In this document: one piece after another, positions 1 through 48,706 of the stretch | Layout of the letters: every line of letters begins with the position of its first letter | Position numbering within the stretch: the first letter of the stretch is position 1 | Assembly (NCBI GenBank): GCA_964368565.1 | Contig: CAYJAC010000004.1 | Location: 1 to 48,706, forward strand | DNA from: an uncultured Candidatus Saccharibacteria bacterium | GTDB taxonomy: Bacteria > Patescibacteriota > Minisyncoccia > Phycocordibacterales > UBA6065 | Length of the DNA: 48,706 nt | Direction: 5' to 3' | Position numbers and translations under genes: made by a program | The notes under the pieces: generated by a model | The model's database searches: none | Seen by the model: only the letters and a program-made list of their open reading frames with translations | Told to the model about the DNA's origin: nothing

Positions 1-80
1 GCCGAGAGGGACTCGAACCCCCGGAGGCCATAGGCCGCGACGTTTACAGCGTCGTGTAATTGCCGCTATACGATCGGCGC
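1..80 (-). tRNA. tRNA-Tyr (anticodon GTA), 3' end truncated by the window edge
   Basis: Reverse complement reads GCGCCGA-TC-GTA(D loop)TAC-A-CGACG-CTGTAAA-CGTCG, a long variable arm (CGGCCTATGGCC), then GGGGG-TTCGAGT-CCCTC-TCGGC. The anticodon loop is CT-GTA-AA. A long variable arm is expected for bacterial tRNA-Tyr. The last acceptor nt lie outside the window. Confidence 0.85.
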
Positions 81-701
81 ATAACGGTGCATGTAGTAAT
101 CTATCATATTCTTGATATCCAGCAACAATTTTTTCTCATGATAGCGGACATGGATCATGCCGTGTGGCATCCGTCCACTCTTGCCAGGGTCCGCGGCTTT
201 TATGTAAGGTTTAGAGAATTGGCTGGTAGGAATTTCAGTTATACCTGCCCAGTACCTAATTGACTCGGAGGTACTTACGTTGGCATGACAATAAAGGTAG
301 ATGCGAAACTTACTCTCGTCTAATTCATATACTGATCTCAAAAAATTCAAAAAAACTTTAATCATGAGTGGATCACTGTTGGCAAAATCAACGAATTTGG
401 CTGGTCTTTCAACAGATCCTTTGTATCCTTCAGCCCAATAGAGCATTGATCCAGCTACTGCAATTTCCTGAAGCTGAGTCGAATCAAGGATTTTTCTTTT
501 AAATGATTGCTTAGATTGCGAGAATTTCAATTGCTGTACTTCCTGGTCTGTACGCCTTTTTATGCCATGCTTTCTCATAATAAAAAGCACAGCATCCGTC
601 GATACTCTGTAATCTTTGGCTATTTTAGAGACAGTAAAACCCTGGTCTCGATAGAGCAAGGTTATTCGATCTATTTCTGTATCTGCAATTGCTTGTCTCA
701 T
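66..701 (-). CDS. HTH + LAGLIDADG-like endonuclease-family protein (paralog 1 of 3)
   Basis: From track ORF 66..719. The ATG at 701 lies 8 nt after an extended -10 (TGCTATGGT). N-terminal HTH (GFTVSKIAKDYRVSTDAV). LYWAEGYK and FANSDPLMIKVFLNFL motifs, plus IRYWAGITEIPTSQFSKPY, are shared with ORFs 4026..4682 and 17825..18514. The last 4 codons plus TAG are nt 1-15 of tRNA-Tyr. Confidence 0.7.
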   Translation of the reverse strand: MRQAIADTEIDRITLLYRDQGFTVSKIAKDYRVSTDAVLFIMRKHGIKRRTDQEVQQLKFSQSKQSFKRKILDSTQLQEIAVAGSMLYWAEGYKGSVERPAKFVDFANSDPLMIKVFLNFLRSVYELDESKFRIYLYCHANVSTSESIRYWAGITEIPTSQFSKPYIKAADPGKSGRMPHGMIHVRYHEKKLLLDIKNMIDYYMHRYAPIV

Positions 702-709
702 ATCGTTTA

Positions 710-742
710 ACCATAGCAAAAAGGAGATAAAGAAATTATAAA
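710..742 (-). promoter_or_regulatory. Bipartite motif TTTATA-ATTTC-TTTATC plus extended -10 TGCTATGGT
   Basis: Minus strand reads ctTTATAatttcTTTATCtcc-tttt-TGCTATGGT-taaacgat-ATG. The same architecture occurs at six other sites in the window. Confidence 0.55.
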
Positions 743-782
743 GATTTAATTACTTCTGAGTGCAATGTGCTATATTCTCTAT

Positions 783-1910
783 ATGAAAAAACAGTCCCAC
801 CGATCATGGGTGGAAGTCGATTATAAAGCTATAACAAAGAATACGCGCACTATGAAGGCGCTTCTTTCAGGTGCCACGGCCATGATGACGGTGGTTAAAT
901 CAAATGCCTATGGGCACGGCATGATTTCATCCGCAAAAGCTGCTTTAGCTGGCGGTTCGTCGTGGCTTGCTGTCGATGAAATAACCGAGGCGCTAGAACT
1001 GCGCAAAGAGGGAATCAAGGCACCAATCCTTGTCCTCGGCTACACCTTGCCCGATCTGTATGCGACCGCCGCCGCAAAGAAAATCTCGCTCATGATTTCA
1101 TCACTGGAATCGCTTCAGGACCTTTCGAAAATAAAGCTTTCAAAACCTCTCCATATCCACCTTAAATTCGAGACCGGCCTTCATCGTCAGGGAATTATGC
1201 CGTCACATGTCCAGCAGGTTATCCGTATCATTTGCGCCGAACAGTTTCCGGCAACAATCGAGGGTGTCTACACGCATTTCGCAACTATCGAAGATCCAAT
1301 GGCTCAGGATTATTCAATCATGCAGCGCGAGGCTCTCAAGGAAATCGTCACCAAATTAAAAGCCAAGGGTTTTACACCTATCACACACGCTTCATCGAGT
1401 GCGGGTGTCCTTTTCTCAAAAGATTTCCATTTTGATATGGCTCGTACGGGTATTGCAACCTACGGACTCTGGCCTTCGCGCGAAATTCATCGCTGGGCAA
1501 AAGATACGGCGCTCGTCCCGGCTCTGACTTGGAAGACAATTGTGAGTGAAGTAAAGATGATTGAAAAAGGTGCAAAGGTTGGCTATGACCTGACGTATAC
1601 CGCACCGCGTAATGCGCGCATCGCCATTATCCCCGTAGGATATTGGCATGGCTTGCCACGGTCGCTCTCGAACAAGGGTTTTGTGCTCGTCGGAGGCAAG
1701 AGGGCAAACATCATCGGCCGTGTCTCTATGGATATTACGATAATCGATGTTACTGATGTGCCCAGTGTTCGTATTGGCTCAGAGGTTGTGCTGGTCGGTA
1801 CACAGGGCAAGGAGGTTGCCAGTGCCGAGGAAGTGGCTGAAAAGGCGGGTACGATCAATTACGAGCTAGTTACGCGTATAAACCCACTTTTGCCCCGTTT
1901 GGCGGTATAA
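783..1910 (+). CDS. alr: Alanine racemase
   Basis: PLP-lysine motif VVKSNAYGHG. The C-terminal half is typical of Alr (VGYWHGLPR, GRVSMD). The ATG at 783 is 6 nt after TGcTATATT; the track start at 765 is probably an upstream extension. Confidence 0.92.
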   Translation: MKKQSHRSWVEVDYKAITKNTRTMKALLSGATAMMTVVKSNAYGHGMISSAKAALAGGSSWLAVDEITEALELRKEGIKAPILVLGYTLPDLYATAAAKKISLMISSLESLQDLSKIKLSKPLHIHLKFETGLHRQGIMPSHVQQVIRIICAEQFPATIEGVYTHFATIEDPMAQDYSIMQREALKEIVTKLKAKGFTPITHASSSAGVLFSKDFHFDMARTGIATYGLWPSREIHRWAKDTALVPALTWKTIVSEVKMIEKGAKVGYDLTYTAPRNARIAIIPVGYWHGLPRSLSNKGFVLVGGKRANIIGRVSMDITIIDVTDVPSVRIGSEVVLVGTQGKEVASAEEVAEKAGTINYELVTRINPLLPRLAV

Positions 1911-1998
1911 AGAGGCTTTGAGGGGCTTCAGAGGGCCAAAATTTGCGGTTTTAGGGTCTTTATGATACTATCCCTCTACAACATTTTGCATTAAATCC

Positions 1999-2154
1999 AT
2001 GTCACAGGTACAACTCATAATCCTTAGGAACAAGACCACCGGCGAGGTCTATCACACTCGCAAGAACAAGCGAAAGGTAGAACGCAAGCTTGAGCTCAAG
2101 AAATACGACAAAAAGCTCCGCAAGCGCGTCGTTTTCAAGGAAGCAAAGAAATAA
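1999..2154 (+). CDS. rpmG: 50S ribosomal protein L33 (51 aa, below the ORF-track size cutoff)
   Basis: My translation is MSQVQLIILRNKTTGEVYHTRKNKRKVERKLELKKYDKKLRKRVVFKEAKK. It carries the L33 signature Y-T-x-KNKR ... KLELKKY ... KE. TAA at 2152-2154 is followed directly by a terminator. Confidence 0.85.
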   Translation: MSQVQLIILRNKTTGEVYHTRKNKRKVERKLELKKYDKKLRKRVVFKEAKK

Positions 2155-2198
2155 AAACAAAAACCGCTCATCTTAACAGATTGGCGGTTTTTGTTTTT
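2153..2198. terminator. Bidirectional intrinsic terminator (15-bp perfect stem)
   Basis: AAAAACAAAAACCGC (2153-2167) pairs with GCGGTTTTTGTTTTT (2184-2198). A/T runs lie on both sides. It sits between convergent rpmG and the ABC exporter gene. Confidence 0.8.
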
Positions 2199-2205
2199 AT
2201 ACTAT

Positions 2206-3966
2206 TTATACAAACCCATTCTTTTGTCGCTCCCACATTTCTTTAAAGAGTCCACTCTTCTTTGAAAGTAGATCCTGCGGCGCGCCATCTTCAGCAATCT
2301 GTCCGTTTTTCATTACTATTATTCTATCCATTGATCGTAGGGTAGAGAGGCGATGGGCGATAGCAACCACGGTTCGATCCTTAAACAGTTCTTGGAGACC
2401 ATTTTGTACAATTTCTTCACTTTCAGTGTCGAGAGAGCTTGTCGCTTCATCAAGAATCAGTATCGGGGAGTTTTTAAGCATGGCACGGGCGAGCGCGATT
2501 CGCTGTCTTTGTCCGCCTGAGAGCTTTATGCCACGCTCGCCAACAAGTGTATCGTATGCTGCTGGATATTTTTCAATAAAATCATGAGCGTGTGCACGCT
2601 GGCTTGTCGATATAACTTCGTCTTTAGTTGCTGTTGGTTTTGCATAGAGAATATTGTCGAAGAGGGATCTATGAAATAGAGCTGTGTCCTGGGGAACAAA
2701 TGAGATGTTGGATCTAAGTGTTGCGGTTTTAATCGAAGAAAGCTTCTGACCGCTGAACTCAATTGAGCCCGAGACAGGTTCATAGGATCGTAAGAGTAAT
2801 TTTACGAGTGTACTTTTACCTGCGCCTGATTCGCCAACCAGACCAACACGTTCACCGGCTTTGATGACAAGGTTGAAGCCTTCTAATACAGGGCTCGTAG
2901 ATTTGGTGTAAGAAAATGATACGTCTTTGAAGCGGATTTCAGGATGAGAGATAGTGAGGTCCTCGATACCATCCTCAGTATATTCCGCGTCAGATTTGAG
3001 CGCTTCGAGAGCATTTTTTAATTCACTATAGCTACGTACGACACGCGTCATCGTTTCACCGATAGACCATATGATTCCCGTGACGCTCGGTATGACAGAG
3101 GCAATAATTACAAATCCGCCTATGGTTATTTTTCCAAGGCTAAAAAGATAGATTCCTGCAATTGTGAGTGAAAGAGTGAGAATGACTACACTCCAGCCTT
3201 GTTGTATTTTGTTATAAAGAAGGACGTATCGCGCATGTTTATCTGCTTTGATAACTTCATTCATGTGTCGATCATAGTAGGAGTGTTCATGTCTGTGTGA
3301 GGCAAATGCATGTACAAGGGGTATATTTCCGAGCACATCTACAATCGTTCCACTAAGCGATGCACTCTTTTCCGAAACTATCTCTGTGGCCTTTGATTGC
3401 CAACGCAAAAGAAAATATGAGGGCACTGCAAATAAGATAAGCCATATCGCAAAAATGATAAGCAGCCACATGTTTACTGTACCTAAAAGTATAAGAGACA
3501 TAATAAGGCCAATTGCCATCCAGCCCAGGTCCCAGGGGAAGAACTCGATGAAAGAGGTAACACCCCCAGATATCTGTTCAATCCTACGATTTATTTCGCC
3601 AGAAAATCTTTCTTCGAAATACGCAGCCGGTTGTTCGATAACCGTTTTATACACTTTGCTTGTTATTCGATTGTACGCATCGAGGGTAATGGATATTTCG
3701 ATCCAGTGTCCTAGTCTGAATGCGAGCTCTGAGACAACAAGAACTCCTGCAGTACAAAGCATAGGAAGCATAAAGACGGAAAAGTTTGAACTCTCCGTCA
3801 TACTGTCTGCTATCTGACTTATGAAATAGGCTACCGAATACGATGCGGCGTTGCCTATGATAATCATGAGGTACATGAGCAAAAGCCTGCCTCGTTGCTC
3901 TTGGGTGGCATACAAAAAGGCCTTGAAGGGGCTTTTAAGGAATGAATTGGAGTCTTTTTTGTTCAT
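2206..3966 (-). CDS. ABC transporter, fused permease/ATP-binding protein (MsbA-like exporter)
   Basis: N-terminal six-TM region. Walker A GESGAGKST, signature LSGGQRQRIALARA, Walker B ILILDEATS. Confidence 0.92.
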   Translation of the reverse strand: MNKKDSNSFLKSPFKAFLYATQEQRGRLLLMYLMIIIGNAASYSVAYFISQIADSMTESSNFSVFMLPMLCTAGVLVVSELAFRLGHWIEISITLDAYNRITSKVYKTVIEQPAAYFEERFSGEINRRIEQISGGVTSFIEFFPWDLGWMAIGLIMSLILLGTVNMWLLIIFAIWLILFAVPSYFLLRWQSKATEIVSEKSASLSGTIVDVLGNIPLVHAFASHRHEHSYYDRHMNEVIKADKHARYVLLYNKIQQGWSVVILTLSLTIAGIYLFSLGKITIGGFVIIASVIPSVTGIIWSIGETMTRVVRSYSELKNALEALKSDAEYTEDGIEDLTISHPEIRFKDVSFSYTKSTSPVLEGFNLVIKAGERVGLVGESGAGKSTLVKLLLRSYEPVSGSIEFSGQKLSSIKTATLRSNISFVPQDTALFHRSLFDNILYAKPTATKDEVISTSQRAHAHDFIEKYPAAYDTLVGERGIKLSGGQRQRIALARAMLKNSPILILDEATSSLDTESEEIVQNGLQELFKDRTVVAIAHRLSTLRSMDRIIVMKNGQIAEDGAPQDLLSKKSGLFKEMWERQKNGFV

Positions 3967-3993
3967 GTAGCGGATTTTAGCATAATTTTATCT

Positions 3994-4019
3994 TTTCTTT
4001 ATCTCCTAAATGCTAGGCT
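3994..4019 (+). promoter_or_regulatory. Bipartite motif (TTTATC-TTTTC-TTTATC) plus extended -10 TGCTAGGCT
   Basis: ttTTATCttttcTTTATCtcc-taaa-TGCTAGGCT-acaggc-ATG(4026). Confidence 0.55.
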
Positions 4020-4025
4020 ACAGGC

Positions 4026-4682
4026 ATGAAAGTCGAACTAAAGATTAAGGCAATAGAGCTGAGAAAGAAAGGCTATTCTCTCAAAGAAATAGTTGATGAA
4101 TTGAACGTACCCAAAAGCTCTGTTTCAGATTGGGTCCGTAACGTTCCAATGTCTAAAAAGTCAGAGCAAAGGTTGCTTACTAAAATAAAAATAGGTCAGC
4201 TTTATTCTCAAAGAGTAAATAGAGAGAAGAGAATTGAAAAAGAAAGAAAAGCGTCAGATAGAGCGAAGGTTTTGCTTTCGAATATACCCAGTAACAATGA
4301 AATGAGACGTCTGGTATGTTCTTTGCTTTATTTGTGCGAAGGTAGAAAGTCTGTGTTTAGAGGGGTAGACTTTATGAATTCTGATCCGGGGCTTATGCGT
4401 CTGTTCTTGAAATCCTTGCGAGAATCTTTTGATCTTGATGAAAGAAGATTCAGAGTACAGGTTCATCTTCATTCATATCACAACAAAGAAACGCAGTTGG
4501 ATTTCTGGTCAGGGGTAACCGCTATTCCACGGAGTCAGTTTATAAAACCTTATTTAAAAAAGACTTCCGGCATGTATAAGAAGGAGGGTTATCCTGGTTG
4601 TGCCTGCGTAAGTTATCACGACGTGACGGTCTCAAGGGAGTTGAGAGCTGTGTCGTCCGAATATATAAAACTCGACCAATAG
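4026..4682 (+). CDS. HTH + LAGLIDADG-like endonuclease-family protein (paralog 2 of 3)
   Basis: N-terminal HTH (GYSLKEIVDELNVPKSSVSDWV), LYLCEGRK, FMNSDPGLMRLFLKSL and FWSGVTAIPRSQFIKPY, all collinear with the other two paralogs. The TAG ends 2 nt before the 3' end of the convergent tRNA-Trp. Confidence 0.7.
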   Translation: MKVELKIKAIELRKKGYSLKEIVDELNVPKSSVSDWVRNVPMSKKSEQRLLTKIKIGQLYSQRVNREKRIEKERKASDRAKVLLSNIPSNNEMRRLVCSLLYLCEGRKSVFRGVDFMNSDPGLMRLFLKSLRESFDLDERRFRVQVHLHSYHNKETQLDFWSGVTAIPRSQFIKPYLKKTSGMYKKEGYPGCACVSYHDVTVSRELRAVSSEYIKLDQ

Positions 4683-4684
4683 GG

Positions 4685-4755
4685 CGGGCGATGAAGGAAT
4701 CGAACCTTCGCCGAAGCGTTTGGAGTGCTTCGTTCTACCACTAAACTAATCGCCC
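4685..4755 (-). tRNA. tRNA-Trp (anticodon CCA)
   Basis: Reverse complement: GGGCGAT-TA-GTTT-AGTGGTA-GAAC-G-AAGCA-CTCCAAA-CGCTT-CGGC-GAAGG-TTCGATT-CCTTC-ATCGCCC-G. It is 71 nt with one A-C mismatch at the base of the anticodon stem. No CCA is encoded. A TGCTAGAAT -10 lies upstream on the minus strand (plus-strand 4782-4790). Confidence 0.85.
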
Positions 4756-4839
4756 GTCAAGTGCTAGCAACTGATTTGCTAAGCAGGTTTGATTCTAGCA
4801 TAGTGCGAGAATTGTTTCCAAAAATGAGATAATAAAGTC

Positions 4840-6000
4840 ATGGAACCCCTCGCATCTAAAATTCGTCCAGAAACACTCAAGGACTTCGTCGGCCAAGAGC
4901 ACTTGGTTGGCCCGGGGAAGCCTTTGCGCAAAGCCATCGATGATGGACATCTTTTCTCATTCATTTTATGGGGTCCGCCTGGGGTGGGTAAAACAACGCT
5001 TGCACGTATATATGCAAAAGCCCTCGGCGCACGCTTCTATGAACTCTCGGCTGTTTCTGCAGGCAAAGAAGACATCCGTCGTATCATGGATGAATCAACT
5101 ATGCTTGATCAGCGGCCAAAACTTCTGTTTCTCGACGAGATACACCGTTTTAATAAAGCACAACAGGATTATCTATTGCCATTCGTCGAATCAGGCAGGC
5201 TCACCCTTGTTGGTGCCACGACAGAAAATCCGAGTTTTGAAGTGATCTCGGCCCTCCTTTCACGCTCCCGTGTTTTTGTTTTGAAAAGCCTCACCGAAAA
5301 AGAAATCCAAACAATCATTAAACGGTCTAAGGTAAAGATTTCCAAAGACGCACTCGACTGGCTCACCAACATGGCAAATGGTGATGCTCGTATGGCTTTG
5401 ACTGCTCTTGAAAATGCATCAAAACTGTATGGCTCGGTCACTCTAGAAAACCTCAAAAGCTCATTTGAACAAATATTCATCCGTTTTGATAAGAAGGGTG
5501 AGGAGCACTACGATACCATTTCTGCTTTTATAAAATCTATGCGAGCAAATGATGCGGACGCGGCGCTGTATTATCTGGCGCGTATGTTGGAGGGTGGTGA
5601 GGATCCAAAATTTATTGCAAGGCGCATGGTCATATTTGCATCCGAAGATATTGGTCTAGCACAGCCAACGGCACTAGTGGTTGCTAATGCGGCATTTAAT
5701 GCTGTCGATGTAATCGGCATGCCAGAGGCCGCTATTAATCTAGCCCACGCCGTTGCATATCTGGCACAGGCAGCCAAAGACCGCTCGTCATATGATGCAT
5801 ATTTCGAGGCGCTTGCCGATGTGCGCAAGACAGGAAATCTACCCATACCGATGAAAATCCGTAATGCGCCGACAAAGCTTATGAAAAATCTCGGCTATCA
5901 CAAAGGTTATCAAATGTATGACACAGAAAGCCTTTTGCCGGAAAAGCTGAAAGGCAAGAAGTATTTGAAGCGGGATAAAGGAGACAGGAAAAAGCCTTAG
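4840..6000 (+). CDS. rarA: Replication-associated recombination protein A (AAA+ ATPase)
   Basis: N-terminus LASKIRPETLKDFVGQEHL, Walker A GPPGVGKTT, Walker B LFLDEIHRF, and the C-terminal MgsA domain (DAALYYLARMLEGGEDP). Confidence 0.92.
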   Translation: MEPLASKIRPETLKDFVGQEHLVGPGKPLRKAIDDGHLFSFILWGPPGVGKTTLARIYAKALGARFYELSAVSAGKEDIRRIMDESTMLDQRPKLLFLDEIHRFNKAQQDYLLPFVESGRLTLVGATTENPSFEVISALLSRSRVFVLKSLTEKEIQTIIKRSKVKISKDALDWLTNMANGDARMALTALENASKLYGSVTLENLKSSFEQIFIRFDKKGEEHYDTISAFIKSMRANDADAALYYLARMLEGGEDPKFIARRMVIFASEDIGLAQPTALVVANAAFNAVDVIGMPEAAINLAHAVAYLAQAAKDRSSYDAYFEALADVRKTGNLPIPMKIRNAPTKLMKNLGYHKGYQMYDTESLLPEKLKGKKYLKRDKGDRKKP

Positions 6001-6899
6001 TGGCTATTGAGAAACTTTTTAATCTCACGAGAGATTTTTGTATTGTCACCAGGCGCAAACCATTTGATGTCGGTGTTCCTCTTGAACCACTGCACTTGGC
6101 GCTTTGCATAATGAACAATTTCTTGCTCTAGCTGTGCGAGCATCTCCGTCTTGCTCAATTTTTTCTGAAGATAGAGCGCAACATACCGGTATTCAAGGCC
6201 CAGTTGATGAAATCGCTTCCAGGTGACACCTTTGCGGCGCAGGGCAGACACTTCACGAATCATACCCGCGTCTATGCGTTTCAAAAGGCGTGTGCGTATC
6301 TTTTCACGCAAGGTTTCCATGTCGACGGTGAGGCCGATATACAGCGTTTCATACTGCTTTGAATGTTTCACCTTGGGCACAGACCCGAGAGCGCGTGCTA
6401 TCTCAATTGCGCGGATGATGCGTACTTTATTAAAAGGATCGAGAGCTCTTGCACGACGCGGATCGAGTTTTGTGATTTCCTTCATCAGTGCTTCGGCCGA
6501 TTTTTTAGCGAGTGCTGCACGCAGTTTATTGTTTGCAGGAACTTCGGGAAATATTTCACCAGACAATAGTGAATCGATATAGAATCCGGTGCCGCCGGCA
6601 ATGATGGGGAGCTTGCCTTTGCCCATTATGTCGGCGATTGCTTGGGCTGCATCTTTTTTGAAAAGTTCGACGTCGTACACTTTTTTTGGTTGAGCGACAT
6701 CGAGCAGGTGGTGTGGCACGCCTTTCATTTCGGCTTTTGTCACTTTACCTGAACCAATGTCCATTCCTTTGTATACCTGGCGAGAATCAGCGGAAACAAC
6801 CTCGCCACCATGCAAAAGAGCCATTTCGACAGCAAGGTCGCTTTTACCCGTGGCTGTGGGGCCGACGATGGCGATTACTTTGGGTAATTGCTTCTTCAT
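5997..6899 (-). CDS. miaA: tRNA dimethylallyltransferase
   Basis: IVGPTATGKSDLA P-loop and SADSRQVYKGMDIGSGK motif. Its stop overlaps the rarA stop by 4 nt (convergent). Confidence 0.92.
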   Translation of the reverse strand: MKKQLPKVIAIVGPTATGKSDLAVEMALLHGGEVVSADSRQVYKGMDIGSGKVTKAEMKGVPHHLLDVAQPKKVYDVELFKKDAAQAIADIMGKGKLPIIAGGTGFYIDSLLSGEIFPEVPANNKLRAALAKKSAEALMKEITKLDPRRARALDPFNKVRIIRAIEIARALGSVPKVKHSKQYETLYIGLTVDMETLREKIRTRLLKRIDAGMIREVSALRRKGVTWKRFHQLGLEYRYVALYLQKKLSKTEMLAQLEQEIVHYAKRQVQWFKRNTDIKWFAPGDNTKISREIKKFLNSH

Positions 6900-6951
6900 G
6901 TGAACTTATTGATATCAGTCATGACTCTCTTTTGCAACCAGGTCCATGCTT

Positions 6952-7662
6952 TTATTCAGATTCATTTCGAAAAGTATATGGTTTACGTGGTTTAGGTAGT
7001 AGGAGTGGGGATGAGAGGTACTCTAGGGCTTGTTTTCGCTTTCGGTCGAGTGAAGGTAAGTTGGGGGAATAATATATCTTGCGTAGCAGGTTAAGTGAAT
7101 CTTTCTTACCGAATTTGACCATATGCATCACGTTTCCTGTTTTTGGATTTTTCTTGGTCGTGTGAATTTTGCCTTTAATACCTGTAATTGTTGATATTTT
7201 TTCATCGAGCCAAACCACATGTTCTTTGCTCGCCGATATAAATCTGACAACGAGTCTTTGATAGATGTAAGCTGGATTTTTGTATGTATTATAGTGATCA
7301 CTAAATGTTGTGATTGATCCATCGCCGTCGAGATGACCTCTTAGAAAATCAATAAAATACTCATCTGGCACAGAGATGCGCCCAATTGTTTTCGACTTAT
7401 TGGGCGTGAGTCCAATTTGCATTAGCCAGCGGTAGAATTGAACATCACCGAATTGAGCTCGGTATGCCCAGCTCTTTGGGTTCACAGTACGTCCTATTTT
7501 ATTTTTAAGTCCCAGTAGGCGATAGAAGGTTTGGATTAGATCCAGATCTTTAGAGGTAAACATAATATGCCTGCCATCACCTGATAGACAGCCGTCAGTA
7601 ACAATAAGCCCAACTATATAGGCTAGTTCTGGTGACCATGTGAAATTTCTTTTGGGTCTCAT
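6952..7662 (-). CDS. LAGLIDADG homing endonuclease (two-motif, monomeric type)
   Basis: Two LAGLIDADG motifs: LAYIVGLIVTDGCL and DFLRGHLDGDGSI. Free-standing gene whose promoter motif begins 4 nt after tRNA-Leu. Confidence 0.85.
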   Translation of the reverse strand: MRPKRNFTWSPELAYIVGLIVTDGCLSGDGRHIMFTSKDLDLIQTFYRLLGLKNKIGRTVNPKSWAYRAQFGDVQFYRWLMQIGLTPNKSKTIGRISVPDEYFIDFLRGHLDGDGSITTFSDHYNTYKNPAYIYQRLVVRFISASKEHVVWLDEKISTITGIKGKIHTTKKNPKTGNVMHMVKFGKKDSLNLLRKIYYSPNLPSLDRKRKQALEYLSSPLLLPKPRKPYTFRNESE

Positions 7663-7668
7663 GCAAAA

Positions 7669-7702
7669 AGACTATCAAATGCATGATAAAGAAAAGATAA
7701 AA
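7669..7702 (-). promoter_or_regulatory. Bipartite motif (TTTATC-TTTTC-TTTATC) plus extended -10 TGATAGTCT
   Basis: Minus strand: tTTTATCttttcTTTATCatg-catt-TGATAGTCT-ttttgc-ATG(7662). An 18-nt stretch, TTTTATCTTTTCTTTATC, is identical to the copy at 3989-4006. Confidence 0.55.
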
Positions 7703-7706
7703 AGTG

Positions 7707-7789
7707 TGCCGAAGGTGGGAGTCGAACCCACATGCCTTGCGGCGGCCGATTTTGAGTCGACTGCGTATAGCCAATTTCGCCACTCCGGC
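7707..7789 (-). tRNA. tRNA-Leu (anticodon CAA)
   Basis: Reverse complement: GCCGGAG-TG-GCG(large D loop)CGC-A-GTCGA-CTCAAAA-TCGGC, a long variable arm (CGCCGCAAGGCATG), then GTGGG-TTCGACT-CCCAC-CTTCGGC-A. 83 nt, class II. Confidence 0.9.
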
Positions 7790-7882
7790 AGGAAGTGATA
7801 CCTCCATAACTTACACTAAAACCCCACTTTTCTCAATTTATCGCGTGGTGTGTTAAAATCTTTCCATAAACCCCACATTTTC

Positions 7883-8965
7883 ATGGCATCTCAATTTTTT
7901 GGCGATTCGATATTTTGGATAGAGACGGAAAAGGTAAAACCTAATCCATACCAACCTCGACGAGAGTTCGATGAGGCTGCTCTGCGCGATCTCGCTGAAT
8001 CTATTCGTATGTACGGCTTGCTCCAGCCCCTGGTTGTGACGCGCGCCGAAATTCAAAAGGAGGACGGGGGAATGGCTGTAGAATACGAGCTCATTTCTGG
8101 TGAGCGCCGACTGCGCGCCTCAAAGCTCCTGGGCCTCCAGCAGGTGCCGGCGATTATTCGTGCCAACACTGACGACGCTCGTGTAAAGCTCGAGCTCGCA
8201 ATCATCGAAAACCTTCAACGCGAGGACCTCAACCCTGTTGAACGCGCTCGATCGTTCGACCAGCTTGTGCGGGAATTCGGCCTTAAGCACATCCAGGTTG
8301 CACAAAAAATCGGTAAATCCAGAGAATACGTTTCAAACTCTATTCGTCTATTGATGCTCCCGTCTGACATTTTGGATGCACTTTCTCAGGGCAAGATTTC
8401 TGAAGGCCATGCACGCCCACTCATGATGCTTACGGACCGTCCAGAAGAGCAGTCGACCCTTTTTAAGGAGATTATGTTCAAGCGCCTTACTGTGCGCGAG
8501 ACTGAAATGATTGCCCGCAAGATCGCTGTCGAGAAGGCTCGCAAGAAGGAGCGTGCTTTTGATCCTGAAATGCTCGAGATCGAACAGAAGCTGTCTGAGA
8601 CATTTGGCACTCGTGTTTCCATCGAGCAGAAGCAAAAAGGAGGCAAAATCACTATCGATTTTTTCTCGCCCGAGGATTTGAAGGCGATTATGAACATTGT
8701 TGGTAATAAGGAAAAGAAAAATCCTGCAGAACTTTTGCAAAAGCATATGGCTGCGCAGGGCGGCACTCCTGCGGTGTCGACAATAGTTACTCCTGTGACT
8801 GTTGCTGATGTGGCGGCGTCACTCGATATGACGCTTCCACCTGCACCAGCTCCCGTAGAGCTTCCAACCGAGTCCACTGTGGCGATTGACGACCGTTCGA
8901 AAGAAGAGAAGAAGGAGGATGAAAATACTGAAGATCTTTATTCGATGAAGAATTTTTCGCTCTAA
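7883..8965 (+). CDS. parB: ParB/Spo0J chromosome partitioning protein with low-complexity acidic/Pro-rich C-terminal tail
   Basis: ParB box motifs: GLLQPLVV, ISGERRLRASK, IIENLQREDLNPVE. The ATG at 7883 is preferred over the GTG at 7850. Confidence 0.9.
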   Translation: MASQFFGDSIFWIETEKVKPNPYQPRREFDEAALRDLAESIRMYGLLQPLVVTRAEIQKEDGGMAVEYELISGERRLRASKLLGLQQVPAIIRANTDDARVKLELAIIENLQREDLNPVERARSFDQLVREFGLKHIQVAQKIGKSREYVSNSIRLLMLPSDILDALSQGKISEGHARPLMMLTDRPEEQSTLFKEIMFKRLTVRETEMIARKIAVEKARKKERAFDPEMLEIEQKLSETFGTRVSIEQKQKGGKITIDFFSPEDLKAIMNIVGNKEKKNPAELLQKHMAAQGGTPAVSTIVTPVTVADVAASLDMTLPPAPAPVELPTESTVAIDDRSKEEKKEDENTEDLYSMKNFSL

Positions 8966-8966
8966 T

Positions 8967-8996
8967 AAAAAAAGCCGCTCCTAGGAGCGGCTTTTT
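8967..8996. terminator. Bidirectional intrinsic terminator
   Basis: AAAAAGCCGCTCC / GGAGCGGCTTTTT palindrome flanked by A and T runs, right after the parB stop. Confidence 0.8.
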
Positions 8997-9709
8997 ACCC
9001 AAAGAACTGTTCCTGTGGGCAACGTATCATCGTCAACGAATGAAAAGGGTTCGCGCTTTCCGTCAAGAAAACGCCATAGCCGGGTGTGCTCACTGGAATC
9101 TTCGGTTTGAGAGTCCAATGCATAGCAACCCTGCTGGATTACATTTCTGCGGGTAGTGGATAAGGTTTGGAATTCCTCCTGTGGCACTTCGTTTTTGAGC
9201 GCGAGTATGAATCGATATCTTTCAAGATAGATTTCAAGATCGCGGCTGGAGTTTAAGGGGTGTTTGAGGGCGATGGGATGGATCATACTGGGGACTATAT
9301 TGCCCTACATTGCATAAAAAAACCACCCATGTGGGCGATTTCATAATTGTGCCGGGCACTTTAGGACGCGTCGGCGAGAAAAAAGATTTGTCCCTGGGGG
9401 AGTTGCTCTTTCTCAGGAAAGAAGGGTTCGATTTCTTTGCCGATAAAGCGAAAGAGACGAGTGCCGCTGCCATGCATGCGGGCAACAAAACCTTGGGGCA
9501 GGGAGAGGAATGCCCCCGCACCAGGTCTGGGGGATTTGATCAATAGTGCCGACAGGCATTCGCTGCTTGGCGAGCCAGTTTTCGAGCTCGTCTGCCGATG
9601 TAATCGGGACAGGCGCAGCTTTTGCGACGCAAACAGGAGGGGTGAATATGGAACACATTTCAAGGTTAAGACACTCCTCTGTATCGTCTGTGTCAAAGTA
9701 CTTATCCAC
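8981..9709 (-). pseudogene. Possible frameshifted gene remnant downstream of topA (cupin-like central part); the last segment 8981..9286 could instead be a separate 101-aa ORF
   Basis: Four consecutive minus-strand ORF pieces: 9709-9413, 9696-9361, 9521-9234 and 9286-8981. Each follows the previous one with a one-nt shift in the same direction. Homopolymer runs (C5, G5, A6, A7) lie near the switch points. The first piece starts 15 nt after the topA stop. Confidence 0.3.
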
Positions 9710-9723
9710 CTTACAGCTCTCTT

Positions 9724-12069
9724 TTATTCCGCCTTCTTTTTTGCCCTGAATCCGCGCTTCTTTTTTTCTTCCTTCAATATGTCGAGGGCACGCTCCAGGC
9801 TGATTACATACACATCGTCAGGCTTTTTGACCGAGCGGAAATCGCCGTCATGAACGATGTAGGGACCAAAGCGACCGATGTTTGCAGTGATAACTTTTTC
9901 TGTCATTGGATGTGTACCAAGGCGGCGAGGAAGGGTTAGGAGATGCACGGCCTGAGCAAGAGTAATCTCTGCTGGATTTATTTCTTTTGGGATAGAGGCC
10001 ATCTTTGCCTTCTGACCCACAATTTCGGGCTCTGTAGGGACAGTTAGGGGTGCAGGAGCTATGCCTGCAGCCATGTCGGCCGCAATTTTTGCCAACTCTT
10101 TTTTCGTCGGCTTTTTCTTTCGAGGCTTCTTCGGTGCCTTAATGGTTTCTCCCATCTGGACGTATGGGCCGAATCGTCCATTCTTTACAGTGATGTCGAG
10201 GTTGGTATCAGGATGCTTGCCAATGATCTTGTCCTTTGGCACTTCGGTACCGTCGAGCATGAGCGCGCCGGCGCAGTCAGGGTATTTTGAACACGAGAGG
10301 AATTTGCCGGCGCGCCCCAACTTTATAATCATGCTTGATCCGCAGGTAGGGCACTTGAACTTGTCATCGGCTACGCCCAGGGTGGTTGCCTTGTCGAGTT
10401 TATCCTTTTCTTTTACGTCTTTGAGGAAGGGTTTATAAAAATCAGACAGGGTTTTTTCGTACTTTGCACTGCCATCTGCTATGAGGTCGAGTTTGTCCTC
10501 CATTTCTGCAGTAAAGGTGTCGCTGATATAGTTGCCGAAATTTTCTTCGAGGAACGAGCTTACCACGTCGCCAGTGTCTGTGGGTTTGAGTGCCTTGTTT
10601 TCCTTTGTAACATATTCGCGCTCTTCAATAGTACGCAAAATAGATGCGTATGTAGACGGTCGGCCGATGCCGCGCTTTTCGAGTTCCTTGATGAGACCCG
10701 CTTCAGAATATCTGCCCGGTGGCTCGGTCTGCTTTTCAAGAGATTCCAGCGAGACAAGCTCGAGCTTTTCACCTGCCAACACTTTTGGTAGTTCGACATC
10801 CTCGCCACGAGCACCAGGGTCGACAGCGAGCCAACCAGGGGAGACAAGACGTGTTCCGTTTGCCCAGAAGTCTGGAATAAGTTTACGTACGACGTCTGTA
10901 CTGCCGTTGGTTTTTACGTTTGCAACAATTTTTGTTCGCAAAACGCGCGCATCGATCATCTGTGACGCGACGGTGCGAGACCAGATCAGTTTATAGAGGG
11001 CAACCTGTTCTGGATTTGCTCCGGCCTCGGTCTTTGAAATGGTTGTTGGACGGACGGCCTCGTGTGCTTCCTGTGCATTCTTTGATTTTGCGGCGAATGT
11101 ACGTGGGGTGAATGAATCTTTGCCATACGTCTTCTCTATATATGCACCTATTTGGCCTATGGCTTGCTGTGACAGGTTTGTAGAGTCTGTTCGCATATAG
11201 CTGATGAGACCCGCTTCATACAGACGCTGGGCCACTGACATGGTACGAGAAGGTGAATAGCCAAGGCGAGTAGAAGCCGCCTGCTGGAGGGTCGATGTGG
11301 TGAAAGGTGCCTTGGCCGAACGCTTGGCCTCGGTTTCGTCTACAGATATGACCTCCCATGCTTCTTTCTTGCCTGTAGCAAGGATGCGATCTACCTCGGC
11401 TTTGTCACGCGGCTCGATAGAGCAGGTGAGGGCAAGTTTTTCACTCGGCTTTGCATTTGCCCCGGTGGTTTTTGCTGTCTTTGTCTCAGCCGAAAGTACC
11501 CAGTATGTTTCCGGAATGAATGCGCGGATCTCGCGCTCGCGCTCCATGATGATGCGCAGGGCAGGCGACTGCACGCGGCCCGCGGACAATCCATAGCGAA
11601 CCTTTTTCCAAATGATGCCAGATAGGTCGTACCCAACGAGCCTGTCGAGGACACGGCGGGCCTCCTGGGCCTGACGCAGATTCTGGTCAATATCACGTGG
11701 ATGAGTGAGGGCTTCAAGGATGGCGTCCTTGGTGATTTCATGGAATACGACGCGGCGAACGGGCTTTTTGCCAAAGTCGATGGCCTCTGCAATGTGCCAG
11801 GCAATTGCTTCTCCTTCGCGGTCGGGGTCGGTCGCCAACAATACCTCGTCTGATTTTTTAGCAAGGCGTTCAATGTCTTCGAGGACTTTTCCCTTACCTG
11901 CGCTGATTTCATAGTGCGGGGTAAAGTGGTCCATGTCGATGGCTTTTTTGTTCGACTTTGGAAGGTCTCGTACGTGGCCGATAGACGCGACGACGGTGTA
12001 CTCGCTGCCGAGATATTTTCCGATTGTCTTGGCTTTTGCCGGAGACTCTACGATAAGAAGTTTTGACAT
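9724..12069 (-). CDS. topA: DNA topoisomerase I
   Basis: Toprim start MSKLLIVESPAKAKTIGKYLG. Zn-ribbon CPTCGSSMIIKLGRAGKFLSCSKYPDC. Lys-rich C-terminus. The ATG at 12069 is preferred over the TTG at 12081. Confidence 0.95.
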   Translation of the reverse strand: MSKLLIVESPAKAKTIGKYLGSEYTVVASIGHVRDLPKSNKKAIDMDHFTPHYEISAGKGKVLEDIERLAKKSDEVLLATDPDREGEAIAWHIAEAIDFGKKPVRRVVFHEITKDAILEALTHPRDIDQNLRQAQEARRVLDRLVGYDLSGIIWKKVRYGLSAGRVQSPALRIIMEREREIRAFIPETYWVLSAETKTAKTTGANAKPSEKLALTCSIEPRDKAEVDRILATGKKEAWEVISVDETEAKRSAKAPFTTSTLQQAASTRLGYSPSRTMSVAQRLYEAGLISYMRTDSTNLSQQAIGQIGAYIEKTYGKDSFTPRTFAAKSKNAQEAHEAVRPTTISKTEAGANPEQVALYKLIWSRTVASQMIDARVLRTKIVANVKTNGSTDVVRKLIPDFWANGTRLVSPGWLAVDPGARGEDVELPKVLAGEKLELVSLESLEKQTEPPGRYSEAGLIKELEKRGIGRPSTYASILRTIEEREYVTKENKALKPTDTGDVVSSFLEENFGNYISDTFTAEMEDKLDLIADGSAKYEKTLSDFYKPFLKDVKEKDKLDKATTLGVADDKFKCPTCGSSMIIKLGRAGKFLSCSKYPDCAGALMLDGTEVPKDKIIGKHPDTNLDITVKNGRFGPYVQMGETIKAPKKPRKKKPTKKELAKIAADMAAGIAPAPLTVPTEPEIVGQKAKMASIPKEINPAEITLAQAVHLLTLPRRLGTHPMTEKVITANIGRFGPYIVHDGDFRSVKKPDDVYVISLERALDILKEEKKKRGFRAKKKAE

Positions 12070-12121
12070 ATACAGTGGCAAGTATTACACGAAGGGAAAA
12101 TATTTAGCAAATAAATATGTT

Positions 12122-12985
12122 TCATGTCCTGCTGATTTGACCGAGCATTTCTGTAACAAGTCCTTTAAGCTCGAGCATCGATAGTGCAGCATTTATTGCA
12201 CCTGGGGCAAGTGGCACGCTTTCGAATAATGCATCACGATCGAGAGGTTCTGAGAGTGCATCCCATACCGTACGTTCGTTGGTCGATAGGGAAGAAAGCA
12301 CTGATGCGGGGACGGTTCGAACGCTACTAGGTGCAAAGCCGAGTGCATCGATCAGGTCGGCTACGCACGTGATAGGTGTAGCGCCCTTTTGAATGAGTTG
12401 ATGTGGTCCGGCGCTCTTGCTTGAAAATATTGATCCGGGGACGGCGAGCACGTCCCTGTTGAAATCGAGTGCGAGTCGGCTTGTGATCAGGGTGCCGGAA
12501 CGCAGGTCGGCCTCGATTACGAGAGTTGCATGCGACATACCGGCCATGATGCGGTTGCGTTCGGGAAAAGTCCACGGCGCAGCAGGCAGGTCATTTTCAA
12601 AGGGTGACATGAGGGTGCCACCTTTTTCTAGAATCTCGTGAGCAAGCCTGAAATTCTCTTTTGGATACAGGACATCGTCGTTGAGACCCGACCCGGGCAC
12701 AGCAACAGTGAGAAGGTTTGCCCGCAGGGCTGCGCGGTGTGCAAGCGCATCAATGCCATATGCCAAACCCGATACAATGACGACGGGCAGGCCACGCAGA
12801 CCCTCTATTAATGTATCGACGGCTTCCTTGCCGTACGGGCTGAATCTGCGTGATCCAACGACGGTTAGATACGTATATTCTGCCGACGGCACGTCGCCGC
12901 GGACATATATATGGCTTGGTGGGTCGTATATTTCCTTGAGAAGGGGCGGAAAGTCCTCTTTTAAAATCTTTTTGATGGAATTCAT
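12122..12985 (-). CDS. dprA: DNA-processing protein DprA (Smf)
   Basis: Rossmann-like DprA core (VVSGLAYGIDALAHRAAL ... TLVIEADLRSGTLIT). The conserved dprA-topA gene order is present. The gene ends with TGA. Confidence 0.9.
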   Translation of the reverse strand: MNSIKKILKEDFPPLLKEIYDPPSHIYVRGDVPSAEYTYLTVVGSRRFSPYGKEAVDTLIEGLRGLPVVIVSGLAYGIDALAHRAALRANLLTVAVPGSGLNDDVLYPKENFRLAHEILEKGGTLMSPFENDLPAAPWTFPERNRIMAGMSHATLVIEADLRSGTLITSRLALDFNRDVLAVPGSIFSSKSAGPHQLIQKGATPITCVADLIDALGFAPSSVRTVPASVLSSLSTNERTVWDALSEPLDRDALFESVPLAPGAINAALSMLELKGLVTEMLGQISRT

Positions 12986-13027
12986 GGTCAGTTTATTGTA
13001 GTATGTGAGAGTTAAAGAAAACCTAAA

Positions 13028-14290
13028 ATGTTAGACATTAAATTCATCAGAGACAATAAGGACCTCGTAAAGGCAGGTGCTGTCAAGAAAAAGGTTGAGA
13101 TCGACATCGACCGGCTTTTGGATTTGGATGAAAAGCGTCGCGCCATTCAGACATCTATAGAAGCAAAGCGCGCCGAGCAGAATGCCGTCTCTGAGAAAAT
13201 CCCAAAGGCGAGCCCTGAGGAAAAAGCGACGCTTCTTGAAGCAATGAAGAAGGTAAAGGCAGACCTCCAGGCCGAGGAAGAGAGTGTCAAAGAAGTAATG
13301 AAGGACTGGCAAGGACTCATGCTCCAGGTTCCCAACATTCCCGACATGTCGGTTCCAGAAGGAGCGAGCGACGCCGACAACAAGGAGGCACACGCATGGG
13401 GTACAAAGCCGGCTTTTGACTTTACTCCAAAAAATCACATTGAGCTTACTGAAAAGCTCGACCTTGCCGATTTTGAAAAAGGCGCAGAGGTCGCCGGTTT
13501 TCGTGGATACTATTTGAAAAATGAGGCGGTGACTATGAGTTTTGGGCTGTGGCAGTTCGTCATGGAGCATTTTATTAAAAAGGGATTTACACCAATGATG
13601 GTGCCGTCGCTTGTCCGCAAGCAGACCCTCTATGGAACAGGATATCTTCCTCAGGGTGAAGATGATTTGTACAAGACTCAGGACAATGACTATTTGTCTG
13701 GTACGGGCGAGGTTGGTGCCATGGCATATTTTGCTGACAAGGTTATAGAGAAGTCACAGTTGCCGATGAAAGTGCTTGCTTTCTCGACCTGTTATCGACG
13801 CGAGGCAGGCAGCCACAGCAAGGACACAAAAGGTCTCATCCGTGTTCATGAATTTTACAAACTAGAGCAGGTTATTATCTGCGAGGCCAGCCACGAAGAG
13901 TCGGTAAAGCATCATGAGGACCTCCGCCGAAACTCTGAAGAAGTTTTGGAGGCTTTGAATTTGCCGTATCACACCGTCGTCAACTGTTCGGGCGACCTTG
14001 GCCTGGGTCAGGTAAAAAAATACGACCTCGAGGCATGGGTTCCTTCTCAGAATACCTATCGCGAAACCCATTCGTGCTCGTATTTCCATGATTTTCAGAC
14101 ACGCCGCCTCAACATTCGCTATCGCGATACCGACGGCAAGCTTAAATTCGCGCACTCATTAAATAACACAGCTCTTGCGGGTCCGCGAATCCTCGTCCCT
14201 ATACTTGAAAACAATCAGCAGGCTGACGGTACGATTAAAATTCCTGACATACTCAAAAAATACGTAGGCAAAGACGTAATCTCGCGATAA
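13028..14290 (+). CDS. serS: Seryl-tRNA synthetase
   Basis: MLDIKFIRDN start with an N-terminal coiled coil. Class II motifs: FRGYYL, TCYRREAGS, HSLNNTALAGPR. Confidence 0.95.
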   Translation: MLDIKFIRDNKDLVKAGAVKKKVEIDIDRLLDLDEKRRAIQTSIEAKRAEQNAVSEKIPKASPEEKATLLEAMKKVKADLQAEEESVKEVMKDWQGLMLQVPNIPDMSVPEGASDADNKEAHAWGTKPAFDFTPKNHIELTEKLDLADFEKGAEVAGFRGYYLKNEAVTMSFGLWQFVMEHFIKKGFTPMMVPSLVRKQTLYGTGYLPQGEDDLYKTQDNDYLSGTGEVGAMAYFADKVIEKSQLPMKVLAFSTCYRREAGSHSKDTKGLIRVHEFYKLEQVIICEASHEESVKHHEDLRRNSEEVLEALNLPYHTVVNCSGDLGLGQVKKYDLEAWVPSQNTYRETHSCSYFHDFQTRRLNIRYRDTDGKLKFAHSLNNTALAGPRILVPILENNQQADGTIKIPDILKKYVGKDVISR

Positions 14291-14302
14291 TCGCTCCTAA
14301 TT

Positions 14303-15160
14303 ATGCGAGGACAGGTTAAGGTATATCAAAAGAAGCTTGTTGAAAAGAAGCGCAGGAGAGCGTTCTATATTACTTTGTATACCGTCGTCACCCTTGGCTT
14401 TATATGGTCGGCTCTTTCGGCGATCACACAGTTGGATTCACTTTCTTTGGACGAAGTTTCTGTGCGCGGCAATGAACGTCTGACGCGTGGCGATGTCGAG
14501 CTAGTGGTTAAAAACTATTTAGTCGGAAATTATGCAGGATTTTTTTCAAGGAGGAATGCTTTCATGTATCCAAGAGAAGCGATAGAGGATTTCTTGCGTA
14601 CGGTGCCAGTGATTAAGGATGTAAAGGTTTCTCGATCGGGATTCAATACTGTTGTTGTCACGGTTGAAGAAAGAAAGGAAACGGCGCGATGGTGTCAGGA
14701 TGCAGGCGAGAACATGTTGCGTCAGTGCTATTCGGTAGACGAGAACGGTCTGATTTTTTCATCAAGTCCATTGAGTGGGGCGGTGGTGGACAGTGGCATC
14801 TTTACATACAGCGGTTTGGTTCTAGGTCAGCCTTTGGGCCAACAGGTTCTTCCGCCTACAGATTTTAGGAACATGGAATTTTTTATGCAGGAGATTCATG
14901 GTCTCAACGTCGAACCTGTCGACGCACGTCTCGATCGTGTTGCTGACACTATATCAATCGGACTTGCCGGCGGCGGACGCATTATTGTCCATGCCAGCGC
15001 AGATTTGTCTGTCGTACTTGATAATATTGAAGTGGTTCTGAAGGATCGCACCATTGCCCCGTCTTTTTCACACTTTCTGGAAGAGCTCGACTATATAAAG
15101 TTTGATGCGGGGAACAAGGTTGTCTACAAACTGAAACAAGCTTCTGAAGTTGAGAATTAG
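14303..15160 (+). CDS. FtsQ/DivIB-like cell division protein (TM + POTRA)
   Basis: N-terminal TM helix (AFYITLYTVVTLGFIWSALSAI), then a POTRA-like segment LSLDEVSVRGNERLTRGDVE. It follows serS after a 12-nt gap. Confidence 0.7.
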   Translation: MRGQVKVYQKKLVEKKRRRAFYITLYTVVTLGFIWSALSAITQLDSLSLDEVSVRGNERLTRGDVELVVKNYLVGNYAGFFSRRNAFMYPREAIEDFLRTVPVIKDVKVSRSGFNTVVVTVEERKETARWCQDAGENMLRQCYSVDENGLIFSSSPLSGAVVDSGIFTYSGLVLGQPLGQQVLPPTDFRNMEFFMQEIHGLNVEPVDARLDRVADTISIGLAGGGRIIVHASADLSVVLDNIEVVLKDRTIAPSFSHFLEELDYIKFDAGNKVVYKLKQASEVEN

Positions 15161-15318
15161 AATTATTAGAATATTTTTGCTATGTCTGAGCACGAAAGCC
15201 CTCTCCTGCGGAGGGCTTTCTCTATCCTCGGCCCTCAGGCGTCAAGGAAAGACCATTGACGCCACCAAGCCTCGGGCCTGCGGAGTCTCCGCCATAGCAA
15301 AATATTCTAATAATTCTA
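15158..15318. other. 161-nt element: 26/27-bp AT-rich inverted repeat enclosing a GC-rich core with two strong hairpins
   Basis: Left arm TAGAATTATTAGAATATTTTTGCTATG (15158-15184) pairs with right arm CATAGCAAAATATTCTAATAATTCTA (15293-15318), with one bulged T. The core contains GAAAGCCCTC-tcctgcg-GAGGGCTTTC and GGCGTCAAGG-aaaga-CCATTGACGCC. Confidence 0.6.
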
Positions 15319-15351
15319 TTTTCATCATCGGTATGCTAGTTTGTATACACT

Positions 15352-16377
15352 ATGGAATACGGATTCTGGAAAAAGCTTAAAAAGCCATTCTTTGTACTGG
15401 CACCTATGGCCGATGTTACGGACACGGCCTTTCGCCGTATCATAACCAAATATGGCAAGCCTGATGTGTTGTGGACGGAATTCGTGTCTGCTGACGGGCT
15501 ATGTTCGCCTGGCAGAAAGGTTCTGATCCGAGATCTCGAATTCACTCGAAAGGAAAAACCTATTGTGGCGCAGCTTTTTTCATCCAAGCCAGAAAAAATG
15601 CGCGAGGCGGCGGCACTGTGCCAGAAGCTAGGTTTTCACGGCATCGACATTAACATGGGCTGTCCGGATAAATCCATAGAGAAGCAGGGATGCGGCGCGG
15701 CCATGATAAAATCGCCTGCCGTTGCACGCGCAATTATCCGCGCCGCAAAAGAAGGTGCACCAAAACTACCAATTTCTGTAAAGACACGTATCGGATATAA
15801 CAAAAACGAAATTGCCACCTGGATCCCTGAAATTCTTTCTGAAGGTGTGGCTGCGCTTACCATTCATTGCCGTACGCGTAAAGAAATGTCGAACGTACCT
15901 GCTCGTTGGGAGCATATCCGTGAAGTAGTAGCGCTCCGTGACAGCATCGCACCCGATACATTGATCATCGGCAACGGCGATATCAAAGACATCGCTGACG
16001 GACGAGCAAAGGCTGCTGAATTCGGCGCCGACGGTGTCATGCTTGGTCGTGCAATTTTTGGTAATCCGTGGCTTTTCTCTGCTTTGCATACAAAGGATGG
16101 TAATCCGATTATTCCTACAGTCGCAGAAAAATTAAACGTCATGGTCGAGCATAGCAAGCTCTATGAAAAACTTCTGGGCGATATAAAAAGTTTTGCCATC
16201 ATGAAAAAACACTACAAGGCATACGTGAATAATTTTGATAATGCAAAGGAGCTGCGCGCAAAGCTCATGGAGGCGAATACTTCCAAGGAGGTGGAAAAGA
16301 CTATTAAGAAATTTCTTAAGGATGGCACAATAGACTCTTTGCTCGCGCCTGTGCATAACTATATTGCGAGGCCGTAA
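15352..16377 (+). CDS. dus: tRNA-dihydrouridine synthase
   Basis: FVLAPMADVTDTAFRRI, GIDINMGCP and TIHCRTR motifs of the Dus TIM-barrel family. Confidence 0.9.
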   Translation: MEYGFWKKLKKPFFVLAPMADVTDTAFRRIITKYGKPDVLWTEFVSADGLCSPGRKVLIRDLEFTRKEKPIVAQLFSSKPEKMREAAALCQKLGFHGIDINMGCPDKSIEKQGCGAAMIKSPAVARAIIRAAKEGAPKLPISVKTRIGYNKNEIATWIPEILSEGVAALTIHCRTRKEMSNVPARWEHIREVVALRDSIAPDTLIIGNGDIKDIADGRAKAAEFGADGVMLGRAIFGNPWLFSALHTKDGNPIIPTVAEKLNVMVEHSKLYEKLLGDIKSFAIMKKHYKAYVNNFDNAKELRAKLMEANTSKEVEKTIKKFLKDGTIDSLLAPVHNYIARP

Positions 16378-16404
16378 TAGCGGGTGTACTCTTTATATGT
16401 GATT

Positions 16405-16666
16405 GAGTCGGTTGTGCACGACATGTGGTCGTTGCCAGGCTCAAGGAGTGGCGCTCGTGTTGCGTGGGGTGTGACACGGCGCCACTCCAAAGCTCTTTGC
16501 CCGACAGTCTTGCAGGACTTCGGTTGTTGTTGATTATTACGCCATCGGAGGACAGAGCATGCAAAGCTTTGTCCTCCTCGCGATTCTCTCCCAGCCAAGG
16601 CAGCTGGGATCAAACCACAGTGGCATGAGGTTAAAATGGACGGGCGCTCTGAAGCGCCCGTCCAAT
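16405..16666 (+). ncRNA. Candidate structured RNA upstream of dnaX (identity unknown; SRP RNA is suggested only by synteny)
   Basis: About 330 nt without a credible ORF. Several strong hairpins: GGAGTGGCGC..GCGCCACTCC (16445-16488), GGAGGACA..TGTCCTCC (16548-16577), CCCAGC..GCTGGG, and GGACGGGCGC-tctgaa-GCGCCCGTCC (16638-16663). I could not find the canonical SRP helix-8 motif. Confidence 0.2.
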
Positions 16667-16713
16667 CTCGTTATATGCTTCGTATTCCGCCTTTCATGCT
16701 TTATACTTATCCC

Positions 16714-17751
16714 ATGTCACACGAAGTACTCTATCGAAAATATCGTCCACAAGGATTCGACTCGGTCATCGGCCAGGAATCTGTGGTAAAAGCCCTGAAG
16801 GGGGCGATAAAGTCGGAGGCTATCGCGCATGCATATCTTTTTGCAGGATCGCGTGGCATAGGCAAGACCTCGATTGCGCGTATTTTCGCTTCAGAAATTG
16901 GTACCAGCGCAAACGACATCTATGAAATCGACGCTGCATCGAACCGAGGTATCGACGACATTCGTGCACTGCGGGATGCAGTCGCCACTCTGCCGTTTGA
17001 ATCGAAGTTTAAAGTGTATATTATCGACGAGGTTCACATGCTCACAAAAGAGGCATTCAATGCGCTTCTTAAAACCCTTGAGGAGCCGCCAAAGCACGTT
17101 GTATTCATCCTTGCTACAACGGAATCTAACAAGCTTCCTGAAACTATCGTATCGCGCTGCCAGGTTTTTGAGTTCAAGAGGCCGACCGTCGATATTTTGA
17201 AGGACACCGTCACAGCTGTGGCTAAAAAGGAAGGTTATGCAATCGAACCTGCTGCGGCCGAACTCATCGCACTGGTTGGTGACGGATCATTCCGCGACAC
17301 TCATGGCATATTGGAGCGCGTCATAGCTGGCATTGATACAAAGGCAGGTAAAAAGATCGGTCGCGATATGGTAGAGGAGGCGACCGGCTCGCCAAAGTCA
17401 GTTATGGTCCGCGATTTCGTCGGGGCGCTTGCTCAAAAGAACGCGACAAAAGCCTTTGCTGTTATCAGCTCCATCCGTGCAAAGTCTTTTGATCCAAAGC
17501 TCTTCCTTGAACTTTCGCTTTCTCTTGTGCGTCTCTCGTTGCTCCACAAGATGGCTGTGCCGAATATTCTCGCCAATTCGTCGGGCGAGGACCAGGATTT
17601 TATCGCTGCGATGCTGGCCGACAAGGCAGCTGTGGTTGATTCAAAGCTTCTGCGAGCATTCCTTGTCGCATTTGATTATGTGGGAGTATCGCCGATTAGG
17701 GAGTTGCCGTTGGAATTGTTGGTGCTTAATGTTGTTGGAGAAAGCAAATAG
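16714..17751 (+). CDS. dnaX: DNA polymerase III subunit gamma/tau (short form, 345 aa)
   Basis: MSHEVLYRKYRPQGFDSVIGQ, GSRGIGKTSIARIFA and IIDEVHML. The ATG at 16714 is 6 nt after TATACT. The track start at 16636 runs through a perfect 10-bp hairpin and is rejected. Confidence 0.92.
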   Translation: MSHEVLYRKYRPQGFDSVIGQESVVKALKGAIKSEAIAHAYLFAGSRGIGKTSIARIFASEIGTSANDIYEIDAASNRGIDDIRALRDAVATLPFESKFKVYIIDEVHMLTKEAFNALLKTLEEPPKHVVFILATTESNKLPETIVSRCQVFEFKRPTVDILKDTVTAVAKKEGYAIEPAAAELIALVGDGSFRDTHGILERVIAGIDTKAGKKIGRDMVEEATGSPKSVMVRDFVGALAQKNATKAFAVISSIRAKSFDPKLFLELSLSLVRLSLLHKMAVPNILANSSGEDQDFIAAMLADKAAVVDSKLLRAFLVAFDYVGVSPIRELPLELLVLNVVGESK

Positions 17752-17777
17752 GGGATAACTACTAGTTTTCTTTAGAA

Positions 17778-17803
17778 TTTCTTTATCTGTCGCATGCTAT
17801 CCT
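17778..17803 (+). promoter_or_regulatory. Bipartite motif (TTTAGA-ATTTC-TTTATC) plus extended -10 TGCTATCCT
   Basis: cTTTAGAatttcTTTATCtgt-cgca-TGCTATCCT. A second -10-like box, TTTAAT, lies 6 nt before ATG 17825. Confidence 0.5.
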
Positions 17804-17824
17804 GCATGTGATTTTAATTTGTGC

Positions 17825-18514
17825 ATGAAATTAGATTTAAAGAATAGGGCAATAGCCCTGCGACGAGAAGGTAAAACATATTCAGAGATACTGAAGGATA
17901 TTCCTGTTGCAAAGTCGACGCTTACGCTGTGGTTTCATGAAGTTGAATTAGCTGTGCATCAAAAGCAGAGAATAACCGAGAAAAGGATAGCTGGGCAGAA
18001 GAAAGCCGCTCAAGCAAAGCGTCATAAGAGGACTAGATCTCAAGATGCAATATGGACAGAAGCGGAAAGAGAAATTGGGACGCTTTCAAAACGGGAGCTA
18101 TGGCTTATCGGAATAGCCTTGTACTGGGCAGAGGGATCAAAGGAAAAAGAATGGAAACCCGGCACGGGTATGAAGTTTTCTAATTCTGATCCCAGAATGA
18201 TACGGGTATTCTTGAGATGGGTTGGAGAATTTTTCCATACAAAACCGAATGACATTAGTTTTGAGATATTTATTCATGAACACAAAAGGAATCAGATTTC
18301 AGAGGTTGTTAATTTTTGGTCGAGACAGGTCTTTTTTCCAAAAGAATCTTTTAATAAAATTTACTATAAAAGACATAATGTTTTGACCAAAAGAAAAAAT
18401 GTCGGTTTCTTGTACAACGGTCAATTACGCGTTACTATAGCCAAAAGTTCAACTTTAGTTAGGAAGGTAGAGGGTTGGACAAGAGGAATAGATACATATT
18501 GCCAGATCGTCTAA
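17825..18514 (+). CDS. HTH + LAGLIDADG-like endonuclease-family protein (paralog 3 of 3)
   Basis: MKLDLKNRAIALRREGKTYSEI parallels MKVELKIKAIELRKKGYSLKEI of paralog 2. Shared motifs: LYWAEGSK, FSNSDPRMIRVFLRWV, FWSRQVFFPKESFNKIY. The last 4 codons plus TAA (TGC CAG ATC GTC TAA) are nt 1-15 of tRNA-Gln. Confidence 0.7.
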   Translation: MKLDLKNRAIALRREGKTYSEILKDIPVAKSTLTLWFHEVELAVHQKQRITEKRIAGQKKAAQAKRHKRTRSQDAIWTEAEREIGTLSKRELWLIGIALYWAEGSKEKEWKPGTGMKFSNSDPRMIRVFLRWVGEFFHTKPNDISFEIFIHEHKRNQISEVVNFWSRQVFFPKESFNKIYYKRHNVLTKRKNVGFLYNGQLRVTIAKSSTLVRKVEGWTRGIDTYCQIV

Positions 18515-18570
18515 CGGCAGGACGCGGGACTTTGAATCCTGAAATTTTGGTTCGACTCCAAGTCTGGCAA
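18500..18570 (+). tRNA. tRNA-Gln (anticodon TTG)
   Basis: TGCCAGA-TC-GTCT-AACGGCA-GGAC-G-CGGGA-CTTTGAA-TCCTG-AAAT-TTTGG-TTCGACT-CCAAG-TCTGGCA-A. It has the U1-A72 pair typical of bacterial tRNA-Gln. No CCA is encoded. Confidence 0.9.
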
Positions 18571-18596
18571 CAACAAGATTTGATACAATAGCTTAC

Positions 18597-18776
18597 ATGA
18601 AAATAACACGCAGGAAATTTCTTCTTATAGTTTGGGCGTTATCGATCATAATCGCGGGCTGTCTTGTCGCTCGAGTGTCAGGTATCCCTCAGTATGGTTG
18701 GGCGCTAAGCCTGTCATTACTCTCGATTTCGCTTGGAGTTCCGCTTATGCGAGCTCTCACGGAATTCTCGAAATAG
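18597..18776 (+). CDS. Small membrane protein (59 aa, below the ORF-track cutoff)
   Basis: ATG lies 7 nt after TGaTACAAT. My translation is MKITRRKFLLIVWALSIIIAGCLVARVSGIPQYGWALSLSLLSISLGVPLMRALTEFSK, with two hydrophobic helices. TAG at 18774-18776. Confidence 0.5.
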   Translation: MKITRRKFLLIVWALSIIIAGCLVARVSGIPQYGWALSLSLLSISLGVPLMRALTEFSK

Positions 18777-18843
18777 GTTCCAACATCGTCCCACACTGCC
18801 AACCAAGTTGAGATTAGTTTCCAACGCTCAAGTCGCTTATAAT
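18776..18843 (+). repeat. Junction repeat: GGTTCCAACATCGTCCCACACTGCCAACCAAGTTGA, then AGTTTCCAACGCTCAAGTCGC-TTATAAT (degenerate copies of the tRNA-Gln 3' half)
   Basis: Compare tRNA-Gln 18549-18589, GGTTCGACTCCAAGTCTGGCAACAACAAGATTTGATACAAT. Related copies lie at 19245, 19944, 20322 and 21491. Confidence 0.55.
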
Positions 18844-18849
18844 TAACTT

Positions 18850-19158
18850 ATGGAATATCAATTAGTCATACAATTTCCTGCCGCTGATTTAAAGGATTTT
18901 GACAAATTAGTTAGTATAGAAGATATGCTCATCGCAGGTCTTGGTGATTTAGCTTTGGTTGATGGACATGATATGGGAAGCGGTGAGGCAAATTTGTTTA
19001 TACTGGGCAATGATCCACAAGCTATCTTCAAGAAAGTGAAAGAGATTCTTGATTCAAAAAAGAAGACTTCAAAGATGAAAGCTGGCTTCCGTAAAATTAC
19101 AGAAGAGAATTATAAGCCAATTTGGCCAGTCGGGTTAGCATCGTTCTCAGTGAAGTAA
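18850..19158 (+). CDS. Hypothetical protein (102 aa)
   Basis: ATG lies 6 nt after TATAAT. Soluble protein; no motif I can name with confidence. Confidence 0.6.
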   Translation: MEYQLVIQFPAADLKDFDKLVSIEDMLIAGLGDLALVDGHDMGSGEANLFILGNDPQAIFKKVKEILDSKKKTSKMKAGFRKITEENYKPIWPVGLASFSVK

Positions 19159-19244
19159 TTTTGTCGGGAATATAGTTGCTCAAGTCCCGTCGATTTGGTT
19201 AAGAAAAATCTACCATACTGACCTTACAGGTCTTGCCCAAGGCT

Positions 19245-19285
19245 GGTTTTAACTCGAGTCGGCCAACAAAATAGTTTGGTATAAT
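19245..19285 (+). repeat. Best-preserved copy of the tRNA-Gln 3' half + flank + -10 box
   Basis: GGTTTTAACTCGAGTCGGCCAACAAAATAGTTTGGTATAAT aligns with tRNA-Gln GGTTCGACTCCAAGTCTGGCAACAACAAGATTTGATACAAT (18549-18589). By eye about three quarters of positions are identical, with two 1-nt gaps. Confidence 0.6.
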
Positions 19286-19294
19286 AAAGCAATA

Positions 19295-19939
19295 ATGGAA
19301 GCAAAAAAAGCCTGGAAAAATATTCATGCCGATTATTCGAAGCAGGATTGGGTGAACAAACCATCAATCTTTGCTGAAGAAACAGCTTCATATTTACCCC
19401 ATACTGGCTCCTTTCTTGAAATTGGTGGAGGTCTTGGACAGGACTCTATTTTCTTTGCAAGAAAAGGATACAGTGTAACGCTCACTGACCACTCAGAGGA
19501 TGCAATTGCAAAGGCGGTGCCCAAAATTTTAGAAGCGAAATTATCTAACTCAATAAACACTCAAGTTGTCGACGCGGCACAACCTCTTCCGTTTGAGGAT
19601 TCAAGCTTTGATATCGTGTATGCACACCTTTCACTTCATTACTTCGACGCCAAAACAACTATTAAAATTTTTTCTGAAATAAGGAGAGTGCTCAAACCAG
19701 GTGGGGTGGTTGCAGCATTTTTTAATTCAGTATCTGATCCGGAATGTGGCACAGGTATAAAATTAGAAGAGGGTTACTTCCTCATTCAAGGAGTAAAGAA
19801 AAGATTCTTCAGTGTTGACTCGCTCGAAGTGTTTATAAAGGAATTCAAAACTGTTGTTCTTGATAACAATGGTGAGACATATAAAGATAGTGCTAAAGGT
19901 ATACATAACCTGATTAGGTTTATTGGAAAAAAGAGTTAA
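19295..19939 (+). CDS. Class I SAM-dependent methyltransferase
   Basis: Motif I LEIGGGLGQDSIFFARKG, motif II-like FDIVYAHLSLHY, and LKPGGVV. Confidence 0.85.
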   Translation: MEAKKAWKNIHADYSKQDWVNKPSIFAEETASYLPHTGSFLEIGGGLGQDSIFFARKGYSVTLTDHSEDAIAKAVPKILEAKLSNSINTQVVDAAQPLPFEDSSFDIVYAHLSLHYFDAKTTIKIFSEIRRVLKPGGVVAAFFNSVSDPECGTGIKLEEGYFLIQGVKKRFFSVDSLEVFIKEFKTVVLDNNGETYKDSAKGIHNLIRFIGKKS

Positions 19940-19943
19940 GACA

Positions 19944-19987
19944 GGTTCCAACATTATTCCACACTGCTAACAAGCAAGTGATATAAT
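19944..19987 (+). repeat. Junction repeat GGTTCCAACATTATTCCACACTGCTAACAAGCAAGTGATATAAT
   Basis: Shares GGTTCCAACAT..CCACACTGC.AAC with 18776 and 20329. Its 3' part, CTGCTAACAAGCAAGTGATATAAT, parallels the tRNA-Gln end CTGGCAACAACAAGATTTGATACAAT. Confidence 0.55.
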
Positions 19988-19993
19988 TTGTAT

Positions 19994-20326
19994 ATGAAAT
20001 CTCTGAAGTTTGAGTCACAGTACGTTTCCCAAATACTCTCAGGTGAAAAGACCAGCACCTGGAGACTTTTTGACGATAAAGATTTGAAAATACACGATTC
20101 GCTCGCCTTGGTAGATAGAGACAGTGGTGAGGTTTTCGCCAAAGCGGTGATAGTCAGAATCAGAGAGATGGAGCTCCAAAATGTTCGAGATAGCGATTAT
20201 GACAACACTCATCATAAACCCGCATCGAAAGAGGAACTCTATGAGTCATACAGAAAGAGCTACGGTCTCAAAGTTGCGCCCGATAGCATTCTAAAAATTA
20301 TCGATTTTGACCTTCTTAAGGCCTAG
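19994..20326 (+). CDS. ASCH-domain protein (YqfB-like size and pattern)
   Basis: About 110 aa. N-terminus LKFESQYVSQILSGEKTSTWR resembles the ASCH/PUA-like beta-barrel start. ATG lies 6 nt after TGaTATAAT. Confidence 0.65.
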   Translation: MKSLKFESQYVSQILSGEKTSTWRLFDDKDLKIHDSLALVDRDSGEVFAKAVIVRIREMELQNVRDSDYDNTHHKPASKEELYESYRKSYGLKVAPDSILKIIDFDLLKA

Positions 20327-20359
20327 AAGGATTCCAACATCGTCCCACACCACCATCAC
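20322..20359 (+). repeat. Junction repeat GCCTAGAAGGATTCCAACATCGTCCCACACCACCATCAC
   Basis: Third copy of the GGTTCCAACATCGTCCCACAC core. It overlaps the last codons and stop of the ASCH gene. Confidence 0.5.
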
Positions 20360-20407
20360 TTCTATTCCTAAATGGGTCAAAATGACCAAAGATGATAAAA
20401 TCAAGAC

Positions 20408-21025
20408 ATGTTAAAAATCTATTTAGCACGACATGGCCAAAACATCGATAATATCGCGGGTATTCTTAATGGTCACCGCGATGAGCCTTTGACTAAAAAG
20501 GGTATTGAACAAGCGCATGAAGTTGCTGAAAAAATAAAAGAAATCAAAGTGTATTTTGATGCTGTCTATAGCTCACCGCTCATGAGAGCCTTCGATACTG
20601 CAAAAATAATCTCAGAAACCACAAAATCTCCTGAACCTGAAAAAGAGTTACTTCTAATAGAACGTGATTTCGGGATTATGACAGGAAAGAATATATCTGA
20701 TATTGAAAAGCTATGTGCGCCAAGTATAATTAAAGCGGAAATTATTACTTATTTTCTTGATCCGGAGGGCGCTGAAACATTCCCTGATCTTATGGTACGA
20801 GCAAGAATTTTACTTGATAAAATCGAGGCGAAACAAAAAGATGGAAACATTCTACTGGTAACACATGGTGATATCGGAAAAATGATCTATGCCGAGTACT
20901 ATAAACTGGATTGGAAGAAGATTTTGACACAGTTCCATTTCGGTAATTGCGATTTACTCCTTATGTCAAAGGATTCAACACATGATAATGCCCATGTGTT
21001 TAAACTACTTCAACATAATCACTAA
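20408..21025 (+). CDS. Histidine phosphatase family protein (phosphoglycerate-mutase-like)
   Basis: Catalytic RHG motif (IYLARHGQN) and a C-terminal LLVTHGD motif. Confidence 0.85.
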   Translation: MLKIYLARHGQNIDNIAGILNGHRDEPLTKKGIEQAHEVAEKIKEIKVYFDAVYSSPLMRAFDTAKIISETTKSPEPEKELLLIERDFGIMTGKNISDIEKLCAPSIIKAEIITYFLDPEGAETFPDLMVRARILLDKIEAKQKDGNILLVTHGDIGKMIYAEYYKLDWKKILTQFHFGNCDLLLMSKDSTHDNAHVFKLLQHNH

Positions 21026-21080
21026 CAAAAACAAAAATCTCGGGCATTAGGTTCCTGAAACTTTTGTTATACTTCAACAT

Positions 21081-21497
21081 ATGAAAATAGGAGTAATCGG
21101 GAGTATGCAGTACATAGAGAGGATGCTTGAGACGCGGGACAAACTCAATGCCTTGGGCCACCAGGCATTTGTGACAGGCTTACACCAGGCATTTGTCGGT
21201 AAGACTGACGAGGAGAAGGAGGCTATTAAGATTGAGCAGAAGAACAATCAGGATGCCATAAGGGAATTTTGGAATATGATGCAGGGTGCGGATGCTGTAT
21301 TGGTGCTTAATCTCGACAAGCATGGTATCAAAAACTATATCGGCGGTAATACCCTCATGGAGATAGGTTTCGCTCATGTCCTAAACCAGAAGATATTTCT
21401 CCTCAATCCCATTCCCGACATCCAGTTCTACAAGACCGAAATCGAAGCGGTTAAGCCCATCATAATTAATGGAGATTTGTCTCTTATTAAAGCCTAG
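21081..21497 (+). CDS. Nucleoside 2-deoxyribosyltransferase-like Rossmann protein
   Basis: MKIGVIGSM start. DAVLVLNLDKHG...YIGGNTLMEIGFA pattern as in NDT-like or DUF4406-type proteins. Assignment is by motif resemblance only. Confidence 0.5.
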   Translation: MKIGVIGSMQYIERMLETRDKLNALGHQAFVTGLHQAFVGKTDEEKEAIKIEQKNNQDAIREFWNMMQGADAVLVLNLDKHGIKNYIGGNTLMEIGFAHVLNQKIFLLNPIPDIQFYKTEIEAVKPIIINGDLSLIKA

Positions 21498-21533
21498 AAC
21501 GGGTTCAGGTTTGACCACTATAATCATTGCATT

Positions 21534-22046
21534 ATGACTCGCACTATAGATATCAGAAATTTTAAAAAGATACTCATTATTGGTGAGTCTGGCCGGGGTA
21601 AGTCTACGCTTGCGCGAAAACTTGCCGATAGGTTTTCTCTACCGCTCTATTCCACAGACGATTTCTTTTGGAAAACCAAATTCACCGAACCGAATGATCG
21701 CCAAAAAAGCATTATCGATATTAAATCGATTTATGCAACCGATATGTGGATTGTTGAGGGCAGCTCTAATCATTTGATAGTACCAGGGCTAGAAAGGGCT
21801 GATGTAATAATCAACTTGGTGTTTCGAAACATATTCGCCCAGTGGTGGTCGCTTATAAAGCGAAACCAAGTAAGGGGTGGGGAGAGAATATTTTCCCACC
21901 TGGCCTATGTCGCAAAAAAGCGCTTTGGCATTGGTAATGACAAGGAAAAAAGAAAGCGCGAGGCTTTGAAACCGTACACTTTAAAGATTGTTACGCTCCG
22001 CTCCTATGGGCAGATTGATAGATTATTGCTTTCAAAGACCATTTAA
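21534..22046 (+). CDS. P-loop NTPase, adenylate-kinase/topology-modulation-protein-like
   Basis: Walker A IIGESGRGKSTLARKLA at the N-terminus; about 170 aa. Confidence 0.7.
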   Translation: MTRTIDIRNFKKILIIGESGRGKSTLARKLADRFSLPLYSTDDFFWKTKFTEPNDRQKSIIDIKSIYATDMWIVEGSSNHLIVPGLERADVIINLVFRNIFAQWWSLIKRNQVRGGERIFSHLAYVAKKRFGIGNDKEKRKREALKPYTLKIVTLRSYGQIDRLLLSKTI

Positions 22047-22101
22047 GGTCATCAGTTAGAACCTAATCAAAATCCCAATAAACCGTGATACAATCCCTCA
22101 T

Positions 22102-22440
22102 ATGACGCTTCGAAAGTTTCTTTCAGTAGCTTTGATTGCAGTTGCAGCATTCTCAGTCGCGGTATGCGCACACGCTGCTTTTGTTTCTATGGGCCATATG
22201 GAGGGCCACGCAGACATGTCTGAGGGACATGTTGCTCATGCTCAATCTCTGATACAGGCAACCGTCCCAGCAGTTATCCTATTTACGATCCTGATTGTAT
22301 TTGCTCTGGCTGTCGCGTCATTTTTTGACGCAATAACGGTTCACATCCAATCGGTGTACGTCGCACTCGAGTCGCCTCCGCCGCGCAGACAGTTGTACCT
22401 GTGCCGTACGTCTAGTCCTCGTTCGCCGCCGCGATACTAG
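22102..22440 (+). CDS. Small membrane protein with His-rich segment
   Basis: Signal/TM helix (FLSVALIAVAAFSVAVCAHA), HMEGHADMSEGHVAHAQ, and a second TM helix. ATG lies 7 nt after TGaTACAAT. Confidence 0.55.
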   Translation: MTLRKFLSVALIAVAAFSVAVCAHAAFVSMGHMEGHADMSEGHVAHAQSLIQATVPAVILFTILIVFALAVASFFDAITVHIQSVYVALESPPPRRQLYLCRTSSPRSPPRY

Positions 22441-22481
22441 GTTTTTCCTTGTATTACAAAGTCAGCTAACTAAAACATAAA

Positions 22482-22994
22482 ATGGAAATGACCCATTACA
22501 TGGAGTTGCTTGCGAGCAATCAACCATGGAACCTTATAGTATTCATGGCGATCCCGGTGATCTTGGCCGAGGCCGTCGCAATAACTGAACTCTACCTTCT
22601 CTTTACCCGCAAGCTGAGTGGTCCAGTTAAAAAAATTAATTCAGTAGCAGGTGCGTTAGTGGGAGTATATTTTGTCGGAGTCTTCCTGTACCTCATGAAT
22701 ACTGCTGTAATACCTCTCACCATGAGCGGGCAGTGGAGGGGTTATGCAGATGTTATTGCTGTAGGGTTTTACCTCGCCGGAGTTTTGCCGCTCGGAGGAT
22801 TGGCTCTTTTGGAGTTTGGTCTTATCAAAAGAAAAGCGGATGCCGAGGACAAACTAAAATTGCACGCAGTGTTGGTTGCGGTTTTTCTGGTTGTAGCCCA
22901 CGTAGCGATGATATTTGGCATGCTTAATCCGACTGTTACGGGTTGGGTTGCTCCGAATGCAGATGCAGCAAGTTCGATGATGATGGAGCACTAG
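22482..22994 (+). CDS. Integral membrane protein (4 TM), Met/His-rich C-terminus
   Basis: Four hydrophobic helices; C-terminus ADAASSMMMEH. Confidence 0.6.
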   Translation: MEMTHYMELLASNQPWNLIVFMAIPVILAEAVAITELYLLFTRKLSGPVKKINSVAGALVGVYFVGVFLYLMNTAVIPLTMSGQWRGYADVIAVGFYLAGVLPLGGLALLEFGLIKRKADAEDKLKLHAVLVAVFLVVAHVAMIFGMLNPTVTGWVAPNADAASSMMMEH

Positions 22995-23033
22995 AAAGTA
23001 TGAGGCTGGGCGGGATAGGTCTGTAGCAAATGC

Positions 23034-23058
23034 AAAACAGCGCCATCGGCGCTGTTTT
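23034..23058 (+). terminator. Intrinsic terminator
   Basis: AAAACAGCGCC-atc-GGCGCTGTTTT. Confidence 0.8.
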
Positions 23059-23072
23059 GCTATCATATATAC

Positions 23073-23510
23073 ATGGATATCAAACAAAGAATCAGTGAAG
23101 CTTTGGACAAGGGGCACCTTATGAGCCTAGCCACGATCGATAGTGGTGGTGTATGGGTCGCTGACTTAGTGTATGTGTGCGATGCGGATTTCAACATATA
23201 TTGGATGTCGCACGACAAGGTTCGACACTCGAAGGCGATTTCGGAAAATCCCGCAGTCGCCGGCAGTATTACTACGAATTTAAGGAATAAGGAGCCTAAC
23301 CTAGGAATTCAGTTTTCAGGTATTGCTACAAAAATCGACGGGCCAAGGTTCGACTTGGCAAAACTGCAAATGAAAAAAAGAGGCAATCCCGAACCAAAGG
23401 AAGGGGATGATGTTCTGAAGGGTGCATCGTGGTATGTACTGAAGCCAAAGCGTATTGACCTCATTGATGAGGTGAATCTGGGCTTCAAGAAGATGAGTCT
23501 GGATATGTAA
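23073..23510 (+). CDS. Pyridoxamine 5'-phosphate oxidase family (split-barrel) protein
   Basis: GHLMSLATIDSGGVWVADLVY...IYWMS pattern of PNPOx-like / general stress protein 26 family. Confidence 0.7.
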   Translation: MDIKQRISEALDKGHLMSLATIDSGGVWVADLVYVCDADFNIYWMSHDKVRHSKAISENPAVAGSITTNLRNKEPNLGIQFSGIATKIDGPRFDLAKLQMKKRGNPEPKEGDDVLKGASWYVLKPKRIDLIDEVNLGFKKMSLDM

Positions 23511-23527
23511 TACGATATACTTAACAT

Positions 23528-23923
23528 ATGAAAATACTTATATATATCTACGCGCTTCTTGCCTTGGCCATCCTTGATGCAATTTGGCTTTTTAGTACAG
23601 GAGCTCAGTATAAAAAATGGCTAGGGCATTTGTTTGCGGATAAAGTCAATTTTATTCCTGCGATCATCTTTTATCTTCTCTATACATTCGGTGTAGTCTT
23701 TTTCGTGGCTTGGCCAGCAATAAAGGGAGGAACAAGTTTACCGATGGTACTCTTGTCCGGCGCTCTCTTTGGTTTGATTGCATATGCCACCTATGACCTT
23801 ACCAACCATGCGACGATGCGCAGCTGGCCGCTAATAGTCACTTGTATTGATATGGTGTGGGGCGCAGTGCTGACGGGAATAGTGAGCGTAGCCGCTGTCG
23901 CTATCCATAGATACTTCAACTAA
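23528..23923 (+). CDS. DUF2177-like membrane protein
   Basis: 131 aa, four TM helices. N-terminus ALLALAILDAIWLFSTGAQYKKWLGHL resembles DUF2177. Confidence 0.6.
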   Translation: MKILIYIYALLALAILDAIWLFSTGAQYKKWLGHLFADKVNFIPAIIFYLLYTFGVVFFVAWPAIKGGTSLPMVLLSGALFGLIAYATYDLTNHATMRSWPLIVTCIDMVWGAVLTGIVSVAAVAIHRYFN

Positions 23924-24717
23924 TGCCGCTCGCACTTATTCAAACTCTGTCATATGTAGTGCTCGCTGTGTGGGTGTATATGACAATCTGGTTTATTGTT
24001 GGCACTATCCTTAAAAGAAACGACGTTGCAGACATTGCGTGGGGCATTGGTTTTATCATGGCCGGCATGGTACCGCTCGTCCTATATGGATTTGCTACAG
24101 GTAGGTCACTTGTGGCTATGACGCTTGTCATTATCTGGGGAGGCAGGTTGGCATACCACATAACGAGGCGCAATATTAAAAAGTCAGAGGATGGCAGATA
24201 CGTTGCGTGGAGAAATGCGTGGGGGAAGTGGGCGATACCGCGCGCATACGGTCAGATATTTTTATTGCAAGGAGTCCTTCTTATTCTGGTTGCAATGCCA
24301 GTTTTAGTTATTCATACGTATCGAGGAGGCTCCATGATGGCTCTGGATATAATTGGTATAGCGGTGTGGATGATTGGATTTGTTTTTGAATCTGTAGGCG
24401 ATCGACAGCTGCGCAGTTTTATAGGGAATCCCGAGAACAAGGGCAGGATTCTCGACACGGGACTATGGCGCTATACCCGCCACCCGAATTATTTTGGAGA
24501 AGTCACTCAGTGGTGGGGATTAGGCATCCTTGCCTTGTCTGTGCCGTACGGCTGGATAGGATTGATTGGACCTCTTACGATCACATTCCTTATCCTGAAG
24601 GTCTCTGGTGTGCCGATGCTAGAAAAAAACATGGAAAAGAATCCGCTTTTTGATGAGTATAGAAAAAGGACAAGTAGATTTCTTCCAATGCTGCAAAGAA
24701 AAGTAATTACCCAGTAA
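23923..24717 (+). CDS. DUF1295 / steroid 5-alpha-reductase-like membrane protein
   Basis: LWRYTRHPNYFGE motif; multi-TM. Start overlaps the upstream stop (TAATG). Confidence 0.75.
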   Translation: MPLALIQTLSYVVLAVWVYMTIWFIVGTILKRNDVADIAWGIGFIMAGMVPLVLYGFATGRSLVAMTLVIIWGGRLAYHITRRNIKKSEDGRYVAWRNAWGKWAIPRAYGQIFLLQGVLLILVAMPVLVIHTYRGGSMMALDIIGIAVWMIGFVFESVGDRQLRSFIGNPENKGRILDTGLWRYTRHPNYFGEVTQWWGLGILALSVPYGWIGLIGPLTITFLILKVSGVPMLEKNMEKNPLFDEYRKRTSRFLPMLQRKVITQ

Positions 24718-24728
24718 TAATAAAAAGA

Positions 24729-25094
24729 ATGAAAATCAAAGATATAGCGTTTACTTCGTATTCGGTTACCGATATCAAGAGATCGAAGGAATTTTATGAG
24801 GGTGTGCTCGGCCTCATACCTGCGAGTGTCTATGATGCAGAAGGTATGACATTTATCGAATATGAAATCGGTTCAGGATGCGTCACAATCGGTACGGGCA
24901 ATGATAACTTCAAGCCAGGGCCAGCGGGTGGAGGCATCGTTACCTTTGAAGTAGAAAATTTTGATGAAGCGATGGGTGAGCTTAAGGCAAAGAAAGTAGC
25001 CATTGTTATGGATGCAATGGATACGGGTGTTTGTCATTTGGCTATCATCGAGGATCCAGACGGCAACAGGATAATGATTCACAAGAAGAAATAG
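24729..25094 (+). CDS. VOC (glyoxalase/bleomycin-resistance) family protein
   Basis: 121 aa. FYEGVLGL and IEDPDGNRIMI are typical VOC beta-alpha-beta-beta-beta modules. Confidence 0.8.
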   Translation: MKIKDIAFTSYSVTDIKRSKEFYEGVLGLIPASVYDAEGMTFIEYEIGSGCVTIGTGNDNFKPGPAGGGIVTFEVENFDEAMGELKAKKVAIVMDAMDTGVCHLAIIEDPDGNRIMIHKKK

Positions 25095-25113
25095 GGCGGT
25101 GTGCTGCTTTGCA

Positions 25114-25869
25114 TTATCGACTTCTTGCGAACGCATCTTTGGTCGGTATGTTTACCGTAAAAGTTGATCCTTTACCTGACATACTCTCGACGACGATAGT
25201 ACCACCAAAATCCGTCTCTACCATGCTTTTTGTGGCGGATAATCCCAAACCCATGCCGGCGTGCTTGGGTTTTGTTGTATAAAAGTGTTCGAATATCTTT
25301 TTGAGAGACCTTTTAGGTATGCCACAACCGAAGTCCTGTACTTTGAATATCAAAGATTTAGAATTTTGTATTTCGACTGATACAAGGATTTTTCTACGAG
25401 CGGCTTTTTCCGTGTCCTCATATGAATCAATAGCATTTGAGATGAGATTGACCGCTATCTGAAAGAACTTTACCGGATTGCCTCTGATTGATATGTCGGG
25501 ATCAAGGCGAGCTTTTATTTCGACTCCAGCCTTCAATGATTTATGAAGTAGAAGGTCCATTGCATCGCGTACCTCGTGTTCAACTGCAAAGCTGCGTAGT
25601 CCGTGGCTGGTATCGAGCTGTTTTCGTGCGGTCTGTATAAAGTCCTTGATTCGTTGGGATGCCCTCATAGCGCGCTCGAGCTGTGCTGCCGATTCGGTAC
25701 TTTTGTCGACGAGCTCGCTTTGAATATGCTCTATGGCTAGCAGTACAGTAGTGAGTGGGTTGAGTAGGTCATGAAATACGCCGGACGACAGCCTGCCGAA
25801 CTCTACGAACCTGTAAAGCTGCGCCATTTTCTCTAACTGAGCATGGGTGAGTTCGGCGGTATGTGGCAT
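25114..25869 (-). CDS. Sensor histidine kinase (cytoplasmic, no TM or sensor domain)
   Basis: H-box FHDLLNPLT, N-box LISNAIDS, G-boxes DFGCGIP and GMGLGLS. Confidence 0.88.
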   Translation of the reverse strand: MPHTAELTHAQLEKMAQLYRFVEFGRLSSGVFHDLLNPLTTVLLAIEHIQSELVDKSTESAAQLERAMRASQRIKDFIQTARKQLDTSHGLRSFAVEHEVRDAMDLLLHKSLKAGVEIKARLDPDISIRGNPVKFFQIAVNLISNAIDSYEDTEKAARRKILVSVEIQNSKSLIFKVQDFGCGIPKRSLKKIFEHFYTTKPKHAGMGLGLSATKSMVETDFGGTIVVESMSGKGSTFTVNIPTKDAFARSR

Positions 25870-25870
25870 A

Positions 25871-26560
25871 TTAGTCGATTATGTTATGTCCCGGGTCGTC
25901 TATTTTGTACCCTCGCCCAGGGACAGTCTGGATGAGTTTTCGTCTCGATGCGGCGTCAATTTTTTTTCGTAGGTTAAGAATGTGCGCCTCGATAGTGTTT
26001 GAGAATGGGTCGAGCTCGTCATTCCAAACATGTTCCATGAGTGCTGAGCGTGATACGACGTTGCCAGAATGTCTCATAAGGTATTCGATGAGGGCGAACT
26101 CCTTTCGGGTGAGGTAAATGTCTCTTGTTCCGCGCCGGACTTTCTGGCTCATCGAATCGAGGGTCAGGTCGGCGATACGTAGGGAAGGGGCAACCATCGC
26201 CTTTGGTCTGCGTAAGAGAGCTCTGATCCGAGAGGATAGTTCCTTGTATGAAAAAGGTTTTGTAACATAGTCATCTGCGCCCGCATTCAATACCGCGACC
26301 TTGTCGGATATTTCTGATTCGACTGACAGCATGATGATGGGTGTTGTTTTACCGCTGGACCGGATGTCCCTGCATACCTCGAGCCCATTCTTCTTTGCCA
26401 TAATGTTGTCGAGGAGGATCAAATCGTATTCGTGTACCCGTCCCATGTACGAGCCGTCCTCGCCATTGCCGGCTGTATCGACCACAAAGGACTCCATTTG
26501 TAGGTTTTTTTTAAGGAATTCCCGTATGTCCTTATCATCATCAATGACGAGAATGCGCAT
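25871..26560 (-). CDS. OmpR-family response regulator
   Basis: Receiver domain (MRILVIDDD ... LILLDNIM ... K in VTKPF) plus a winged helix (LTRKEFALIEYL, VPGRGYKI). Confidence 0.92.
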   Translation of the reverse strand: MRILVIDDDKDIREFLKKNLQMESFVVDTAGNGEDGSYMGRVHEYDLILLDNIMAKKNGLEVCRDIRSSGKTTPIIMLSVESEISDKVAVLNAGADDYVTKPFSYKELSSRIRALLRRPKAMVAPSLRIADLTLDSMSQKVRRGTRDIYLTRKEFALIEYLMRHSGNVVSRSALMEHVWNDELDPFSNTIEAHILNLRKKIDAASRRKLIQTVPGRGYKIDDPGHNIID

Positions 26561-26586
26561 GGTTGTTGGGGGGTTAGGGTTATCCT

Positions 26587-26604
26587 ACTACACTTTAGTG
26601 TAGT
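26587..26604. promoter_or_regulatory. Perfect 7-4-7 palindrome ACTACAC-TTTA-GTGTAGT in the divergent promoter region
   Basis: Lies between the response regulator start (26560, minus) and the DUF1761 gene (26699, plus). Confidence 0.4.
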
Positions 26605-26698
26605 GACAAGTACGGTTATTCACAAATTCAGTTTTTCTTTATCTTTTAGCCCCGATTTCTATGTATACTAGAGGTATTACTTCTTAATCTTCCTCCGC

Positions 26699-27121
26699 AT
26701 GTTTTTTGGAAACCTCAACTACATAATCATCATTATTGCTGCCGTAGTCGGCATGGGTTTGGGTGTTGTATGGCATGCACCTTTTGTTTTCGGAAGGCTG
26801 TGGCTCAAATATGCGGGTTGGACCCCAGAACACCTTTCGTCAAAGAAGGCAAAGCAATCCATGTTAGCTGTGCATGGTGCCATGACTATCAGTATGCTTG
26901 TGCAGGCCTTCATTCTCGCAGGTCTTTTTAACTCTTTGGTCATTGTGGGATTTAATGCAATGCTTTTGGTTGGTCTGTGCGTCTGGGTCGGTTTCGTTGT
27001 ACCAGCAAAGCTTGCTGATTATCTGTACGGCGGCGACTCGTGGCAGTATCTATTGATTGAGGCGGGGTATCAGTTAGCGGCGATTCTTCTCATGTCTCTC
27101 ATTATTGGGATTTTTGGTTAA
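26699..27121 (+). CDS. DUF1761-like membrane protein
   Basis: NYIIIIIAAVVGMGLGVVWHAPFVFGRLWLKYAG resembles the DUF1761 N-terminus. A TTTCTTTATC motif and TATACT lie upstream. Confidence 0.65.
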   Translation: MFFGNLNYIIIIIAAVVGMGLGVVWHAPFVFGRLWLKYAGWTPEHLSSKKAKQSMLAVHGAMTISMLVQAFILAGLFNSLVIVGFNAMLLVGLCVWVGFVVPAKLADYLYGGDSWQYLLIEAGYQLAAILLMSLIIGIFG

Positions 27122-27183
27122 GAAATAGTTTTTGTACCAGAGTTTTTAATTGCATACCAACATCTATTTGGTATAGTGGCCCC

Positions 27184-28128
27184 ATGACATACGAAATCCT
27201 TTTGTACTATAAATACGCGACCGTGCGCAATCCTGTGAAATTCATGGATGAGCAGCGCGCTTTTTGCGAGAAGCACGGCCTAAAAGGCCGCATCATCGTG
27301 GCCAAAGAAGGTATAAACGGAACTATCGAAGGGCTCACCAAGGACACTAGGGCCTACCGGAAATTTCTCAATTCAATAGTCGGATTCAAAACTATTCATT
27401 GGAAAATCAGTGAAGGGAACGGTCAGGCATTCCGCAAGCTCTCGGTGCGGGTGCGCCCAGAGATAGTTTCGCTGTCTCTAGTAAAGAGCAAGGACACTGA
27501 TGTTGACCCACGCAAGGTGACGGGCAAGTATCTCAAACCAGAGATGTTAAAGAAATGGTTTGATAAGGGTGAGAAATTCACCATCATAGATATGCGCAAC
27601 GACTATGAACACAAAGTGGGCGCTTTTGAAGGATCTGTGCTGCCGCCCATGGCAAATTTCCGCGATCTGCCAAAAGTAATGCCAAAGCTTAAAAAGTATG
27701 CCAAGGAACGTGTTCTTACAGTTTGCACGGGTGGTGTACGTTGTGAAAAGGCATCTGGTTATCTTATAAAAAAGGGATTCAAGGATGTGTATCAGCTCAA
27801 CGGCGGCATCGTTTCGTTCATGGAAAAATACCCGAACGAGCATTTCAGGGGCTCACTCTATGTTTTTGACAAGCGTGTGACTATGGCTTTTGACAAAGCA
27901 GGTAAAGCAAAAGGGAAGGAGCGTGAGATTATCGGTATCTGTGAGTCATGCAATGCCAAGACCGAGAATTTTGCTGATTGTACGAATGTGGATTGTCGTA
28001 CTCAGCTCCTAACCTGTGAGGAATGTGTTCGTGCCGACAAAGCCTATTGCTCTGTAAAATGCCAGGCAAAGGTAGCAAAACATCCGCATAAGAGGTCTGG
28101 ATCGGTTTCGAAGGCACTTCGCGTTTAG
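27184..28128 (+). CDS. trhO: Rhodanese-related tRNA uridine(34) hydroxylase (UPF0176/YceA family)
   Basis: LLYYKYATV start, GRIIVAKEGINGTIEG, rhodanese active-site loop CTGGVRCEKAS, and a Cys-rich C-terminus. Confidence 0.88.
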   Translation: MTYEILLYYKYATVRNPVKFMDEQRAFCEKHGLKGRIIVAKEGINGTIEGLTKDTRAYRKFLNSIVGFKTIHWKISEGNGQAFRKLSVRVRPEIVSLSLVKSKDTDVDPRKVTGKYLKPEMLKKWFDKGEKFTIIDMRNDYEHKVGAFEGSVLPPMANFRDLPKVMPKLKKYAKERVLTVCTGGVRCEKASGYLIKKGFKDVYQLNGGIVSFMEKYPNEHFRGSLYVFDKRVTMAFDKAGKAKGKEREIIGICESCNAKTENFADCTNVDCRTQLLTCEECVRADKAYCSVKCQAKVAKHPHKRSGSVSKALRV

Positions 28129-28152
28129 TACAGCATGTTCTATACTTAGACC

Positions 28153-29196
28153 ATGAACACAAAAAAGCTTCAGCTCTATTTCTTTATCGGCCTTTTACTG
28201 TCGGTCGTCGCTTTGACGCTCGCTCTTTTCCAGCCATTCATCGCCCCGATCGCACTGGCATTTATGGCATCTATTGCAATCCGCCCCGTTGACAGATGGT
28301 TTTTAGGAAAATTCAAGGGTCGTAGGACACTGGCTGCCGTGGCCACAGTACTATTTGCAATGATCGTAATCATGGTACCTCTTGCTGTACTGGTGCAGCA
28401 GATTACCGCTGAGGCTTTTAACTTTTACGGTGATGTACGTGCTGGTGGTGTTTCAGGTTTTGACTATATAACCAAGTACATCGTGCAGCCTGTTCAGAGC
28501 GTGTTTCCTGAGTTTAATCCAGACATTTCCGGTACTGTACAGACACTTGCAGACAGCTTAGTTTCTAATGCTTCTAAAATATTTTCTTCAACTGCCTCTA
28601 TTGCACTGAGTCTCTTTGTTGCTGTTATTGCGCTCTTTTATATGTTGCGTGACGGTGGAGGTTTTCGAAAATCCATCGTCAAATTGTCGCCACTTTCTGA
28701 CAAGTACGACAACGACATTATTGAGAAGATTGAAAAGGCTGTGAATTCGGTCGTGCGAGGCTCTCTCTTTACCTGTTTATTGCAGGGAACTATAGCAACA
28801 ATCGGTTTTCTCATATTCGGAGTGCCGCACGCTTTGTTGTGGGGAGCACTTACCGCAGTCGTTGCACTGTTGCCGGGTATTGGAACAGCACTGACGATTG
28901 TTCCTTCGATCCTGTTCCTTTTGGCTCAGGATTCGACATGGTCAGCAATCGGTCTTGCGGCATGGGGCATTGTTGCGGTAGGCCTGGTGGATAATTTCAT
29001 CATGCCGATTGTCGTGGGCAGAGGATTCACCGTGCATCCATTGCTCGTGCTTTTGTCGGTCATTGGTGGACTGGCGTTCTTTGGACCGGTGGGACTGTTC
29101 CTGGGACCGCTGGTGATTGCGCTTTTGGCGGCACTCGTCGAGATATATAAGCTCCTTATTCTCGACGATTCGGAAAAGAAGGAGACAAACATTTAA
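28153..29196 (+). CDS. AI-2E family transporter (PerM/UPF0118)
   Basis: Eight-TM profile. VRGSLFTCLLQGTIATIGF and LLPGIGTALTIVP are typical of the family. Confidence 0.85.
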   Translation: MNTKKLQLYFFIGLLLSVVALTLALFQPFIAPIALAFMASIAIRPVDRWFLGKFKGRRTLAAVATVLFAMIVIMVPLAVLVQQITAEAFNFYGDVRAGGVSGFDYITKYIVQPVQSVFPEFNPDISGTVQTLADSLVSNASKIFSSTASIALSLFVAVIALFYMLRDGGGFRKSIVKLSPLSDKYDNDIIEKIEKAVNSVVRGSLFTCLLQGTIATIGFLIFGVPHALLWGALTAVVALLPGIGTALTIVPSILFLLAQDSTWSAIGLAAWGIVAVGLVDNFIMPIVVGRGFTVHPLLVLLSVIGGLAFFGPVGLFLGPLVIALLAALVEIYKLLILDDSEKKETNI

Positions 29197-29218
29197 TTTA
29201 TTTAATAAAGAAAAGAAC

Positions 29219-29599
29219 ATGAAATCAACAGCAGATCTCGCATTGCTCCTTATCCGTGTCGGACTCGCACTTGTGTTTATGGCACACGGCTGGGACAAGA
29301 TAGCCAATATGTCAGATACCATCGGGTTCTTTTCTAGCTTAGGCCTGTCAGCCATTTGGGCGTACGTAGTCGCATATGTCGAGCTCATCGGAGGCCTCCT
29401 CATGCTCTTGGGTGTCGGTACAGGCTGGGCAGGTGTGGCTCTGGCGGCAACTATGGTGGGTGCTATTGTGATGGTAAAGCTGGGCAAGGGATTTTTGGGT
29501 GGATACGAGTTCGACCTTATGCTTTTCTTGGCAGCGATTTCAATTTCATTGGCAGGTGCAGGGGCATACACGGTAAAGTATTTGTTTAAGAAAGGATAA
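29219..29599 (+). CDS. DoxX family membrane protein
   Basis: LLLIRVGLALVFMAHGWDKI motif. ATG 29219 is chosen; the track start at 29117 overlaps the upstream gene. Confidence 0.8.
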   Translation: MKSTADLALLLIRVGLALVFMAHGWDKIANMSDTIGFFSSLGLSAIWAYVVAYVELIGGLLMLLGVGTGWAGVALAATMVGAIVMVKLGKGFLGGYEFDLMLFLAAISISLAGAGAYTVKYLFKKG

Positions 29600-29690
29600 G
29601 AGAGAGGTAGGGTTCTGCCGAAATCTTACCGAAACCCTGCGGGAACCTGTAAAAGGGGATCCTGCGGGTTTTTGTGTATCTATTTCGCTG

Positions 29691-29725
29691 ATTCTCTAGT
29701 TGCGACTGAGTTGCAACTAGAGAAT
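29691..29725. promoter_or_regulatory. 13-bp perfect inverted repeat ATTCTCTAGTTGC-N9-GCAACTAGAGAAT
   Basis: Lies in the 220-nt spacer upstream of the helicase-nuclease gene. No flanking T-run, so it is more operator-like than terminator-like. Confidence 0.4.
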
Positions 29726-29818
29726 ATTGGGAATAGAGGTATGTAAGTGTGAGGTATCGCAGGTGACGCGATCTCTGTAGCGGCTTTGCTTTTTGATAAT
29801 GCTATAATTCTTTTCATA

Positions 29819-32734
29819 ATGAAGACCATTTTTCAGGAGCGTTATGAAAGGCTGAACCCAGCACAAAAAAAGGCCGTCGACACCATCGACGGTCCTGTTA
29901 TGGTCATTGCCGGCCCTGGAACAGGCAAGACGTCGATTTTGACGCTACGTATCGCCAATATACTGCAAACAACAGACACGCCGGCGTCGGGCATTTTAGC
30001 TATTACGTATACCGACGCCGGCGTCAAAGCCATGCGAGCAAAACTGCGCGAGGTAATTGGCGATAGGGCGCATGAGGTTCGTATTCACACATTCCACGGA
30101 TTCGCTGCTTCTGTCATTCATGAATTCGATGACCACTTCCCGCATATTGCTCGGTCAAAGCAGATGACCGACATCGAGGCCGAGACACTGGTGCGCGAGA
30201 TTTTGAAAGATTCTGCCTTTGCTACATTGCGTCCTACAGGCGAGCCGGATTTTTATATACAAAAAATTGTCCGAACTATCAGCGATGCAAAGAGGGAGGC
30301 GTGGACACCAGCTGTGATGCGAAATTTTGGCGCCAAGGAAGCAAAGCGTATAGAGACGGACGAATCATCACTATCTACGCGAGGTCCGACAAAGGGCAAG
30401 CTTAAGGCCGAGGCTCTAAAACGCATTGAGAAATGTGAAAAGACGGCATTGTTTGCAGATGTCTATGCGGCATACGAGGATAAAAAGCGTGAGGCAAAAA
30501 AGATAGACTTTGACGATTTAATAATCGAACTCATCATGGCTCTAAAAAATGATGAGCTGTTGTTGCGCCTTTTACAGGAAAAGTTCTTGTATCTTTTGGT
30601 GGATGAGCATCAGGACACTAATGATTCACAAAATCTTTTGATACGCATGATAGCGGACTTTTTCGAAAGCCCAAACCTGTTTATAGTGGGTGACGAAAAG
30701 CAGGCCATATACCGTTTCCAGGGCGCATCGGTCGAGAACTTCCTCAAGTTCCAGACTATTTGGAGTACCATGAAGATTATTTCACTCCAGACAAACTATA
30801 GGTCGCATCAGTCTATTTTGGATGCGAGCTATTCCCTGATTGAAAACAATTATGACGAGGGGCAGCATGAAAATTTACGTGTTAAATTGTCGGCAGGGGG
30901 CAAGACAACCGCAAAGCCAGTTGACGTGGTAGTAGCGGGGAATGTGGAGGCGGGCGAGCGGTACCTGGTAGACGAGCTTGTAAAGATACGTGTGCGCGAG
31001 CCCGCACATACCGTGGCATTGATTGCTCGTACTAATCGCGATGTGGAGCGACTGATTGCACTTTTGGAAAAAAACTCTATTCCTGCCGCATCGGAACGCG
31101 GTGCGGACATTTTCTCGCATCCACTCGGCATTCTTTTCTTTAACCTTATTCGCTACATGGCTGATCCTTCCCAGATCGAGGCTCTGGCACACACTATTGC
31201 TCATGGCCTCTGGGGACTTACTTTTACAGATCAGGCTCGGTTGGTACGTGTGGTACGCAGTGGCAACATTTCAGATATTGAAAAGGCAATTCCTGTCTTG
31301 GCTTCATTACGACGCGAAATCAGCCGTGCGGGCGCCCTGGAGTTCATTATCACTGCTGCCAACGAATCTGGCTTTACAGATATTGCAGCGCGCAGCCCTC
31401 TGTCTATAGAGGTGTGGCGTGCCATCACAGACCTTGCAGCAGATATTACAAAACGAGGCTCTATTGAAAGTGCTGAAAAGCTGATCGTAGAGTTGCTGGC
31501 GTACCAGGCATCTGCCGAAAACAAGAGCGTCAAAGTATCGTCTGGTACGCCCGATGCCCAAATTCGTATCACCACAGCCCATGGATCAAAAGGACTCGAA
31601 TACGATTATGTTTTCATTCCCTATGCTGTCGAAGAGTCTTGGATCACACGAGCTCGATCCTCATATTTTGTTATGCCAAGCGAACGTGCCGACGGCGACG
31701 AGACGCGTGATGCACGCAGACTGTTCTATGTGGCAATCACACGAGCCCGATTGCATGTGACGCTCATTGCGGGCCTCGAAGAGGGCTTGGGCAAGACATT
31801 GCAGGCAGTGCGATTTATAGACGAGCTCGATCCCTCCCACGTGTCACGAAAAACAATACCTGCTATACATACCACGCCAGTAGCCGCCAAAAGCCTTGCC
31901 CAGAGGGGTCACACAGAGCTTGTTGATTATGCAAAGAGTATTCTTTTGGAGCGTGGTCTTTCGGTAACTGCCTTGAATCATTTTTGTACGTGTCCGAGCC
32001 TTTTCTTTTACAAGAGCATATTGAAAATACCTGAACCACCTGCTGCAAGCGCCGAAAAAGGAAATTCTATGCACGAAGCAATTTCGCGCGTATGGTCGCA
32101 GGAGGATAAGTCAGAAAAGGCTATAACAGAGACTCTTGTTCTAGCCCTCCGTGAATATTTTGGCAGTTCTCTCTTGCCAGCCTTTGAAAAGAAAACAGTT
32201 CTCGCCGAACTTATAGAAAATGCACCAATAGTTGCCACGGCTCTAGTCGGTCATTTCGCTCAAGAGGGAACGATTGCCACCGAAACATGGATGGAATCAG
32301 CATTCCAAGGTACGTATGACGAACAGTCTGTCACGATTAACCTGCACGGAAAACTAGACGCGGTGCTCGATCAAGAATCTGTAGTTTCTGTATATGACTA
32401 CAAAACACGCGGTGCATTATCGCCAGCAGCAATAAAAGGTGAGACAAAAGACTCGACAGGTGATTATTTCAGGCAGCTTATTTTCTACAAAATCCTAATA
32501 GGTGCGAATCACAAGTTTAAGGGCAAGCGTATCGAGCCGTCTCTTGTATTCGTAAAGCCGGATGACAAGGGCCGATGTCCGACCGTCACCGTTCCTGTCG
32601 AAGACGCAGACATCGACCGTGTAAAAGGCGAGGTTCAGACGCTCATAGAATCTGTATGGTCAGGTAAGATGGTTCAAGATACATGCGATGATCCGGAGTG
32701 TGAGTGGTGTAAATTTAAAAAGAAGGATTGGTAA
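29819..32734 (+). CDS. UvrD/AddA-type helicase fused to a C-terminal PD-(D/E)xK nuclease with Cys cluster
   Basis: Helicase motifs: AGPGTGKTS, LVDEHQDTN, NYRS, TAHGSKGLEY, LFYVAITRAR. Nuclease: VYDYKT. Cys residues at FCTCPS and CDDPECEWC resemble the AddB/Cas4 iron-staple arrangement. ATG 29819 is 10 nt after TGcTATAAT. Confidence 0.88.
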   Translation: MKTIFQERYERLNPAQKKAVDTIDGPVMVIAGPGTGKTSILTLRIANILQTTDTPASGILAITYTDAGVKAMRAKLREVIGDRAHEVRIHTFHGFAASVIHEFDDHFPHIARSKQMTDIEAETLVREILKDSAFATLRPTGEPDFYIQKIVRTISDAKREAWTPAVMRNFGAKEAKRIETDESSLSTRGPTKGKLKAEALKRIEKCEKTALFADVYAAYEDKKREAKKIDFDDLIIELIMALKNDELLLRLLQEKFLYLLVDEHQDTNDSQNLLIRMIADFFESPNLFIVGDEKQAIYRFQGASVENFLKFQTIWSTMKIISLQTNYRSHQSILDASYSLIENNYDEGQHENLRVKLSAGGKTTAKPVDVVVAGNVEAGERYLVDELVKIRVREPAHTVALIARTNRDVERLIALLEKNSIPAASERGADIFSHPLGILFFNLIRYMADPSQIEALAHTIAHGLWGLTFTDQARLVRVVRSGNISDIEKAIPVLASLRREISRAGALEFIITAANESGFTDIAARSPLSIEVWRAITDLAADITKRGSIESAEKLIVELLAYQASAENKSVKVSSGTPDAQIRITTAHGSKGLEYDYVFIPYAVEESWITRARSSYFVMPSERADGDETRDARRLFYVAITRARLHVTLIAGLEEGLGKTLQAVRFIDELDPSHVSRKTIPAIHTTPVAAKSLAQRGHTELVDYAKSILLERGLSVTALNHFCTCPSLFFYKSILKIPEPPAASAEKGNSMHEAISRVWSQEDKSEKAITETLVLALREYFGSSLLPAFEKKTVLAELIENAPIVATALVGHFAQEGTIATETWMESAFQGTYDEQSVTINLHGKLDAVLDQESVVSVYDYKTRGALSPAAIKGETKDSTGDYFRQLIFYKILIGANHKFKGKRIEPSLVFVKPDDKGRCPTVTVPVEDADIDRVKGEVQTLIESVWSGKMVQDTCDDPECEWCKFKKKDW

Positions 32735-32735
32735 T

Positions 32736-32763
32736 AAAAAATCCCGCTTATGCGGGATTTTTT
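32736..32763. terminator. Bidirectional intrinsic terminator
   Basis: AAAAAATCCCGC-ttat-GCGGGATTTTTT between convergent genes. Confidence 0.85.
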
Positions 32764-32779
32764 AATTCAGTGTAGATAA

Positions 32780-33469
32780 CTAATTCTTGAGAATTGTTTC
32801 TATAATTGTCTTCATATCATTATACGGTAGCGCACCCTGAGTAAGAGGGATTTTCTCACCCTTTGCAAAGATCACACTGTAAGGAGTACCACCAGCACCT
32901 GCTTTGATAACATCCTGTTGCTGTTGCTCGATTTTTGCTTTGTACTTTCCGCTGTTAAGGCATGTATTGAATTTCGTAACGTCGAGGCCGACTTCCTTTG
33001 CGATGACGGGGAGCTGAGCGAGGTCGATACCATTATTAGACTTTGTTGCTGCAAATATCTTGTCGGTATATGACCAGAATGCATCGTTACCACCGACTTC
33101 TGCAGCACATTCGATAGCCTCACCTTCCTTTATCGAGTTTTCATGTACAGGGAAATGTCGGAATGCCCATGCAAGCTGACCCTTTGCACCATAGTCATCC
33201 ATAAGCATGTGCAGGGTATTGTGGAAGTTTTTACAGAAAGGACATTCAATATCTGAATACTCTACTATGACAATAGGGGCATTACGGTCACCGAGCACAT
33301 GGTCAGCAGCGGTTATTGGTTCAATACCAACAACCTGCGCTGTTGGCTGCTGGTTGCGAGCAGCAGGCGCCGTCGCACTGCGATTACTCATATATATACC
33401 GCCTGCGATAAGGGCGCCTGCAATAATGATTGCTACGGGGATTGAAAGTGATTGATTTTGTGTTTCCAT
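32780..33469 (-). CDS. DsbA-family thiol:disulfide oxidoreductase (membrane-anchored)
   Basis: N-terminal TM helix and thioredoxin-fold CPFC active site. Confidence 0.88.
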   Translation of the reverse strand: METQNQSLSIPVAIIIAGALIAGGIYMSNRSATAPAARNQQPTAQVVGIEPITAADHVLGDRNAPIVIVEYSDIECPFCKNFHNTLHMLMDDYGAKGQLAWAFRHFPVHENSIKEGEAIECAAEVGGNDAFWSYTDKIFAATKSNNGIDLAQLPVIAKEVGLDVTKFNTCLNSGKYKAKIEQQQQDVIKAGAGGTPYSVIFAKGEKIPLTQGALPYNDMKTIIETILKN

Positions 33470-33628
33470 GAAAAAGATTATATCACACGCTATTCCGTAC
33501 CATTTACAGCTTTGTCAGGGTACAGGTCGCTGGCCTGGAGGCCATCGCCTTCACTCTCGCGCCGTCGCGCTCCGAGAGCCCCTTCTAAAGCTGTAAATGG
33601 TACGGAATACAATGCTATAATCTTTTTC
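33470..33628. promoter_or_regulatory. Mirror-image duplicated divergent promoters flanking a 73-nt GC-rich core
   Basis: Both outward-reading sides read AAAGCTGTAAATGGTACGGAATA-(6 or 8 nt)-TATAATCTTTTTC-ATG. The perfect 23-bp arms are 33491-33513 and 33587-33609. The -10 boxes are 33477-33482 (minus) and 33616-33621 (plus). Confidence 0.7.
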
Positions 33629-34132
33629 ATGAAATCACTCACTCAGCTATCAATGATAGGAAATCCGGCGCCGGCCTTTACCCTGAAGGACGAGAGGGGA
33701 AAGCTCGTGTCTTTGGAGGACTTCAAGGGCAGCTTCGTCGTTCTTTATTTCTATCCAAAAGACATGACGGCTGGATGTACATTAGAAGCTCAGGAGTTTC
33801 GTGACCACGAATACGATCTCAGCGACGTCGAAGCCGTAGTGCTGGGTGTGAGCGCAGATAGTGTTGCTTCACATAAAGACTTTTGCGACAATCAAAATCT
33901 GAATTTTTCGCTTCTATCCGATCCTGACGCTGAAGTCTGTAAAATGTATGACGTGTGGCACGAAAAGGCTATGTTTGGTTCAAAGCACTGGGGTATCGAA
34001 CGTACCACGTTTATTATCGACAAAGAGGGTAAAGTGGCTAAATTGTATACAAGTGTAAAACCGCTAGGTCACGCGGAAAAAGTTATTGCCGATATAAGGG
34101 AGTTGTGGAAAAAAAGTGATTTAAAAAACTAA
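33629..34132 (+). CDS. bcp: Peroxiredoxin Bcp/PrxQ
   Basis: FVVLYFYPKDMTAGCTLEAQEF active-site motif. ATG 33629 is 7 nt after TGcTATAAT. The track start at 33452 reads through the inverted repeat and is rejected. Confidence 0.9.
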   Translation: MKSLTQLSMIGNPAPAFTLKDERGKLVSLEDFKGSFVVLYFYPKDMTAGCTLEAQEFRDHEYDLSDVEAVVLGVSADSVASHKDFCDNQNLNFSLLSDPDAEVCKMYDVWHEKAMFGSKHWGIERTTFIIDKEGKVAKLYTSVKPLGHAEKVIADIRELWKKSDLKN

Positions 34133-34134
34133 AA

Positions 34135-34155
34135 CCGCGCGATTAAATCGCGCGG
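34135..34155. terminator. Hairpin CCGCGCGAT-taa-ATCGCGCGG (T-run on the minus-strand side)
   Basis: Lies between convergent bcp and ORF 34174..34485. Confidence 0.65.
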
Positions 34156-34173
34156 CTCCTTCTAGGAAGAAGG

Positions 34174-34485
34174 TTATTCTTCAGATGGCATGAATCCTCC
34201 TGTGCCATAGCCTCTCCAGAGGTATTTTTTACCGGTGGTAACCAGTAAATGTACACCGTTCGAGAGAAGGTAGTATTGAACCTTTCGGCTCTTTACTTCA
34301 GCACATTGCTCTTCGAGGAGCACGTGCTGTCCTTCACTATTTTGGTATTGGCCTCGGATTCTATACTCAACGCCAACTTTTATATCCTTATAGTTTTTGG
34401 GTTGCCCCAATGCTTGCTTACGGATCTTGAAGCCAACAAGGATAATAATAACGATGCTGATGATGAGCGTTATGATGAACTGCAT
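34174..34485 (-). CDS. Hypothetical membrane-anchored protein (103 aa)
   Basis: N-terminal TM helix FIITLIISIVIIILVGF, then a soluble domain. Terminator downstream. Confidence 0.6.
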   Translation of the reverse strand: MQFIITLIISIVIIILVGFKIRKQALGQPKNYKDIKVGVEYRIRGQYQNSEGQHVLLEEQCAEVKSRKVQYYLLSNGVHLLVTTGKKYLWRGYGTGGFMPSEE

Positions 34486-34684
34486 GGTAGGTGCGCTGAA
34501 CGCTTTTCGGGGAGAGGGGTGTTTTTAAAGATTTCCGGGCATAGAGGGTTATCATGACATTTTAAGTCAGGTTTCCAATATCGCTCGGGTCAAACTCTCT
34601 TGTCCGTAAATGTTCAGCTTCATGTACAATAATACACCATTTATACGTAAATGTCAATAGTTACGAATGTGGCTATATGTAAGC

Positions 34685-35260
34685 TTAGAACCCTAACGTA
34701 AACGTCATAGCGCTCTCGGCTTTCTTTTCCCAGTCTTTGGTATCAAGTTTGATATCTTTCATTACCGAGCCATCCTTGTACTTCAAAATGCCGTTCTTCA
34801 TAGCATAGTCATAGACGTCCTTTGTCACCTTTACGTCGTCGATGCAGTATTTGATGAGCTTATCGATCTCGCCATTTTTCCACCAGGTTACAGCCTCGAG
34901 GCCATGACCAGATTTACCTGTGCCGAGGGTCGCCATGGCGATTGAATCGAGTTTGAGTCGGAAACCGATCGATTTCTTAACCTCTTTCAACAGGTCGAGG
35001 CTTTTTATTTTTGTGAGGTCGCCCGGATAGTATTTGTCGAGGAGAGGAATGTCGAAATGGTCACCGTTAAAGGTGATGAGCATGTCTGCGTTTTCTAGAA
35101 TAGGCCACAGTTTGCCAAAGTCCTCTTGGAGGAAGCTCATATATGTGTCGGTTTCGTAGTCGTAGAGGCAGACAACTGAAATGTCGAGGTCTTTTGGATC
35201 ATTCGATCCGACGTCCTGGAAGAGGTTCCGTGTTTCAATATCAAATACGATTTTTTTCAT
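34685..35260 (-). CDS. RNase H-like 3'-5' exonuclease (PolB-exonuclease-like, YprB type)
   Basis: Exo motifs FDIET, FNGDHFDIPLL and YCIDDVKVT. ATG 35260 (MKKIVFDIET) is preferred over the track start at 35341. Confidence 0.75.
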   Translation of the reverse strand: MKKIVFDIETRNLFQDVGSNDPKDLDISVVCLYDYETDTYMSFLQEDFGKLWPILENADMLITFNGDHFDIPLLDKYYPGDLTKIKSLDLLKEVKKSIGFRLKLDSIAMATLGTGKSGHGLEAVTWWKNGEIDKLIKYCIDDVKVTKDVYDYAMKNGILKYKDGSVMKDIKLDTKDWEKKAESAMTFTLGF

Positions 35261-35323
35261 GGAAAGTGTCGTTTCTTGGCGTATATTGGTTAAATATGTA
35301 AAAGCATTGTAGCATGGGGACAT

Positions 35324-36265
35324 ATGACAGATGAAACACACATAAAGCCACAGTCACAGCCAAAGCCTCAGCCACAGGTGCCTTTGGTGCCCAAGTTAAA
35401 GAGAGAGTCAAAAGTAACTCCAACCACACAAAAGGGTGCAAAGCTTTCGCCTCGCTTTAAAAAGCAAAAAAAAGTTAAAAAGCCCGTCATTGGCGAGGTT
35501 TTTAACTTGTATAAGAAAAAGAGCGATACGCCACTACAGACTATCGAGCGATTCAAGACCATGAATCCAAAATACGGCGGGGTCAAGATGACCTATGCTG
35601 GTCGCCTCGATCCTATGGCCGAGGGAGTGCTGGTTGTGTTGGCAGGTGAAAAGAACAAGGAGCGTGACGCGTATACCGGATTGGATAAGGATTACACATT
35701 TGAATTTATTCTTGGCGTCGAGACCGACACATACGATGTCCTGGGCTTGATCACTAACCACACCGATCCTAAAGCGCCGATAAAAAACATCACCATCACC
35801 GCGATTAAAAACGCTGCCAAGAAATACACCGGCACGTTCCAGCAGTTGTATCCCGCATATTCGTCAAAGGTCATTGACGGCACACCGCTCTTTGATCTAG
35901 CTCGCCAGGGCAAGGTCGGTGGTACAGAAAGCGCAATTGCTTTGCCTACACATCCAGTGACAGCTACAAGGCTAGAAATTGTTGGTTCGCGCACAATGTC
36001 GCGGGAAGATTTTAAAAAAGAGATCACTCGTGCGATAGGTTTTGTAAAAGGAGACTTTAGGCAAGAAGAGACGATTGCGCTGTGGAACAAATACCTCGAG
36101 GGCGATGCGCCAGAGATGCTGACTATATTTAAAGGTGAGCTTTCATGCGGTAGCGGATTTTATGTAAGGCAGCTCGTCGCGGATATAGGCAAAGACCTCG
36201 GCATGGGTGCTGTAACTACAGCTATTGTACGTACGAGGGTAGGTGAGTACAGGATTCAAAAGTAA
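35324..36265 (+). CDS. truB: tRNA pseudouridine(55) synthase with about 60-aa Lys/Pro-rich N-terminal extension
   Basis: Catalytic motif GRLDPMAEGVLVVLAG; YPAYSSKVIDGTPLFDLAR. Confidence 0.85.
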   Translation: MTDETHIKPQSQPKPQPQVPLVPKLKRESKVTPTTQKGAKLSPRFKKQKKVKKPVIGEVFNLYKKKSDTPLQTIERFKTMNPKYGGVKMTYAGRLDPMAEGVLVVLAGEKNKERDAYTGLDKDYTFEFILGVETDTYDVLGLITNHTDPKAPIKNITITAIKNAAKKYTGTFQQLYPAYSSKVIDGTPLFDLARQGKVGGTESAIALPTHPVTATRLEIVGSRTMSREDFKKEITRAIGFVKGDFRQEETIALWNKYLEGDAPEMLTIFKGELSCGSGFYVRQLVADIGKDLGMGAVTTAIVRTRVGEYRIQK

Positions 36266-36326
36266 CAAACAAAAGAGCTCCGTACGTCCAAGTCGGGGAA
36301 GGACGTACGGAGCTCTTTTGTTTGTT
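36264..36326. terminator. Bidirectional terminator, 26-bp perfect stem, apical core GTCC-AAGTCGGGGAA-GGAC
   Basis: AACAAACAAAAGAGCTCCGTACGTCC (36264-36289), loop AAGTCGGGGAA, GGACGTACGGAGCTCTTTTGTTTGTT (36301-36326). It fills the whole intergenic space. Confidence 0.85.
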
Positions 36327-36327
36327 A

Positions 36328-36786
36328 TTAGATCCTTCTCGATAGCCCTGAATCCTCAACGAATGTCCTCATCGCCGGCTGTCGTGCTGCCCAGCGCGCA
36401 GTACCGTCCGCGAGAATGATGAGGATGATACCACCGATGATCATGGATGTTGTTATGGCCCATTTGATATACGTTGCCCACTGTGGCTTGTCCCACACTT
36501 TGTGGAGGACGAATATGGAATAGAAGGAAAGGAGGAAGGGTGCAGCCATAGATACGATAAAGGCCATTCCTACAAAGAGGTGCCCGATGCCCTGGAGTGC
36601 GCTCTGGCCAAAGGTGACATAAACAAGGTATTGGATAGCAATGAGAGCACTGCTCACGTAATAGAGACTGAAATAGCTGAAAATGCCCAGAAAGAGCAGG
36701 GTAACCACAGAACGCAGTTCAGGGGCAAAGTAGAACTTTACCAGCTCCTGATAATAAGAAGGTTTTGCTTGTTTTTCTGCTGCCAT
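36328..36786 (-). CDS. Hypothetical integral membrane protein (4 TM)
   Basis: Start ATG 36786 is set by a canonical promoter, TTGACA-17 nt-GAATAT-7 nt-ATG. The track start at 36825 overlaps the -35 box. Confidence 0.7.
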   Translation of the reverse strand: MAAEKQAKPSYYQELVKFYFAPELRSVVTLLFLGIFSYFSLYYVSSALIAIQYLVYVTFGQSALQGIGHLFVGMAFIVSMAAPFLLSFYSIFVLHKVWDKPQWATYIKWAITTSMIIGGIILIILADGTARWAARQPAMRTFVEDSGLSRRI

Positions 36787-36793
36787 AGTCCCC

Positions 36794-36822
36794 ATATTCC
36801 ATATATTTAGCCATTTTGTCAA
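36794..36822 (-). promoter_or_regulatory. Sigma-70-type promoter TTGACA-N17-GAATAT, 7 nt from the ATG
   Basis: Minus strand: TTGACA (36822-36817), 17-nt spacer, GAATAT (36799-36794), ggggact, ATG. Confidence 0.7.
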
Positions 36823-36952
36823 CATGCCGATTGACTGCTGGATGCGGTCATGTATACTAACAAAGTCGTTAGATTCTCAGAGGACGAACGTTAGTTTCGA
36901 GCCAAAGAAGAAGTTCGGCGATAGTTATAAGTTATAAGTATCTAGTACAACA

Positions 36953-37261
36953 ATGGCAAAGAAACTCTACGTAGGAAACCTTTCTTACGGAACAACGTCA
37001 GAAAGCCTCAAGGCAGGCTTCGCTGCAGCAGGTTCAGTTATCAAGGCAGACGTCCTTATGGACAAGATGACAGGACGCTCACGAGGCTTCGGTTTCGTTG
37101 AGATGGAAGATGCCGATGCAGACAAGGCGATCTCGATGTTCGACGGTAAGGACTTCGAAGGACGCGCAATCAAGGTCAACGAAGCTCGACCAATGGAAGA
37201 GCGACCACGACGTGATTTCGGTGGCGCACCACGAGGTGGCAACGAACGCCGAAGCTTCTAG
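36953..37261 (+). CDS. RNA-binding protein (single RRM) with Arg/Gly-rich tail
   Basis: RNP-2 LYVGNL and RNP-1 RGFGFVEM. It has an unusually long (about 85 nt) leader downstream of TGTATACT (36861-36868). Confidence 0.9.
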   Translation: MAKKLYVGNLSYGTTSESLKAGFAAAGSVIKADVLMDKMTGRSRGFGFVEMEDADADKAISMFDGKDFEGRAIKVNEARPMEERPRRDFGGAPRGGNERRSF

Positions 37262-37293
37262 CTAAGGCTGAGCATTGTCTCTCGACAGTCTCA

Positions 37294-37327
37294 AGCAAAA
37301 GCCGCTCCTTACGGAGCGGTTTTTGCT
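37294..37327 (+). terminator. Intrinsic terminator
   Basis: AGCAAAAGCCGCTCC-ttac-GGAGCGGTTTTTGCT. Confidence 0.8.
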
Positions 37328-37357
37328 TTATCCACATGTCCCGTATAATCTTTATGA

Positions 37358-37383
37358 TTCCTTTATCTCCCAATTGCTATCGT
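37358..37383 (+). promoter_or_regulatory. Bipartite motif (TTTATG-ATTCC-TTTATC) plus extended -10 TGCTATCGT
   Basis: cTTTATGattccTTTATCtcc-caat-TGCTATCGT, upstream of ATG 37412. Confidence 0.5.
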
Positions 37384-37411
37384 GTGGGTATACAAAATAA
37401 TAAAAATTAGT

Positions 37412-37813
37412 ATGAATCAATCACTAACCCTTGAAAGCCTGGACAAGAAGATAGATGGCTATGCAGAATCCACTATCAAACGGTTCAATGTCATGGAAGA
37501 AAAAATGAATGAGGAGTTTCTATACATGCATGCAGGTTTTGATCGTATGGAAAAGGGATTTGAGAGAATGGATAGGGGGTTTGAAAAGATGGACGAGAGA
37601 ATGGCTCTTATAGATGAAAGAATGGCTCGTGCGGACGAAAGAATGGCTCGTGTAGACGAGAGAATGGCTCGTGCGGACGAGAGAATGATACGTATGGATG
37701 ATAGGCAAGACTCCCTTGAGGCAAAGCTCGACGACTTCATGCTTATGATCCAGCGTATCTTTATGGCCAAGGGACAGAATCCGTTTGCAGAGGGTTCTGA
37801 TATAAGCGAATAA
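37412..37813 (+). CDS. Coiled-coil heptad-repeat protein (133 aa), paralog A
   Basis: MNQSLTLESLDKKIDGY... is followed by eight heptads (FDRMEKG FERMDRG FEKMDER MALIDER MARADER MARVDER MARADER MIRMDDR). The GTG at 37382 lies inside the -10 box and is rejected. Confidence 0.7.
   Translation: MNQSLTLESLDKKIDGYAESTIKRFNVMEEKMNEEFLYMHAGFDRMEKGFERMDRGFEKMDERMALIDERMARADERMARVDERMARADERMIRMDDRQDSLEAKLDDFMLMIQRIFMAKGQNPFAEGSDISE
37592..37696 (+). repeat. Five tandem 21-bp coding repeats (DERMAR[AV] heptads)
   Basis: Units start at 37592, 37613, 37634, 37655 and 37676. The consensus is GACGARAGAATGGCTCGTGYR. Confidence 0.85.
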
Positions 37814-37830
37814 GCATTCGTACTATATTT

Positions 37831-38097
37831 ATGAACGAATCAACAACATTGGAGAGTGTGGATAAGAAAGTCGATTTTCTAGATAGGAAAATTGAGAACT
37901 ATAGAGAATCAATCGTCACTCGGTTCAATTCCATTGAAGAAGGGATGGATGAGGGATTTCTTTATATGAAAGCGGGTTTTTCCCGTATAGACGATAGATT
38001 TGAAGCTATGGACGGTAAATTCGATAGTATACAGAGCGAGATACGTGAGGGGTTCGCACGTTTAATTCCCGCGGGTCTATTGCAGAAAAAATCGTAA
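37831..38097 (+). CDS. Coiled-coil protein (88 aa), paralog B with fewer heptads
   Basis: MNESTTLESVDKKVDFL... is collinear with paralog A (N-terminus, FLYM[HK]AGF[DS]R). Only about 3-4 heptads follow. Confidence 0.7.
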   Translation: MNESTTLESVDKKVDFLDRKIENYRESIVTRFNSIEEGMDEGFLYMKAGFSRIDDRFEAMDGKFDSIQSEIREGFARLIPAGLLQKKS

Positions 38098-38098
38098 T

Positions 38099-38155
38099 AA
38101 AAAAAGACCGTTTGTTAGTCCTTCCCCGACTTGGACGTGCAAACGGTCTTTTTTT
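38099..38155. terminator. Bidirectional terminator; the loop holds the same GTCC-AAGTCGGGGAA-GGAC core in the opposite orientation
   Basis: AAAAAAAGACCGTTTG (38099-38114) pairs with CAAACGGTCTTTTTTT (38140-38155). The inner sequence AGTCCTTCCCCGACTTGGACG is the reverse complement of the core at 36286-36304. Confidence 0.8.
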
Positions 38156-38156
38156 A

Positions 38157-39959
38157 TTATGATTTCTTCGTCGATTTATCGCGGTCGCCCTTCTTCAACA
38201 TCTGCTTGCGCAAGCGGACACTTTCAGGAGTGATTTCGAGGTAGTCATCGTTGTGCATGATTTCAAGTCCGCGCTCGATAGAGAGTGTAAATGGGGGAAT
38301 GAGGGTGATTGATTCGTCCTTTCCAGATGATCGATAGTTCGAAAGAACCTTTCCACGGCACGGGTTGACCTCGAGGTCGTCGCCCTTTGATGTGTTTCCG
38401 AGGACCATGCCTTCATATACAGGCACACCAGCACCAATATAGAGCACGCCGCGTTCCTGGAGGTTCCAGAGGGCGAATCCTACCGCGTCTCCGTTTTCCA
38501 TAGAGATCATAGAACCGAATTCATGCTTTTCGATCAAACCTACGTGCGGACGGAATCCGACGAATCGAGCCGAAAGGATACCTTCACCGCGGGTATCAAC
38601 AACGAATTCACCACGGTAGCCAAGGAGGCCACGAGTAGGGATTTCGAAGGTGAGGCGAGTAATACCCTCGCGCTCGACCATGTTGGTCATGAGACCCTTT
38701 CGCATAGAGAGCTTGCGGATAACTTCACCGGAAACGTCTGTGCGAACGTCTGCTGTTACTTCCTCGAACGGCTCGTTTTTGACGCCGTCGATTTCCTTGA
38801 TAATTACCTGTGGCTGGGAAACCTGGAGTTCGAATCCTTCGCGTCGCATAGTTTCGAGCAAGATAGATACGTGGAGTTCGCCGCGTCCGAATACCTTGAA
38901 GGTATCTGGCTGGCCAGGGAGGACTTCAGGGTTGAAGTCGATACGGAGACCCACGTTTACTTCGAGTTCCTTTTCGAGTCGCTCGCGGATTTGGCGGGTA
39001 GTAACGAACTTTCCTTCGCGTCCTGCGAAAGGAGAGTTGTTAACGAGGAAGTTGAGGGCGATGGTCGGTTCGTCGACATTGATAGCATGAAGAGGTTCCT
39101 GAGATGCATTTTCGCAGATAGTCTCGCCAATGAAAATATCAGGAAGACCGGCAAGCATAACGATGTCGCCTGCGATTGCTTCGTTCACTTCTTCACGGTC
39201 GAGGCCCTTGAATGTATAGAGCTTGGTAACCTTGCCTGTGCGAGCTTCGCCTGTAGGCTTTTTGATAGTGACAACCTGGCCGACGCGAACCCTGCCTTCA
39301 TAGATGCGTCCGAGGCCGAGGCGTCCGGTGTACGAGTCATACGCGAGGTTGAAAGGCTGCATGCGGAGAGGTGCCGCTACGTCAGACTTTGCAGCAGGAA
39401 CAAGCTCGAGAATGGTGTCGAGAAGGGGATCGAGGTTCGCTGACTCGTCTTCGAGCTTTCGCTTTGCGATACCCTGACGTCCAATAGAATAAATTGTCGT
39501 AAAGTCGAGCTGCTCGTCAGTCGCGCCCAATTCGATAAAGAGTTCGAGGATTTCGTCGAGGACTTCCTTTGGCCTTGATGCTGGCTTGTCGATCTTGTTG
39601 ATGAGAACAATTGGCTTCATTCCGAGCTCGAGGGATTTCTTGAGCACGAAGCGAGTCTGGGGCATAGGGCCTTCCTGTGCGTCGACAAGGAGGAGAACAG
39701 TGTCGATTGATCGGAGTACGCGTTCTACCTCAGAACCGAAGTCGGCGTGACCAGGGGTGTCTACGATATTGATCTTGGTGCCTTTGTAGTTGATCGAGGC
39801 ATTTTTTGCATAAATGGTGATGCCACGCTCCTGTTCAAGGGCGTTCGAGTCCATAGAGAAGCCCTCCTTGGCTACGCCGGATTGCTTCATGATGCCGTCC
39901 ATAAGCGTGGTCTTTCCGTGGTCCACGTGGGCGATAATCGCTATGTTTCGAATCTCCAT
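38157..39959 (-). CDS. typA: Translational GTPase TypA/BipA
   Basis: IRNIAIIAHVDHGKTTL, DTPGHADF and NKID GTPase motifs; 600 aa with the BipA C-terminal domain. Confidence 0.95.
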   Translation of the reverse strand: MEIRNIAIIAHVDHGKTTLMDGIMKQSGVAKEGFSMDSNALEQERGITIYAKNASINYKGTKINIVDTPGHADFGSEVERVLRSIDTVLLLVDAQEGPMPQTRFVLKKSLELGMKPIVLINKIDKPASRPKEVLDEILELFIELGATDEQLDFTTIYSIGRQGIAKRKLEDESANLDPLLDTILELVPAAKSDVAAPLRMQPFNLAYDSYTGRLGLGRIYEGRVRVGQVVTIKKPTGEARTGKVTKLYTFKGLDREEVNEAIAGDIVMLAGLPDIFIGETICENASQEPLHAINVDEPTIALNFLVNNSPFAGREGKFVTTRQIRERLEKELEVNVGLRIDFNPEVLPGQPDTFKVFGRGELHVSILLETMRREGFELQVSQPQVIIKEIDGVKNEPFEEVTADVRTDVSGEVIRKLSMRKGLMTNMVEREGITRLTFEIPTRGLLGYRGEFVVDTRGEGILSARFVGFRPHVGLIEKHEFGSMISMENGDAVGFALWNLQERGVLYIGAGVPVYEGMVLGNTSKGDDLEVNPCRGKVLSNYRSSGKDESITLIPPFTLSIERGLEIMHNDDYLEITPESVRLRKQMLKKGDRDKSTKKS

Positions 39960-40060
39960 AAAATCTATAAAATGTTAATAAAAATAAAAGAGAGCCCAGG
40001 GCTCAAATGAGGCTCTATTTAAACAAAAAACCGGCAAAAAGTCAAAGTATAGGGTAAAAA

Positions 40061-40095
40061 AGGCCGCTGCCACCCAAAAAAAGGTGCAGCGGCCT
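40061..40095 (-). terminator. Intrinsic terminator for ORF 40100..40504
   Basis: AGGCCGCTGCCACC-caaaaaaa-GGTGCAGCGGCCT, with a T-run on the minus strand (plus-strand AAAAAA at 40055-40060). Confidence 0.7.
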
Positions 40096-40099
40096 GTGT

Positions 40100-40504
40100 T
40101 TATCGAAGCTTTCGGTCAGGATTAATCTCCCGGAGTGCTCTGAAACGATGGCTTGGTGCGATAGCCTCGTATTTCCAGCCTGTTTTCAGGAGGGGGTGCG
40201 GGGGCATAGGGTCTTTGGTGCAGACATTTCGATCGTGGTCGAAATCAAACAGCATTTCGCAGTAAAGCACAGAGATTCCCTTTATTGTATCGTCTCCGAT
40301 GTCTCTCACAATGAGGTCGACATCTTCTAGATAGATATGGGCATCGATACCCCGAATATCATCAAACAAGAAGGTTTTCGTGAGCGGATTATTGCTTCGT
40401 GCATAGAATCCGTGATTGAAGGCAAAGATCTGGGTCGTGCGGGGCATATTCAGATGTGGTTGAAGGGAGGAGTGGCGGTGCAGAGTACCGAGAGAATATA
40501 GCAT
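40100..40504 (-). CDS. Hypothetical protein (134 aa; may start at internal Met 20)
   Basis: Only an ORF with a downstream terminator; no recognisable motifs. Confidence 0.45.
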   Translation of the reverse strand: MLYSLGTLHRHSSLQPHLNMPRTTQIFAFNHGFYARSNNPLTKTFLFDDIRGIDAHIYLEDVDLIVRDIGDDTIKGISVLYCEMLFDFDHDRNVCTKDPMPPHPLLKTGWKYEAIAPSHRFRALREINPDRKLR

Positions 40505-40549
40505 AAAAGGCCATCAATTCAACTAATGCTCCATGGTATGATGGTTGCC

Positions 40550-41140
40550 ATGTCCTCAAAACAAAAAGAGCTGTGGAGGGTTGCCCTAAGTTGGGGAATA
40601 GAGTTTGGGCCTATCATATCGTTCTTTCTTACCTCTGATACGCTGGGATTTATGCCGGCAACTGTCATATTCGTAAGCCTGACCGCCGCCGCACTCATAA
40701 TCGCCTATGTCAAAGACCGTAGAATCGCCTTGTTTCCTTTGGTGGCAGGACTTTCTGTTATAGGTTTCGGTGCTCTGACGATTCTTCTCGATAATCCTTT
40801 CTTCCTTATCATTAAAGATACTGTGTATAACGGTGGTTTCGCTCTTGCTATCGCGATCGGTCTCGTTTTCTTCAATGAACCGATCCTTAAAGACCTTTTC
40901 TCGTCCCTTTTCTGCATGACTGATAAGGGTTGGAAAACACTTTCAATACGCTGGATGATTATGTTCATCATCCTAACGATAGGAAATGTCGTAGCTCGAC
41001 ATTTCCTGGCGCCCCATATCTGGGTTGTGTATAAAATGGGTGCGACGCTCGTGACGATTGTTTTCGGATTCTACCAGCTGACTCTTTCAAAAAGAGAACG
41101 TTTGCCACACTCAAATGCGTGGGGGATGAATGTAGAGTAA
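40550..41140 (+). CDS. YciB/IspZ-like septation-associated membrane protein
   Basis: Five TM helices. The N-terminus (LSWGIEFGPIISFFL) resembles YciB. ATG 40550 is 7 nt after TGgTATGAT. Confidence 0.6.
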   Translation: MSSKQKELWRVALSWGIEFGPIISFFLTSDTLGFMPATVIFVSLTAAALIIAYVKDRRIALFPLVAGLSVIGFGALTILLDNPFFLIIKDTVYNGGFALAIAIGLVFFNEPILKDLFSSLFCMTDKGWKTLSIRWMIMFIILTIGNVVARHFLAPHIWVVYKMGATLVTIVFGFYQLTLSKRERLPHSNAWGMNVE

Positions 41141-41142
41141 AC

Positions 41143-41191
41143 AAAAGCCGCTCGTACATCCAGGTCAGGGAAGGATGTACGAGCGGCTTTT
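41143..41191. terminator. Bidirectional terminator with variant core ATCC-AGGTCAGGGAA-GGAT
   Basis: AAAAGCCGCTCGTACATCC (41143-41161), loop AGGTCAGGGAA, GGATGTACGAGCGGCTTTT (41173-41191). Confidence 0.85.
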
Positions 41192-41207
41192 TATTTGTGT
41201 CAGAGGA

Positions 41208-41969
41208 CTACTTGCGCAGGTAGATCAAAAACTCCTTGTTACCCTTTTCGCCTTCGATAGGGGAGACGGTCTCGCTAACAACTTTGAAGCCGATATCCTT
41301 TGCCACTGACTTTACATGCTCGAGGACTTGTCGGTGCTCACCCTCGCTTGTGATCACTCCGCGATGCTTCTTGGCGGTCTCCATACCAACTTCGAACTGA
41401 GGTTTTACAAGAGCGACGACTATGCCGCCTTTTTTTAGAATGCTTCCATCCTTCAAAAACTCATATGCTTTTGGGAGTACGAGTGTAAGTGAGATGAAGG
41501 AAACATCGATGACAGCGATATCGACAGGTGCAGCGATAGAGAATGATCGGACATTTGTACCTTCGTGAACCTCGACTCGAGGATCATTACGAAGCTCAGA
41601 GACGAGTTGATCAGTGCCAACATCGATTGCAATAACTTTTTTTGCACCGCGCTGTAGGAGGCAGTCGGTGAATCCTCCGGTAGATGATCCTATGTCTACT
41701 GCTTCCATATCCTTTACATCAACTTTGAATGCGTCGAGTGCGTGGGATAGTTTTTCACCAGCACGTGATACGAATCGCTCAGGTGAGTCGATTGAAAGAG
41801 TGTCCTGGGCAGTGACTTCGACACTACCTTTAGTAACGGTTTTTCCGTTTACTTTTACTTTTCCTCTTTTAATAAGATCGACAGCAGCTGACCTAGAGCG
41901 AGCCAGACCCCTCTGGTGCATCTCGACATCTAGGCGATTCTTATGTTCTAACGATGTTGGGTTTTCCAT
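41208..41969 (-). CDS. tlyA: TlyA-family rRNA 2'-O-methyltransferase (S4 + FtsJ domains)
   Basis: S4-like RLDVEMHQRGLARSRSAAVDLIKRGKVKVNG and SAM motif VDIGSSTGGFTD. ATG lies 6 nt after TAGAGT. Confidence 0.9.
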   Translation of the reverse strand: MENPTSLEHKNRLDVEMHQRGLARSRSAAVDLIKRGKVKVNGKTVTKGSVEVTAQDTLSIDSPERFVSRAGEKLSHALDAFKVDVKDMEAVDIGSSTGGFTDCLLQRGAKKVIAIDVGTDQLVSELRNDPRVEVHEGTNVRSFSIAAPVDIAVIDVSFISLTLVLPKAYEFLKDGSILKKGGIVVALVKPQFEVGMETAKKHRGVITSEGEHRQVLEHVKSVAKDIGFKVVSETVSPIEGEKGNKEFLIYLRK

Positions 41970-42350
41970 GTGTTTACTCTACCTGCAAACGTCCGGAAAT
42001 GATAGTCATACCAGATAAACGGTCTCTCCGGCCTCCTGTAGGTAGTAGGTAGGAAGCATGACGAACAGCAGGGCGGAGGGGCTTTATCAATACTACTAGT
42101 CTTTTTTAAACATTACTAAACATTGATAGGTATATTTCGAATCTAAGCCATTTAGTGGGACGACAGTTCGATCGCGGTATCTAGCATGTAGGAGACTATT
42201 TTTAGGTAACAGGGTCAATCCGACTGATTTGCTGTCTTAGGTGACCTTTGATGGTTAAGGAGAGAAGGTTCCAAACTTGGTCGAACGCAAGATAAAGAAA
42301 AGTTAAAAAGGGGCTTGTCCACAGGGCTATTGCTGACGATAAAAACTATA

Positions 42351-45300
42351 ATGTCTGTAATGAGCCAGGATCTTCATTTTGAAGGAAAAAAATACATCTC
42401 GTCTAGGCGAGCTGCGGAAACCTGTGGCTATACTCAAGACTATATCGGCCAGCTGATCCGCGGGAAGAAAATTGACGCCCGTATGGTGGGACGTAGCTGG
42501 TTTGTGTCAGAAGAGTCCATACTTGGCTACAAAAAAATCCTCGATAATGCCCCTGTTTCTCCGGCAGCGGCAGTGACCCGTTTCCAGCCTAAGGCAGAGT
42601 CTGATTTAAAGTATAGTCCTGACGCTCGACCGAGCCTTCCTGAGCTATCAAAGGAGAAAGTACCGGTATCTACCTACTCTGAGCCACAGGTCCTGCAGCC
42701 CAGCCCACGTCTCTCTGTACGATCAAATAGGGTAAAGGCACCTAGTATTCAAGGTCTATCGAGCCTGAGTAAGAAAGTACTGGCTGGAGTTTTTTCGCTT
42801 TCTATTATTACTGGTAGTTTCTGGATGAGCGAAGTCGACAATGCTCGATCAGCCCTTACTGCAGTACAGAGTGTGGGTGAAAAAATGCAGGCCATGCTTT
42901 CAGATTCGAACGACGGATTGGCTGCTGTCGCCGCACCATCACTAGAGATTGATCAAGAACCTTCACGAGGATTTTTTGCGTCAGCTGCAGTAGGTGTCTA
43001 TGAGACGTTCCATTCTTTCTTTGTTAAGACTGCCGACTCTATTGCATCTCTCTTTGTTGATGAACCGACCCATATCACCGAGGTGGCAATCATTACTCCA
43101 GAGCCCGCACCTGTTTTAGTTCAAGATGTTTCGAAAGCAAATACATCTGAACAAACGATTGTTGTTAGGGAAGTAGTGCAGGATGCTGGCGATTCTGCGC
43201 CGACGACTGTAAACAACTACTATGAGACAGCTGTTGCACAGGGTGCAAGTGAGGCAGAGCTTGCGGCGCTACAATCCCAGATAAACACTCTGCGAAGTGC
43301 TTCCACTATTAATATACAGAATGTTCGTAACACTCGTGAGTCGAGCGGGACAAGGGACATAACTGGCTCTGACATAACCGAAGCAGATATTACAAGGTCT
43401 ACCATTAGGAGCTCTTCTGTGAGTGCAACAGATCTTTCAGCGTCAGGAAGTTCAAACCTTGCGGGCCTTACTTTCGGAAATGCCACAGGGGGAAGCGCTA
43501 CGACAACAAGCTTCTTCACAGATATATTGAGTGCGGCAATAGGCTCCATAACAGATCTCTTTGCTACAAACGTGAGTATTGTTAATTCAACAACTACGAA
43601 CGCGACTTCAACAAATCTGTATTCTGATTTGGTAACTGTGTCGGGAACAATTAGTCTGCAGAGCGCGACACCGCTCATAACAACTAACAAACTGTATGCA
43701 AATGGTACCGATCTGTATTGGGCGGGAAATGTGATCGGAGGCTCGTCTACGGGAAACTGGACGACAAACGGTACTGATGCGTGGAGAGCGACAGGAAATG
43801 TAGGGGTGGGAACATCATCTCCTTTTGCAAGGCTTTCCGTTACATCTTTTAATGGAGGTTCGGTTCCACTCTTTGCGGTGAGTACATCAACGGGTGCTGG
43901 AGCTACATCAACAGCATTTATTGTTGATGCATACGGCAGTGTCGGAATAAACACTGACAATCCTAATCAACTCGATTTCGGAGGAGGAGTTCTGGCATTT
44001 AAAGGCAGGTCAAATGCAACGACGGGTTCCATAGTAGCTATTGGTAACAATGTCATTGGTACCAATCCAATCGGACGATTCGCTTTCATACAGGAAGCTG
44101 TGGGAGTTCAGACGCATGTTGCATTGGTACAAGCTCTTCGATCTGGTGGAGATGATGGTGCGGATTTAAACTTTATGACAAAGCAGTCTGGTGGATCCCT
44201 CACTGAAAAAATGAGGATAACAAGTGATGGTAAGGTGGGGATCGGAACGTCATCACCTGTGGCACTTTTCACCATTGCGTCTTCGACTGCGAATTCTACC
44301 CATCTGGAAGCTATAAGGATTTCTAATTCAAATCCGAATGGATGGGGCTCATATATGTTCTTTGAAAGACCAGGGGATTCTAGTCGTGGTTTAGCAATCG
44401 GAGAGCAGTATGTACCTCAATCGGGCCTCATTCCTTTTATAAGAACAGCTGGAGCTATTTCGGAAGAGTTGCAAATCGAAACTGCTATCAACAATAGTGG
44501 TGTTAAAGGAAATCTTTATATCGGTTCTCGAAATTTTAGTGCCACTGCTGGCAAGATTGGTGTGGCAACAACCACTCCGTGGGCATCACTTTCTGTTGCT
44601 GGTTTGGCGGGCCAGACAAATCCACTCTTTGTTATTTCTTCGTCGACCGTGTCTTTTTCGACATCCACTGCGTTTATAGTAGATTCAAATGGTAATACAG
44701 GAATCGGCACTACGAGCCCTCTAGCGCGTCTCGACGTGCGTGACTCCGCACAGGTGGTTGCGGCATTTCGTGGAACAAATGCGCATAATACAGTTGTTAT
44801 CGATAATCTAGGAGGAGCTAGTTTTAAGAGCCAGGTATCTTTTCAGGCGCAGGGCACAGAAAAATGGGCGATTGGGAGTGATATAAATGCTGCGGGTTCA
44901 GATAACTTTTATATATGGAATGCGACAGGTGGTCGAACTCCTCTTGCTATCGATGGTACCGCTAATACTATTGTATTGTCGCAGACTGGTTCGTATAAAG
45001 TGGGTGTGGGGACCACTACTCCTTCGCAAACTCTTTCCGTAGCTGGAAATGGATATTTTGCAGGTTCAAATGGAAGTGCAAATGCGTTTGTTGGGCTAAG
45101 GGCACAAAACACTGATTCAAATGGCACTACCCAGATCACGGCAATGAATAATGCGGGTGCGACTGTTTCTTTAGGTGTAGCAGGTTCAACTCAAGGTGGA
45201 GGATTTGCAAATATTGGTCAACTTGGTGCGTCGAACGCCCTGGCCCTCTTTACTAATAGTGCAGAGAGGATTCGTATTGATACATCAGGAAATGTGGGAA

Positions 45301-48300
45301 TTGGTACGACAACTCCGGCAGCCTTTCTTGATCTGTATCAAAATGCGAATTCTGCAACAGAGCTAAGGGTGACAAATGCAAATTCAGGCACTTCTGTGCG
45401 AACTCGACTTGCGTTTTATTCAAATGCGGGTCTCGGTACCGTCAATTCTGCTTTGCTTCAGTTGAACAACCAGACGAATAATCTTGAATTGACAGCTTTG
45501 GGCGGAGGAGGTGTCACGGACAGGCATATTGTTTTTACTCCTGCTGGATCGGGCAATGTTGGGATTGGTACAACAACTCCTGTTAGCAAACTTTCTGTCG
45601 TAACTGCTGGAAGCGCCGTAACAGAAAATGGCCTCAGCATGTATCACGGCCGCGGAAGCATCGGAGACAATGTTCGCCTAGCTTTTTATCCTCGAGGAGG
45701 AACAAGTCAGAACGTGTATGCGGCGATCGACGGTCTTGGTCAAAGCGGTCCAAGCACGGCTTTGTCATTTATCACTTCAGCTATTGCTGGAAGCCCAACA
45801 GAAAAGATGCGCCTTGATGCTAGTGGTAATTTGGGAATTGGTACAACCAGTCCATCTGCAAAACTTGCGGTTCAGGGTTCTGGCACAGGCAGCGTGCTTA
45901 TCGGAGAGTACGGCGGAAGCAATGCGTATGGCGCTATAGGATTGGGAGGATCAATATCAGCGACCGGCTATAACTTTGCGAGCAGCCCTTCTGACTCTAC
46001 GTTGTATGTGAATCGTCCGACGGGAGGCGGAATAAGGTTCCAGGAGAATGGCACGCCTCAGATGACAATTGTTACGGGTGGTAATGTTGGTATAGGTACC
46101 ACAACGCCAGCCAACTTGCTACACATTGGTAGTGGCTCTGGAACAAAGAGTGTTGACCCAGGGGTAAACTTAAACAGAATAATATCAACAGGCACTGGTA
46201 ACGCTCATGGATTTTCAGACTCATCAACAATAAGCAGAAGTGGGGGGATTGGATACAATTCGTTTGACGGAAGATACACCATAAACGGCACAGCAGATTT
46301 TGACCACACTGTACCATTTCAATCAGCTCCAACATATTCGTCATCAGGAACTATAACTAATATCTACGGACTGTTTTCTTCGCCAGCCATAACCGCAGGA
46401 ACAGTAACAAACAACTACGGAGCATGGTTTAACGACCCTCAAAAGTCAGGAGGCACTCTTACAAATAACTATGGAATATATGTCGCCCCACAAACAGCAG
46501 GTACAAACAATTATGCCGCTGCATTAATGGGTAAGGTTGGTATAGGAACTGCTACTCCAGGACAACTTCTTGAAATCACAGGTGCTTCTCCTCGTTTTTA
46601 TATGAACGACTCTGGCACAAGTTATCTCATGATGAAGATGACAAGTAACACAACTCAAACTGGTTATATTGGTCTTGAGGGTTCAGCGGGTGGTGCTGTA
46701 CTTACAGGGTCATCACCTTACGCCCAAGTATTCACGACAGGGGGAGGGGCTAATCCTATTCAATTTGGAACTAACGGCGTTCTCCGCGCAACGATAAGTG
46801 GGACTGGCAACGTCGGCATAGGCATAACTTCGCCTCATGTGCGCCTCCACATCGCAAGCACGACAGTATCCTCGACCGCCGGCAAGGTTTCGGAGTATCT
46901 GCAGATCGGAGGCACTGAGAATGGGCTCAACTCGTATCGTCTCATCGGTTTCGGCTACACGACGGCGACGGATTTAAATTCGCCTGCATATATCGGATAT
47001 CAGGAAACTGCGAACAACGGTGAGACATCCGGAGATTTGGTTTTTGGAACGCGATCCGTACAGACTGATACCGCCCCGAGCGAACGCTTGAGGATCACCT
47101 CTGCAGGCAACCTCGGAATTGGAACGACTACTCCGGGTTTCCTGCTTTCCCTCGCTGGAGCAACAGGAGCAAATCAGGTCGGCATCAATAATACGAGCAC
47201 GACAGTGGTTACGGGAGATGTCGTCGGCAAATTAAGCTGGTATACCTCAGATGCATCGACTATCAATCAGCGCGAAGTATCTTCGATTCTTACCATTGCC
47301 GATAGCGATTATGTTGGAACGGACAACGCTCAAACTTCGATGACATTCTCGACTCATGGCGCGGGCGTAGGTCTCGGGAGCATCGAACGCATGCGAATCA
47401 CAGGCGCGGGCAACGTCGGTATTGGAACGACGACTCCTTCAAGTAAGCTTACGATTTCTGATACTAATCGCGACATGACGAGCTCCTTGGCGAATGTTGA
47501 AATAAATTCCACATCCGCACGAGGAGCTGGAGTTGGCGGTTCGCTTATGTTCGGCGGTCTCTATACTACGAATCAAACCGTAGACAGTTTCGCTGGCCTC
47601 AAAGGCTTCAAAGAAAATGCCACTGATGCCAACACAGCTGGTGCTTTCTCCATTTCTACCCGTGCGGCAGGCGGAGCATTGCTCGAAAAAGTGAGGGTTG
47701 ATAGTACGGGTAATATGGGCATCGGTACGACGACCCCACTCCATATGTTGAGTGTGACTAATCCGTCGGGGGCTGGAACAAATGTCTATGTTGCACAGTT
47801 TGCTTCTGCAGCAGGAGTGAATGTTCCACTTGTAATGTATTCTGATCCAAGTGGTTCTGCTATTGTAAACCAGACAGGAAGTCTCACGGGAGCTGAGTAT
47901 ATTTACATGACCCAGAGCGGTAACATGACATTTAATACCGCTGGCTCGGAATGGATGAGAATTAATTCAACAGGCAATGTTGGAATTGGAACGACGTCTC
48001 CGATGAGCACACTGTCAGTTAACTCTTCGTCAGCTACAGCTGAAGATGTGCTCAATATCAGGAGTGGTGCTGATAATCAAAGTGAATACACAGGTATCAA
48101 GATATGGAACAATGTCGGTCTCAACAGTGTTGCGCTTCGCAATATCCTCGGTGTTGGTGGTGCGAATAGATTTGGGGTATTCGTCAAGGATAACGCAGGT
48201 AACCCAGAGACGGAGAGACTTTCCGTACTATCATCTGGAAACGTCGGTATTGGAACGACGAGCCCAACGGTAAAATTAGAAGTCACAAACACTTCTGGCG

Positions 48301-48706
48301 ACGCTATCATGCGACTCGACAGTGCATCAGGAAGCGGATCAGCAATAAGACTTGCTCGTGCTGGTACAAACAAGTGGGGTATTTTCAACAACCTCGATAC
48401 CACTGATAAGTTCTCAATTTATAATTACACCACCTCTGCGAGCGCGCTCGTCATAGATACTTCAAGCAACGTCGGCATCGGTACAACATCACCTCGAGCA
48501 AAACTTCAAGTAACTGAAGGTGCATCAGGTGCACAGCTTTCGAACAATTACGATACTCTTTTTGTTGAAAATGGTGCAACGGGAGGTATTACTATAGGTA
48601 CACCTAGTTCTGCGTCAGGTATGTTGTCGTTTGCGGATCCCGGCAGCTCGATTGCAGGATATGTAAATTATGATCATACGAATGATGCTATGTCATTTGG
48701 TACTGC
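42351..48706 (+). CDS. Giant surface protein, 3'-truncated by the window (at least 2118 codons): N-terminal excisionase/MerR-like HTH, one TM helix, tail-fibre-like repeats
   Basis: The frame with codons starting at positions divisible by 3 is open from 42351 to the window end, so the ORF is absent from the track. I translated about 42351-44250 by hand without meeting a stop. The track reports no sub-ORFs in this frame. A likely leaderless start is ATG 42360, 7 nt after TATAAT (42347-42352). HTH: YISSRRAAETCGYTQDYIGQLIRGKKIDARMVGRSWFVSEESI. TM: VLAGVFSLSIITGSFWM (about 42777-42830). At least 17 copies of G-N-[VLM]-G-I-G-T-T-x-P-x-x-x-L-x-V lie every 260-300 nt between 43794 and 48500. Confidence 0.9.
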   Translation, partial: MSVMSQDLHFEGKKYISSRRAAETCGYTQDYIGQLIRGKKIDARMVGRSWFVSEESILGYKKILDNAPVSPAAAVTRFQPKAESDLKYSPDARPSLPELSKEKVPVSTYSEPQVLQPSPRLSVRSNRVKAPSIQGLSSLSKKVLAGVFSLSIITGSFWMSEVDNARSALTAVQSVGEKMQAMLSDSNDGLAAVAAPSLEIDQEPSRGFFASAAVGVYETFHSFFVKTADSIASLFVDEPTHITEVAIITPEPAPVLVQDVSKANTSEQTIVVREVVQDAGDSAPTTVNNYYETAVAQGASEAELAALQSQINTLRSASTINIQNVRNTRESSGTRDITGSDITEADITRSTIRSSSVSATDLSASGSSNLAGLTFGNATGGSATTTSFFTDILSAAIGSITDLFATNVSIVNSTTTNATSTNLYSDLVTVSGTISLQSATPLITTNKLYANGTDLYWAGNVIGGSSTGNWTTNGTDAWRATGNVGVGTSSPFARLSVTSFNGGSVPLFAVSTSTGAGATSTAFIVDAYGSVGINTDNPNQLDFGGGVLAFKGRSNATTGSIVAIGNNVIGTNPIGRFAFIQEAVGVQTHVALVQALRSGGDDGADLNFMTKQSGGSLTEKMRITSDGKVGIGTSSPVALFTIASSTANSTHLEAIRISNSNPNGWGSYMFFERPGDSSRGLAIGEQYVPQSGLIPFIRTAGAISEELQIETAINNSGVKGNLYIGSRNFSATAGKIGVATTTPWASLSVAGLAGQTNPLFVISSSTVSFSTSTAFIVDSNGNTGIGTTSPLARLDVRDSAQVVAAFRGTNAHNTVVIDNLGGASFKSQVSFQAQGTEKWAIGSDINAAGSDNFYIWNATGGRTPLAIDGTANTIVLSQTGSYKVGVGTTTPSQTLSVAGNGYFAGSNGSANAFVGLRAQNTDSNGTTQITAMNNAGATVSLGVAGSTQGGGFANIGQLGASNALALFTNSAERIRIDTSGNVGIGTTTPAAFLDLYQNANSATELRVTNANSGTSVRTRLAFYSNAGLGTVNSALLQLNNQTNNLELTALGGGGVTDRHIVFTPAGSGNVGIGTTTPVSKLSVVTAGSAVTENGLSMYHGRGSIGDNVRLAFYPRGGTSQNVYAAIDGLGQSGPSTALSFITSAIAGSPTEKMRLDASGNLGIGTTSPSAKLAVQGSGTGSVLIGEYGGSNAYGAIGLGGSISATGYNFASSPSDSTLYVNRPTGGGIRFQENGTPQMTIVTGGNVGIGTTTPANLLHIGSGSGTKSVDPGVNLNRIISTGTGNAHGFSDSSTISRSGGIGYNSFDGRYTINGTADFDHTVPFQSAPTYSSSGTITNIYGLFSSPAITAGTVTNNYGAWFNDPQKSGGTLTNNYGIYVAPQTAGTNNYAAALMGKVGIGTATPGQLLEITGASPRFYMNDSGTSYLMMKMTSNTTQTGYIGLEGSAGGAVLTGSSPYAQVFTTGGGANPIQFGTNGVLRATISGTGNVGIGITSPHVRLHIASTTVSSTAGKVSEYLQIGGTENGLNSYRLIGFGYTTATDLNSPAYIGYQETANNGETSGDLVFGTRSVQTDTAPSERLRITSAGNLGIGTTTPGFLLSLAGATGANQVGINNTSTTVVTGDVVGKLSWYTSDASTINQREVSSILTIADSDYVGTDNAQTSMTFSTHGAGVGLGSIERMRITGAGNVGIGTTTPSSKLTISDTNRDMTSSLANVEINSTSARGAGVGGSLMFGGLYTTNQTVDSFAGLKGFKENATDANTAGAFSISTRAAGGALLEKVRVDSTGNMGIGTTTPLHMLSVTNPSGAGTNVYVAQFASAAGVNVPLVMYSDPSGSAIVNQTGSLTGAEYIYMTQSGNMTFNTAGSEWMRINSTGNVGIGTTSPMSTLSVNSSSATAEDVLNIRSGADNQSEYTGIKIWNNVGLNSVALRNILGVGGANRFGVFVKDNAGNPETERLSVLSSGNVGIGTTSPTVKLEVTNTSGDAIMRLDSASGSGSAIRLARAGTNKWGIFNNLDTTDKFSIYNYTTSASALVIDTSSNVGIGTTSPRAKLQVTEGASGAQLSNNYDTLFVENGATGGITIGTPSSASGMLSFADPGSSIAGYVNYDHTNDAMSFGT

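What the first reader, a model, noticed from the sequence alone, without database searches (positions are those of the whole stretch)
1..742. Endonuclease-like ORF runs exactly 15 nt into tRNA-Tyr; its stop codon lies in the tRNA D-loop
On the minus strand the 211-aa ORF (701 to 66) ends GCG CCG ATC GTA TAG. These 15 nt are precisely nt 1-15 of the downstream tRNA-Tyr (acceptor 5' strand GCGCCGA, position 8, and the start of the D arm). The stop codon therefore exists only on transcripts that still carry the tRNA 5' end. RNase P cleavage at tRNA +1 would leave a non-stop mRNA. The ORF and tRNA appear to share one promoter (motif at 710-742). The same register recurs at tRNA-Gln (18500).
Basis: partly seen in the sequence, partly recalled or inferred. 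Interest (0 to 1): 0.6.

Follow-up and report, generated by a model that had tools for sequence, protein, structure and literature searches.

The report
tRNA-anchored homing-endonuclease-type gene overlapping tRNA-Tyr
A small DNA-binding nuclease gene of the "selfish" homing-endonuclease type sits flush against the tyrosine tRNA gene and borrows its stop codon from it. It belongs to a large, unnamed family in ultrasmall (Patescibacteria) bacteria whose branches each park in front of one particular tRNA gene.

Summary
ORF1 (window 701→66, minus strand, 211 aa) ends GCGCCGATCGTATAG, which is nt 1-15 of tRNA-Tyr(GTA). ORF2 (17825-18514) ends the same way in tRNA-Gln.

ORF1 is an intact member of an unnamed Patescibacteria family: an N-terminal HTH plus one LAGLIDADG-like nuclease domain, with the motif glutamate invariant in 147/147 members. 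The family has about 2,300 50%-identity clusters at E≤1e-30.

Family members sit directly 5' of a co-oriented tRNA (55/60 sampled, 20 anticodon classes). The protein tree follows tRNA identity. Distribution is patchy: 91/401 genomes in the phylum, 13/22 in the genus, 0-7 copies each. Congeners show clean filled and empty sites at both the tRNA-Tyr and tRNA-Gln loci. The best reading is a free-standing homing-endonuclease-type cassette.

The 15-nt register is not special. Stops range from 43 nt upstream to 114 nt inside the tRNA, and conserved tRNA bases (U8A9G10, U13A14R15, anticodon loop) supply them.

The claim that tRNA-Tyr depends on one promoter shared with ORF1 is doubtful. An extended -10 (TGATAGATT, 106→98) inside the ORF matches the tRNA promoter of cassette-free congeners.

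RNase P leaving a non-stop mRNA is plausible but untested.

This scan has flagged the same class on other DNA at least 39 times. I found no published description.

The parts
1..80 (-). tRNA-Tyr(GTA), class II with a long variable arm. The 5' end is at 80; the last 3 nt are cut off by the contig end.
   Evidence: ARAGORN on genome.fa gives c[-3,80]. Complete, 83-98% identical tRNAs occur in congeners.
66..701 (-). ORF1, 211 aa: N-terminal HTH (about residues 1-55) plus a single LAGLIDADG-like nuclease domain (about residues 65-209; motif MLYWAEGYK with Glu91). It belongs to the Tyr lineage of the family.
   Evidence: The AF2 model has pLDDT 94.7. Best structural matches of the C-domain are LAGLIDADG endonucleases, Z 5-7.5. 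Glu is invariant in 147/147 members.
66..80 (-). 15-nt overlap. The codons A-P-I-V-stop are read from tRNA nt 1-15, and the stop TAG is tRNA U13-A14-G15.
   Evidence: The same overlap class occurs in 9 of 68 orthologues.
710..731 (-). ORF1 promoter, TTTATCT-N6-TGCTATGGT (extended -10). It lies 8 nt before ATG 701, so the mRNA is predicted to be leaderless.
   Evidence: The motif has 14 copies genome-wide against 0.4 in shuffles. In 13 of 14 a start codon follows within 6-39 nt.
98..125 (-). Putative independent tRNA-Tyr promoter inside ORF1's last codons: -35 TTGCTG (125→120), a 16-nt spacer, and the extended -10 TGATAGATT (106→98). It ends 17 nt before tRNA +1.
   Evidence: It aligns with TGnTAnAGT at the same distance in 11 cassette-free congeners and in G430. 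It is conserved as TGATAnAnT at -26 in the nearest orthologue subclade.
17825..18514 (+). ORF2, a 229-aa paralogue of the Gln lineage. It ends 15 nt inside tRNA-Gln, and its promoter is at 17782-17803.
   Evidence: Filled and empty alleles occur in the genus.
18500..18571 (+). tRNA-Gln(TTG).
4026..4682 (+). ORF3, a 218-aa paralogue of the Trp lineage, with its promoter at 3998-4019. Its stop codon abuts the 3' end of tRNA-Trp on the opposite strand with a 1-nt overlap, so the two genes converge.
   Evidence: The same convergent arrangement is seen in congener G414.
4682..4756 (-). tRNA-Trp(CCA).

Best explanation
ORF1 is an intact free-standing gene of the homing-endonuclease type. It has an N-terminal helix-turn-helix and one LAGLIDADG-like nuclease domain, so it would presumably act as a homodimer.

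It belongs to a large, unnamed Patescibacteria family. Each lineage of the family is anchored immediately 5' of one tRNA species; ORF1 is in the tRNA-Tyr lineage, ORF2 in Gln, ORF3 in Trp.

The unit is a compact cassette of about 0.7 kb: its own promoter for a leaderless mRNA plus the ORF. It is wedged against tRNA +1. Cassettes come and go independently at each tRNA locus among close relatives.

Because the coding end is pinned to the tRNA start, the frame often has no stop of its own. It then runs on to the first in-frame stop that the tRNA's conserved bases offer. Here that is U13-A14-G15, which gives a tail APIV and the 15-nt overlap.

Inferred, not shown:
- The nuclease cuts cassette-free alleles at or in the cognate tRNA gene, and the cassette is copied in by repair ('intronless homing').
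- Transcripts from the ORF1 promoter read through the tRNA and are cut by RNase P at +1. That would leave a stop-less mRNA handled by tmRNA, which would limit rather than enable expression.
- tRNA-Tyr itself is mainly made from its own promoter embedded in the ORF's last 45 nt.
For: Protein:
- The AF2 model has pLDDT 94.7.
- The C-domain best matches LAGLIDADG endonuclease domains: 7qsu Z 7.5, I-DmoI 6.3, E-DreI 6.1, WhiA 5.9, I-Vdi141I, I-Tsp061I. The N-domain matches HTH modules.
- In the motif L-Y-W-[GA]-E-G-x-K, Glu is invariant in 147/147 members and Gly in 146/147, although lineages share only about 20-25% identity.

Anchoring:
- All 4 paralogues in this genome lie next to tRNAs.
- Nearly all of the 80 orthologue loci have tRNA-Tyr directly downstream once introns are allowed for.
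- 55/60 sampled members end within 46 nt of a co-oriented tRNA +1, covering 20 anticodon classes.
- The protein tree clusters by tRNA identity: 26 label changes against a minimum of 19 and a shuffled mean of 60.8, with 0/200 shuffles as low.

Mobile-element behaviour:
- 91/401 genomes of the phylum carry 1-7 copies. Some copies have internal stops or are truncated.
- In the genus, 13/22 genomes have copies. The Tyr cassette is present only in G000 and G430.
- G415 is closer to G000 than G430 is (alr 86% aa against 75%), yet it lacks the Tyr cassette. It keeps a 51-nt in-frame remnant between the alr promoter and tRNA-Tyr.
- G404, G414 and G401 keep 30-47 nt of the ORF's 3' end.
- At dnaX/tRNA-Gln, G000, G415, G407 and G416 are filled. 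G430 and G413 are clean empties, with the tRNA 11-28 nt after the dnaX stop.
- The combinations differ. G415 is Gln+ Tyr-, and G430 is Tyr+ Gln-.

Selection: G000 and G430 ORF1 share 72.9% aa, against 75.4% for the neighbouring alr.

Expression anatomy:
- The ORF1 promoter is of a leaderless-mRNA type.
- The putative internal tRNA promoter is described.
- The pre-tRNA leader signature (T-1, A-2, T-3, A-rich) is kept inside the ORF ends.
- RNase P RNA and tmRNA are both present.
Against: - No cleavage activity, target site or homing event is shown.
- No Pfam, NCBIfam or PHROG nuclease model matches. Only the HTH scores.
- Foldseek gave no LAGLIDADG hit. The VIA Z-scores are below 8, a range the tool warns can reflect only a common arrangement.
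- ORF1 has diverged no faster than the housekeeping neighbour since the G000/G430 split. That also fits a gene kept for a host function.
- The tRNA bodies of a cassette-bearing genome (G000) and two cassette-free genomes (G407, G409) are 98% identical. A target lying wholly inside the tRNA would therefore leave self-immunity unexplained.
- No RNA data bear on co-transcription or RNase P cutting.
Confidence: 0.65

Rival explanations
1. The protein is a domesticated LAGLIDADG-derived DNA-binding protein, like WhiA. It would regulate transcription of the adjacent tRNA gene or operon, for example by binding the promoter embedded in its own 3' end, and would no longer act as a mobile nuclease.
For: The architecture is HTH plus a LAGLIDADG-like domain, and WhiA is among the best structural matches (Z 5.9 and 5.2). 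The tRNA-Tyr promoter lies inside the ORF end. ORF1 is as conserved as alr between G000 and G430. The lineages are tRNA-specific.
Against: The metal-binding Glu of the motif, which WhiA has lost (my background knowledge, not checked here), is invariant in 147/147 members. Only 23% of genomes in the phylum and 2/22 in the genus carry the Tyr copy, and copy number ranges from 0 to 7. Close relatives express the same tRNA without it. Decayed and truncated copies exist.
Confidence: 0.15
2. The stop inside the tRNA would be a designed coupling: ORF and tRNA form one transcription unit from the promoter at 710-731, and RNase P processing decides whether the mRNA keeps its stop. The 15-nt register would itself be functional.
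For: The 15-nt overlap occurs at two loci in the window and in 4/4 cassette-bearing congeners at tRNA-Gln. No terminator can fit. RNase P RNA and tmRNA are present. At tRNA-Gln, the cassette-free alleles give the tRNA no promoter of its own. One contig from an RNA-labelled run covers window 79-260 and stops within 2 nt of the predicted RNase P site, while a DNA run continues across it. This is a very weak hint.
Against: The register is not conserved. In 29/68 orthologues the stop lies upstream of the tRNA, and overlaps of 1-114 nt occur. The overlap classes 10, 15 and 38 nt follow from conserved tRNA bases. The C-terminal tails are conserved only as far as the tRNA sequence forces. tRNA-Tyr has a likely internal promoter. 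ORF3 abuts tRNA-Trp on the opposite strand, so abutment does not require co-transcription.
Confidence: 0.12
3. The protein would act on RNA. It could be a maturase-like helper for group I introns in tRNAs, or a factor in tRNA processing.
For: LAGLIDADG proteins can act as maturases (background knowledge). Group I introns (RF00028) sit in 18 of 138 abutted tRNAs. In G000, G018, G032 and G059, every tRNA-borne intron found lies next to a family member.
Against: tRNA-Tyr, tRNA-Gln and tRNA-Trp in this window have no intron, and neither do about 87% of abutted tRNAs. An invariant catalytic Glu is not expected for a pure maturase. The N-terminal HTH modules match DNA-binding domains.
Confidence: 0.05

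Closest known systems
Free-standing homing endonucleases of T-even phages ('intronless homing'), especially SegB in the T4 tRNA gene cluster (PMC2330249)
   Same: The nuclease gene lies outside any intron or intein and among tRNA genes. It is present or absent between close relatives. It is expected to cut the cassette-free allele nearby and be copied in together with flanking markers.
   Different: SegB is a GIY-YIG enzyme in a phage. This gene is an HTH plus LAGLIDADG-like protein in a cellular genome. It forms many lineages, each welded to within a few nt of one tRNA's +1 and often using the tRNA's bases as its stop. No cleavage has been shown here.
Single-motif LAGLIDADG homing endonucleases (I-CreI type), and the LAGLIDADG domains of I-DmoI, E-DreI and intein endonucleases
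   Same: The core fold is similar. The motif helix ends in an invariant acidic residue followed by Gly. There is one domain per chain, which implies a dimer.
   Different: No sequence-profile match to Pfam LAGLIDADG families was seen. There is an extra N-terminal HTH and extra C-terminal strands and a helix. The gene is not intron- or intein-encoded. Z is only 5-7.5.
WhiA (a LAGLIDADG-derived bacterial transcription factor with an HTH)
   Same: It combines a LAGLIDADG fold with an HTH DNA-binding module, and it is among the best structural matches.
   Different: WhiA has two degenerate LAGLIDADG domains without catalytic residues and a C-terminal HTH, and it is broadly conserved as a single copy (background knowledge). 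Here there is one domain with an invariant Glu, an N-terminal HTH, and a patchy multi-copy distribution.
Collaborative homing: the free-standing endonuclease F-CphI beside the ORF-less psbA group I intron of cyanophage S-PM2 (recalled from memory, not read here)
   Same: In a subset of loci, a family member lies next to a tRNA carrying an ORF-less group I intron. Examples are the paralogue ORF4 on contig C15 of this genome and the Met lineage in G032 and G059, whereas G003 has neither cassette nor intron.
   Different: The tRNA-Tyr, tRNA-Gln and tRNA-Trp beside the three window copies have no intron. Most family members are not next to an intron.
tRNA punctuation of mitochondrial transcripts
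   Same: A coding region abuts a tRNA with no spacer, so tRNA 5' processing would define the mRNA 3' end.
   Different: In mitochondria, incomplete stops are completed by polyadenylation. Here cleavage would remove the stop. Bacterial RNase P and tmRNA would be involved, and nothing has been shown at the RNA level.

Membership tests
LAGLIDADG endonuclease fold family | An alpha-beta-beta-alpha-beta-beta-alpha core whose first helix is the LAGLIDADG motif helix. | tested here: inconclusive
   The AF2 model has pLDDT 94.7. The VIA-align wide search puts LAGLIDADG domains at the top for residues 65-209, with the alignment starting at the motif helix: 7qsu Z 7.5, 2vs8 6.3, 1mow 6.1, 3e54 5.2, 2dch 4.9, 2cw8 4.5. 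All Z-scores are below 8, and Foldseek found none.
LAGLIDADG endonuclease fold family | A conserved acidic (metal-binding) residue followed by Gly at the C-terminal end of the motif helix. | tested here: met
   In L-Y-W-[GA]-E-G-x-K, Glu is present in 147/147 members, Gly in 146/147 and Lys in 135/147. E91 is invariant in A1 and A2.
LAGLIDADG endonuclease fold family | A match to a curated sequence model (Pfam LAGLIDADG_1, _2, _3 or _WhiA). | tested here: inconclusive
   ORF1 alone hits only HTH_23. Of 76 members scanned, the 25 families listed were all HTH families. Families matched by few members were not shown.
LAGLIDADG endonuclease fold family | Site-specific double-strand DNA cleavage with 4-nt 3' overhangs. 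| not testable with these tools
   This needs biochemistry.
Free-standing homing endonuclease gene (intronless homing) | The gene is not inside an intron or intein and forms a self-contained cassette. | tested here: met
   It has its own promoter and ORF between alr and tRNA-Tyr, or between dnaX and tRNA-Gln. No intron is present in these tRNAs.
Free-standing homing endonuclease gene (intronless homing) | Presence or absence at one and the same locus among close relatives, with a patchy distribution and decaying copies. | tested here: met
   The Tyr locus is filled in G000 and G430. It is empty or holds a remnant in G415, G404, G414, G401 and others. The Gln locus is filled in 4 congeners and cleanly empty in G430 and G413. 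91/401 genomes carry copies, some with stops or truncated.
Free-standing homing endonuclease gene (intronless homing) | The enzyme cuts the cassette-free allele near the insertion point, and the cassette is copied in with flanking markers. | not testable with these tools
   There are only indirect hints. The lineages are tRNA-specific, and two tRNA-Tyr allele types sit at the same locus in the genus.
WhiA-like domesticated LAGLIDADG regulator | Catalytic residues are lost, and the gene is conserved as a single copy across the clade. | tested here: not met
   Glu is invariant. Copy number is 0-7 per genome, and 23% of genomes in the phylum carry any copy.
Collaborative homing pair (free-standing endonuclease plus ORF-less group I intron) | The adjacent target gene carries an ORF-less group I intron. 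| tested here: not met
   tRNA-Tyr, tRNA-Gln and tRNA-Trp in the window are intron-free. The feature is met only for the paralogue on contig C15 (tRNA-Thr(GGT), 189-nt intron) and for 18/138 sampled loci.
mRNA-tRNA co-transcript processed by RNase P | ORF and tRNA lie on one transcript, and RNase P is present. | tested here: inconclusive
   RNase P RNA is found at C16:13562-13908 with 123.6 bits. There is no room for a terminator. A candidate internal tRNA promoter exists, and no usable RNA data were found.

The most novel reading that the evidence does not exclude
Patescibacteria may host a phylum-wide guild of tRNA-anchored homing endonuclease cassettes. Each lineage would recognise its cognate tRNA gene. 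The guild would drive in-place turnover of tRNA alleles and the spread of the otherwise 'endonuclease-less' group I introns found in these tRNAs. The cassettes would be kept harmless because RNase P cleavage at tRNA +1 strips the stop codon from read-through mRNAs, sending most of the nuclease to tmRNA-mediated degradation.
Probability: 0.25. Interest if true: 0.8.

Novelty: new variant of a known kind. Interest (0 to 1): 0.55.

Why it matters
If the nuclease activity and homing are confirmed, this would be a very large class of free-standing homing endonucleases in cellular genomes that is, as far as I could find, undescribed. The family has about 2,300 50%-identity clusters at E≤1e-30.

It would have an unusual niche. 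Each lineage is welded to the first nucleotide of one tRNA gene.

It would also explain several oddities of Patescibacteria genomes:
- hypothetical genes that 'run into' tRNAs;
- tRNA genes whose promoters lie inside coding sequence;
- tRNA alleles and orientations that flip between congeners;
- ORF-less group I introns in tRNAs.

It would offer natural nucleases with tRNA-gene specificities.

For annotation, it shows that these ORF/tRNA overlaps are real and need not be 'fixed'.

Tried and rejected
- Foldseek against PDB gave no match at E≤0.001. The top rows were OmpA-like with TM 0.3-0.4, so I discarded them in favour of the exhaustive VIA search.
- Pfam, PHROGs and NCBIfam matched only the N-terminal HTH.
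- The PDB profile search also matched only HTH proteins.
- ESM Atlas could not read the window's own sequence. The homologue P0010 gave only unnamed 'hypothetical protein' clusters.
- I tested whether the upstream motif TTCTTTATCTCC...TGCTA is specific to these genes. It is not. It is a genome-wide leaderless-promoter type that also precedes ORF6N, RadC, DUF3800-like, helicase and bL32 genes.
- I looked for a -10 conserved at a fixed distance across the whole Tyr lineage. It is absent (12/76 at -23). It occurs only in the ORF1 subclade and in the genus.
- I looked for a tRNA stub or half-tRNA upstream of ORF1, ORF2 and ORF3, a lead from earlier scan notes. None was found.
- The generic sigma-70 scan of 1-900 gave no more hits than shuffles.
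- RNA evidence: no listed holder is on record as RNA. Laying the RNA-labelled runs gave four short low-depth contigs, which is not enough to show transcripts or ends.
- I considered intron enrichment at abutted tRNAs. 18/138 abutted tRNAs carry introns, against 12/141 other tRNAs in the same loci. This is not clearly different, so I make no enrichment claim beyond the six genomes inspected.
- Literature searches found tRNA group I introns in CPR genomes mentioned in passing (PMC8172020) and SegB (PMC2330249). I found no description of this family.
Full report
**1. The observation**

On the minus strand, an ORF starts at ATG 701 and ends ...TAT GCG CCG ATC GTA TAG, with the stop at window 68-66. 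ARAGORN on the window alone misses the downstream tRNA because the contig end removes its last 3 nt. On the whole contig it calls tRNA-Tyr(GTA) at c[-3,80]. The last 15 nt of the ORF are therefore tRNA nt 1-15, and the stop TAG is U13-A14-G15.

The second claim also holds. ORF2 (17825-18514, plus strand) ends TGC CAG ATC GTC TAA, which is nt 1-15 of tRNA-Gln 18500-18571.

The window is contig C4 of a 0.8-Mb, 27-contig, roughly 47% GC genome. Its relatives are Patescibacteria.

**2. What the ORF is**

ORF1 has three paralogues in the genome:
- ORF2, at tRNA-Gln.
- ORF3 (4026-4682, plus strand), whose stop abuts the 3' end of tRNA-Trp on the opposite strand.
- A copy on contig C15, lying 105 nt upstream of an intron-containing tRNA-Thr(GGT).

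The curated libraries recognise only an N-terminal helix-turn-helix.

With a 31-sequence alignment, AlphaFold gives a confident model (pLDDT 94.7). Foldseek finds nothing convincing.

The exhaustive VIA search places LAGLIDADG endonuclease domains at the top for residues 65-209: TliVMA intein endonuclease Z 7.5, I-DmoI 6.3, E-DreI 6.1, WhiA 5.9, I-Vdi141I and I-Tsp061I. Residues 1-55 match HTH modules. These Z-scores are moderate.

The motif supports the assignment. L-Y-W-[GA]-E-G-x-K lies at the end of the first helix of the domain. Its Glu is invariant in 147/147 family members and its Gly in 146/147, although lineages are only about 20-25% identical.

The family is large. There are 2,293 50%-identity cluster representatives at E≤1e-30 and 6,776 at E≤1e-10. 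Sources label them 'hypothetical'.

**3. Anchoring to tRNAs**

I fetched 80 orthologue loci of ORF1 (37-49% identity). Nearly all have tRNA-Tyr(GTA) on the same strand right at the ORF end. The apparent exceptions are contig ends or tRNA-Tyr genes carrying 200-370-nt introns. The usual context is tRNA-Thr(UGU) - ORF - tRNA-Tyr - (tRNA-Gly(UCC)) - tRNA-Thr(GGU).

I also sampled 60 members from 401 genomes of the phylum. In 55 of them the ORF ends within 46 nt of the +1 of a co-oriented tRNA. The tRNAs are Tyr, Trp, Gln, Gly, Ser, Arg, Ile, Phe, Val, Thr, Met, Lys, Leu and Ala.

A tree of 147 members clusters by downstream tRNA. It needs 26 label changes, against a minimum of 19 and a shuffled mean of 60.8, and 0 of 200 shuffles were as low. 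ORF1, ORF2 and ORF3 fall in the Tyr, Gln and Trp clades respectively.

**4. The register**

Among 68 Tyr-lineage loci with a scorable junction:
- In 29 the stop lies upstream of the tRNA, and in 26 of those it is within 7 nt.
- In 39 it lies inside the tRNA. The overlaps are 1, 5, 6, 10, 13, 15 (9 cases), 18, 22, 38 (9 cases; the UAA formed by U35-A36-A37 in the anticodon loop) and up to 114 nt.

In the other lineages the commonest overlaps are 10 nt (stop at U8-A9-G10) and 15 nt.

In this genome's 29 tRNAs, a read-in meets its first stop at nt 13-15 in 8 cases for frame 0, and at nt 8-10 in 13 cases for frame 1.

The C-terminal tails (APIV, APVV...GL) are conserved only as far as the tRNA sequence forces.

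The constant feature is therefore that the coding end is pinned to tRNA +1. The 15-nt register is a mechanical consequence of the frame plus conserved tRNA bases.

**5. Mobile-element behaviour**

Only 91 of 401 genomes in the phylum have a copy. Copy number is 1-7, and some copies carry internal stops or are truncated. In the window's genus, 13 of 22 genomes have copies. The Tyr cassette is found only in G000 and G430.

G430 is collinear with window 1-2203 at 73.8% DNA identity. The ORF1 proteins are 72.9% identical and the adjacent alr proteins 75.4%.

G415 is closer to G000 (alr 86% aa) but lacks the cassette. Between the alr -10 box and tRNA-Tyr +1 it has 51 nt. These are open in ORF1's frame and resemble ORF1's last codons. 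G404, G414 and G401 keep 30-47 nt of the ORF's 3' end at about 80% identity.

These remnants point to an ancestral cassette that was lost repeatedly by deletion.

At the dnaX/tRNA-Gln locus, G000, G415, G407 and G416 are filled, all with the 15-nt overlap. In G430 and G413 the tRNA sits 11-28 nt after the dnaX stop. The cassette of about 740 nt thus occupies exactly that spacer, and its right edge is within about 6 nt of tRNA +1.

The Tyr and Gln cassettes assort independently. G415 is Gln+ Tyr-, and G430 is Tyr+ Gln-.

A pair in another genus behaves the same way. G059 has a cassette where G003 has none.

**6. Promoters and processing**

It occurs 14 times in the genome against 0.4 in shuffles. 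In 13 of 14 copies it is followed 6-39 nt later by a start codon, most often 6-8 nt later. This marks promoters of leaderless mRNAs for assorted genes, and it supports ATG 701 as the start of ORF1.

Inside ORF1's last 45 nt lies TTGCTG-16-TGATAGATT (125→98). Eleven cassette-free congeners have TGnTAnAGT at the same distance from tRNA-Tyr +1, and in those genomes it must be the tRNA's promoter. The nearest orthologue subclade keeps TGATAnAnT at -26, including the choice of CTG/ATG and ATA codons.

tRNA-Tyr therefore probably has its own promoter embedded in the coding sequence. This element is not universal in the lineage.

The leader signature T-1, A-2, T-3 with an A-rich stretch upstream is the same for tRNAs abutted by a cassette and for other tRNAs. 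This fits ordinary RNase P processing at these junctions.

RNase P RNA and tmRNA are both present. Read-through ORF1 transcripts cut at +1 would lack a stop. That is inference. No RNA data were usable.

**7. Introns**

The inserts in abutted tRNAs are group I introns (RF00028).

In G000, G018, G032 and G059, every tRNA-borne intron I found lies next to a family member. G003 has neither a cassette nor an intron. The other introns in the genomes checked are in or beside rRNA genes.

The three tRNAs in this window are intron-free, so this bears on the family rather than on this locus.

**8. Verdict**

The best reading is a free-standing homing-endonuclease-type cassette anchored to tRNA-Tyr (confidence 0.65). 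The main rival is a domesticated regulator (0.15).

I found no publication that describes the family. The scan's own notes hold 39 earlier findings of the same class on other DNA. One of their leads, a tRNA stub upstream of the gene, was not seen at the three loci here.

Noticed in passing
G000 contigs outside the window: C6:6158-6185; C15:18982-19050 (2 copies); C15:19359-19386; C15:19566-19670 (3 copies); C20:13300-13325: Degenerate copies of a tRNA's own 5' half lie upstream of tRNA-Asn, Thr(GGT), Thr(CGT), Asp and Val(GAC). Each has the cognate 7-nt acceptor strand followed by TAGCTGTTTTGGTAG, with the D-loop CAGYTGG changed to GTTTTGG. The TGGTAGnT part resembles the extended -10 of the tRNA-Tyr promoters in congeners, so these mimics may act as tRNA promoters. 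None occurs in the window.
   Followed up: partly
G000 C15:18343-18949 and C15:19054-19319: A fourth paralogue (Thr lineage) lies 105 nt upstream of tRNA-Thr(GGT). This is the only tRNA in the genome with an intron (189 nt). Two half-tRNA mimics lie between the paralogue and the tRNA.
   Followed up: partly
window 4026-4756: ORF3 (Trp lineage) ends 1 nt into the 3' end of tRNA-Trp on the opposite strand. In other genera the same lineage sits 5' of a co-oriented tRNA-Trp. Congener G414 shares the convergent form. The tRNA looks flipped in place, possibly by recombination between its acceptor-stem inverted repeats. This mechanism is inference.
   Followed up: partly
window 1-1910 compared with congeners (L154-L166): tRNA-Tyr stays next to alr across the genus, but its orientation relative to alr differs. 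It is divergent in G000, G415 and G430, and co-directional in G404, G414, G401, G416 and G417. Two very different tRNA-Tyr allele types occupy the same locus behind a conserved flank: GCGCCGATCGnATAGCGGC... and GCGTAGATGGCGGAGTGGTC....
   Followed up: partly
window 3998, 17782, 37362 and 731 (minus strand); 10 further sites on other contigs: A promoter type for leaderless mRNAs, TTTATCT-N5-7-TGnTAnnnT, usually lies 6-8 nt before the ATG. It precedes the three nuclease paralogues, two ORF6N-like genes, RadC-like, DUF3800-like and helicase genes, bL32 and others. alr has a similar TGCTATATT-6-ATG.
   Followed up: partly
L141 (G059:C1:730500-739000), L152 (G032:C1:33000-35500), L145 (G003): In the Met lineage the cassette lies between a divergent tRNA(CAT) carrying a group I intron and a co-oriented tRNA-Met. 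The congener G003 lacks both the cassette and the intron, and its tRNA exons are almost identical.
   Followed up: yes
proteins P0121-P0128: Some family members are 400-576 aa long with 2-3 full-length matches to the profile. They may be tandem fusions giving single-chain double-domain forms, or adjacent copies read through. I did not inspect them.
   Followed up: no
G000 C18:2430-2507: An odd 78-nt tRNA-like gene is called tRNA-Tyr(GTA) without intron search, and tRNA-Thr(GGT) with a 2-nt 'intron' when intron search is on. It lies after tRNA-Gly(UCC), where other genomes have tRNA-Thr(GGU).
   Followed up: no
G000 C11:2294-2859: tRNA-Thr(UGU) is followed by a leaderless-type promoter and a 140-aa Cys-rich ORF (MSNTICKNCKQ...). 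In other genomes this is the position the Tyr cassette follows. I did not characterise the ORF.
   Followed up: no

What the first reader, a model, noticed from the sequence alone, without database searches (positions are those of the whole stretch)
17778..18570. Family of three HTH + LAGLIDADG-like paralogs attached to tRNA termini; two terminate inside the tRNA in the identical register
The ORFs 66..701(-), 4026..4682(+) and 17825..18514(+) are collinear paralogs. Each has an N-terminal HTH, a basic linker, L-Y-[WL]-[AC]-E-G-x-K, F-x-N-S-D-P-x-[ML]-[IM]-[KR]-[VL]-F-L, then F-W-S/Y-W-A..IP.SQF.KPY. The E-G in a LAGLIDADG-like helix suggests a single-motif (homodimeric) endonuclease fold. Paralog 3 ends TGC CAG ATC GTC TAA, which is tRNA-Gln nt 1-15. 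Paralog 1 ends GCG CCG ATC GTA TAG, which is tRNA-Tyr nt 1-15. In both, the reading frame starts at tRNA position +1 and the stop is the D-loop TA[AG]. Counting the canonical LAGLIDADG gene at tRNA-Leu, all four tRNA genes in the window have such a neighbour within 0-4 nt of a mature end. Possible readings are homing elements that target tRNA gene borders, endonuclease expression gated by tRNA 5' processing, or a tRNA-linked function of these proteins. I do not recognise this arrangement as a described system.
Basis: partly seen in the sequence, partly recalled or inferred. Interest (0 to 1): 0.8.

Follow-up and report, generated by a model that had tools for sequence, protein, structure and literature searches.

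The report
tRNA-gene-linked LAGLIDADG-like endonuclease family
Three related genes in this window each sit with their tail end against one particular tRNA gene; they belong to a large, unnamed family that probably encodes DNA-cutting enzymes and is tied to tRNA genes in tiny groundwater bacteria, soil actinobacteria and giant phages.

Summary
ORFs 66-701(-), 4026-4682(+) and 17825-18514(+) are paralogs with an N-terminal HTH and a conserved C-domain. ORF3 ends in tRNA-Gln nt 1-15 and ORF1 in tRNA-Tyr nt 1-15. ORF2 abuts an inverted tRNA-Trp.

The link holds far outside the window. Gln-type orthologs lie directly 5' of tRNA-Gln(UUG) in 76/76 usable Paceibacteria loci. Tyr-type genes lie by tRNA-Tyr in 9/9 loci and Trp-type genes by tRNA-Trp in 9/9. 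About 70 of 80 soil (probably actinobacterial) loci carry a Gln-type gene with its 3' end next to tRNA-Gln, in either tRNA orientation. More distant members sit inside tRNA arrays of large phages.

Pfam, NCBIfam, PHROGs and Foldseek do not place the C-domain. A broad profile does match the second LAGLIDADG motif of I-DmoI (E = 5e-4). The catalytic Glu and a nearby Lys align and are invariant or nearly so in the family.

The shared 15-nt register follows from tRNA sequence: T13-A14-R15 is the first in-frame stop. The overlap is evolutionarily labile and is not a conserved device.

Best reading: a divergent, free-standing LAGLIDADG-type homing endonuclease lineage specialised on tRNA genes, possibly fixed in Paceibacteria. 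Its activity is untested.

The parts
1..80 (-). tRNA-Tyr(GUA), cut by the window start; its nt 1-15 (window 80-66) are the last five codons of ORF1
   Evidence: not listed because it is truncated
66..701 (-). Paralog 1 (Tyr-type), 211 aa: N-terminal HTH plus LAGLIDADG-like C-domain
   Evidence: Orthologs lie 5' of tRNA-Tyr in 9/9 loci
714..735 (-). Promoter-like motif TTTCTTTATCT-N6-TGCTA upstream of ORF1
3994..4015 (+). The same promoter-like motif upstream of ORF2
4026..4682 (+). Paralog 2 (Trp-type), 218 aa
   Evidence: Orthologs lie next to tRNA-Trp in 9/9 loci
4682..4756 (-). tRNA-Trp(CCA), convergent with ORF2 (Rfam places it at 4685-4755). It is inverted relative to the same-strand arrangement in 7 other loci; the inversion is shared with the relative whose ORF2 ortholog is 72% identical (L096)
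6952..7662 (-). Canonical LAGLIDADG_3 homing endonuclease gene inserted between tRNA-Leu and miaA; absent at this position in L081, L083, L086 and L090
7706..7789 (-). tRNA-Leu(CAA); its 3' end lies 43 nt upstream of the LAGLIDADG_3 start codon
16636..17751 (+). holB (DNA polymerase III delta'), conserved upstream neighbour of Gln-type orthologs in 54/80 loci; a Dus gene lies further upstream at 15352-16377
17778..17799 (+). Promoter-like motif upstream of ORF3
17825..18514 (+). Paralog 3 (Gln-type), 229 aa: HTH at residues 3-39, basic helix at 52-84, C-domain at 89-225
18119..18142 (+). Codons for L99-Y-W-A-E103-G-S-K106, the LAGLIDADG-like motif; E103 and K106 align with I-DmoI E117 and K120
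18176..18193 (+). Codons for F118-S-N120-S-D122-P, the second conserved motif
18500..18571 (+). tRNA-Gln(UUG); nt 1-15 (18500-18514) are shared with ORF3, whose stop codon is tRNA nt 13-15

Best explanation
The three ORFs belong to a large, unannotated and very divergent branch of the LAGLIDADG endonuclease superfamily. Each protein is an N-terminal homeodomain-like HTH, a basic helix, and one LAGLIDADG-type catalytic module.

The branch behaves like a free-standing ('intronless') homing endonuclease specialised on tRNA genes. Each subfamily is tied to one tRNA identity: Gln-UUG, Tyr-GUA and Trp-CCA here, and other tRNAs in phages.

Proposed mechanism (all four steps inferred):
1. The HTH and basic helix read the DNA of the cognate tRNA gene and its flank.
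2. Two catalytic modules pair, as a homodimer or, in some actinobacteria, as a tandem fusion. They use the invariant Glu and the near-invariant Lys to cut alleles that lack the gene.
3. Repair copies the endonuclease gene together with the adjoining tRNA allele.
4. The resident copy is protected because the gene's own 3' end replaces the flank next to the tRNA.

Shown directly by sequence: in compact patescibacterial genomes the gene has no stop or terminator of its own before the tRNA. It runs into the tRNA until the first in-frame stop, usually D-loop T13-A14-R15. The tRNA therefore has to be released from the gene's transcript.

In Paceibacteria the Gln-type gene looks fixed and under strong purifying selection, so it may have acquired a host role.
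For: Linkage to tRNA genes:
- Gln-type genes lie 5' of tRNA-Gln in 76/76 usable loci, Tyr-type by tRNA-Tyr in 9/9, and Trp-type by tRNA-Trp in 9/9. No family gene lies next to any other tRNA in those loci.
- The specificity crosses phyla. All 87 high-GC soil (probably actinobacterial) family ORFs score best with the patescibacterial Gln-type HMM (median margin 58 bits), and about 70 of 80 such loci have tRNA-Gln within about 140 nt of the ORF's 3' end.
- Thirty-two IMG/VR loci carry full-length members inside phage tRNA arrays. These abut Leu, Cys, Val, His, Lys, Gly, Glu, Trp, Pro or Met tRNAs and have phage genes as neighbours.

Nuclease homology:
- Profile A6 hits I-DmoI at E = 5e-4 exactly on its second LAGLIDADG motif, LYVAE117GDK120.
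- Y100, E103, G104, N120, W165 and G199 are invariant, and K106 and D122 nearly so, in patescibacterial, actinobacterial and phage members.
- I-DmoI E117 is essential for catalysis and K120 is described as catalytic. WhiA, the domesticated LAGLIDADG regulator, has lost both (PMC3384342).
- About 10 of the top 50 BFVD Foldseek matches are DOD/LAGLIDADG endonucleases, though none is individually significant.
- Tandem two-module fusions occur in Actinomadura and Allonocardiopsis.

Signs of mobility:
- L083 has tRNA-Tyr without the gene, and L090 and L092-L095 have tRNA-Trp without it.
- In L092/L093 the gene sits between tRNA-Thr and tRNA-Tyr.
- L128 and L153 carry ORFs whose C-domains are 91% identical but that adjoin different tRNA-Gln types in opposite orientations. 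L128 also has a leftover 3' fragment of a second copy.
- All four arrangements of ORF and tRNA occur between the conserved glmU and desaturase flanks.
Against: - No cleavage data exist.
- The LAGLIDADG link rests on one significant profile match, to I-DmoI only. The same profile does not hit I-CreI or the window's own LAGLIDADG_3 protein.
- Foldseek against the PDB returns no LAGLIDADG structure.
- In the AF2 model a helix follows beta3 where LAGLIDADG domains have a beta3-beta4 hairpin.
- The Gln-type gene is unusually stable for a selfish element. holB is its upstream neighbour in 54/80 loci, and its identity levels off at about 45-53% while holB identity falls to 35-45%.
- tblastn found no homologs in INPHARED phages (three members tried) or in PLSDB plasmids (one member tried).
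- No tRNA-Gln locus lacking the gene was sampled, so no presence/absence difference is shown for the Gln type.
Confidence: 0.55

Rival explanations
1. Domesticated DNA-binding protein, comparable to WhiA. The LAGLIDADG-derived module no longer cuts DNA, and the protein is a host factor that binds at or near its cognate tRNA gene, for example to control tRNA transcription or to protect the locus.
For: - The Gln-type gene is widespread across Paceibacteria and conserved at 45-66% identity. At long distances it is more conserved than its neighbour holB, and upstream synteny is stable.
- It has an HTH domain.
- There is precedent for a domesticated LAGLIDADG-plus-HTH protein in WhiA (PMC3384342).
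- No copies were found on plasmids or in cultured phages.
Against: - The residue aligned with the catalytic Glu is invariant and the aligned Lys nearly so in every lineage, whereas WhiA lost both.
- Members lie inside phage tRNA arrays.
- The Tyr and Trp types are patchily distributed.
- The ORF's 3' end faces either end of the tRNA, which does not suit a promoter-proximal regulator.
Confidence: 0.2
2. RNA-level coupling. The ORF and tRNA form an obligatory co-transcript. Either RNase P cleavage removes the stop codon and so limits protein output, or the protein acts on the pre-tRNA in the way LAGLIDADG maturases act on introns.
For: - The stop codon lies inside the tRNA in 35 of 76 Gln-type loci, 5 of 9 Tyr-type loci and 5 of 7 same-strand Trp-type loci.
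- No convincing promoter lies between ORF3 and tRNA-Gln, while each ORF has a promoter-like motif upstream.
- LAGLIDADG maturases that bind RNA are known (my own knowledge, not checked here).
Against: - The tRNA is on the opposite strand for ORF2 in this window and in L096, and in about half of the actinobacterial loci.
- The overlap state switched with a gap state at least 17 times among 76 orthologs, and the overlap frame varies.
- The C-terminal tail residues are not conserved.
- Actinobacterial same-strand loci carry a conserved -10-like CGGTATCGT element between the ORF and the tRNA, which suggests a separate tRNA promoter.
Confidence: 0.1
3. Local recombination enzyme. The protein breaks DNA at the two acceptor-stem arms, which form an inverted repeat, or at the borders of the ORF-tRNA module, and so drives inversion or replacement of the tRNA gene.
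For: - tRNA-Trp is inverted in place in the window's lineage.
- All four ORF/tRNA arrangements occur between fixed flanks and are intermixed on the ORF tree.
- The HTH resembles those of resolvases, invertases and transposases.
Against: - There is no serine or tyrosine recombinase domain.
- The closest pair with different tRNA orientation (L128/L153) shows replacement by a different tRNA-Gln type, not a simple flip.
- No two orientations were seen within one population.
Confidence: 0.08
4. Chance adjacency or an annotation artefact: spurious ORFs running into tRNA genes.
For: the ORF listing is purely mechanical, and one tRNA is cut by the window edge.
Against: - Profile search returned 9435 clusters at 50% identity with E <= 1e-3 and 1443 with E <= 1e-30.
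- The AF2 models are confident, with pLDDT 86-89.
- Motifs are invariant across the family.
- The adjacency recurs in every usable patescibacterial locus and in about 70 of 80 soil loci.
Confidence: 0.01

Closest known systems
LAGLIDADG homing endonucleases, in particular I-DmoI (PDB 1B24, 2VS7)
   Same: The family has a helix ending in an acidic residue followed by Gly and then a short beta hairpin. Its consensus LYWaEGsK...sfaNsDpemiklflkfL aligns with I-DmoI 102-147, LYVAEGDKT...RIWNKNKALLEIVSRWL. The catalytic Glu and the nearby Lys are both matched (PMC3384342).
   Different: - It is not encoded in an intron or intein.
- It has one motif per module and an N-terminal HTH.
[quoted passage not shown]
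- Pfam LAGLIDADG_1, _2 and _3 do not detect it.
- It lies next to tRNA genes.
Phage T4 SegB, a free-standing GIY-YIG homing endonuclease in the T4 tRNA gene cluster (PMC2330249)
   Same: It is a free-standing endonuclease gene lodged among tRNA genes, and it promotes preferential inheritance of the neighbouring tRNA region. That behaviour is the closest model for what is proposed here.
   Different: - It belongs to a different catalytic family (GIY-YIG).
- It is known only from T-even phages.
- It has no tRNA-identity-specific subfamilies and no cellular copies.
WhiA/DUF199 (PMC3384342)
   Same: It combines LAGLIDADG-derived domains with an HTH, is chromosomal and is conserved across a large bacterial clade.
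   Different: [quoted passage not shown]
The window's own LAGLIDADG_3 gene (6952-7662)
   Same: It is a free-standing endonuclease gene placed at a tRNA gene border in the same genome and has the same type of promoter-like motif upstream.
   Different: - It is a canonical two-motif protein that Pfam and PHROGs recognise.
- It lies 3' of its tRNA and 43 nt away.
- It is absent from related genomes.
- The family profile shows no detectable similarity to it.

Membership tests
LAGLIDADG endonuclease superfamily | LAGLIDADG helix whose penultimate residue is a metal-binding Asp or Glu | tested here: met
   Profile A6 matches I-DmoI motif 2 at E = 5e-4, with family E103 on E117. E103 and G104 are invariant in 36 cellular sequences, 28 phage members and the 47-sequence C-domain alignment.
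LAGLIDADG endonuclease superfamily | Conserved basic residue next to the active site | tested here: met
   K106 aligns with I-DmoI K120. It is invariant in A4 and present in 27 of 28 phage members.
LAGLIDADG endonuclease superfamily | [quoted passage not shown] | tested here: inconclusive
   - The AF2 models are confident (pLDDT 86-89), but a helix follows beta3.
- Foldseek against the PDB gives no hit at E < 1e-3 and no LAGLIDADG structure in the top 50.
- In BFVD, about 10 of the top 50 matches are DOD/LAGLIDADG proteins, with TM 0.35-0.42 and none significant.
LAGLIDADG endonuclease superfamily | Match to curated Pfam LAGLIDADG models at the gathering threshold | tested here: not met
   Only HTH families match. 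One of 25 C-domains gives a weak LAGLIDADG_3 hit at E = 0.03.
LAGLIDADG endonuclease superfamily | Working unit of two LAGLIDADG domains, as a homodimer or a tandem repeat | tested here: inconclusive
   Each module has a single motif. Natural two-module fusions of 424-576 aa exist in Actinomadura and Allonocardiopsis. Dimerisation was not modelled.
LAGLIDADG endonuclease superfamily | Site-specific double-strand DNA cleavage | not testable with these tools
   This needs biochemistry.
Free-standing (intronless) homing endonuclease genes | The gene lies beside a conserved target gene, not inside an intron or intein | tested here: met
   The gene is adjacent to tRNA genes in Patescibacteria, in high-GC soil (probably actinobacterial) contigs and in phage tRNA arrays.
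Free-standing (intronless) homing endonuclease genes | Presence in some and absence in other related genomes at the same locus | tested here: met
   - Tyr type: absent at the tRNA-Tyr of L083.
- Trp type: absent at the tRNA-Trp of L090 and L092-L095.
- Gln type: not assessed, because no locus lacking the gene was sampled.
Free-standing (intronless) homing endonuclease genes | Cleavage of the allele that lacks the gene, followed by co-conversion of the gene with its flanks | not testable with these tools
   The only indirect sign is the L128/L153 cassette replacement, with a leftover ORF 3' fragment.
WhiA/DUF199 | Two degenerate LAGLIDADG domains that lack catalytic residues, plus a C-terminal HTH | tested here: not met
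   The family has one module, an N-terminal HTH, and retains the residues aligned with the catalytic Glu and Lys.
Serine or tyrosine site-specific recombinases | Recombinase catalytic domain | tested here: not met
   Only the HTH resembles the resolvase, invertase and transposase HTHs.

The most novel reading that the evidence does not exclude
These may not be ordinary selfish endonucleases. They may form a set of tRNA-identity-specific LAGLIDADG enzymes that are kept as functional partners of particular tRNA genes across Patescibacteria, Actinobacteria and large phages.

Two versions are open. In one, endonuclease-plus-tRNA cassettes replace or invert resident tRNA alleles, which would amount to 'tRNA gene homing' and might matter in conflicts over tRNA-targeting defences. 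In the other, the proteins act on the pre-tRNA or on the mRNA-tRNA co-transcript.

Either way, the strict rule that the gene's 3' end abuts the tRNA in either orientation would reflect recognition of the acceptor-stem sequence, which reads the same inward from both ends of a tRNA gene.
Probability: 0.2. Interest if true: 0.9.

Novelty: new variant of a known kind. Interest (0 to 1): 0.78.

Why it matters
- Several thousand protein clusters (9435 at E <= 1e-3, 4728 at E <= 1e-10) currently labelled 'hypothetical' or 'HTH domain protein' would gain a probable fold, an active site and a genomic rule.
- The family would be a new, compact LAGLIDADG architecture, with an HTH reader plus a single catalytic module. 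Its natural subfamilies appear tuned to different conserved ~70-bp targets, the tRNA genes, which is of interest for meganuclease engineering.
- It offers an explanation for why tRNA gene borders are rearrangement hot spots in CPR genomes, in Actinomadura-like actinobacteria and in the tRNA arrays of large phages.
- Cultured hosts such as Actinomadura atramentaria and Allonocardiopsis opalescens make it testable.
- The stop codon inside the tRNA also warns annotators that these ORFs are real even though they overlap a tRNA gene.

Tried and rejected
**Family and fold assignment**
- Pfam, NCBIfam, PHROGs and PADLOC on the three paralogs and on 10 phage-type members found only the HTH.
- phmmer of single proteins and the narrow profile A2 against PDB sequences found nothing or only HTH hits.
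- Foldseek of the full-length and the domain-only models against the PDB returned only generic alpha/beta sandwiches (MotB/OmpA-like, IspF) at TM <= 0.37. I rejected these as homologs.
- The family HMM does not hit I-CreI or the window's LAGLIDADG_3 protein.

**The shared upstream motif**
I tested whether TTTCTTTATCT-N6-TGCTA is a family-specific operator or part of a mobile unit, and rejected both. The motif also precedes dprA, the LAGLIDADG_3 gene and an unrelated ORF. It is not conserved upstream of orthologs in other species, apart from a four-mismatch match in the closest relative L001. It is most likely a promoter type of this genome.

**The 15-nt register as a selected feature**
Rejected, for three reasons:
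- The overlap state is labile.
- Other overlap frames occur.
- In tRNA-Gln only the frame that starts at +1 meets an early stop.

**Other checks that led nowhere**
- An internal tRNA promoter inside ORF3: the one consensus match is at chance level.
- tblastn of the actinobacterial module against PLSDB plasmids, and of that module plus two phage-type members against INPHARED phages: no match.
- Literature searches for a described tRNA-linked LAGLIDADG or HTH family in CPR found nothing relevant.
- I considered whether the tail GCCGGTATCGTATGA in L097 is a relic tRNA 5' end. It is better explained as a conserved -10-like element, CGGTATCGT, upstream of actinobacterial tRNA-Gln.
- The broad alignment A4 was too diverse for the search for related loci.
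Full report
**1. What is in the window**

ARAGORN finds tRNA-Trp(CCA) at 4682-4756(-), tRNA-Leu(CAA) at 7706-7789(-) and tRNA-Gln(UUG) at 18500-18571(+). Rfam agrees on all three. A fourth tRNA, tRNA-Tyr(GUA) with a long variable arm, is cut by the window start. It is readable on the minus strand from position 80 downward, and ARAGORN calls it at -3..80 when partial genes are allowed.

ORFs 66-701(-), 4026-4682(+) and 17825-18514(+) are collinear paralogs, 23-28% identical.
- ORF3 ends TGC CAG ATC GTC TAA, which is tRNA-Gln nt 1-15. The acceptor stem pairs from 18500, so the tRNA 5' end cannot be shifted.
- ORF1 ends GCG CCG ATC GTA TAG, which is tRNA-Tyr nt 1-15.
- ORF2 is arranged differently. 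Its stop codon abuts the 3' end of tRNA-Trp, which lies on the other strand.
- The gene next to tRNA-Leu (6952-7662, -) is a canonical LAGLIDADG_3 protein (Pfam E = 6.5e-11; PHROG 'endonuclease' E = 1.4e-26). It starts 43 nt downstream of the tRNA, not 0-4 nt.

**2. The link to tRNA genes is general and specific to tRNA identity**

The window appears to come from a Paceibacteria-type (CPR) genome, because the nearest homologs are named Paceibacterota or Minisyncoccota.

*Gln type.* A scan of species-representative genomes with the ORF3 family gave 425 relatives, of which 80 loci were kept. In 75 of these, plus the window, the ortholog lies directly 5' of tRNA-Gln(UUG) on the same strand. In the other five, the contig ends within about 100 nt of the ORF. 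The junction states among the 76 loci are:

| Junction state | Loci |
|---|---|
| 15-nt overlap | 31 |
| 21-nt overlap | 3 |
| 65-nt overlap | 1 |
| gap of 0-45 nt | 41 |

*Tyr type.* Homologs of ORF1 chosen for their different C-terminal tails all lie 5' of tRNA-Tyr. With the window this makes 9/9 loci, with overlaps of 37, 18, 15, 15 and 13 nt and gaps of 1, 1, 7 and 7 nt.

*Trp type.* Homologs of ORF2 lie 5' of tRNA-Trp on the same strand in 7 loci. The arrangement is convergent in the window and in the locus whose ORF2 ortholog is 72% identical (L096), so the tRNA-Trp inversion is inherited in this lineage.

None of the other tRNAs in the held loci (Leu, Met, Thr, Ala, Lys) has a family gene next to it.

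**3. The overlap register follows from tRNA sequence**

On a neighbour-joining tree of the 76 Gln-type proteins, the overlap and gap states interchange at least 17 times. The tail residues are not conserved.

In tRNA-Gln, only the frame that begins at +1 meets an early stop, T13-A14-A15. Where position 13 is not T, the ORF runs on to nt 19-21 instead (tail ...IVQW*). In the Tyr and Trp families other frames occur, for example a stop at U8-A9-G10 giving a 10-nt overlap.

The 'identical register' of ORF1 and ORF3 therefore reflects conserved tRNA positions and genome compaction. It is not a dedicated mechanism.

**4. What the protein is**

Curated libraries see only the N-terminal homeodomain-like HTH (HTH_23).

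AlphaFold models are confident: pLDDT 88.6 for the full-length protein, and pLDDT 85.8 with pTM 0.81 for the C-domain alone. They show an HTH at residues 3-39, a long basic helix at 52-84, and an alpha/beta C-domain whose first helix ends in LYWAE103G.

Fold searches did not settle the fold:
- Foldseek against the PDB gives nothing significant and no LAGLIDADG structure.
- In BFVD, about ten of the top 50 weak matches are DOD/LAGLIDADG endonucleases or intein endonuclease domains, with TM 0.35-0.42.

The decisive result came from a broader profile. I built alignment A6 from 47 C-domains of patescibacterial, actinobacterial and phage members. Searched against all PDB sequences, it hits only I-DmoI at significance (E = 5e-4). 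The match lies exactly on the second LAGLIDADG motif of I-DmoI: LYVAE117GDK120T...RIWNKNKALLEIVSRWL against the family consensus LYWaEGsKe...sfaNsDpemiklflkfL. Entries of I-DmoI variants score lower.

According to a review, E117 is essential for catalysis and K120 is a catalytic basic residue. WhiA, the domesticated LAGLIDADG-plus-HTH regulator, has lost both (PMC3384342).

In this family Y100, E103, G104, N120, W165 and G199 are invariant, and K106 and D122 nearly so, in every lineage examined.

Caveats:
- The profile does not detect I-CreI or the window's own LAGLIDADG_3 protein.
- The modelled second half of the domain departs from the classical beta3-beta4 hairpin.

I therefore treat LAGLIDADG ancestry as likely, at about two in three, but not proven.

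**5. Size and spread of the family**

A profile of the three subfamilies finds 9435 clusters at 50% identity with E <= 1e-3, 4728 with E <= 1e-10 and 1443 with E <= 1e-30.

Some members are 424-576-aa proteins made of two complete modules. They come from cultured actinobacteria (Actinomadura atramentaria WP_019629257.1, A. parmotrematis, A. flavalba, Allonocardiopsis opalescens) and are annotated only as 'helix-turn-helix domain-containing' or 'hypothetical'. Such fusions parallel the known evolution of monomeric two-motif LAGLIDADG enzymes from homodimers, and they fit a dimeric working unit.

The A. atramentaria gene lies 43 nt upstream of tRNA-Gln(UUG), followed by glmU, prs, rplY and pth.

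A metagenome scan with these proteins gave 80 soil loci with 66% GC.
- All 87 family ORFs in these loci and in L097 score best with the patescibacterial Gln-type HMM, by a median margin of 58 bits.
- About 70 loci have tRNA-Gln(UUG) within about 140 nt of the ORF's 3' end.
- The tRNA is on the same strand in about half of them and on the opposite strand in the rest.
- Between the conserved flanks (glmU-prs on one side, desaturase-tetR on the other), all four arrangements of ORF and tRNA occur. Counts among loci with informative flanks are 18, 15, 9 and 1, and the arrangements are intermixed on the ORF tree.

The closest pair with different arrangements is L128 and L153, whose C-domains are 91% identical. 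They carry different tRNA-Gln sequence types. L128 also keeps a fragment of roughly 25-30 codons from a second copy's 3' end ahead of its tRNA. This is a cassette replacement rather than a simple flip.

**6. Phages**

IMG/VR scans returned 32 loci on 11-527-kb viral contigs. In 28 of them the family member matches the profile over most of its length (best domain E between 1e-19 and 1e-49). Almost all of the 32 lie within or beside tRNA gene arrays.
- On the same strand, the 3' end abuts tRNA-Leu(CAG) (15-nt overlap), Cys (1-nt gap; 15-nt overlap), Val(UAC) (8-nt gap; 10-nt overlap), His, Lys or Gly.
- In convergent arrangement it faces Glu, Trp, Pro or Met.
- Neighbouring genes are phage genes: large terminase, exonuclease, RNA ligase, polynucleotide kinase and endonuclease VII.

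None of this is represented in PHROGs or in GenBank phage records.

**7. Interpretation**

The features that point to a free-standing homing-type endonuclease are:
- a retained LAGLIDADG catalytic signature;
- an added HTH reader;
- residence in phage tRNA arrays;
- patchy presence of the Tyr and Trp types among related genomes (L083, L090, L092-L095);
- insertion between tRNA-Thr and tRNA-Tyr in L092/L093;
- cassette replacement in actinobacteria;
- subfamily-to-tRNA specificity that crosses phyla.

The conserved sequence these genes exploit is a tRNA gene. The closest described behaviour is that of T4 SegB in the T4 tRNA cluster (PMC2330249).

The rule that the ORF's 3' end faces the tRNA from either side can be rationalised, though this is inference only. 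The acceptor-stem arms are reverse complements, so the first 7 bp read inward are the same at both ends of a tRNA gene.

Two observations pull the other way. The Gln-type gene in Paceibacteria has stable upstream synteny: holB in 54/80 loci and Dus in 31. It is also more conserved than holB at long range. It may therefore be fixed or co-opted there.

RNA-level models (gating by RNase P, or a maturase-like role) cannot be general, because the convergent arrangements rule them out. Where the stop codon lies inside the tRNA, however, mRNA translation and tRNA folding must compete on the same transcript.

**8. The other features in the window**

The motif TTTCTTTATCT-N6-TGCTA occurs six times in the window, against 0.06 expected by chance. 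It lies ahead of the three paralogs (exact matches), the LAGLIDADG_3 gene, dprA and an unrelated ORF at 37382. It is not conserved ahead of orthologs elsewhere, apart from a four-mismatch match in the closest relative L001. It is best read as this genome's promoter type.

The LAGLIDADG_3 gene is an insertion between tRNA-Leu and miaA, because related genomes have those two genes adjacent. This independently shows that tRNA borders serve as landing sites for endonuclease genes in this group.

**9. Verdict**

The LAGLIDADG idea gains one significant piece of support. The homing reading is the best supported, at about 0.55. The 'same register' and 'expression gating' ideas are by-products. I found no description of this family or of its tRNA rule in the searchable literature.

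Noticed in passing
window 4682-4756 and L096 4658-4729: In the window's lineage tRNA-Trp is inverted relative to the Trp-type gene. Seven other loci have it on the same strand. In L096 the ORF reads 66 nt across the antisense tRNA.
   Followed up: partly
window 714-735, 3994-4015, 7673-7694, 12999-13020, 17778-17799, 37358-37379: The motif TTTCTTTATCT-N6-TGCTA (an extended -10-like TGnTAnnnT with a T-rich upstream element) occurs six times, against 0.06 expected, always just upstream of an ORF. It matches exactly only ahead of the three paralogs. It is not conserved in other species.
   Followed up: yes
window 6952-7662: A canonical LAGLIDADG_3 gene is inserted between tRNA-Leu(CAA) and miaA. 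L081, L083, L086 and L090 lack it at that position.
   Followed up: partly
L098-L177 (soil metagenome contigs) and L097 (Actinomadura atramentaria): Between the conserved flanks glmU-prs and desaturase-tetR, the ORF-tRNA-Gln module occurs in all four combinations of module and tRNA orientation. Two distinct tRNA-Gln(UUG) sequence types tend to go with the two tRNA orientations in the 16 loci whose sequences I inspected; L097 is an exception.
   Followed up: partly
L128 1940-2016 compared with L153: L128 and L153 carry ORFs whose C-domains are 91% identical. Ahead of its tRNA-Gln, L128 has a duplicated fragment of the ORF's C-terminal coding region, and its tRNA is of a different type and orientation from that of L153. 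This suggests cassette replacement.
   Followed up: partly
L097 6668-6680; L126, L133, L134, L138, L150, L169 (31-50 nt upstream of tRNA-Gln): Same-strand actinobacterial loci carry a conserved CGGTATCGT(G/A) element, sometimes forming the last codons of the ORF. It is probably the -10 region of the tRNA-Gln promoter.
   Followed up: no
P0306-P0310, P0319, P0320, P0344: These are tandem fusions of two complete HTH-plus-C-domain modules in one 396-576-aa protein. P0306, P0307, P0310 and P0320 come from cultured Actinomadura or Allonocardiopsis; the others come from metagenomic or read-assembly data.
   Followed up: partly
L091 5412-5660 and L093 5338-5586: Small GIY-YIG ORFs lie in the same patescibacterial tRNA-Tyr/Trp neighbourhoods. 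In L093 the ORF starts 14 nt after tRNA-Trp. This is another endonuclease-type gene at a tRNA border.
   Followed up: no
L092/L093 3839-4786: The Tyr-type gene sits between tRNA-Thr(GGU) and tRNA-Tyr, and tRNA-Thr(UGU) follows, as if the gene had been inserted into a Thr-Tyr-Thr tRNA cluster.
   Followed up: no
L194 3996-4991 and L195 1233-2183: In two phage loci the family member lies near genes that match RNA ligase and kinase/polynucleotide-kinase phage families, which may be tRNA-repair genes. The connection is unexplored.
   Followed up: no
window 15352-17751: The Dus (tRNA dihydrouridine synthase) and holB pair upstream of ORF3 is conserved with the Gln-type gene in many Paceibacteria (Dus in 31 of 80 loci, holB in 54 of 80). 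Genes downstream of tRNA-Gln are not conserved.
   Followed up: partly

What the first reader, a model, noticed from the sequence alone, without database searches (positions are those of the whole stretch)
42351..48706. Hidden giant ORF: membrane-tethered HTH fused to more than 1900 aa of tail-fibre-like repeats, running off the window
The ORF is not in the supplied track because it has no stop within the window. Architecture: a cytoplasmic excisionase/MerR-type HTH (about aa 10-60), a Pro/Ser linker, and a single TM helix (about aa 143-160). A Thr/Ser/Asn-rich region follows (LYANGTDLYWAGNVIGG). After that come at least 17 modules of about 90-100 aa. Each module starts G-N-V-G-I-G-T-T-x-P-x-x-[KRL]-L-x-V and is often preceded by E-R-[ML]-R-I-[TD]-x-x. 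This motif is typical of phage tail-fibre or tail-spike stalks and giant bacterial adhesins. A DNA-binding-type domain on the inner side of such a fibre is unusual. In a reduced, possibly episymbiotic lineage this is a prime candidate for a host-attachment or signalling structure. The repeats are diverged at the DNA level, so they are not an assembly artefact of identical units.
Basis: partly seen in the sequence, partly recalled or inferred. Interest (0 to 1): 0.7.

Follow-up and report, generated by a model that had tools for sequence, protein, structure and literature searches.

The report
Membrane-anchored adhesive fibre of a CPR bacterium
The open-ended giant gene is real and most likely encodes a long, phage-tail-fibre-like surface fibre of an ultra-small Patescibacteria (CPR) cell; the fibre is related to the prey-recognition fibres of Bdellovibrio but is held in the membrane by an unusual N-terminal DNA-binding-type domain plus one membrane helix, a combination that is common in this lineage yet uncharacterised.

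Summary
The ORF from 42351 (likely start 42360) stays open for 2118 codons to the window end. It has an N-terminal winged HTH, a Pro/Ser linker, one hydrophobic helix and 18 diverged fibre modules.

The modules are homologous to the trimeric beta-helix units of Bdellovibrio MAT (mosaic adhesive trimer) fibres: a profile of the window's own modules hits 8OND at 4.5e-19. They are also related to cyanophage tail fibres.

The HTH is a divergent HTH_17 (excisionase/MerR-type) domain. The window's copy is below Pfam's cut-off, but 35 of 40 relatives match.

Two positional orthologues (2579 and 3621 aa) sit in the same housekeeping synteny. Both end in an S74 chaperone-protease domain with its Ser/Lys dyad intact. 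The gene is therefore chromosomal, not phage, and the missing C-terminus is probably S74.

The HTH-TM anchor is a large Patescibacteria family (about 6,000 clusters). It heads 37 of the 89 giant fibre relatives and many small proteins, and is absent from viral contigs.

Best reading: an N-in membrane-anchored trimeric adhesin for host or partner recognition. The role of the HTH is unresolved.

This is a new variant of a known kind and is moderately to highly interesting.

The parts
42313..42326 (+). Invariant upstream non-coding block GCTTGTCCACAGGG (contains TGTCCACA, an imperfect palindrome). Candidate regulatory site of the giant gene.
   Evidence: Identical in the window and in orthologous loci L002 and L004, although the proteins are only about 47% identical. 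Found only at the orthologous loci among 84 loci. One exact copy in the window. Function is inferred.
42346..42362 (+). TATAAT-like box overlapping the first ATG (42351), followed by conserved TGTAATG. The likely true start codon is ATG 42360, possibly with a very short or absent leader.
   Evidence: Alignment of three orthologous upstream regions. Orthologue proteins align from residue 4 of the 42351 translation. No Shine-Dalgarno sequence is evident. The promoter assignment is inferred.
42351..48706 (+). Giant ORF, at least 2118 codons, truncated by the end of the window or contig.
   Evidence: No stop in frame. Intact orthologues of 2579 and 3621 aa lie in the same synteny.
42372..42548 (+). 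Cytoplasmic winged helix-turn-helix, a divergent HTH_17 (excisionase/MerR-like) domain, aa 8-66.
   Evidence: HTH_17 at 18 bits, below cut-off. 35 of 40 relatives hit HTH_17. AF2 pLDDT 87.8 with topology beta-beta-alpha-alpha-beta-beta-alpha. Foldseek neighbours are TraN, Pukovnik Xis (rmsd 1.0 A), BldC, RdfS and RacA.
42549..42776 (+). Pro/Ser-rich cytoplasmic linker (aa 67-142). It contains a short conserved motif, KYSPDARPSLPELSK (aa 87-101, nt 42609-42653).
   Evidence: Composition and charge. A related motif [DEN]-x-[RKS]-x(1,2)-[LIM]-[LIMPF]-P-x-[LIV] is found in 21 of 82 HTH-bearing proteins (the 81 relatives plus the query), against 1 of 162 background windows. The window's own copy is a variant that this strict regex misses.
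42777..42827 (+). Single hydrophobic helix (aa 143-159, VLAGVFSLSIITGSFWM). Predicted N-in/C-out signal-anchor.
   Evidence: KD mean 1.33. An equivalent segment, preceded by basic residues, occurs in all 81 HTH-bearing relatives with KD 1.45-3.1. Charge is +3 before and -1 after.
42828..43757 (+). Non-repeat ectodomain base (aa 160-469). It includes a short helical segment (aa about 301-331) and a Thr/Ser/Asn-rich stretch ending in LYANGTDLYWAGNVIGG (aa 448-464).
   Evidence: Collinear with P0047 and P0048 at 47-48% identity. The same LY..DLYWAGN.IGG..TGNWTTNGTD.WRA junction occurs in P0012. No Pfam hit. The fold was not determined.
43758..48704 (+). Fibre stalk: 18 diverged modules (about 47-150 aa, mostly 85-107). 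Each begins with G-N-V-G-I-G-T-T-x-P-x-x-x-L-x-V. Motifs start at nt 43794, 43935, 44229, 44550, 44691, 44994, 45288, 45552, 45825, 46080, 46530, 46806, 47106, 47409, 47709, 47973, 48237 and 48465.
   Evidence: Motif map. The profile of the window's own modules hits MAT fibre structures 8OND 4.5e-19, 8OML 8.7e-13, 8OJN, 8ON4 and 8OL4, and nothing else in the PDB. PHROG tail-fibre families score 5e-63 and 1e-56. Cyanophage and pelagiphage tail fibres match at 28-30% identity. The AF2 monomer model is all-beta, and its Foldseek top hits are Bd1334, the T5 L-shaped tail fibre and Bd2439.

Best explanation
The gene encodes a chromosomally encoded surface fibre of a Patescibacteria (Paceibacteria/Parcubacteria-type) cell.

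Proposed topology: the N-terminal roughly 140 aa (winged HTH plus Pro/Ser linker) stay in the cytoplasm. One helix (aa 143-159) acts as an uncleaved N-in signal-anchor. The remaining 1,950 or more aa are exported and fold into a long trimeric, intertwined beta-helix/beta-prism stalk. The stalk is built from serial modules whose G-N-V-G-I-G-T-T-x-P-x-x-x-L motif corresponds to the 'capping loops' of Bdellovibrio MAT fibres.

Missing C-terminus, by orthology: an S74 intramolecular chaperone-protease that drives trimer folding and then cleaves itself off at a Ser/Lys dyad, followed by a coiled coil and a Pro/Glu-rich tail.

Likely function: contact and adhesion to a host or partner cell surface, probably a glycan or envelope structure. 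A secreted LamG (lectin-fold) protein encoded immediately downstream in the orthologues may contribute.

The HTH-TM unit is a lineage-wide anchoring module, reused on many different ectodomains. Its cytoplasmic ligand (DNA or a protein) is unknown.

Shown here: the open frame, module homology to solved fibres, the HTH fold and family, a conserved hydrophobic helix with positive-inside charge, orthologue synteny and the S74 domain in the orthologues.

Inferred: trimerisation, topology, surface exposure, the adhesive role and S74 cleavage in this particular protein.
For: - Open frame of 2118 codons.
- The module profile hits only Bdellovibrio MAT fibre structures in the PDB (8OND 4.5e-19, 8OML 8.7e-13, and others). 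MAT fibres are experimentally trimeric, surface-displayed and glycan-binding (PMC10769870).
- PHROG tail-fibre families score 5e-63 and 1e-56. Phage tail fibres match at 28-30% identity.
- The fold search of the module model returns fibres only at the top.
- HTH: family-level HTH_17 (35 of 40), a confident AF2 model and Xis/TraN/BldC/RacA structural neighbours.
- TM: a hydrophobic helix preceded by basic residues follows the HTH in all 81 relatives. Charge is +3 before and -1 after in the window protein.
- Orthology and cellular origin: identical gene order (RNaseH-like/TruB/RRM/BipA/IspA/TlyA/giant) in two other genomes, with 47-48% collinear identity over about 1000 aa. The rest of the window is housekeeping. 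No relative of the HTH anchor was found on 2.9 M viral contigs.
- S74 in orthologues: Pfam 22.9 bits in P0047. The domain is recovered in 44 giants with invariant Ser and Lys(+5). The profile hits solved IMC domains 6F45 2.6e-17, MyRF 7DC3 4.5e-14, T5 8HQZ and phi29 3GUD.
- Downstream secreted LamG genes in both orthologous loci.
Against: - The window's own HTH is below every curated threshold (18 vs 27 bits; 19 vs 28.8 bits).
- Its TM helix is only moderately hydrophobic (KD 1.33), and no dedicated topology predictor was available.
- The C-terminus is missing and could not be recovered. S74 and any tip domain are therefore extrapolated from orthologues whose repeat regions are not collinear with this one beyond about aa 1000.
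- The AF2 monomer model of two modules is mediocre (pLDDT 68.4, TM-scores 0.2-0.37).
- There is no expression, localisation or binding data for any member. Trimerisation cannot be tested with a monomer predictor.
- The host or partner of this organism is unknown.
Confidence: 0.72

Rival explanations
1. Membrane-tethered one-component sensor or transcription factor (ToxR/CadC-like logic). The fibre is the extracellular sensor of host contact, and the cytoplasmic HTH binds DNA at the membrane to switch genes on attachment. In cells this small the nucleoid would be within reach of the membrane. This is compatible with the fibre also being an adhesin.
For: The closest structural neighbours of the HTH are all DNA binders (TraN, Xis, BldC, RdfS, RacA). 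The family belongs to HTH_17. Net charge of the domain is +3 here and averages +2.8 across the family. An invariant imperfectly palindromic block (TGTCCACA within GCTTGTCCACAGGG) sits about 35 nt upstream of the gene in three orthologous loci. An ECF sigma/anti-sigma pair lies a few kb downstream in the orthologues.
Against: The predicted recognition helix (D-Y-I-G-Q-L-x-R) is the most conserved part of the domain across paralogues that carry entirely different ectodomains (Y31, L35 and R37 invariant). That is unlike sequence-specific regulators with different regulons. About 6,000 clusters share it, and several copies can sit side by side in one genome, which fits a generic anchor or docking module. 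The upstream block is absent from all other family loci. A trimeric fibre does not match the usual dimeric HTH operator geometry. No DNA binding has been tested.
Confidence: 0.15
2. The HTH-like domain is not a DNA binder. It is a cytoplasmic docking or sorting module, comparable to the HTH of RodZ that binds MreB. It would tie the fibre base to a cytoplasmic or membrane partner, for example the small double-HTH-TM proteins often encoded next door, to position, export or assemble fibres. In this reading the fibre is a pure adhesin.
For: The same HTH-TM unit heads at least 118 ORFs in 80 loci, with ectodomains from about 100 aa to over 3,000 aa. A recurrent gene pair places a small 2xHTH-TM protein immediately upstream of a giant HTH-TM fibre. 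A second conserved short linear motif lies in the cytoplasmic linker (21 of 82 vs 1 of 162 background). The helix-2 surface is nearly invariant. CbpM, a non-DNA-binding MerR-like protein, is among the structural neighbours.
Against: No partner has been identified. The window and its orthologous loci lack the small partner gene next to the giant gene. Most structural neighbours bind DNA.
Confidence: 0.1
3. Prophage-, tailocin- or phage-remnant tail fibre gene, or an assembly or gene-calling artefact that fuses unrelated pieces.
For: Strong PHROG tail-fibre hits and phage tail-fibre tblastn hits. The contig breaks inside the gene.
Against: The gene sits in conserved housekeeping synteny in three genomes, and no phage genes occur in the 48.7 kb window. 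The N-terminal TM anchor is incompatible with virion assembly. The HTH anchor was not found on viral contigs. Intact full-length orthologues have the same N-terminus and the same HTH-to-repeat junction. The repeats are diverged at the DNA level.
Confidence: 0.03

Closest known systems
Bdellovibrio bacteriovorus MAT (mosaic adhesive trimer) fibres: Bd2133, Bd1334, Bd2439, Bd3182 and others (Caulton et al. 2024, PMC10769870; PDB 8OND, 8OML, 8OL4/8ONF, 8OJN, 8ON4)
   Same: Both have repeating beta-helix/beta-prism stalk modules with the same capping-loop-type motif (ER[ML]RI...GN[VL]G[IL]GT..P...L.V). The profile E-value to 8OND is 4.5e-19. An S74 chaperone-protease follows the stalk (in the orthologues here). 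Both are chromosomally encoded by a small cell that lives on other cells, so the likely role is recognition of another cell's surface.
   Different: MAT proteins have a cleaved signal peptide plus a conserved beta-rich N-terminal domain of about 130 aa, thought to bind the predator's outer surface. Here the N-terminus is a cytoplasmic HTH_17-like domain, a linker and a TM anchor. The proteins here are 2-4 times longer (2,100 to 3,600 aa, against about 900-1,150 aa for the MAT proteins whose residue ranges that paper gives). The S74 domain is followed by a further 200-270 aa (coiled coil plus Pro/Glu-rich tail). The organism is a Patescibacterium; the one cultured member of the class stains Gram-positive (PMC12281837). 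It is not a diderm predator.
Phage tail fibres and tailspikes with a C-terminal S74 intramolecular chaperone (K1F endosialidase, T5 pb1 L-shaped fibre, phi29 gp12; T7-like cyanophage tail fibres such as P-SSP3 and S-CRES1)
   Same: The stalk module family is shared (PHROG 18345 and 9942; 28-30% identity to cyanophage fibres). The S74 Ser/Lys autoproteolytic chaperone is shared (profile hits 6F45, 8HQZ, 3GUD).
   Different: This protein is not virion-associated. It lies at a chromosomal housekeeping locus, has an N-terminal membrane anchor instead of a tail- or baseplate-attachment domain, is much longer, and its anchor was not found on viral contigs.
Eukaryotic MyRF (myelin regulatory factor)
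   Same: It is the only characterised protein family that combines a DNA-binding domain, a TM helix and a phage-type S74 (ICA) domain in one trimerising polypeptide. The S74 profile built here hits MyRF 7DC3 at 4.5e-14.
   Different: The domain order and logic differ. In MyRF the order is DBD-S74-TM, with S74 on the cytoplasmic side, so cleavage releases the DBD to the nucleus. Here the order is HTH-TM-fibre-S74, with S74 outside and more than 2,000 aa from the HTH, so S74 cleavage cannot release the HTH. The MyRF DBD is described as Ndt80-like (from my own knowledge, not checked here), whereas this domain is HTH_17.
Bitopic membrane proteins with an N-terminal cytoplasmic HTH (ToxR/CadC one-component regulators; RodZ)
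   Same: The topology matches: an N-terminal cytoplasmic HTH, a single TM helix and an extracytoplasmic C-terminal domain.
   Different: The HTH classes differ (OmpR-type winged helix in ToxR/CadC and XRE-type in RodZ, as I recall them; neither was compared here). Their ectodomains are small sensor or structural domains, not a giant fibre. No functional data exist for the present family.

Membership tests
MAT (mosaic adhesive trimer) fibre superfamily (Bdellovibrio) | Stalk of beta-helix/beta-prism modules with capping-loop motif (V-G-G/N-pi-x-x-P-x-x-x-L) | tested here: met
   Whole protein vs PDB: 8OND 9.8e-11. Profile of the window's own 14 modules: 8OND 4.5e-19, 8OML 8.7e-13, 8OJN 3e-6, 8ON4 2.4e-5, 8OL4 5e-5, with no other PDB hits. 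18 motif copies.
MAT (mosaic adhesive trimer) fibre superfamily (Bdellovibrio) | Signal peptide followed by the conserved beta-rich N-terminal domain of about 130 aa, present in all 21 MATs | tested here: not met
   The N-terminus is an HTH_17-like domain, a linker and a TM helix. No solved structure of the MAT N-terminal domain exists to compare with, but the sequence here is clearly a different domain.
MAT (mosaic adhesive trimer) fibre superfamily (Bdellovibrio) | C-terminal S74 chaperone-protease (SDxxxK) or an alternative (NS74) adhesive tip | tested here: inconclusive
   The C-terminus lies beyond the window and could not be retrieved. Positional orthologues P0047 and P0048 carry S74 with S-T-R-D-A-K, so the Ser and Lys(+5) are invariant.
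MAT (mosaic adhesive trimer) fibre superfamily (Bdellovibrio) | Intertwined homotrimer displayed on the cell surface | not testable with these tools
   Only monomer prediction was available. Testing needs a multimer model, negative-stain EM or immunolabelling.
Phage tail fibre / tailspike | Encoded in a phage or prophage genome and attached to a virion | tested here: not met
   Housekeeping neighbours and conserved synteny in three genomes. No phage genes in the window. The HTH anchor was not found on viral contigs.
Pfam HTH_17 (PF12728; excisionase/MerR-like winged HTH) | Score at or above the gathering threshold of 27 bits | tested here: not met
   The window copy scores 18 bits, E=0.0034. 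TIGR01764 gives 19.3 bits against 28.8. Relatives do pass: P0106 28.6 bits, P0001 36.1 bits and P0143 39.5 bits, and 35 of 40 reach E<=0.01.
Pfam HTH_17 (PF12728; excisionase/MerR-like winged HTH) | Two-helix HTH followed by a beta-hairpin wing | tested here: met
   AF2 pLDDT 87.8, with H18-25, H29-37 and a wing at E43-46/E49-53. Foldseek: Pukovnik Xis rmsd 1.0 A over 47 aa (TM 0.76-0.78 normalised to Xis), plus TraN, BldC, RdfS and RacA. E-values are only 0.015-0.1.
Pfam HTH_17 (PF12728; excisionase/MerR-like winged HTH) | Binds DNA | not testable with these tools
   Needs EMSA or ChIP. Sequence conservation is ambiguous.
Membrane-tethered one-component regulators (ToxR/CadC type) | N-terminal cytoplasmic DNA-binding domain, single TM helix and extracytoplasmic sensor domain | tested here: inconclusive
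   The topology pattern is met by sequence features, but the HTH is of a different class. Neither DNA binding nor regulation has been shown.
MyRF-type S74-released transcription factors | S74 domain lies between the DNA-binding domain and the TM helix, so autocleavage frees the DBD | tested here: not met
   In the orthologues the order is HTH-TM-fibre-S74. S74 sits about 2,100-3,100 aa after the TM helix, on the predicted outside.

The most novel reading that the evidence does not exclude
The cytoplasmic HTH is a working DNA-binding domain. These fibres would then physically couple an extracellular host-binding filament (estimated below at about 70-100 nm) to the nucleoid of an ultra-small cell. 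They could act as direct contact- or force-sensing membrane-tethered regulators, or as nucleoid-to-envelope tethers. The roughly 6,000-cluster HTH-TM family would be a previously unrecognised, lineage-wide class of membrane-bound DNA-binding proteins in Patescibacteria.
Probability: 0.2. Interest if true: 0.85.

Novelty: new variant of a known kind. Interest (0 to 1): 0.62.

Why it matters
How Patescibacteria (CPR) other than Saccharibacteria recognise and hold on to their hosts is essentially unknown, and current accounts invoke type IV pili almost exclusively. The one cultured member of this class attaches with striking specificity to a single host structure (PMC12281837).

This analysis shows that Paceibacteria-type genomes encode giant fibres homologous to the prey-recognition MAT fibres of Bdellovibrio and to phage receptor-binding fibres. 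The fibres sit at conserved chromosomal loci, vary in length between close relatives and have secreted lectin-fold partners. That gives concrete, testable candidates for host-specificity determinants.

It also defines an uncharacterised anchoring module (excisionase-type HTH, linker motif and TM helix) that heads thousands of envelope proteins in this lineage. If that module binds DNA, it would be a new way of wiring the cell surface to the genome. If it is a docking module, it defines a lineage-specific surface-protein anchoring system. I found no paper in the searchable library that links S74/MAT fibres or this HTH-TM module to Patescibacteria.

Tried and rejected
1. Extending the contig. 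Exact-product look-up of the neighbouring TlyA gene found nothing. BipA is on record only on a 2.3 kb Logan contig. A 62-nt exact pattern from the window end gave 0 hits in both genome contigs and metagenome contigs. The true C-terminus is therefore unknown.

2. Pfam on the whole protein returned nothing, even at E<=1. Only split queries and other libraries were informative.

It was redone with 9 close sequences, so the 80 loci are biased towards close relatives.

4. A single-sequence search of the orthologue C-terminus against the PDB missed S74. A family profile was needed.

5. Phage origin was considered and rejected on synteny, the TM anchor and absence from viral contigs.

6. A MyRF-like release mechanism was considered and rejected because the domain order is wrong.

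7. The conserved upstream block as a family-wide operator was rejected, because it occurs only at the orthologous loci.

8. A diversity-generating retroelement or pili/secretion genes near the fibre: none in the window.

9. The monomer AF2 model of two modules gave only a partial model (pLDDT 68.4). It was used as weak corroboration, not as proof.

10. Six literature searches found no prior description of this architecture in CPR. Absence from this library is not proof of absence.

Full report
**1. Checking the observation**

Translating 42351-48706 (+) gives 2118 codons without a stop. The nearest upstream in-frame stop is at 42249-42251. The ORF is missing from mechanical ORF lists only because it runs off the window.

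The proposed features are all present:
- an N-terminal HTH-like segment;
- a Pro/Ser-rich linker (aa 67-142);
- one hydrophobic segment, VLAGVFSLSIITGSFWM (aa 143-159);
- the Thr/Ser/Asn-rich stretch with LYANGTDLYWAGNVIGG (aa 448-464);
- 18 copies of the G-N-V-G-I-G-T-T-x-P-x-x-x-L-x-V motif, mostly 85-107 aa apart, eight of them preceded by E-[RKW]-[MILV]-[RS]-[ILV].

A profile built from 14 of the modules finds 18 significant domains in this ORF and nothing else in the six-frame translation of the window.

At the DNA level only the 31-55 nt motif core is detectably repeated, at 60-80% identity, and Tandem Repeats Finder sees no array.

One small correction concerns the start codon. Both orthologues align from residue 4, and the three orthologous upstream regions share a TATAAT-like box that overlaps the first ATG, followed by an invariant TGTAATG. 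The real start is therefore probably ATG 42360.

**2. The organism and the locus**

The rest of the window is ordinary cellular housekeeping. It includes:
- DNA and replication: topoisomerase I, ParB, a Pol III clamp-loader-type ATPase, MgsA and a UvrD/PD-(D/E)XK helicase-nuclease;
- translation and RNA modification: SerRS, Dus, TruB, BipA, TlyA/FtsJ and three tRNAs;
- envelope: alanine racemase and IspA.

There are no phage, pilus, secretion-system or retroelement genes. All relatives of the giant protein come from Patescibacteria MAGs: Paceibacterota, Parcubacteria, Minisyncoccia, and Taylor-, Kaiser-, Adler- and Campbellbacteria.

The two closest relatives are P0048 (2579 aa) and P0047 (3621 aa). 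They are 47-48% identical and collinear with the window protein over the first roughly 1000 aa. They also lie in the same gene order: RNaseH-like, TruB, hypothetical, RRM, hypothetical, BipA, (Adk), IspA, TlyA, then the giant gene. They are therefore positional orthologues, and the gene is a stable chromosomal feature of this lineage. The orthologues differ by more than 1,000 aa in length and lose collinearity inside the repeat region, so the stalk evolves by module gain, loss and shuffling.

**3. The stalk**

Pfam is blind to the stalk. PHROGs places it in two 'tail fiber protein' families at 5e-63 and 1e-56. tblastn finds cyanophage and pelagiphage tail fibres at 28-30% identity.

The decisive result is against solved structures. 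The whole protein hits Bd2133 (8OND, 9.8e-11) and other Bdellovibrio 'cell wall surface anchor family' entries. A profile made only from the window's own modules hits 8OND (4.5e-19), 8OML (8.7e-13), 8OJN, 8ON4 and 8OL4, and nothing else in the PDB.

These entries are the MAT (mosaic adhesive trimer) fibres described by Caulton et al. 2024 (PMC10769870). They are intertwined trimeric beta-helix/beta-prism fibres with 'capping loops' of consensus V-G-G/N-pi-x-x-P-x-x-x-L. They are displayed on the predator's surface, end either in an S74 chaperone-protease or in diverse adhesive tips, and one of them binds prey glycans. The window's motif is that capping-loop element; compare ERMRIDTSGNLGLGTAAPTSALHV in Bd2133.

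An AF2 monomer model of two modules is all-beta. It is confident only for one module (mean pLDDT 68.4, but 81-94 over the last 70 residues). This is expected for a chain that normally folds as an intertwined trimer. Even so, the Foldseek top hits are exclusively fibres: Bd1334, the T5 L-shaped tail fibre, Bd2439 and Bd2133.

A rough length estimate follows from the paper's dimensions. It gives about 150 A for 370 residues of Bd2133, so the 1,650 or more stalk residues present here would span roughly 70 nm. The 3,621-aa orthologue would exceed 100 nm. This is inference.

**4. The missing C-terminus**

I could not extend the contig. In the orthologues the last module is followed by ...FVNISTRDAKHDI...GLIAEEAP.... 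Pfam calls this Peptidase_S74 in P0047, at 22.9 bits against a cut-off of 22.

Iterative search recovers the same domain in 44 of the giant relatives. The only invariant columns of the alignment are the catalytic Ser, the Lys five residues later, and the G and A of GLIAEE. The profile hits solved intramolecular-chaperone domains: a phage long tail fibre (6F45, 2.6e-17), 8JOV, MyRF (7DC3, 4.5e-14), the T5 L-shaped tail fibre entry (8HQZ) and phi29 gp12 (3GUD).

One difference from phage proteins stands out. In most of the HTH-anchored proteins S74 is followed by another 130-270 aa, often a coiled coil and a Pro/Glu/Thr-rich tail. Most relatives without the HTH, presumably phage-like, end within about 30 aa of the domain.

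**5. The N-terminus**

The window's own HTH is sub-threshold: HTH_17 at 18 bits against 27, and TIGR01764 at 19.3 against 28.8. At family level, however, the assignment is solid:
- 35 of 40 aligned relatives hit HTH_17, with a best E-value of 7.5e-9, and several exceed the gathering score.
- AF2 gives a confident beta-beta-alpha-alpha-beta-beta-alpha winged helix (pLDDT 87.8).
- Foldseek's best neighbours are excisionase/MerR-type DNA binders: TraN of pIP501, mycobacteriophage Pukovnik Xis (rmsd 1.0 A), BldC, RdfS and RacA. E-values are weak (0.015-0.1) because the domain is small.

Every one of the 81 HTH-bearing proteins retrieved has a hydrophobic helix 40-250 aa downstream, preceded by Lys or Arg. 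In the window protein the flanks are +3 before and -1 after. This is the pattern of an N-in/C-out signal-anchor. The window's helix is only moderately hydrophobic (KD 1.33), as is that of orthologue P0048 (1.49).

A short linear motif in the linker (Y-x-x-D-x-R-P-L-L-P-x-L-x-K; here KYSPDARPSLPELSK) recurs in at least a quarter of the family, against about 0.6% of background windows.

**6. How common the architecture is**

Of 89 giant relatives, 37 carry this HTH-TM head. Many of the others have an N-terminal signal-peptide-like hydrophobic segment, and the rest have neither.

In 80 species-representative genome loci I found 118 HTH-TM ORFs:
- 59 complete ones are shorter than 500 aa.
- 14 complete ones exceed 1000 aa.
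- 43 run off the locus or contig end. Some of these contigs, like the window, end inside the gene.

A recurrent gene pair places a small protein with two tandem HTH domains and a TM helix directly upstream of a giant HTH-TM fibre. The window and its orthologous loci lack that neighbour.

An exhaustive profile search finds 5,993 clusters (at 50% identity) with E<=1e-10. The top hits are all double-HTH proteins of about 300-400 aa. No relative was found on 2.9 million viral contigs. The HTH-TM unit is therefore a lineage-wide, cellular, modular membrane anchor, and the fusion to a fibre is one of its standard uses rather than a curiosity of this contig.

**7. Mechanism**

The best-supported model (confidence about 0.7) is a membrane-anchored MAT-like adhesin. 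The HTH and linker stay in the cytoplasm, and one helix anchors each chain. Three chains fold from the C-terminal S74 chaperone into an intertwined fibre. S74 then cleaves itself off and exposes the distal end, which contacts another cell's surface. In both orthologous loci the next gene, translationally coupled in one, encodes a secreted LamG/lectin-fold protein of about 680 aa, and an ECF sigma/anti-sigma pair lies a few kb further on.

Shown: homology of each part, the conserved order, and the chromosomal context. Inferred: topology, trimerisation, cleavage, surface exposure and the adhesive role.

The function of the HTH is open.
- For DNA binding: its fold class and neighbours, a modest positive charge, and an invariant semi-palindromic block upstream of the gene in the three orthologous loci.
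- Against a sequence-specific regulator: the predicted recognition helix is the most conserved part of the domain across paralogues with unrelated ectodomains; several copies sit side by side in single genomes; and the upstream block is absent from other family loci.

A docking or sorting role, analogous to RodZ's HTH binding MreB (my own knowledge), fits the modularity, the linker motif and the gene pairing. I rate the sensor/regulator reading at about 0.15 and the pure docking reading at about 0.1 as distinct alternatives. Both are compatible with the fibre being an adhesin. Phage origin or artefact is about 0.03.

**8. Comparison with known systems**

It works like a Bdellovibrio MAT fibre and like a phage receptor-binding fibre. 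It is not a member of the MAT family in the strict sense, because the defining signal peptide plus conserved N-terminal beta-rich domain is replaced. It is not a phage tail fibre, because it is not virion-encoded.

MyRF is the only characterised protein I know of that combines a DNA-binding domain, a TM helix and S74. Its domain order (DBD-S74-TM) lets S74 release the DBD. Here the order is HTH-TM-fibre-S74, so that mechanism is excluded.

ToxR/CadC and RodZ share the bitopic HTH-TM-ectodomain topology, but they use other HTH classes and small ectodomains.

**9. Novelty and interest**

Database records call these proteins 'hypothetical', 'tail fiber domain-containing', 'helix-turn-helix domain-containing' or 'immunoglobulin-like domain-containing'. 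Six full-text searches found no paper connecting MAT/S74 fibres or an HTH-TM anchor with Patescibacteria. That is absence from this library only.

The cultured Minisyncoccus archaeiphilus attaches exclusively to the polar plug of its archaeal host. Its authors discuss only type IV pili as the attachment machinery.

I classify the finding as a new variant of a known kind: a MAT/S74 fibre with a new, lineage-specific cytoplasmic-HTH membrane anchor. Interest is about 0.6. It offers concrete candidates for host-specificity determinants in a major uncultured lineage and defines a large uncharacterised membrane-bound HTH family. All functional statements remain inference, and the gene is truncated in this window.

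Noticed in passing
window 42093-42130 and 42313-42362; L002 about 9735-10010; L004 about 6065-6340: The non-coding DNA upstream of the giant gene has invariant blocks across three genomes whose proteins are only about 47% identical. These include TACTAGTC.TTTT.AAA.ATTA.TAAAC.TT.ATAG (with AAACATT repeated 11 nt apart), ATCTAAGCCAT and GCTTGTCCACAGGG, plus a TATAAT-like box overlapping the first ATG. This suggests a conserved promoter or operator and perhaps a near-leaderless transcript.
   Followed up: partly
L051, L059, L065, L069, L072, L080, L081, L060, L068, L073 (about 9.6-11.6 kb in each locus); L071 9887-12593: A recurrent gene pair occurs in Paceibacteria. A protein of about 300-425 aa with two tandem HTH_17-like domains and one TM helix lies directly upstream, on the same strand, of a long or giant HTH-TM fibre gene. 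The complete genome CP174359.1 has three HTH-TM genes in a row. The window and its orthologous loci lack this partner.
   Followed up: partly
L002 17740-20254; L004 17209-22302 (just beyond where the window ends): In both orthologous loci the giant gene is followed by one or two secreted Laminin_G_3 (LamG, lectin-fold) proteins of about 680 aa, with stop/start overlap in L002. Next comes a conserved membrane protein of 142-149 aa, then a divergently oriented membrane protein (231-242 aa, probably an anti-sigma factor) with an ECF sigma factor.
   Followed up: partly
window 42609-42653 (aa 87-101) and relatives P0009, P0026, P0047, P0063, P0087 and others: A conserved short linear motif sits in the cytoplasmic linker between the HTH and the TM helix (Y-x-x-D-x-R-P-L-L-P-x-L-x-K; here KYSPDARPSLPELSK). 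A strict regex finds it in 21 of 82 HTH-bearing proteins, against 1 of 162 background windows. It is a candidate docking site for an unknown cytoplasmic partner.
   Followed up: partly
P0082, P0100, P0101, P0063 (relatives): Some HTH-anchored fibre relatives carry precomputed Pfam hits to pretoxin-HINT (PF07591), Hint or intein-splicing domains (PF01079, PF14890) and NYN nuclease (PF01936). This suggests either inteins inside fibre genes or polymorphic-toxin-like C-terminal cargo on some fibres.
   Followed up: no
P0047 aa about 3400-3621; P0048 aa about 2370-2579; after_domain column: Most HTH-anchored giants have an extra 130-270 aa after the S74 domain: a coiled coil, a small segment with two conserved Cys (...GQP[FY]C.F..NG......GEC...) and a Pro/Glu/Thr-rich tail. 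Most relatives lacking the HTH end within about 30 aa of S74. The fate and role of this released fragment are unknown.
   Followed up: no
window 18500-25094: Directly after tRNA-Gln (18500-18571) the GC content drops to 0.39-0.40. A run of small same-strand genes of miscellaneous function follows: SAM methyltransferase, histidine phosphatase, a P-loop protein, DUF6803, a PNPOx-like protein, DUF2177, DUF1295 and glyoxalase. This may be an accessory island.
   Followed up: partly
window 40100-40504 (-) versus L002 7289-8017 and L004 3007-3762: The adenylate kinase gene found between BipA and IspA in both orthologous loci is absent at this position in the window. Only a 134-aa ORF without Pfam hits occupies the gap; L004 has both Adk and a 174-aa hypothetical protein there.
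   Followed up: no
loci (for example L007, L009, L012, L014, L022, L030, L035): Some MAG contigs end inside a giant HTH-TM fibre gene, as this window does. 43 of the 118 HTH-TM ORFs run off the locus or contig end. These genes appear to be systematic assembly break points, so their true number and length are probably under-counted in Patescibacteria MAGs.
   Followed up: partly
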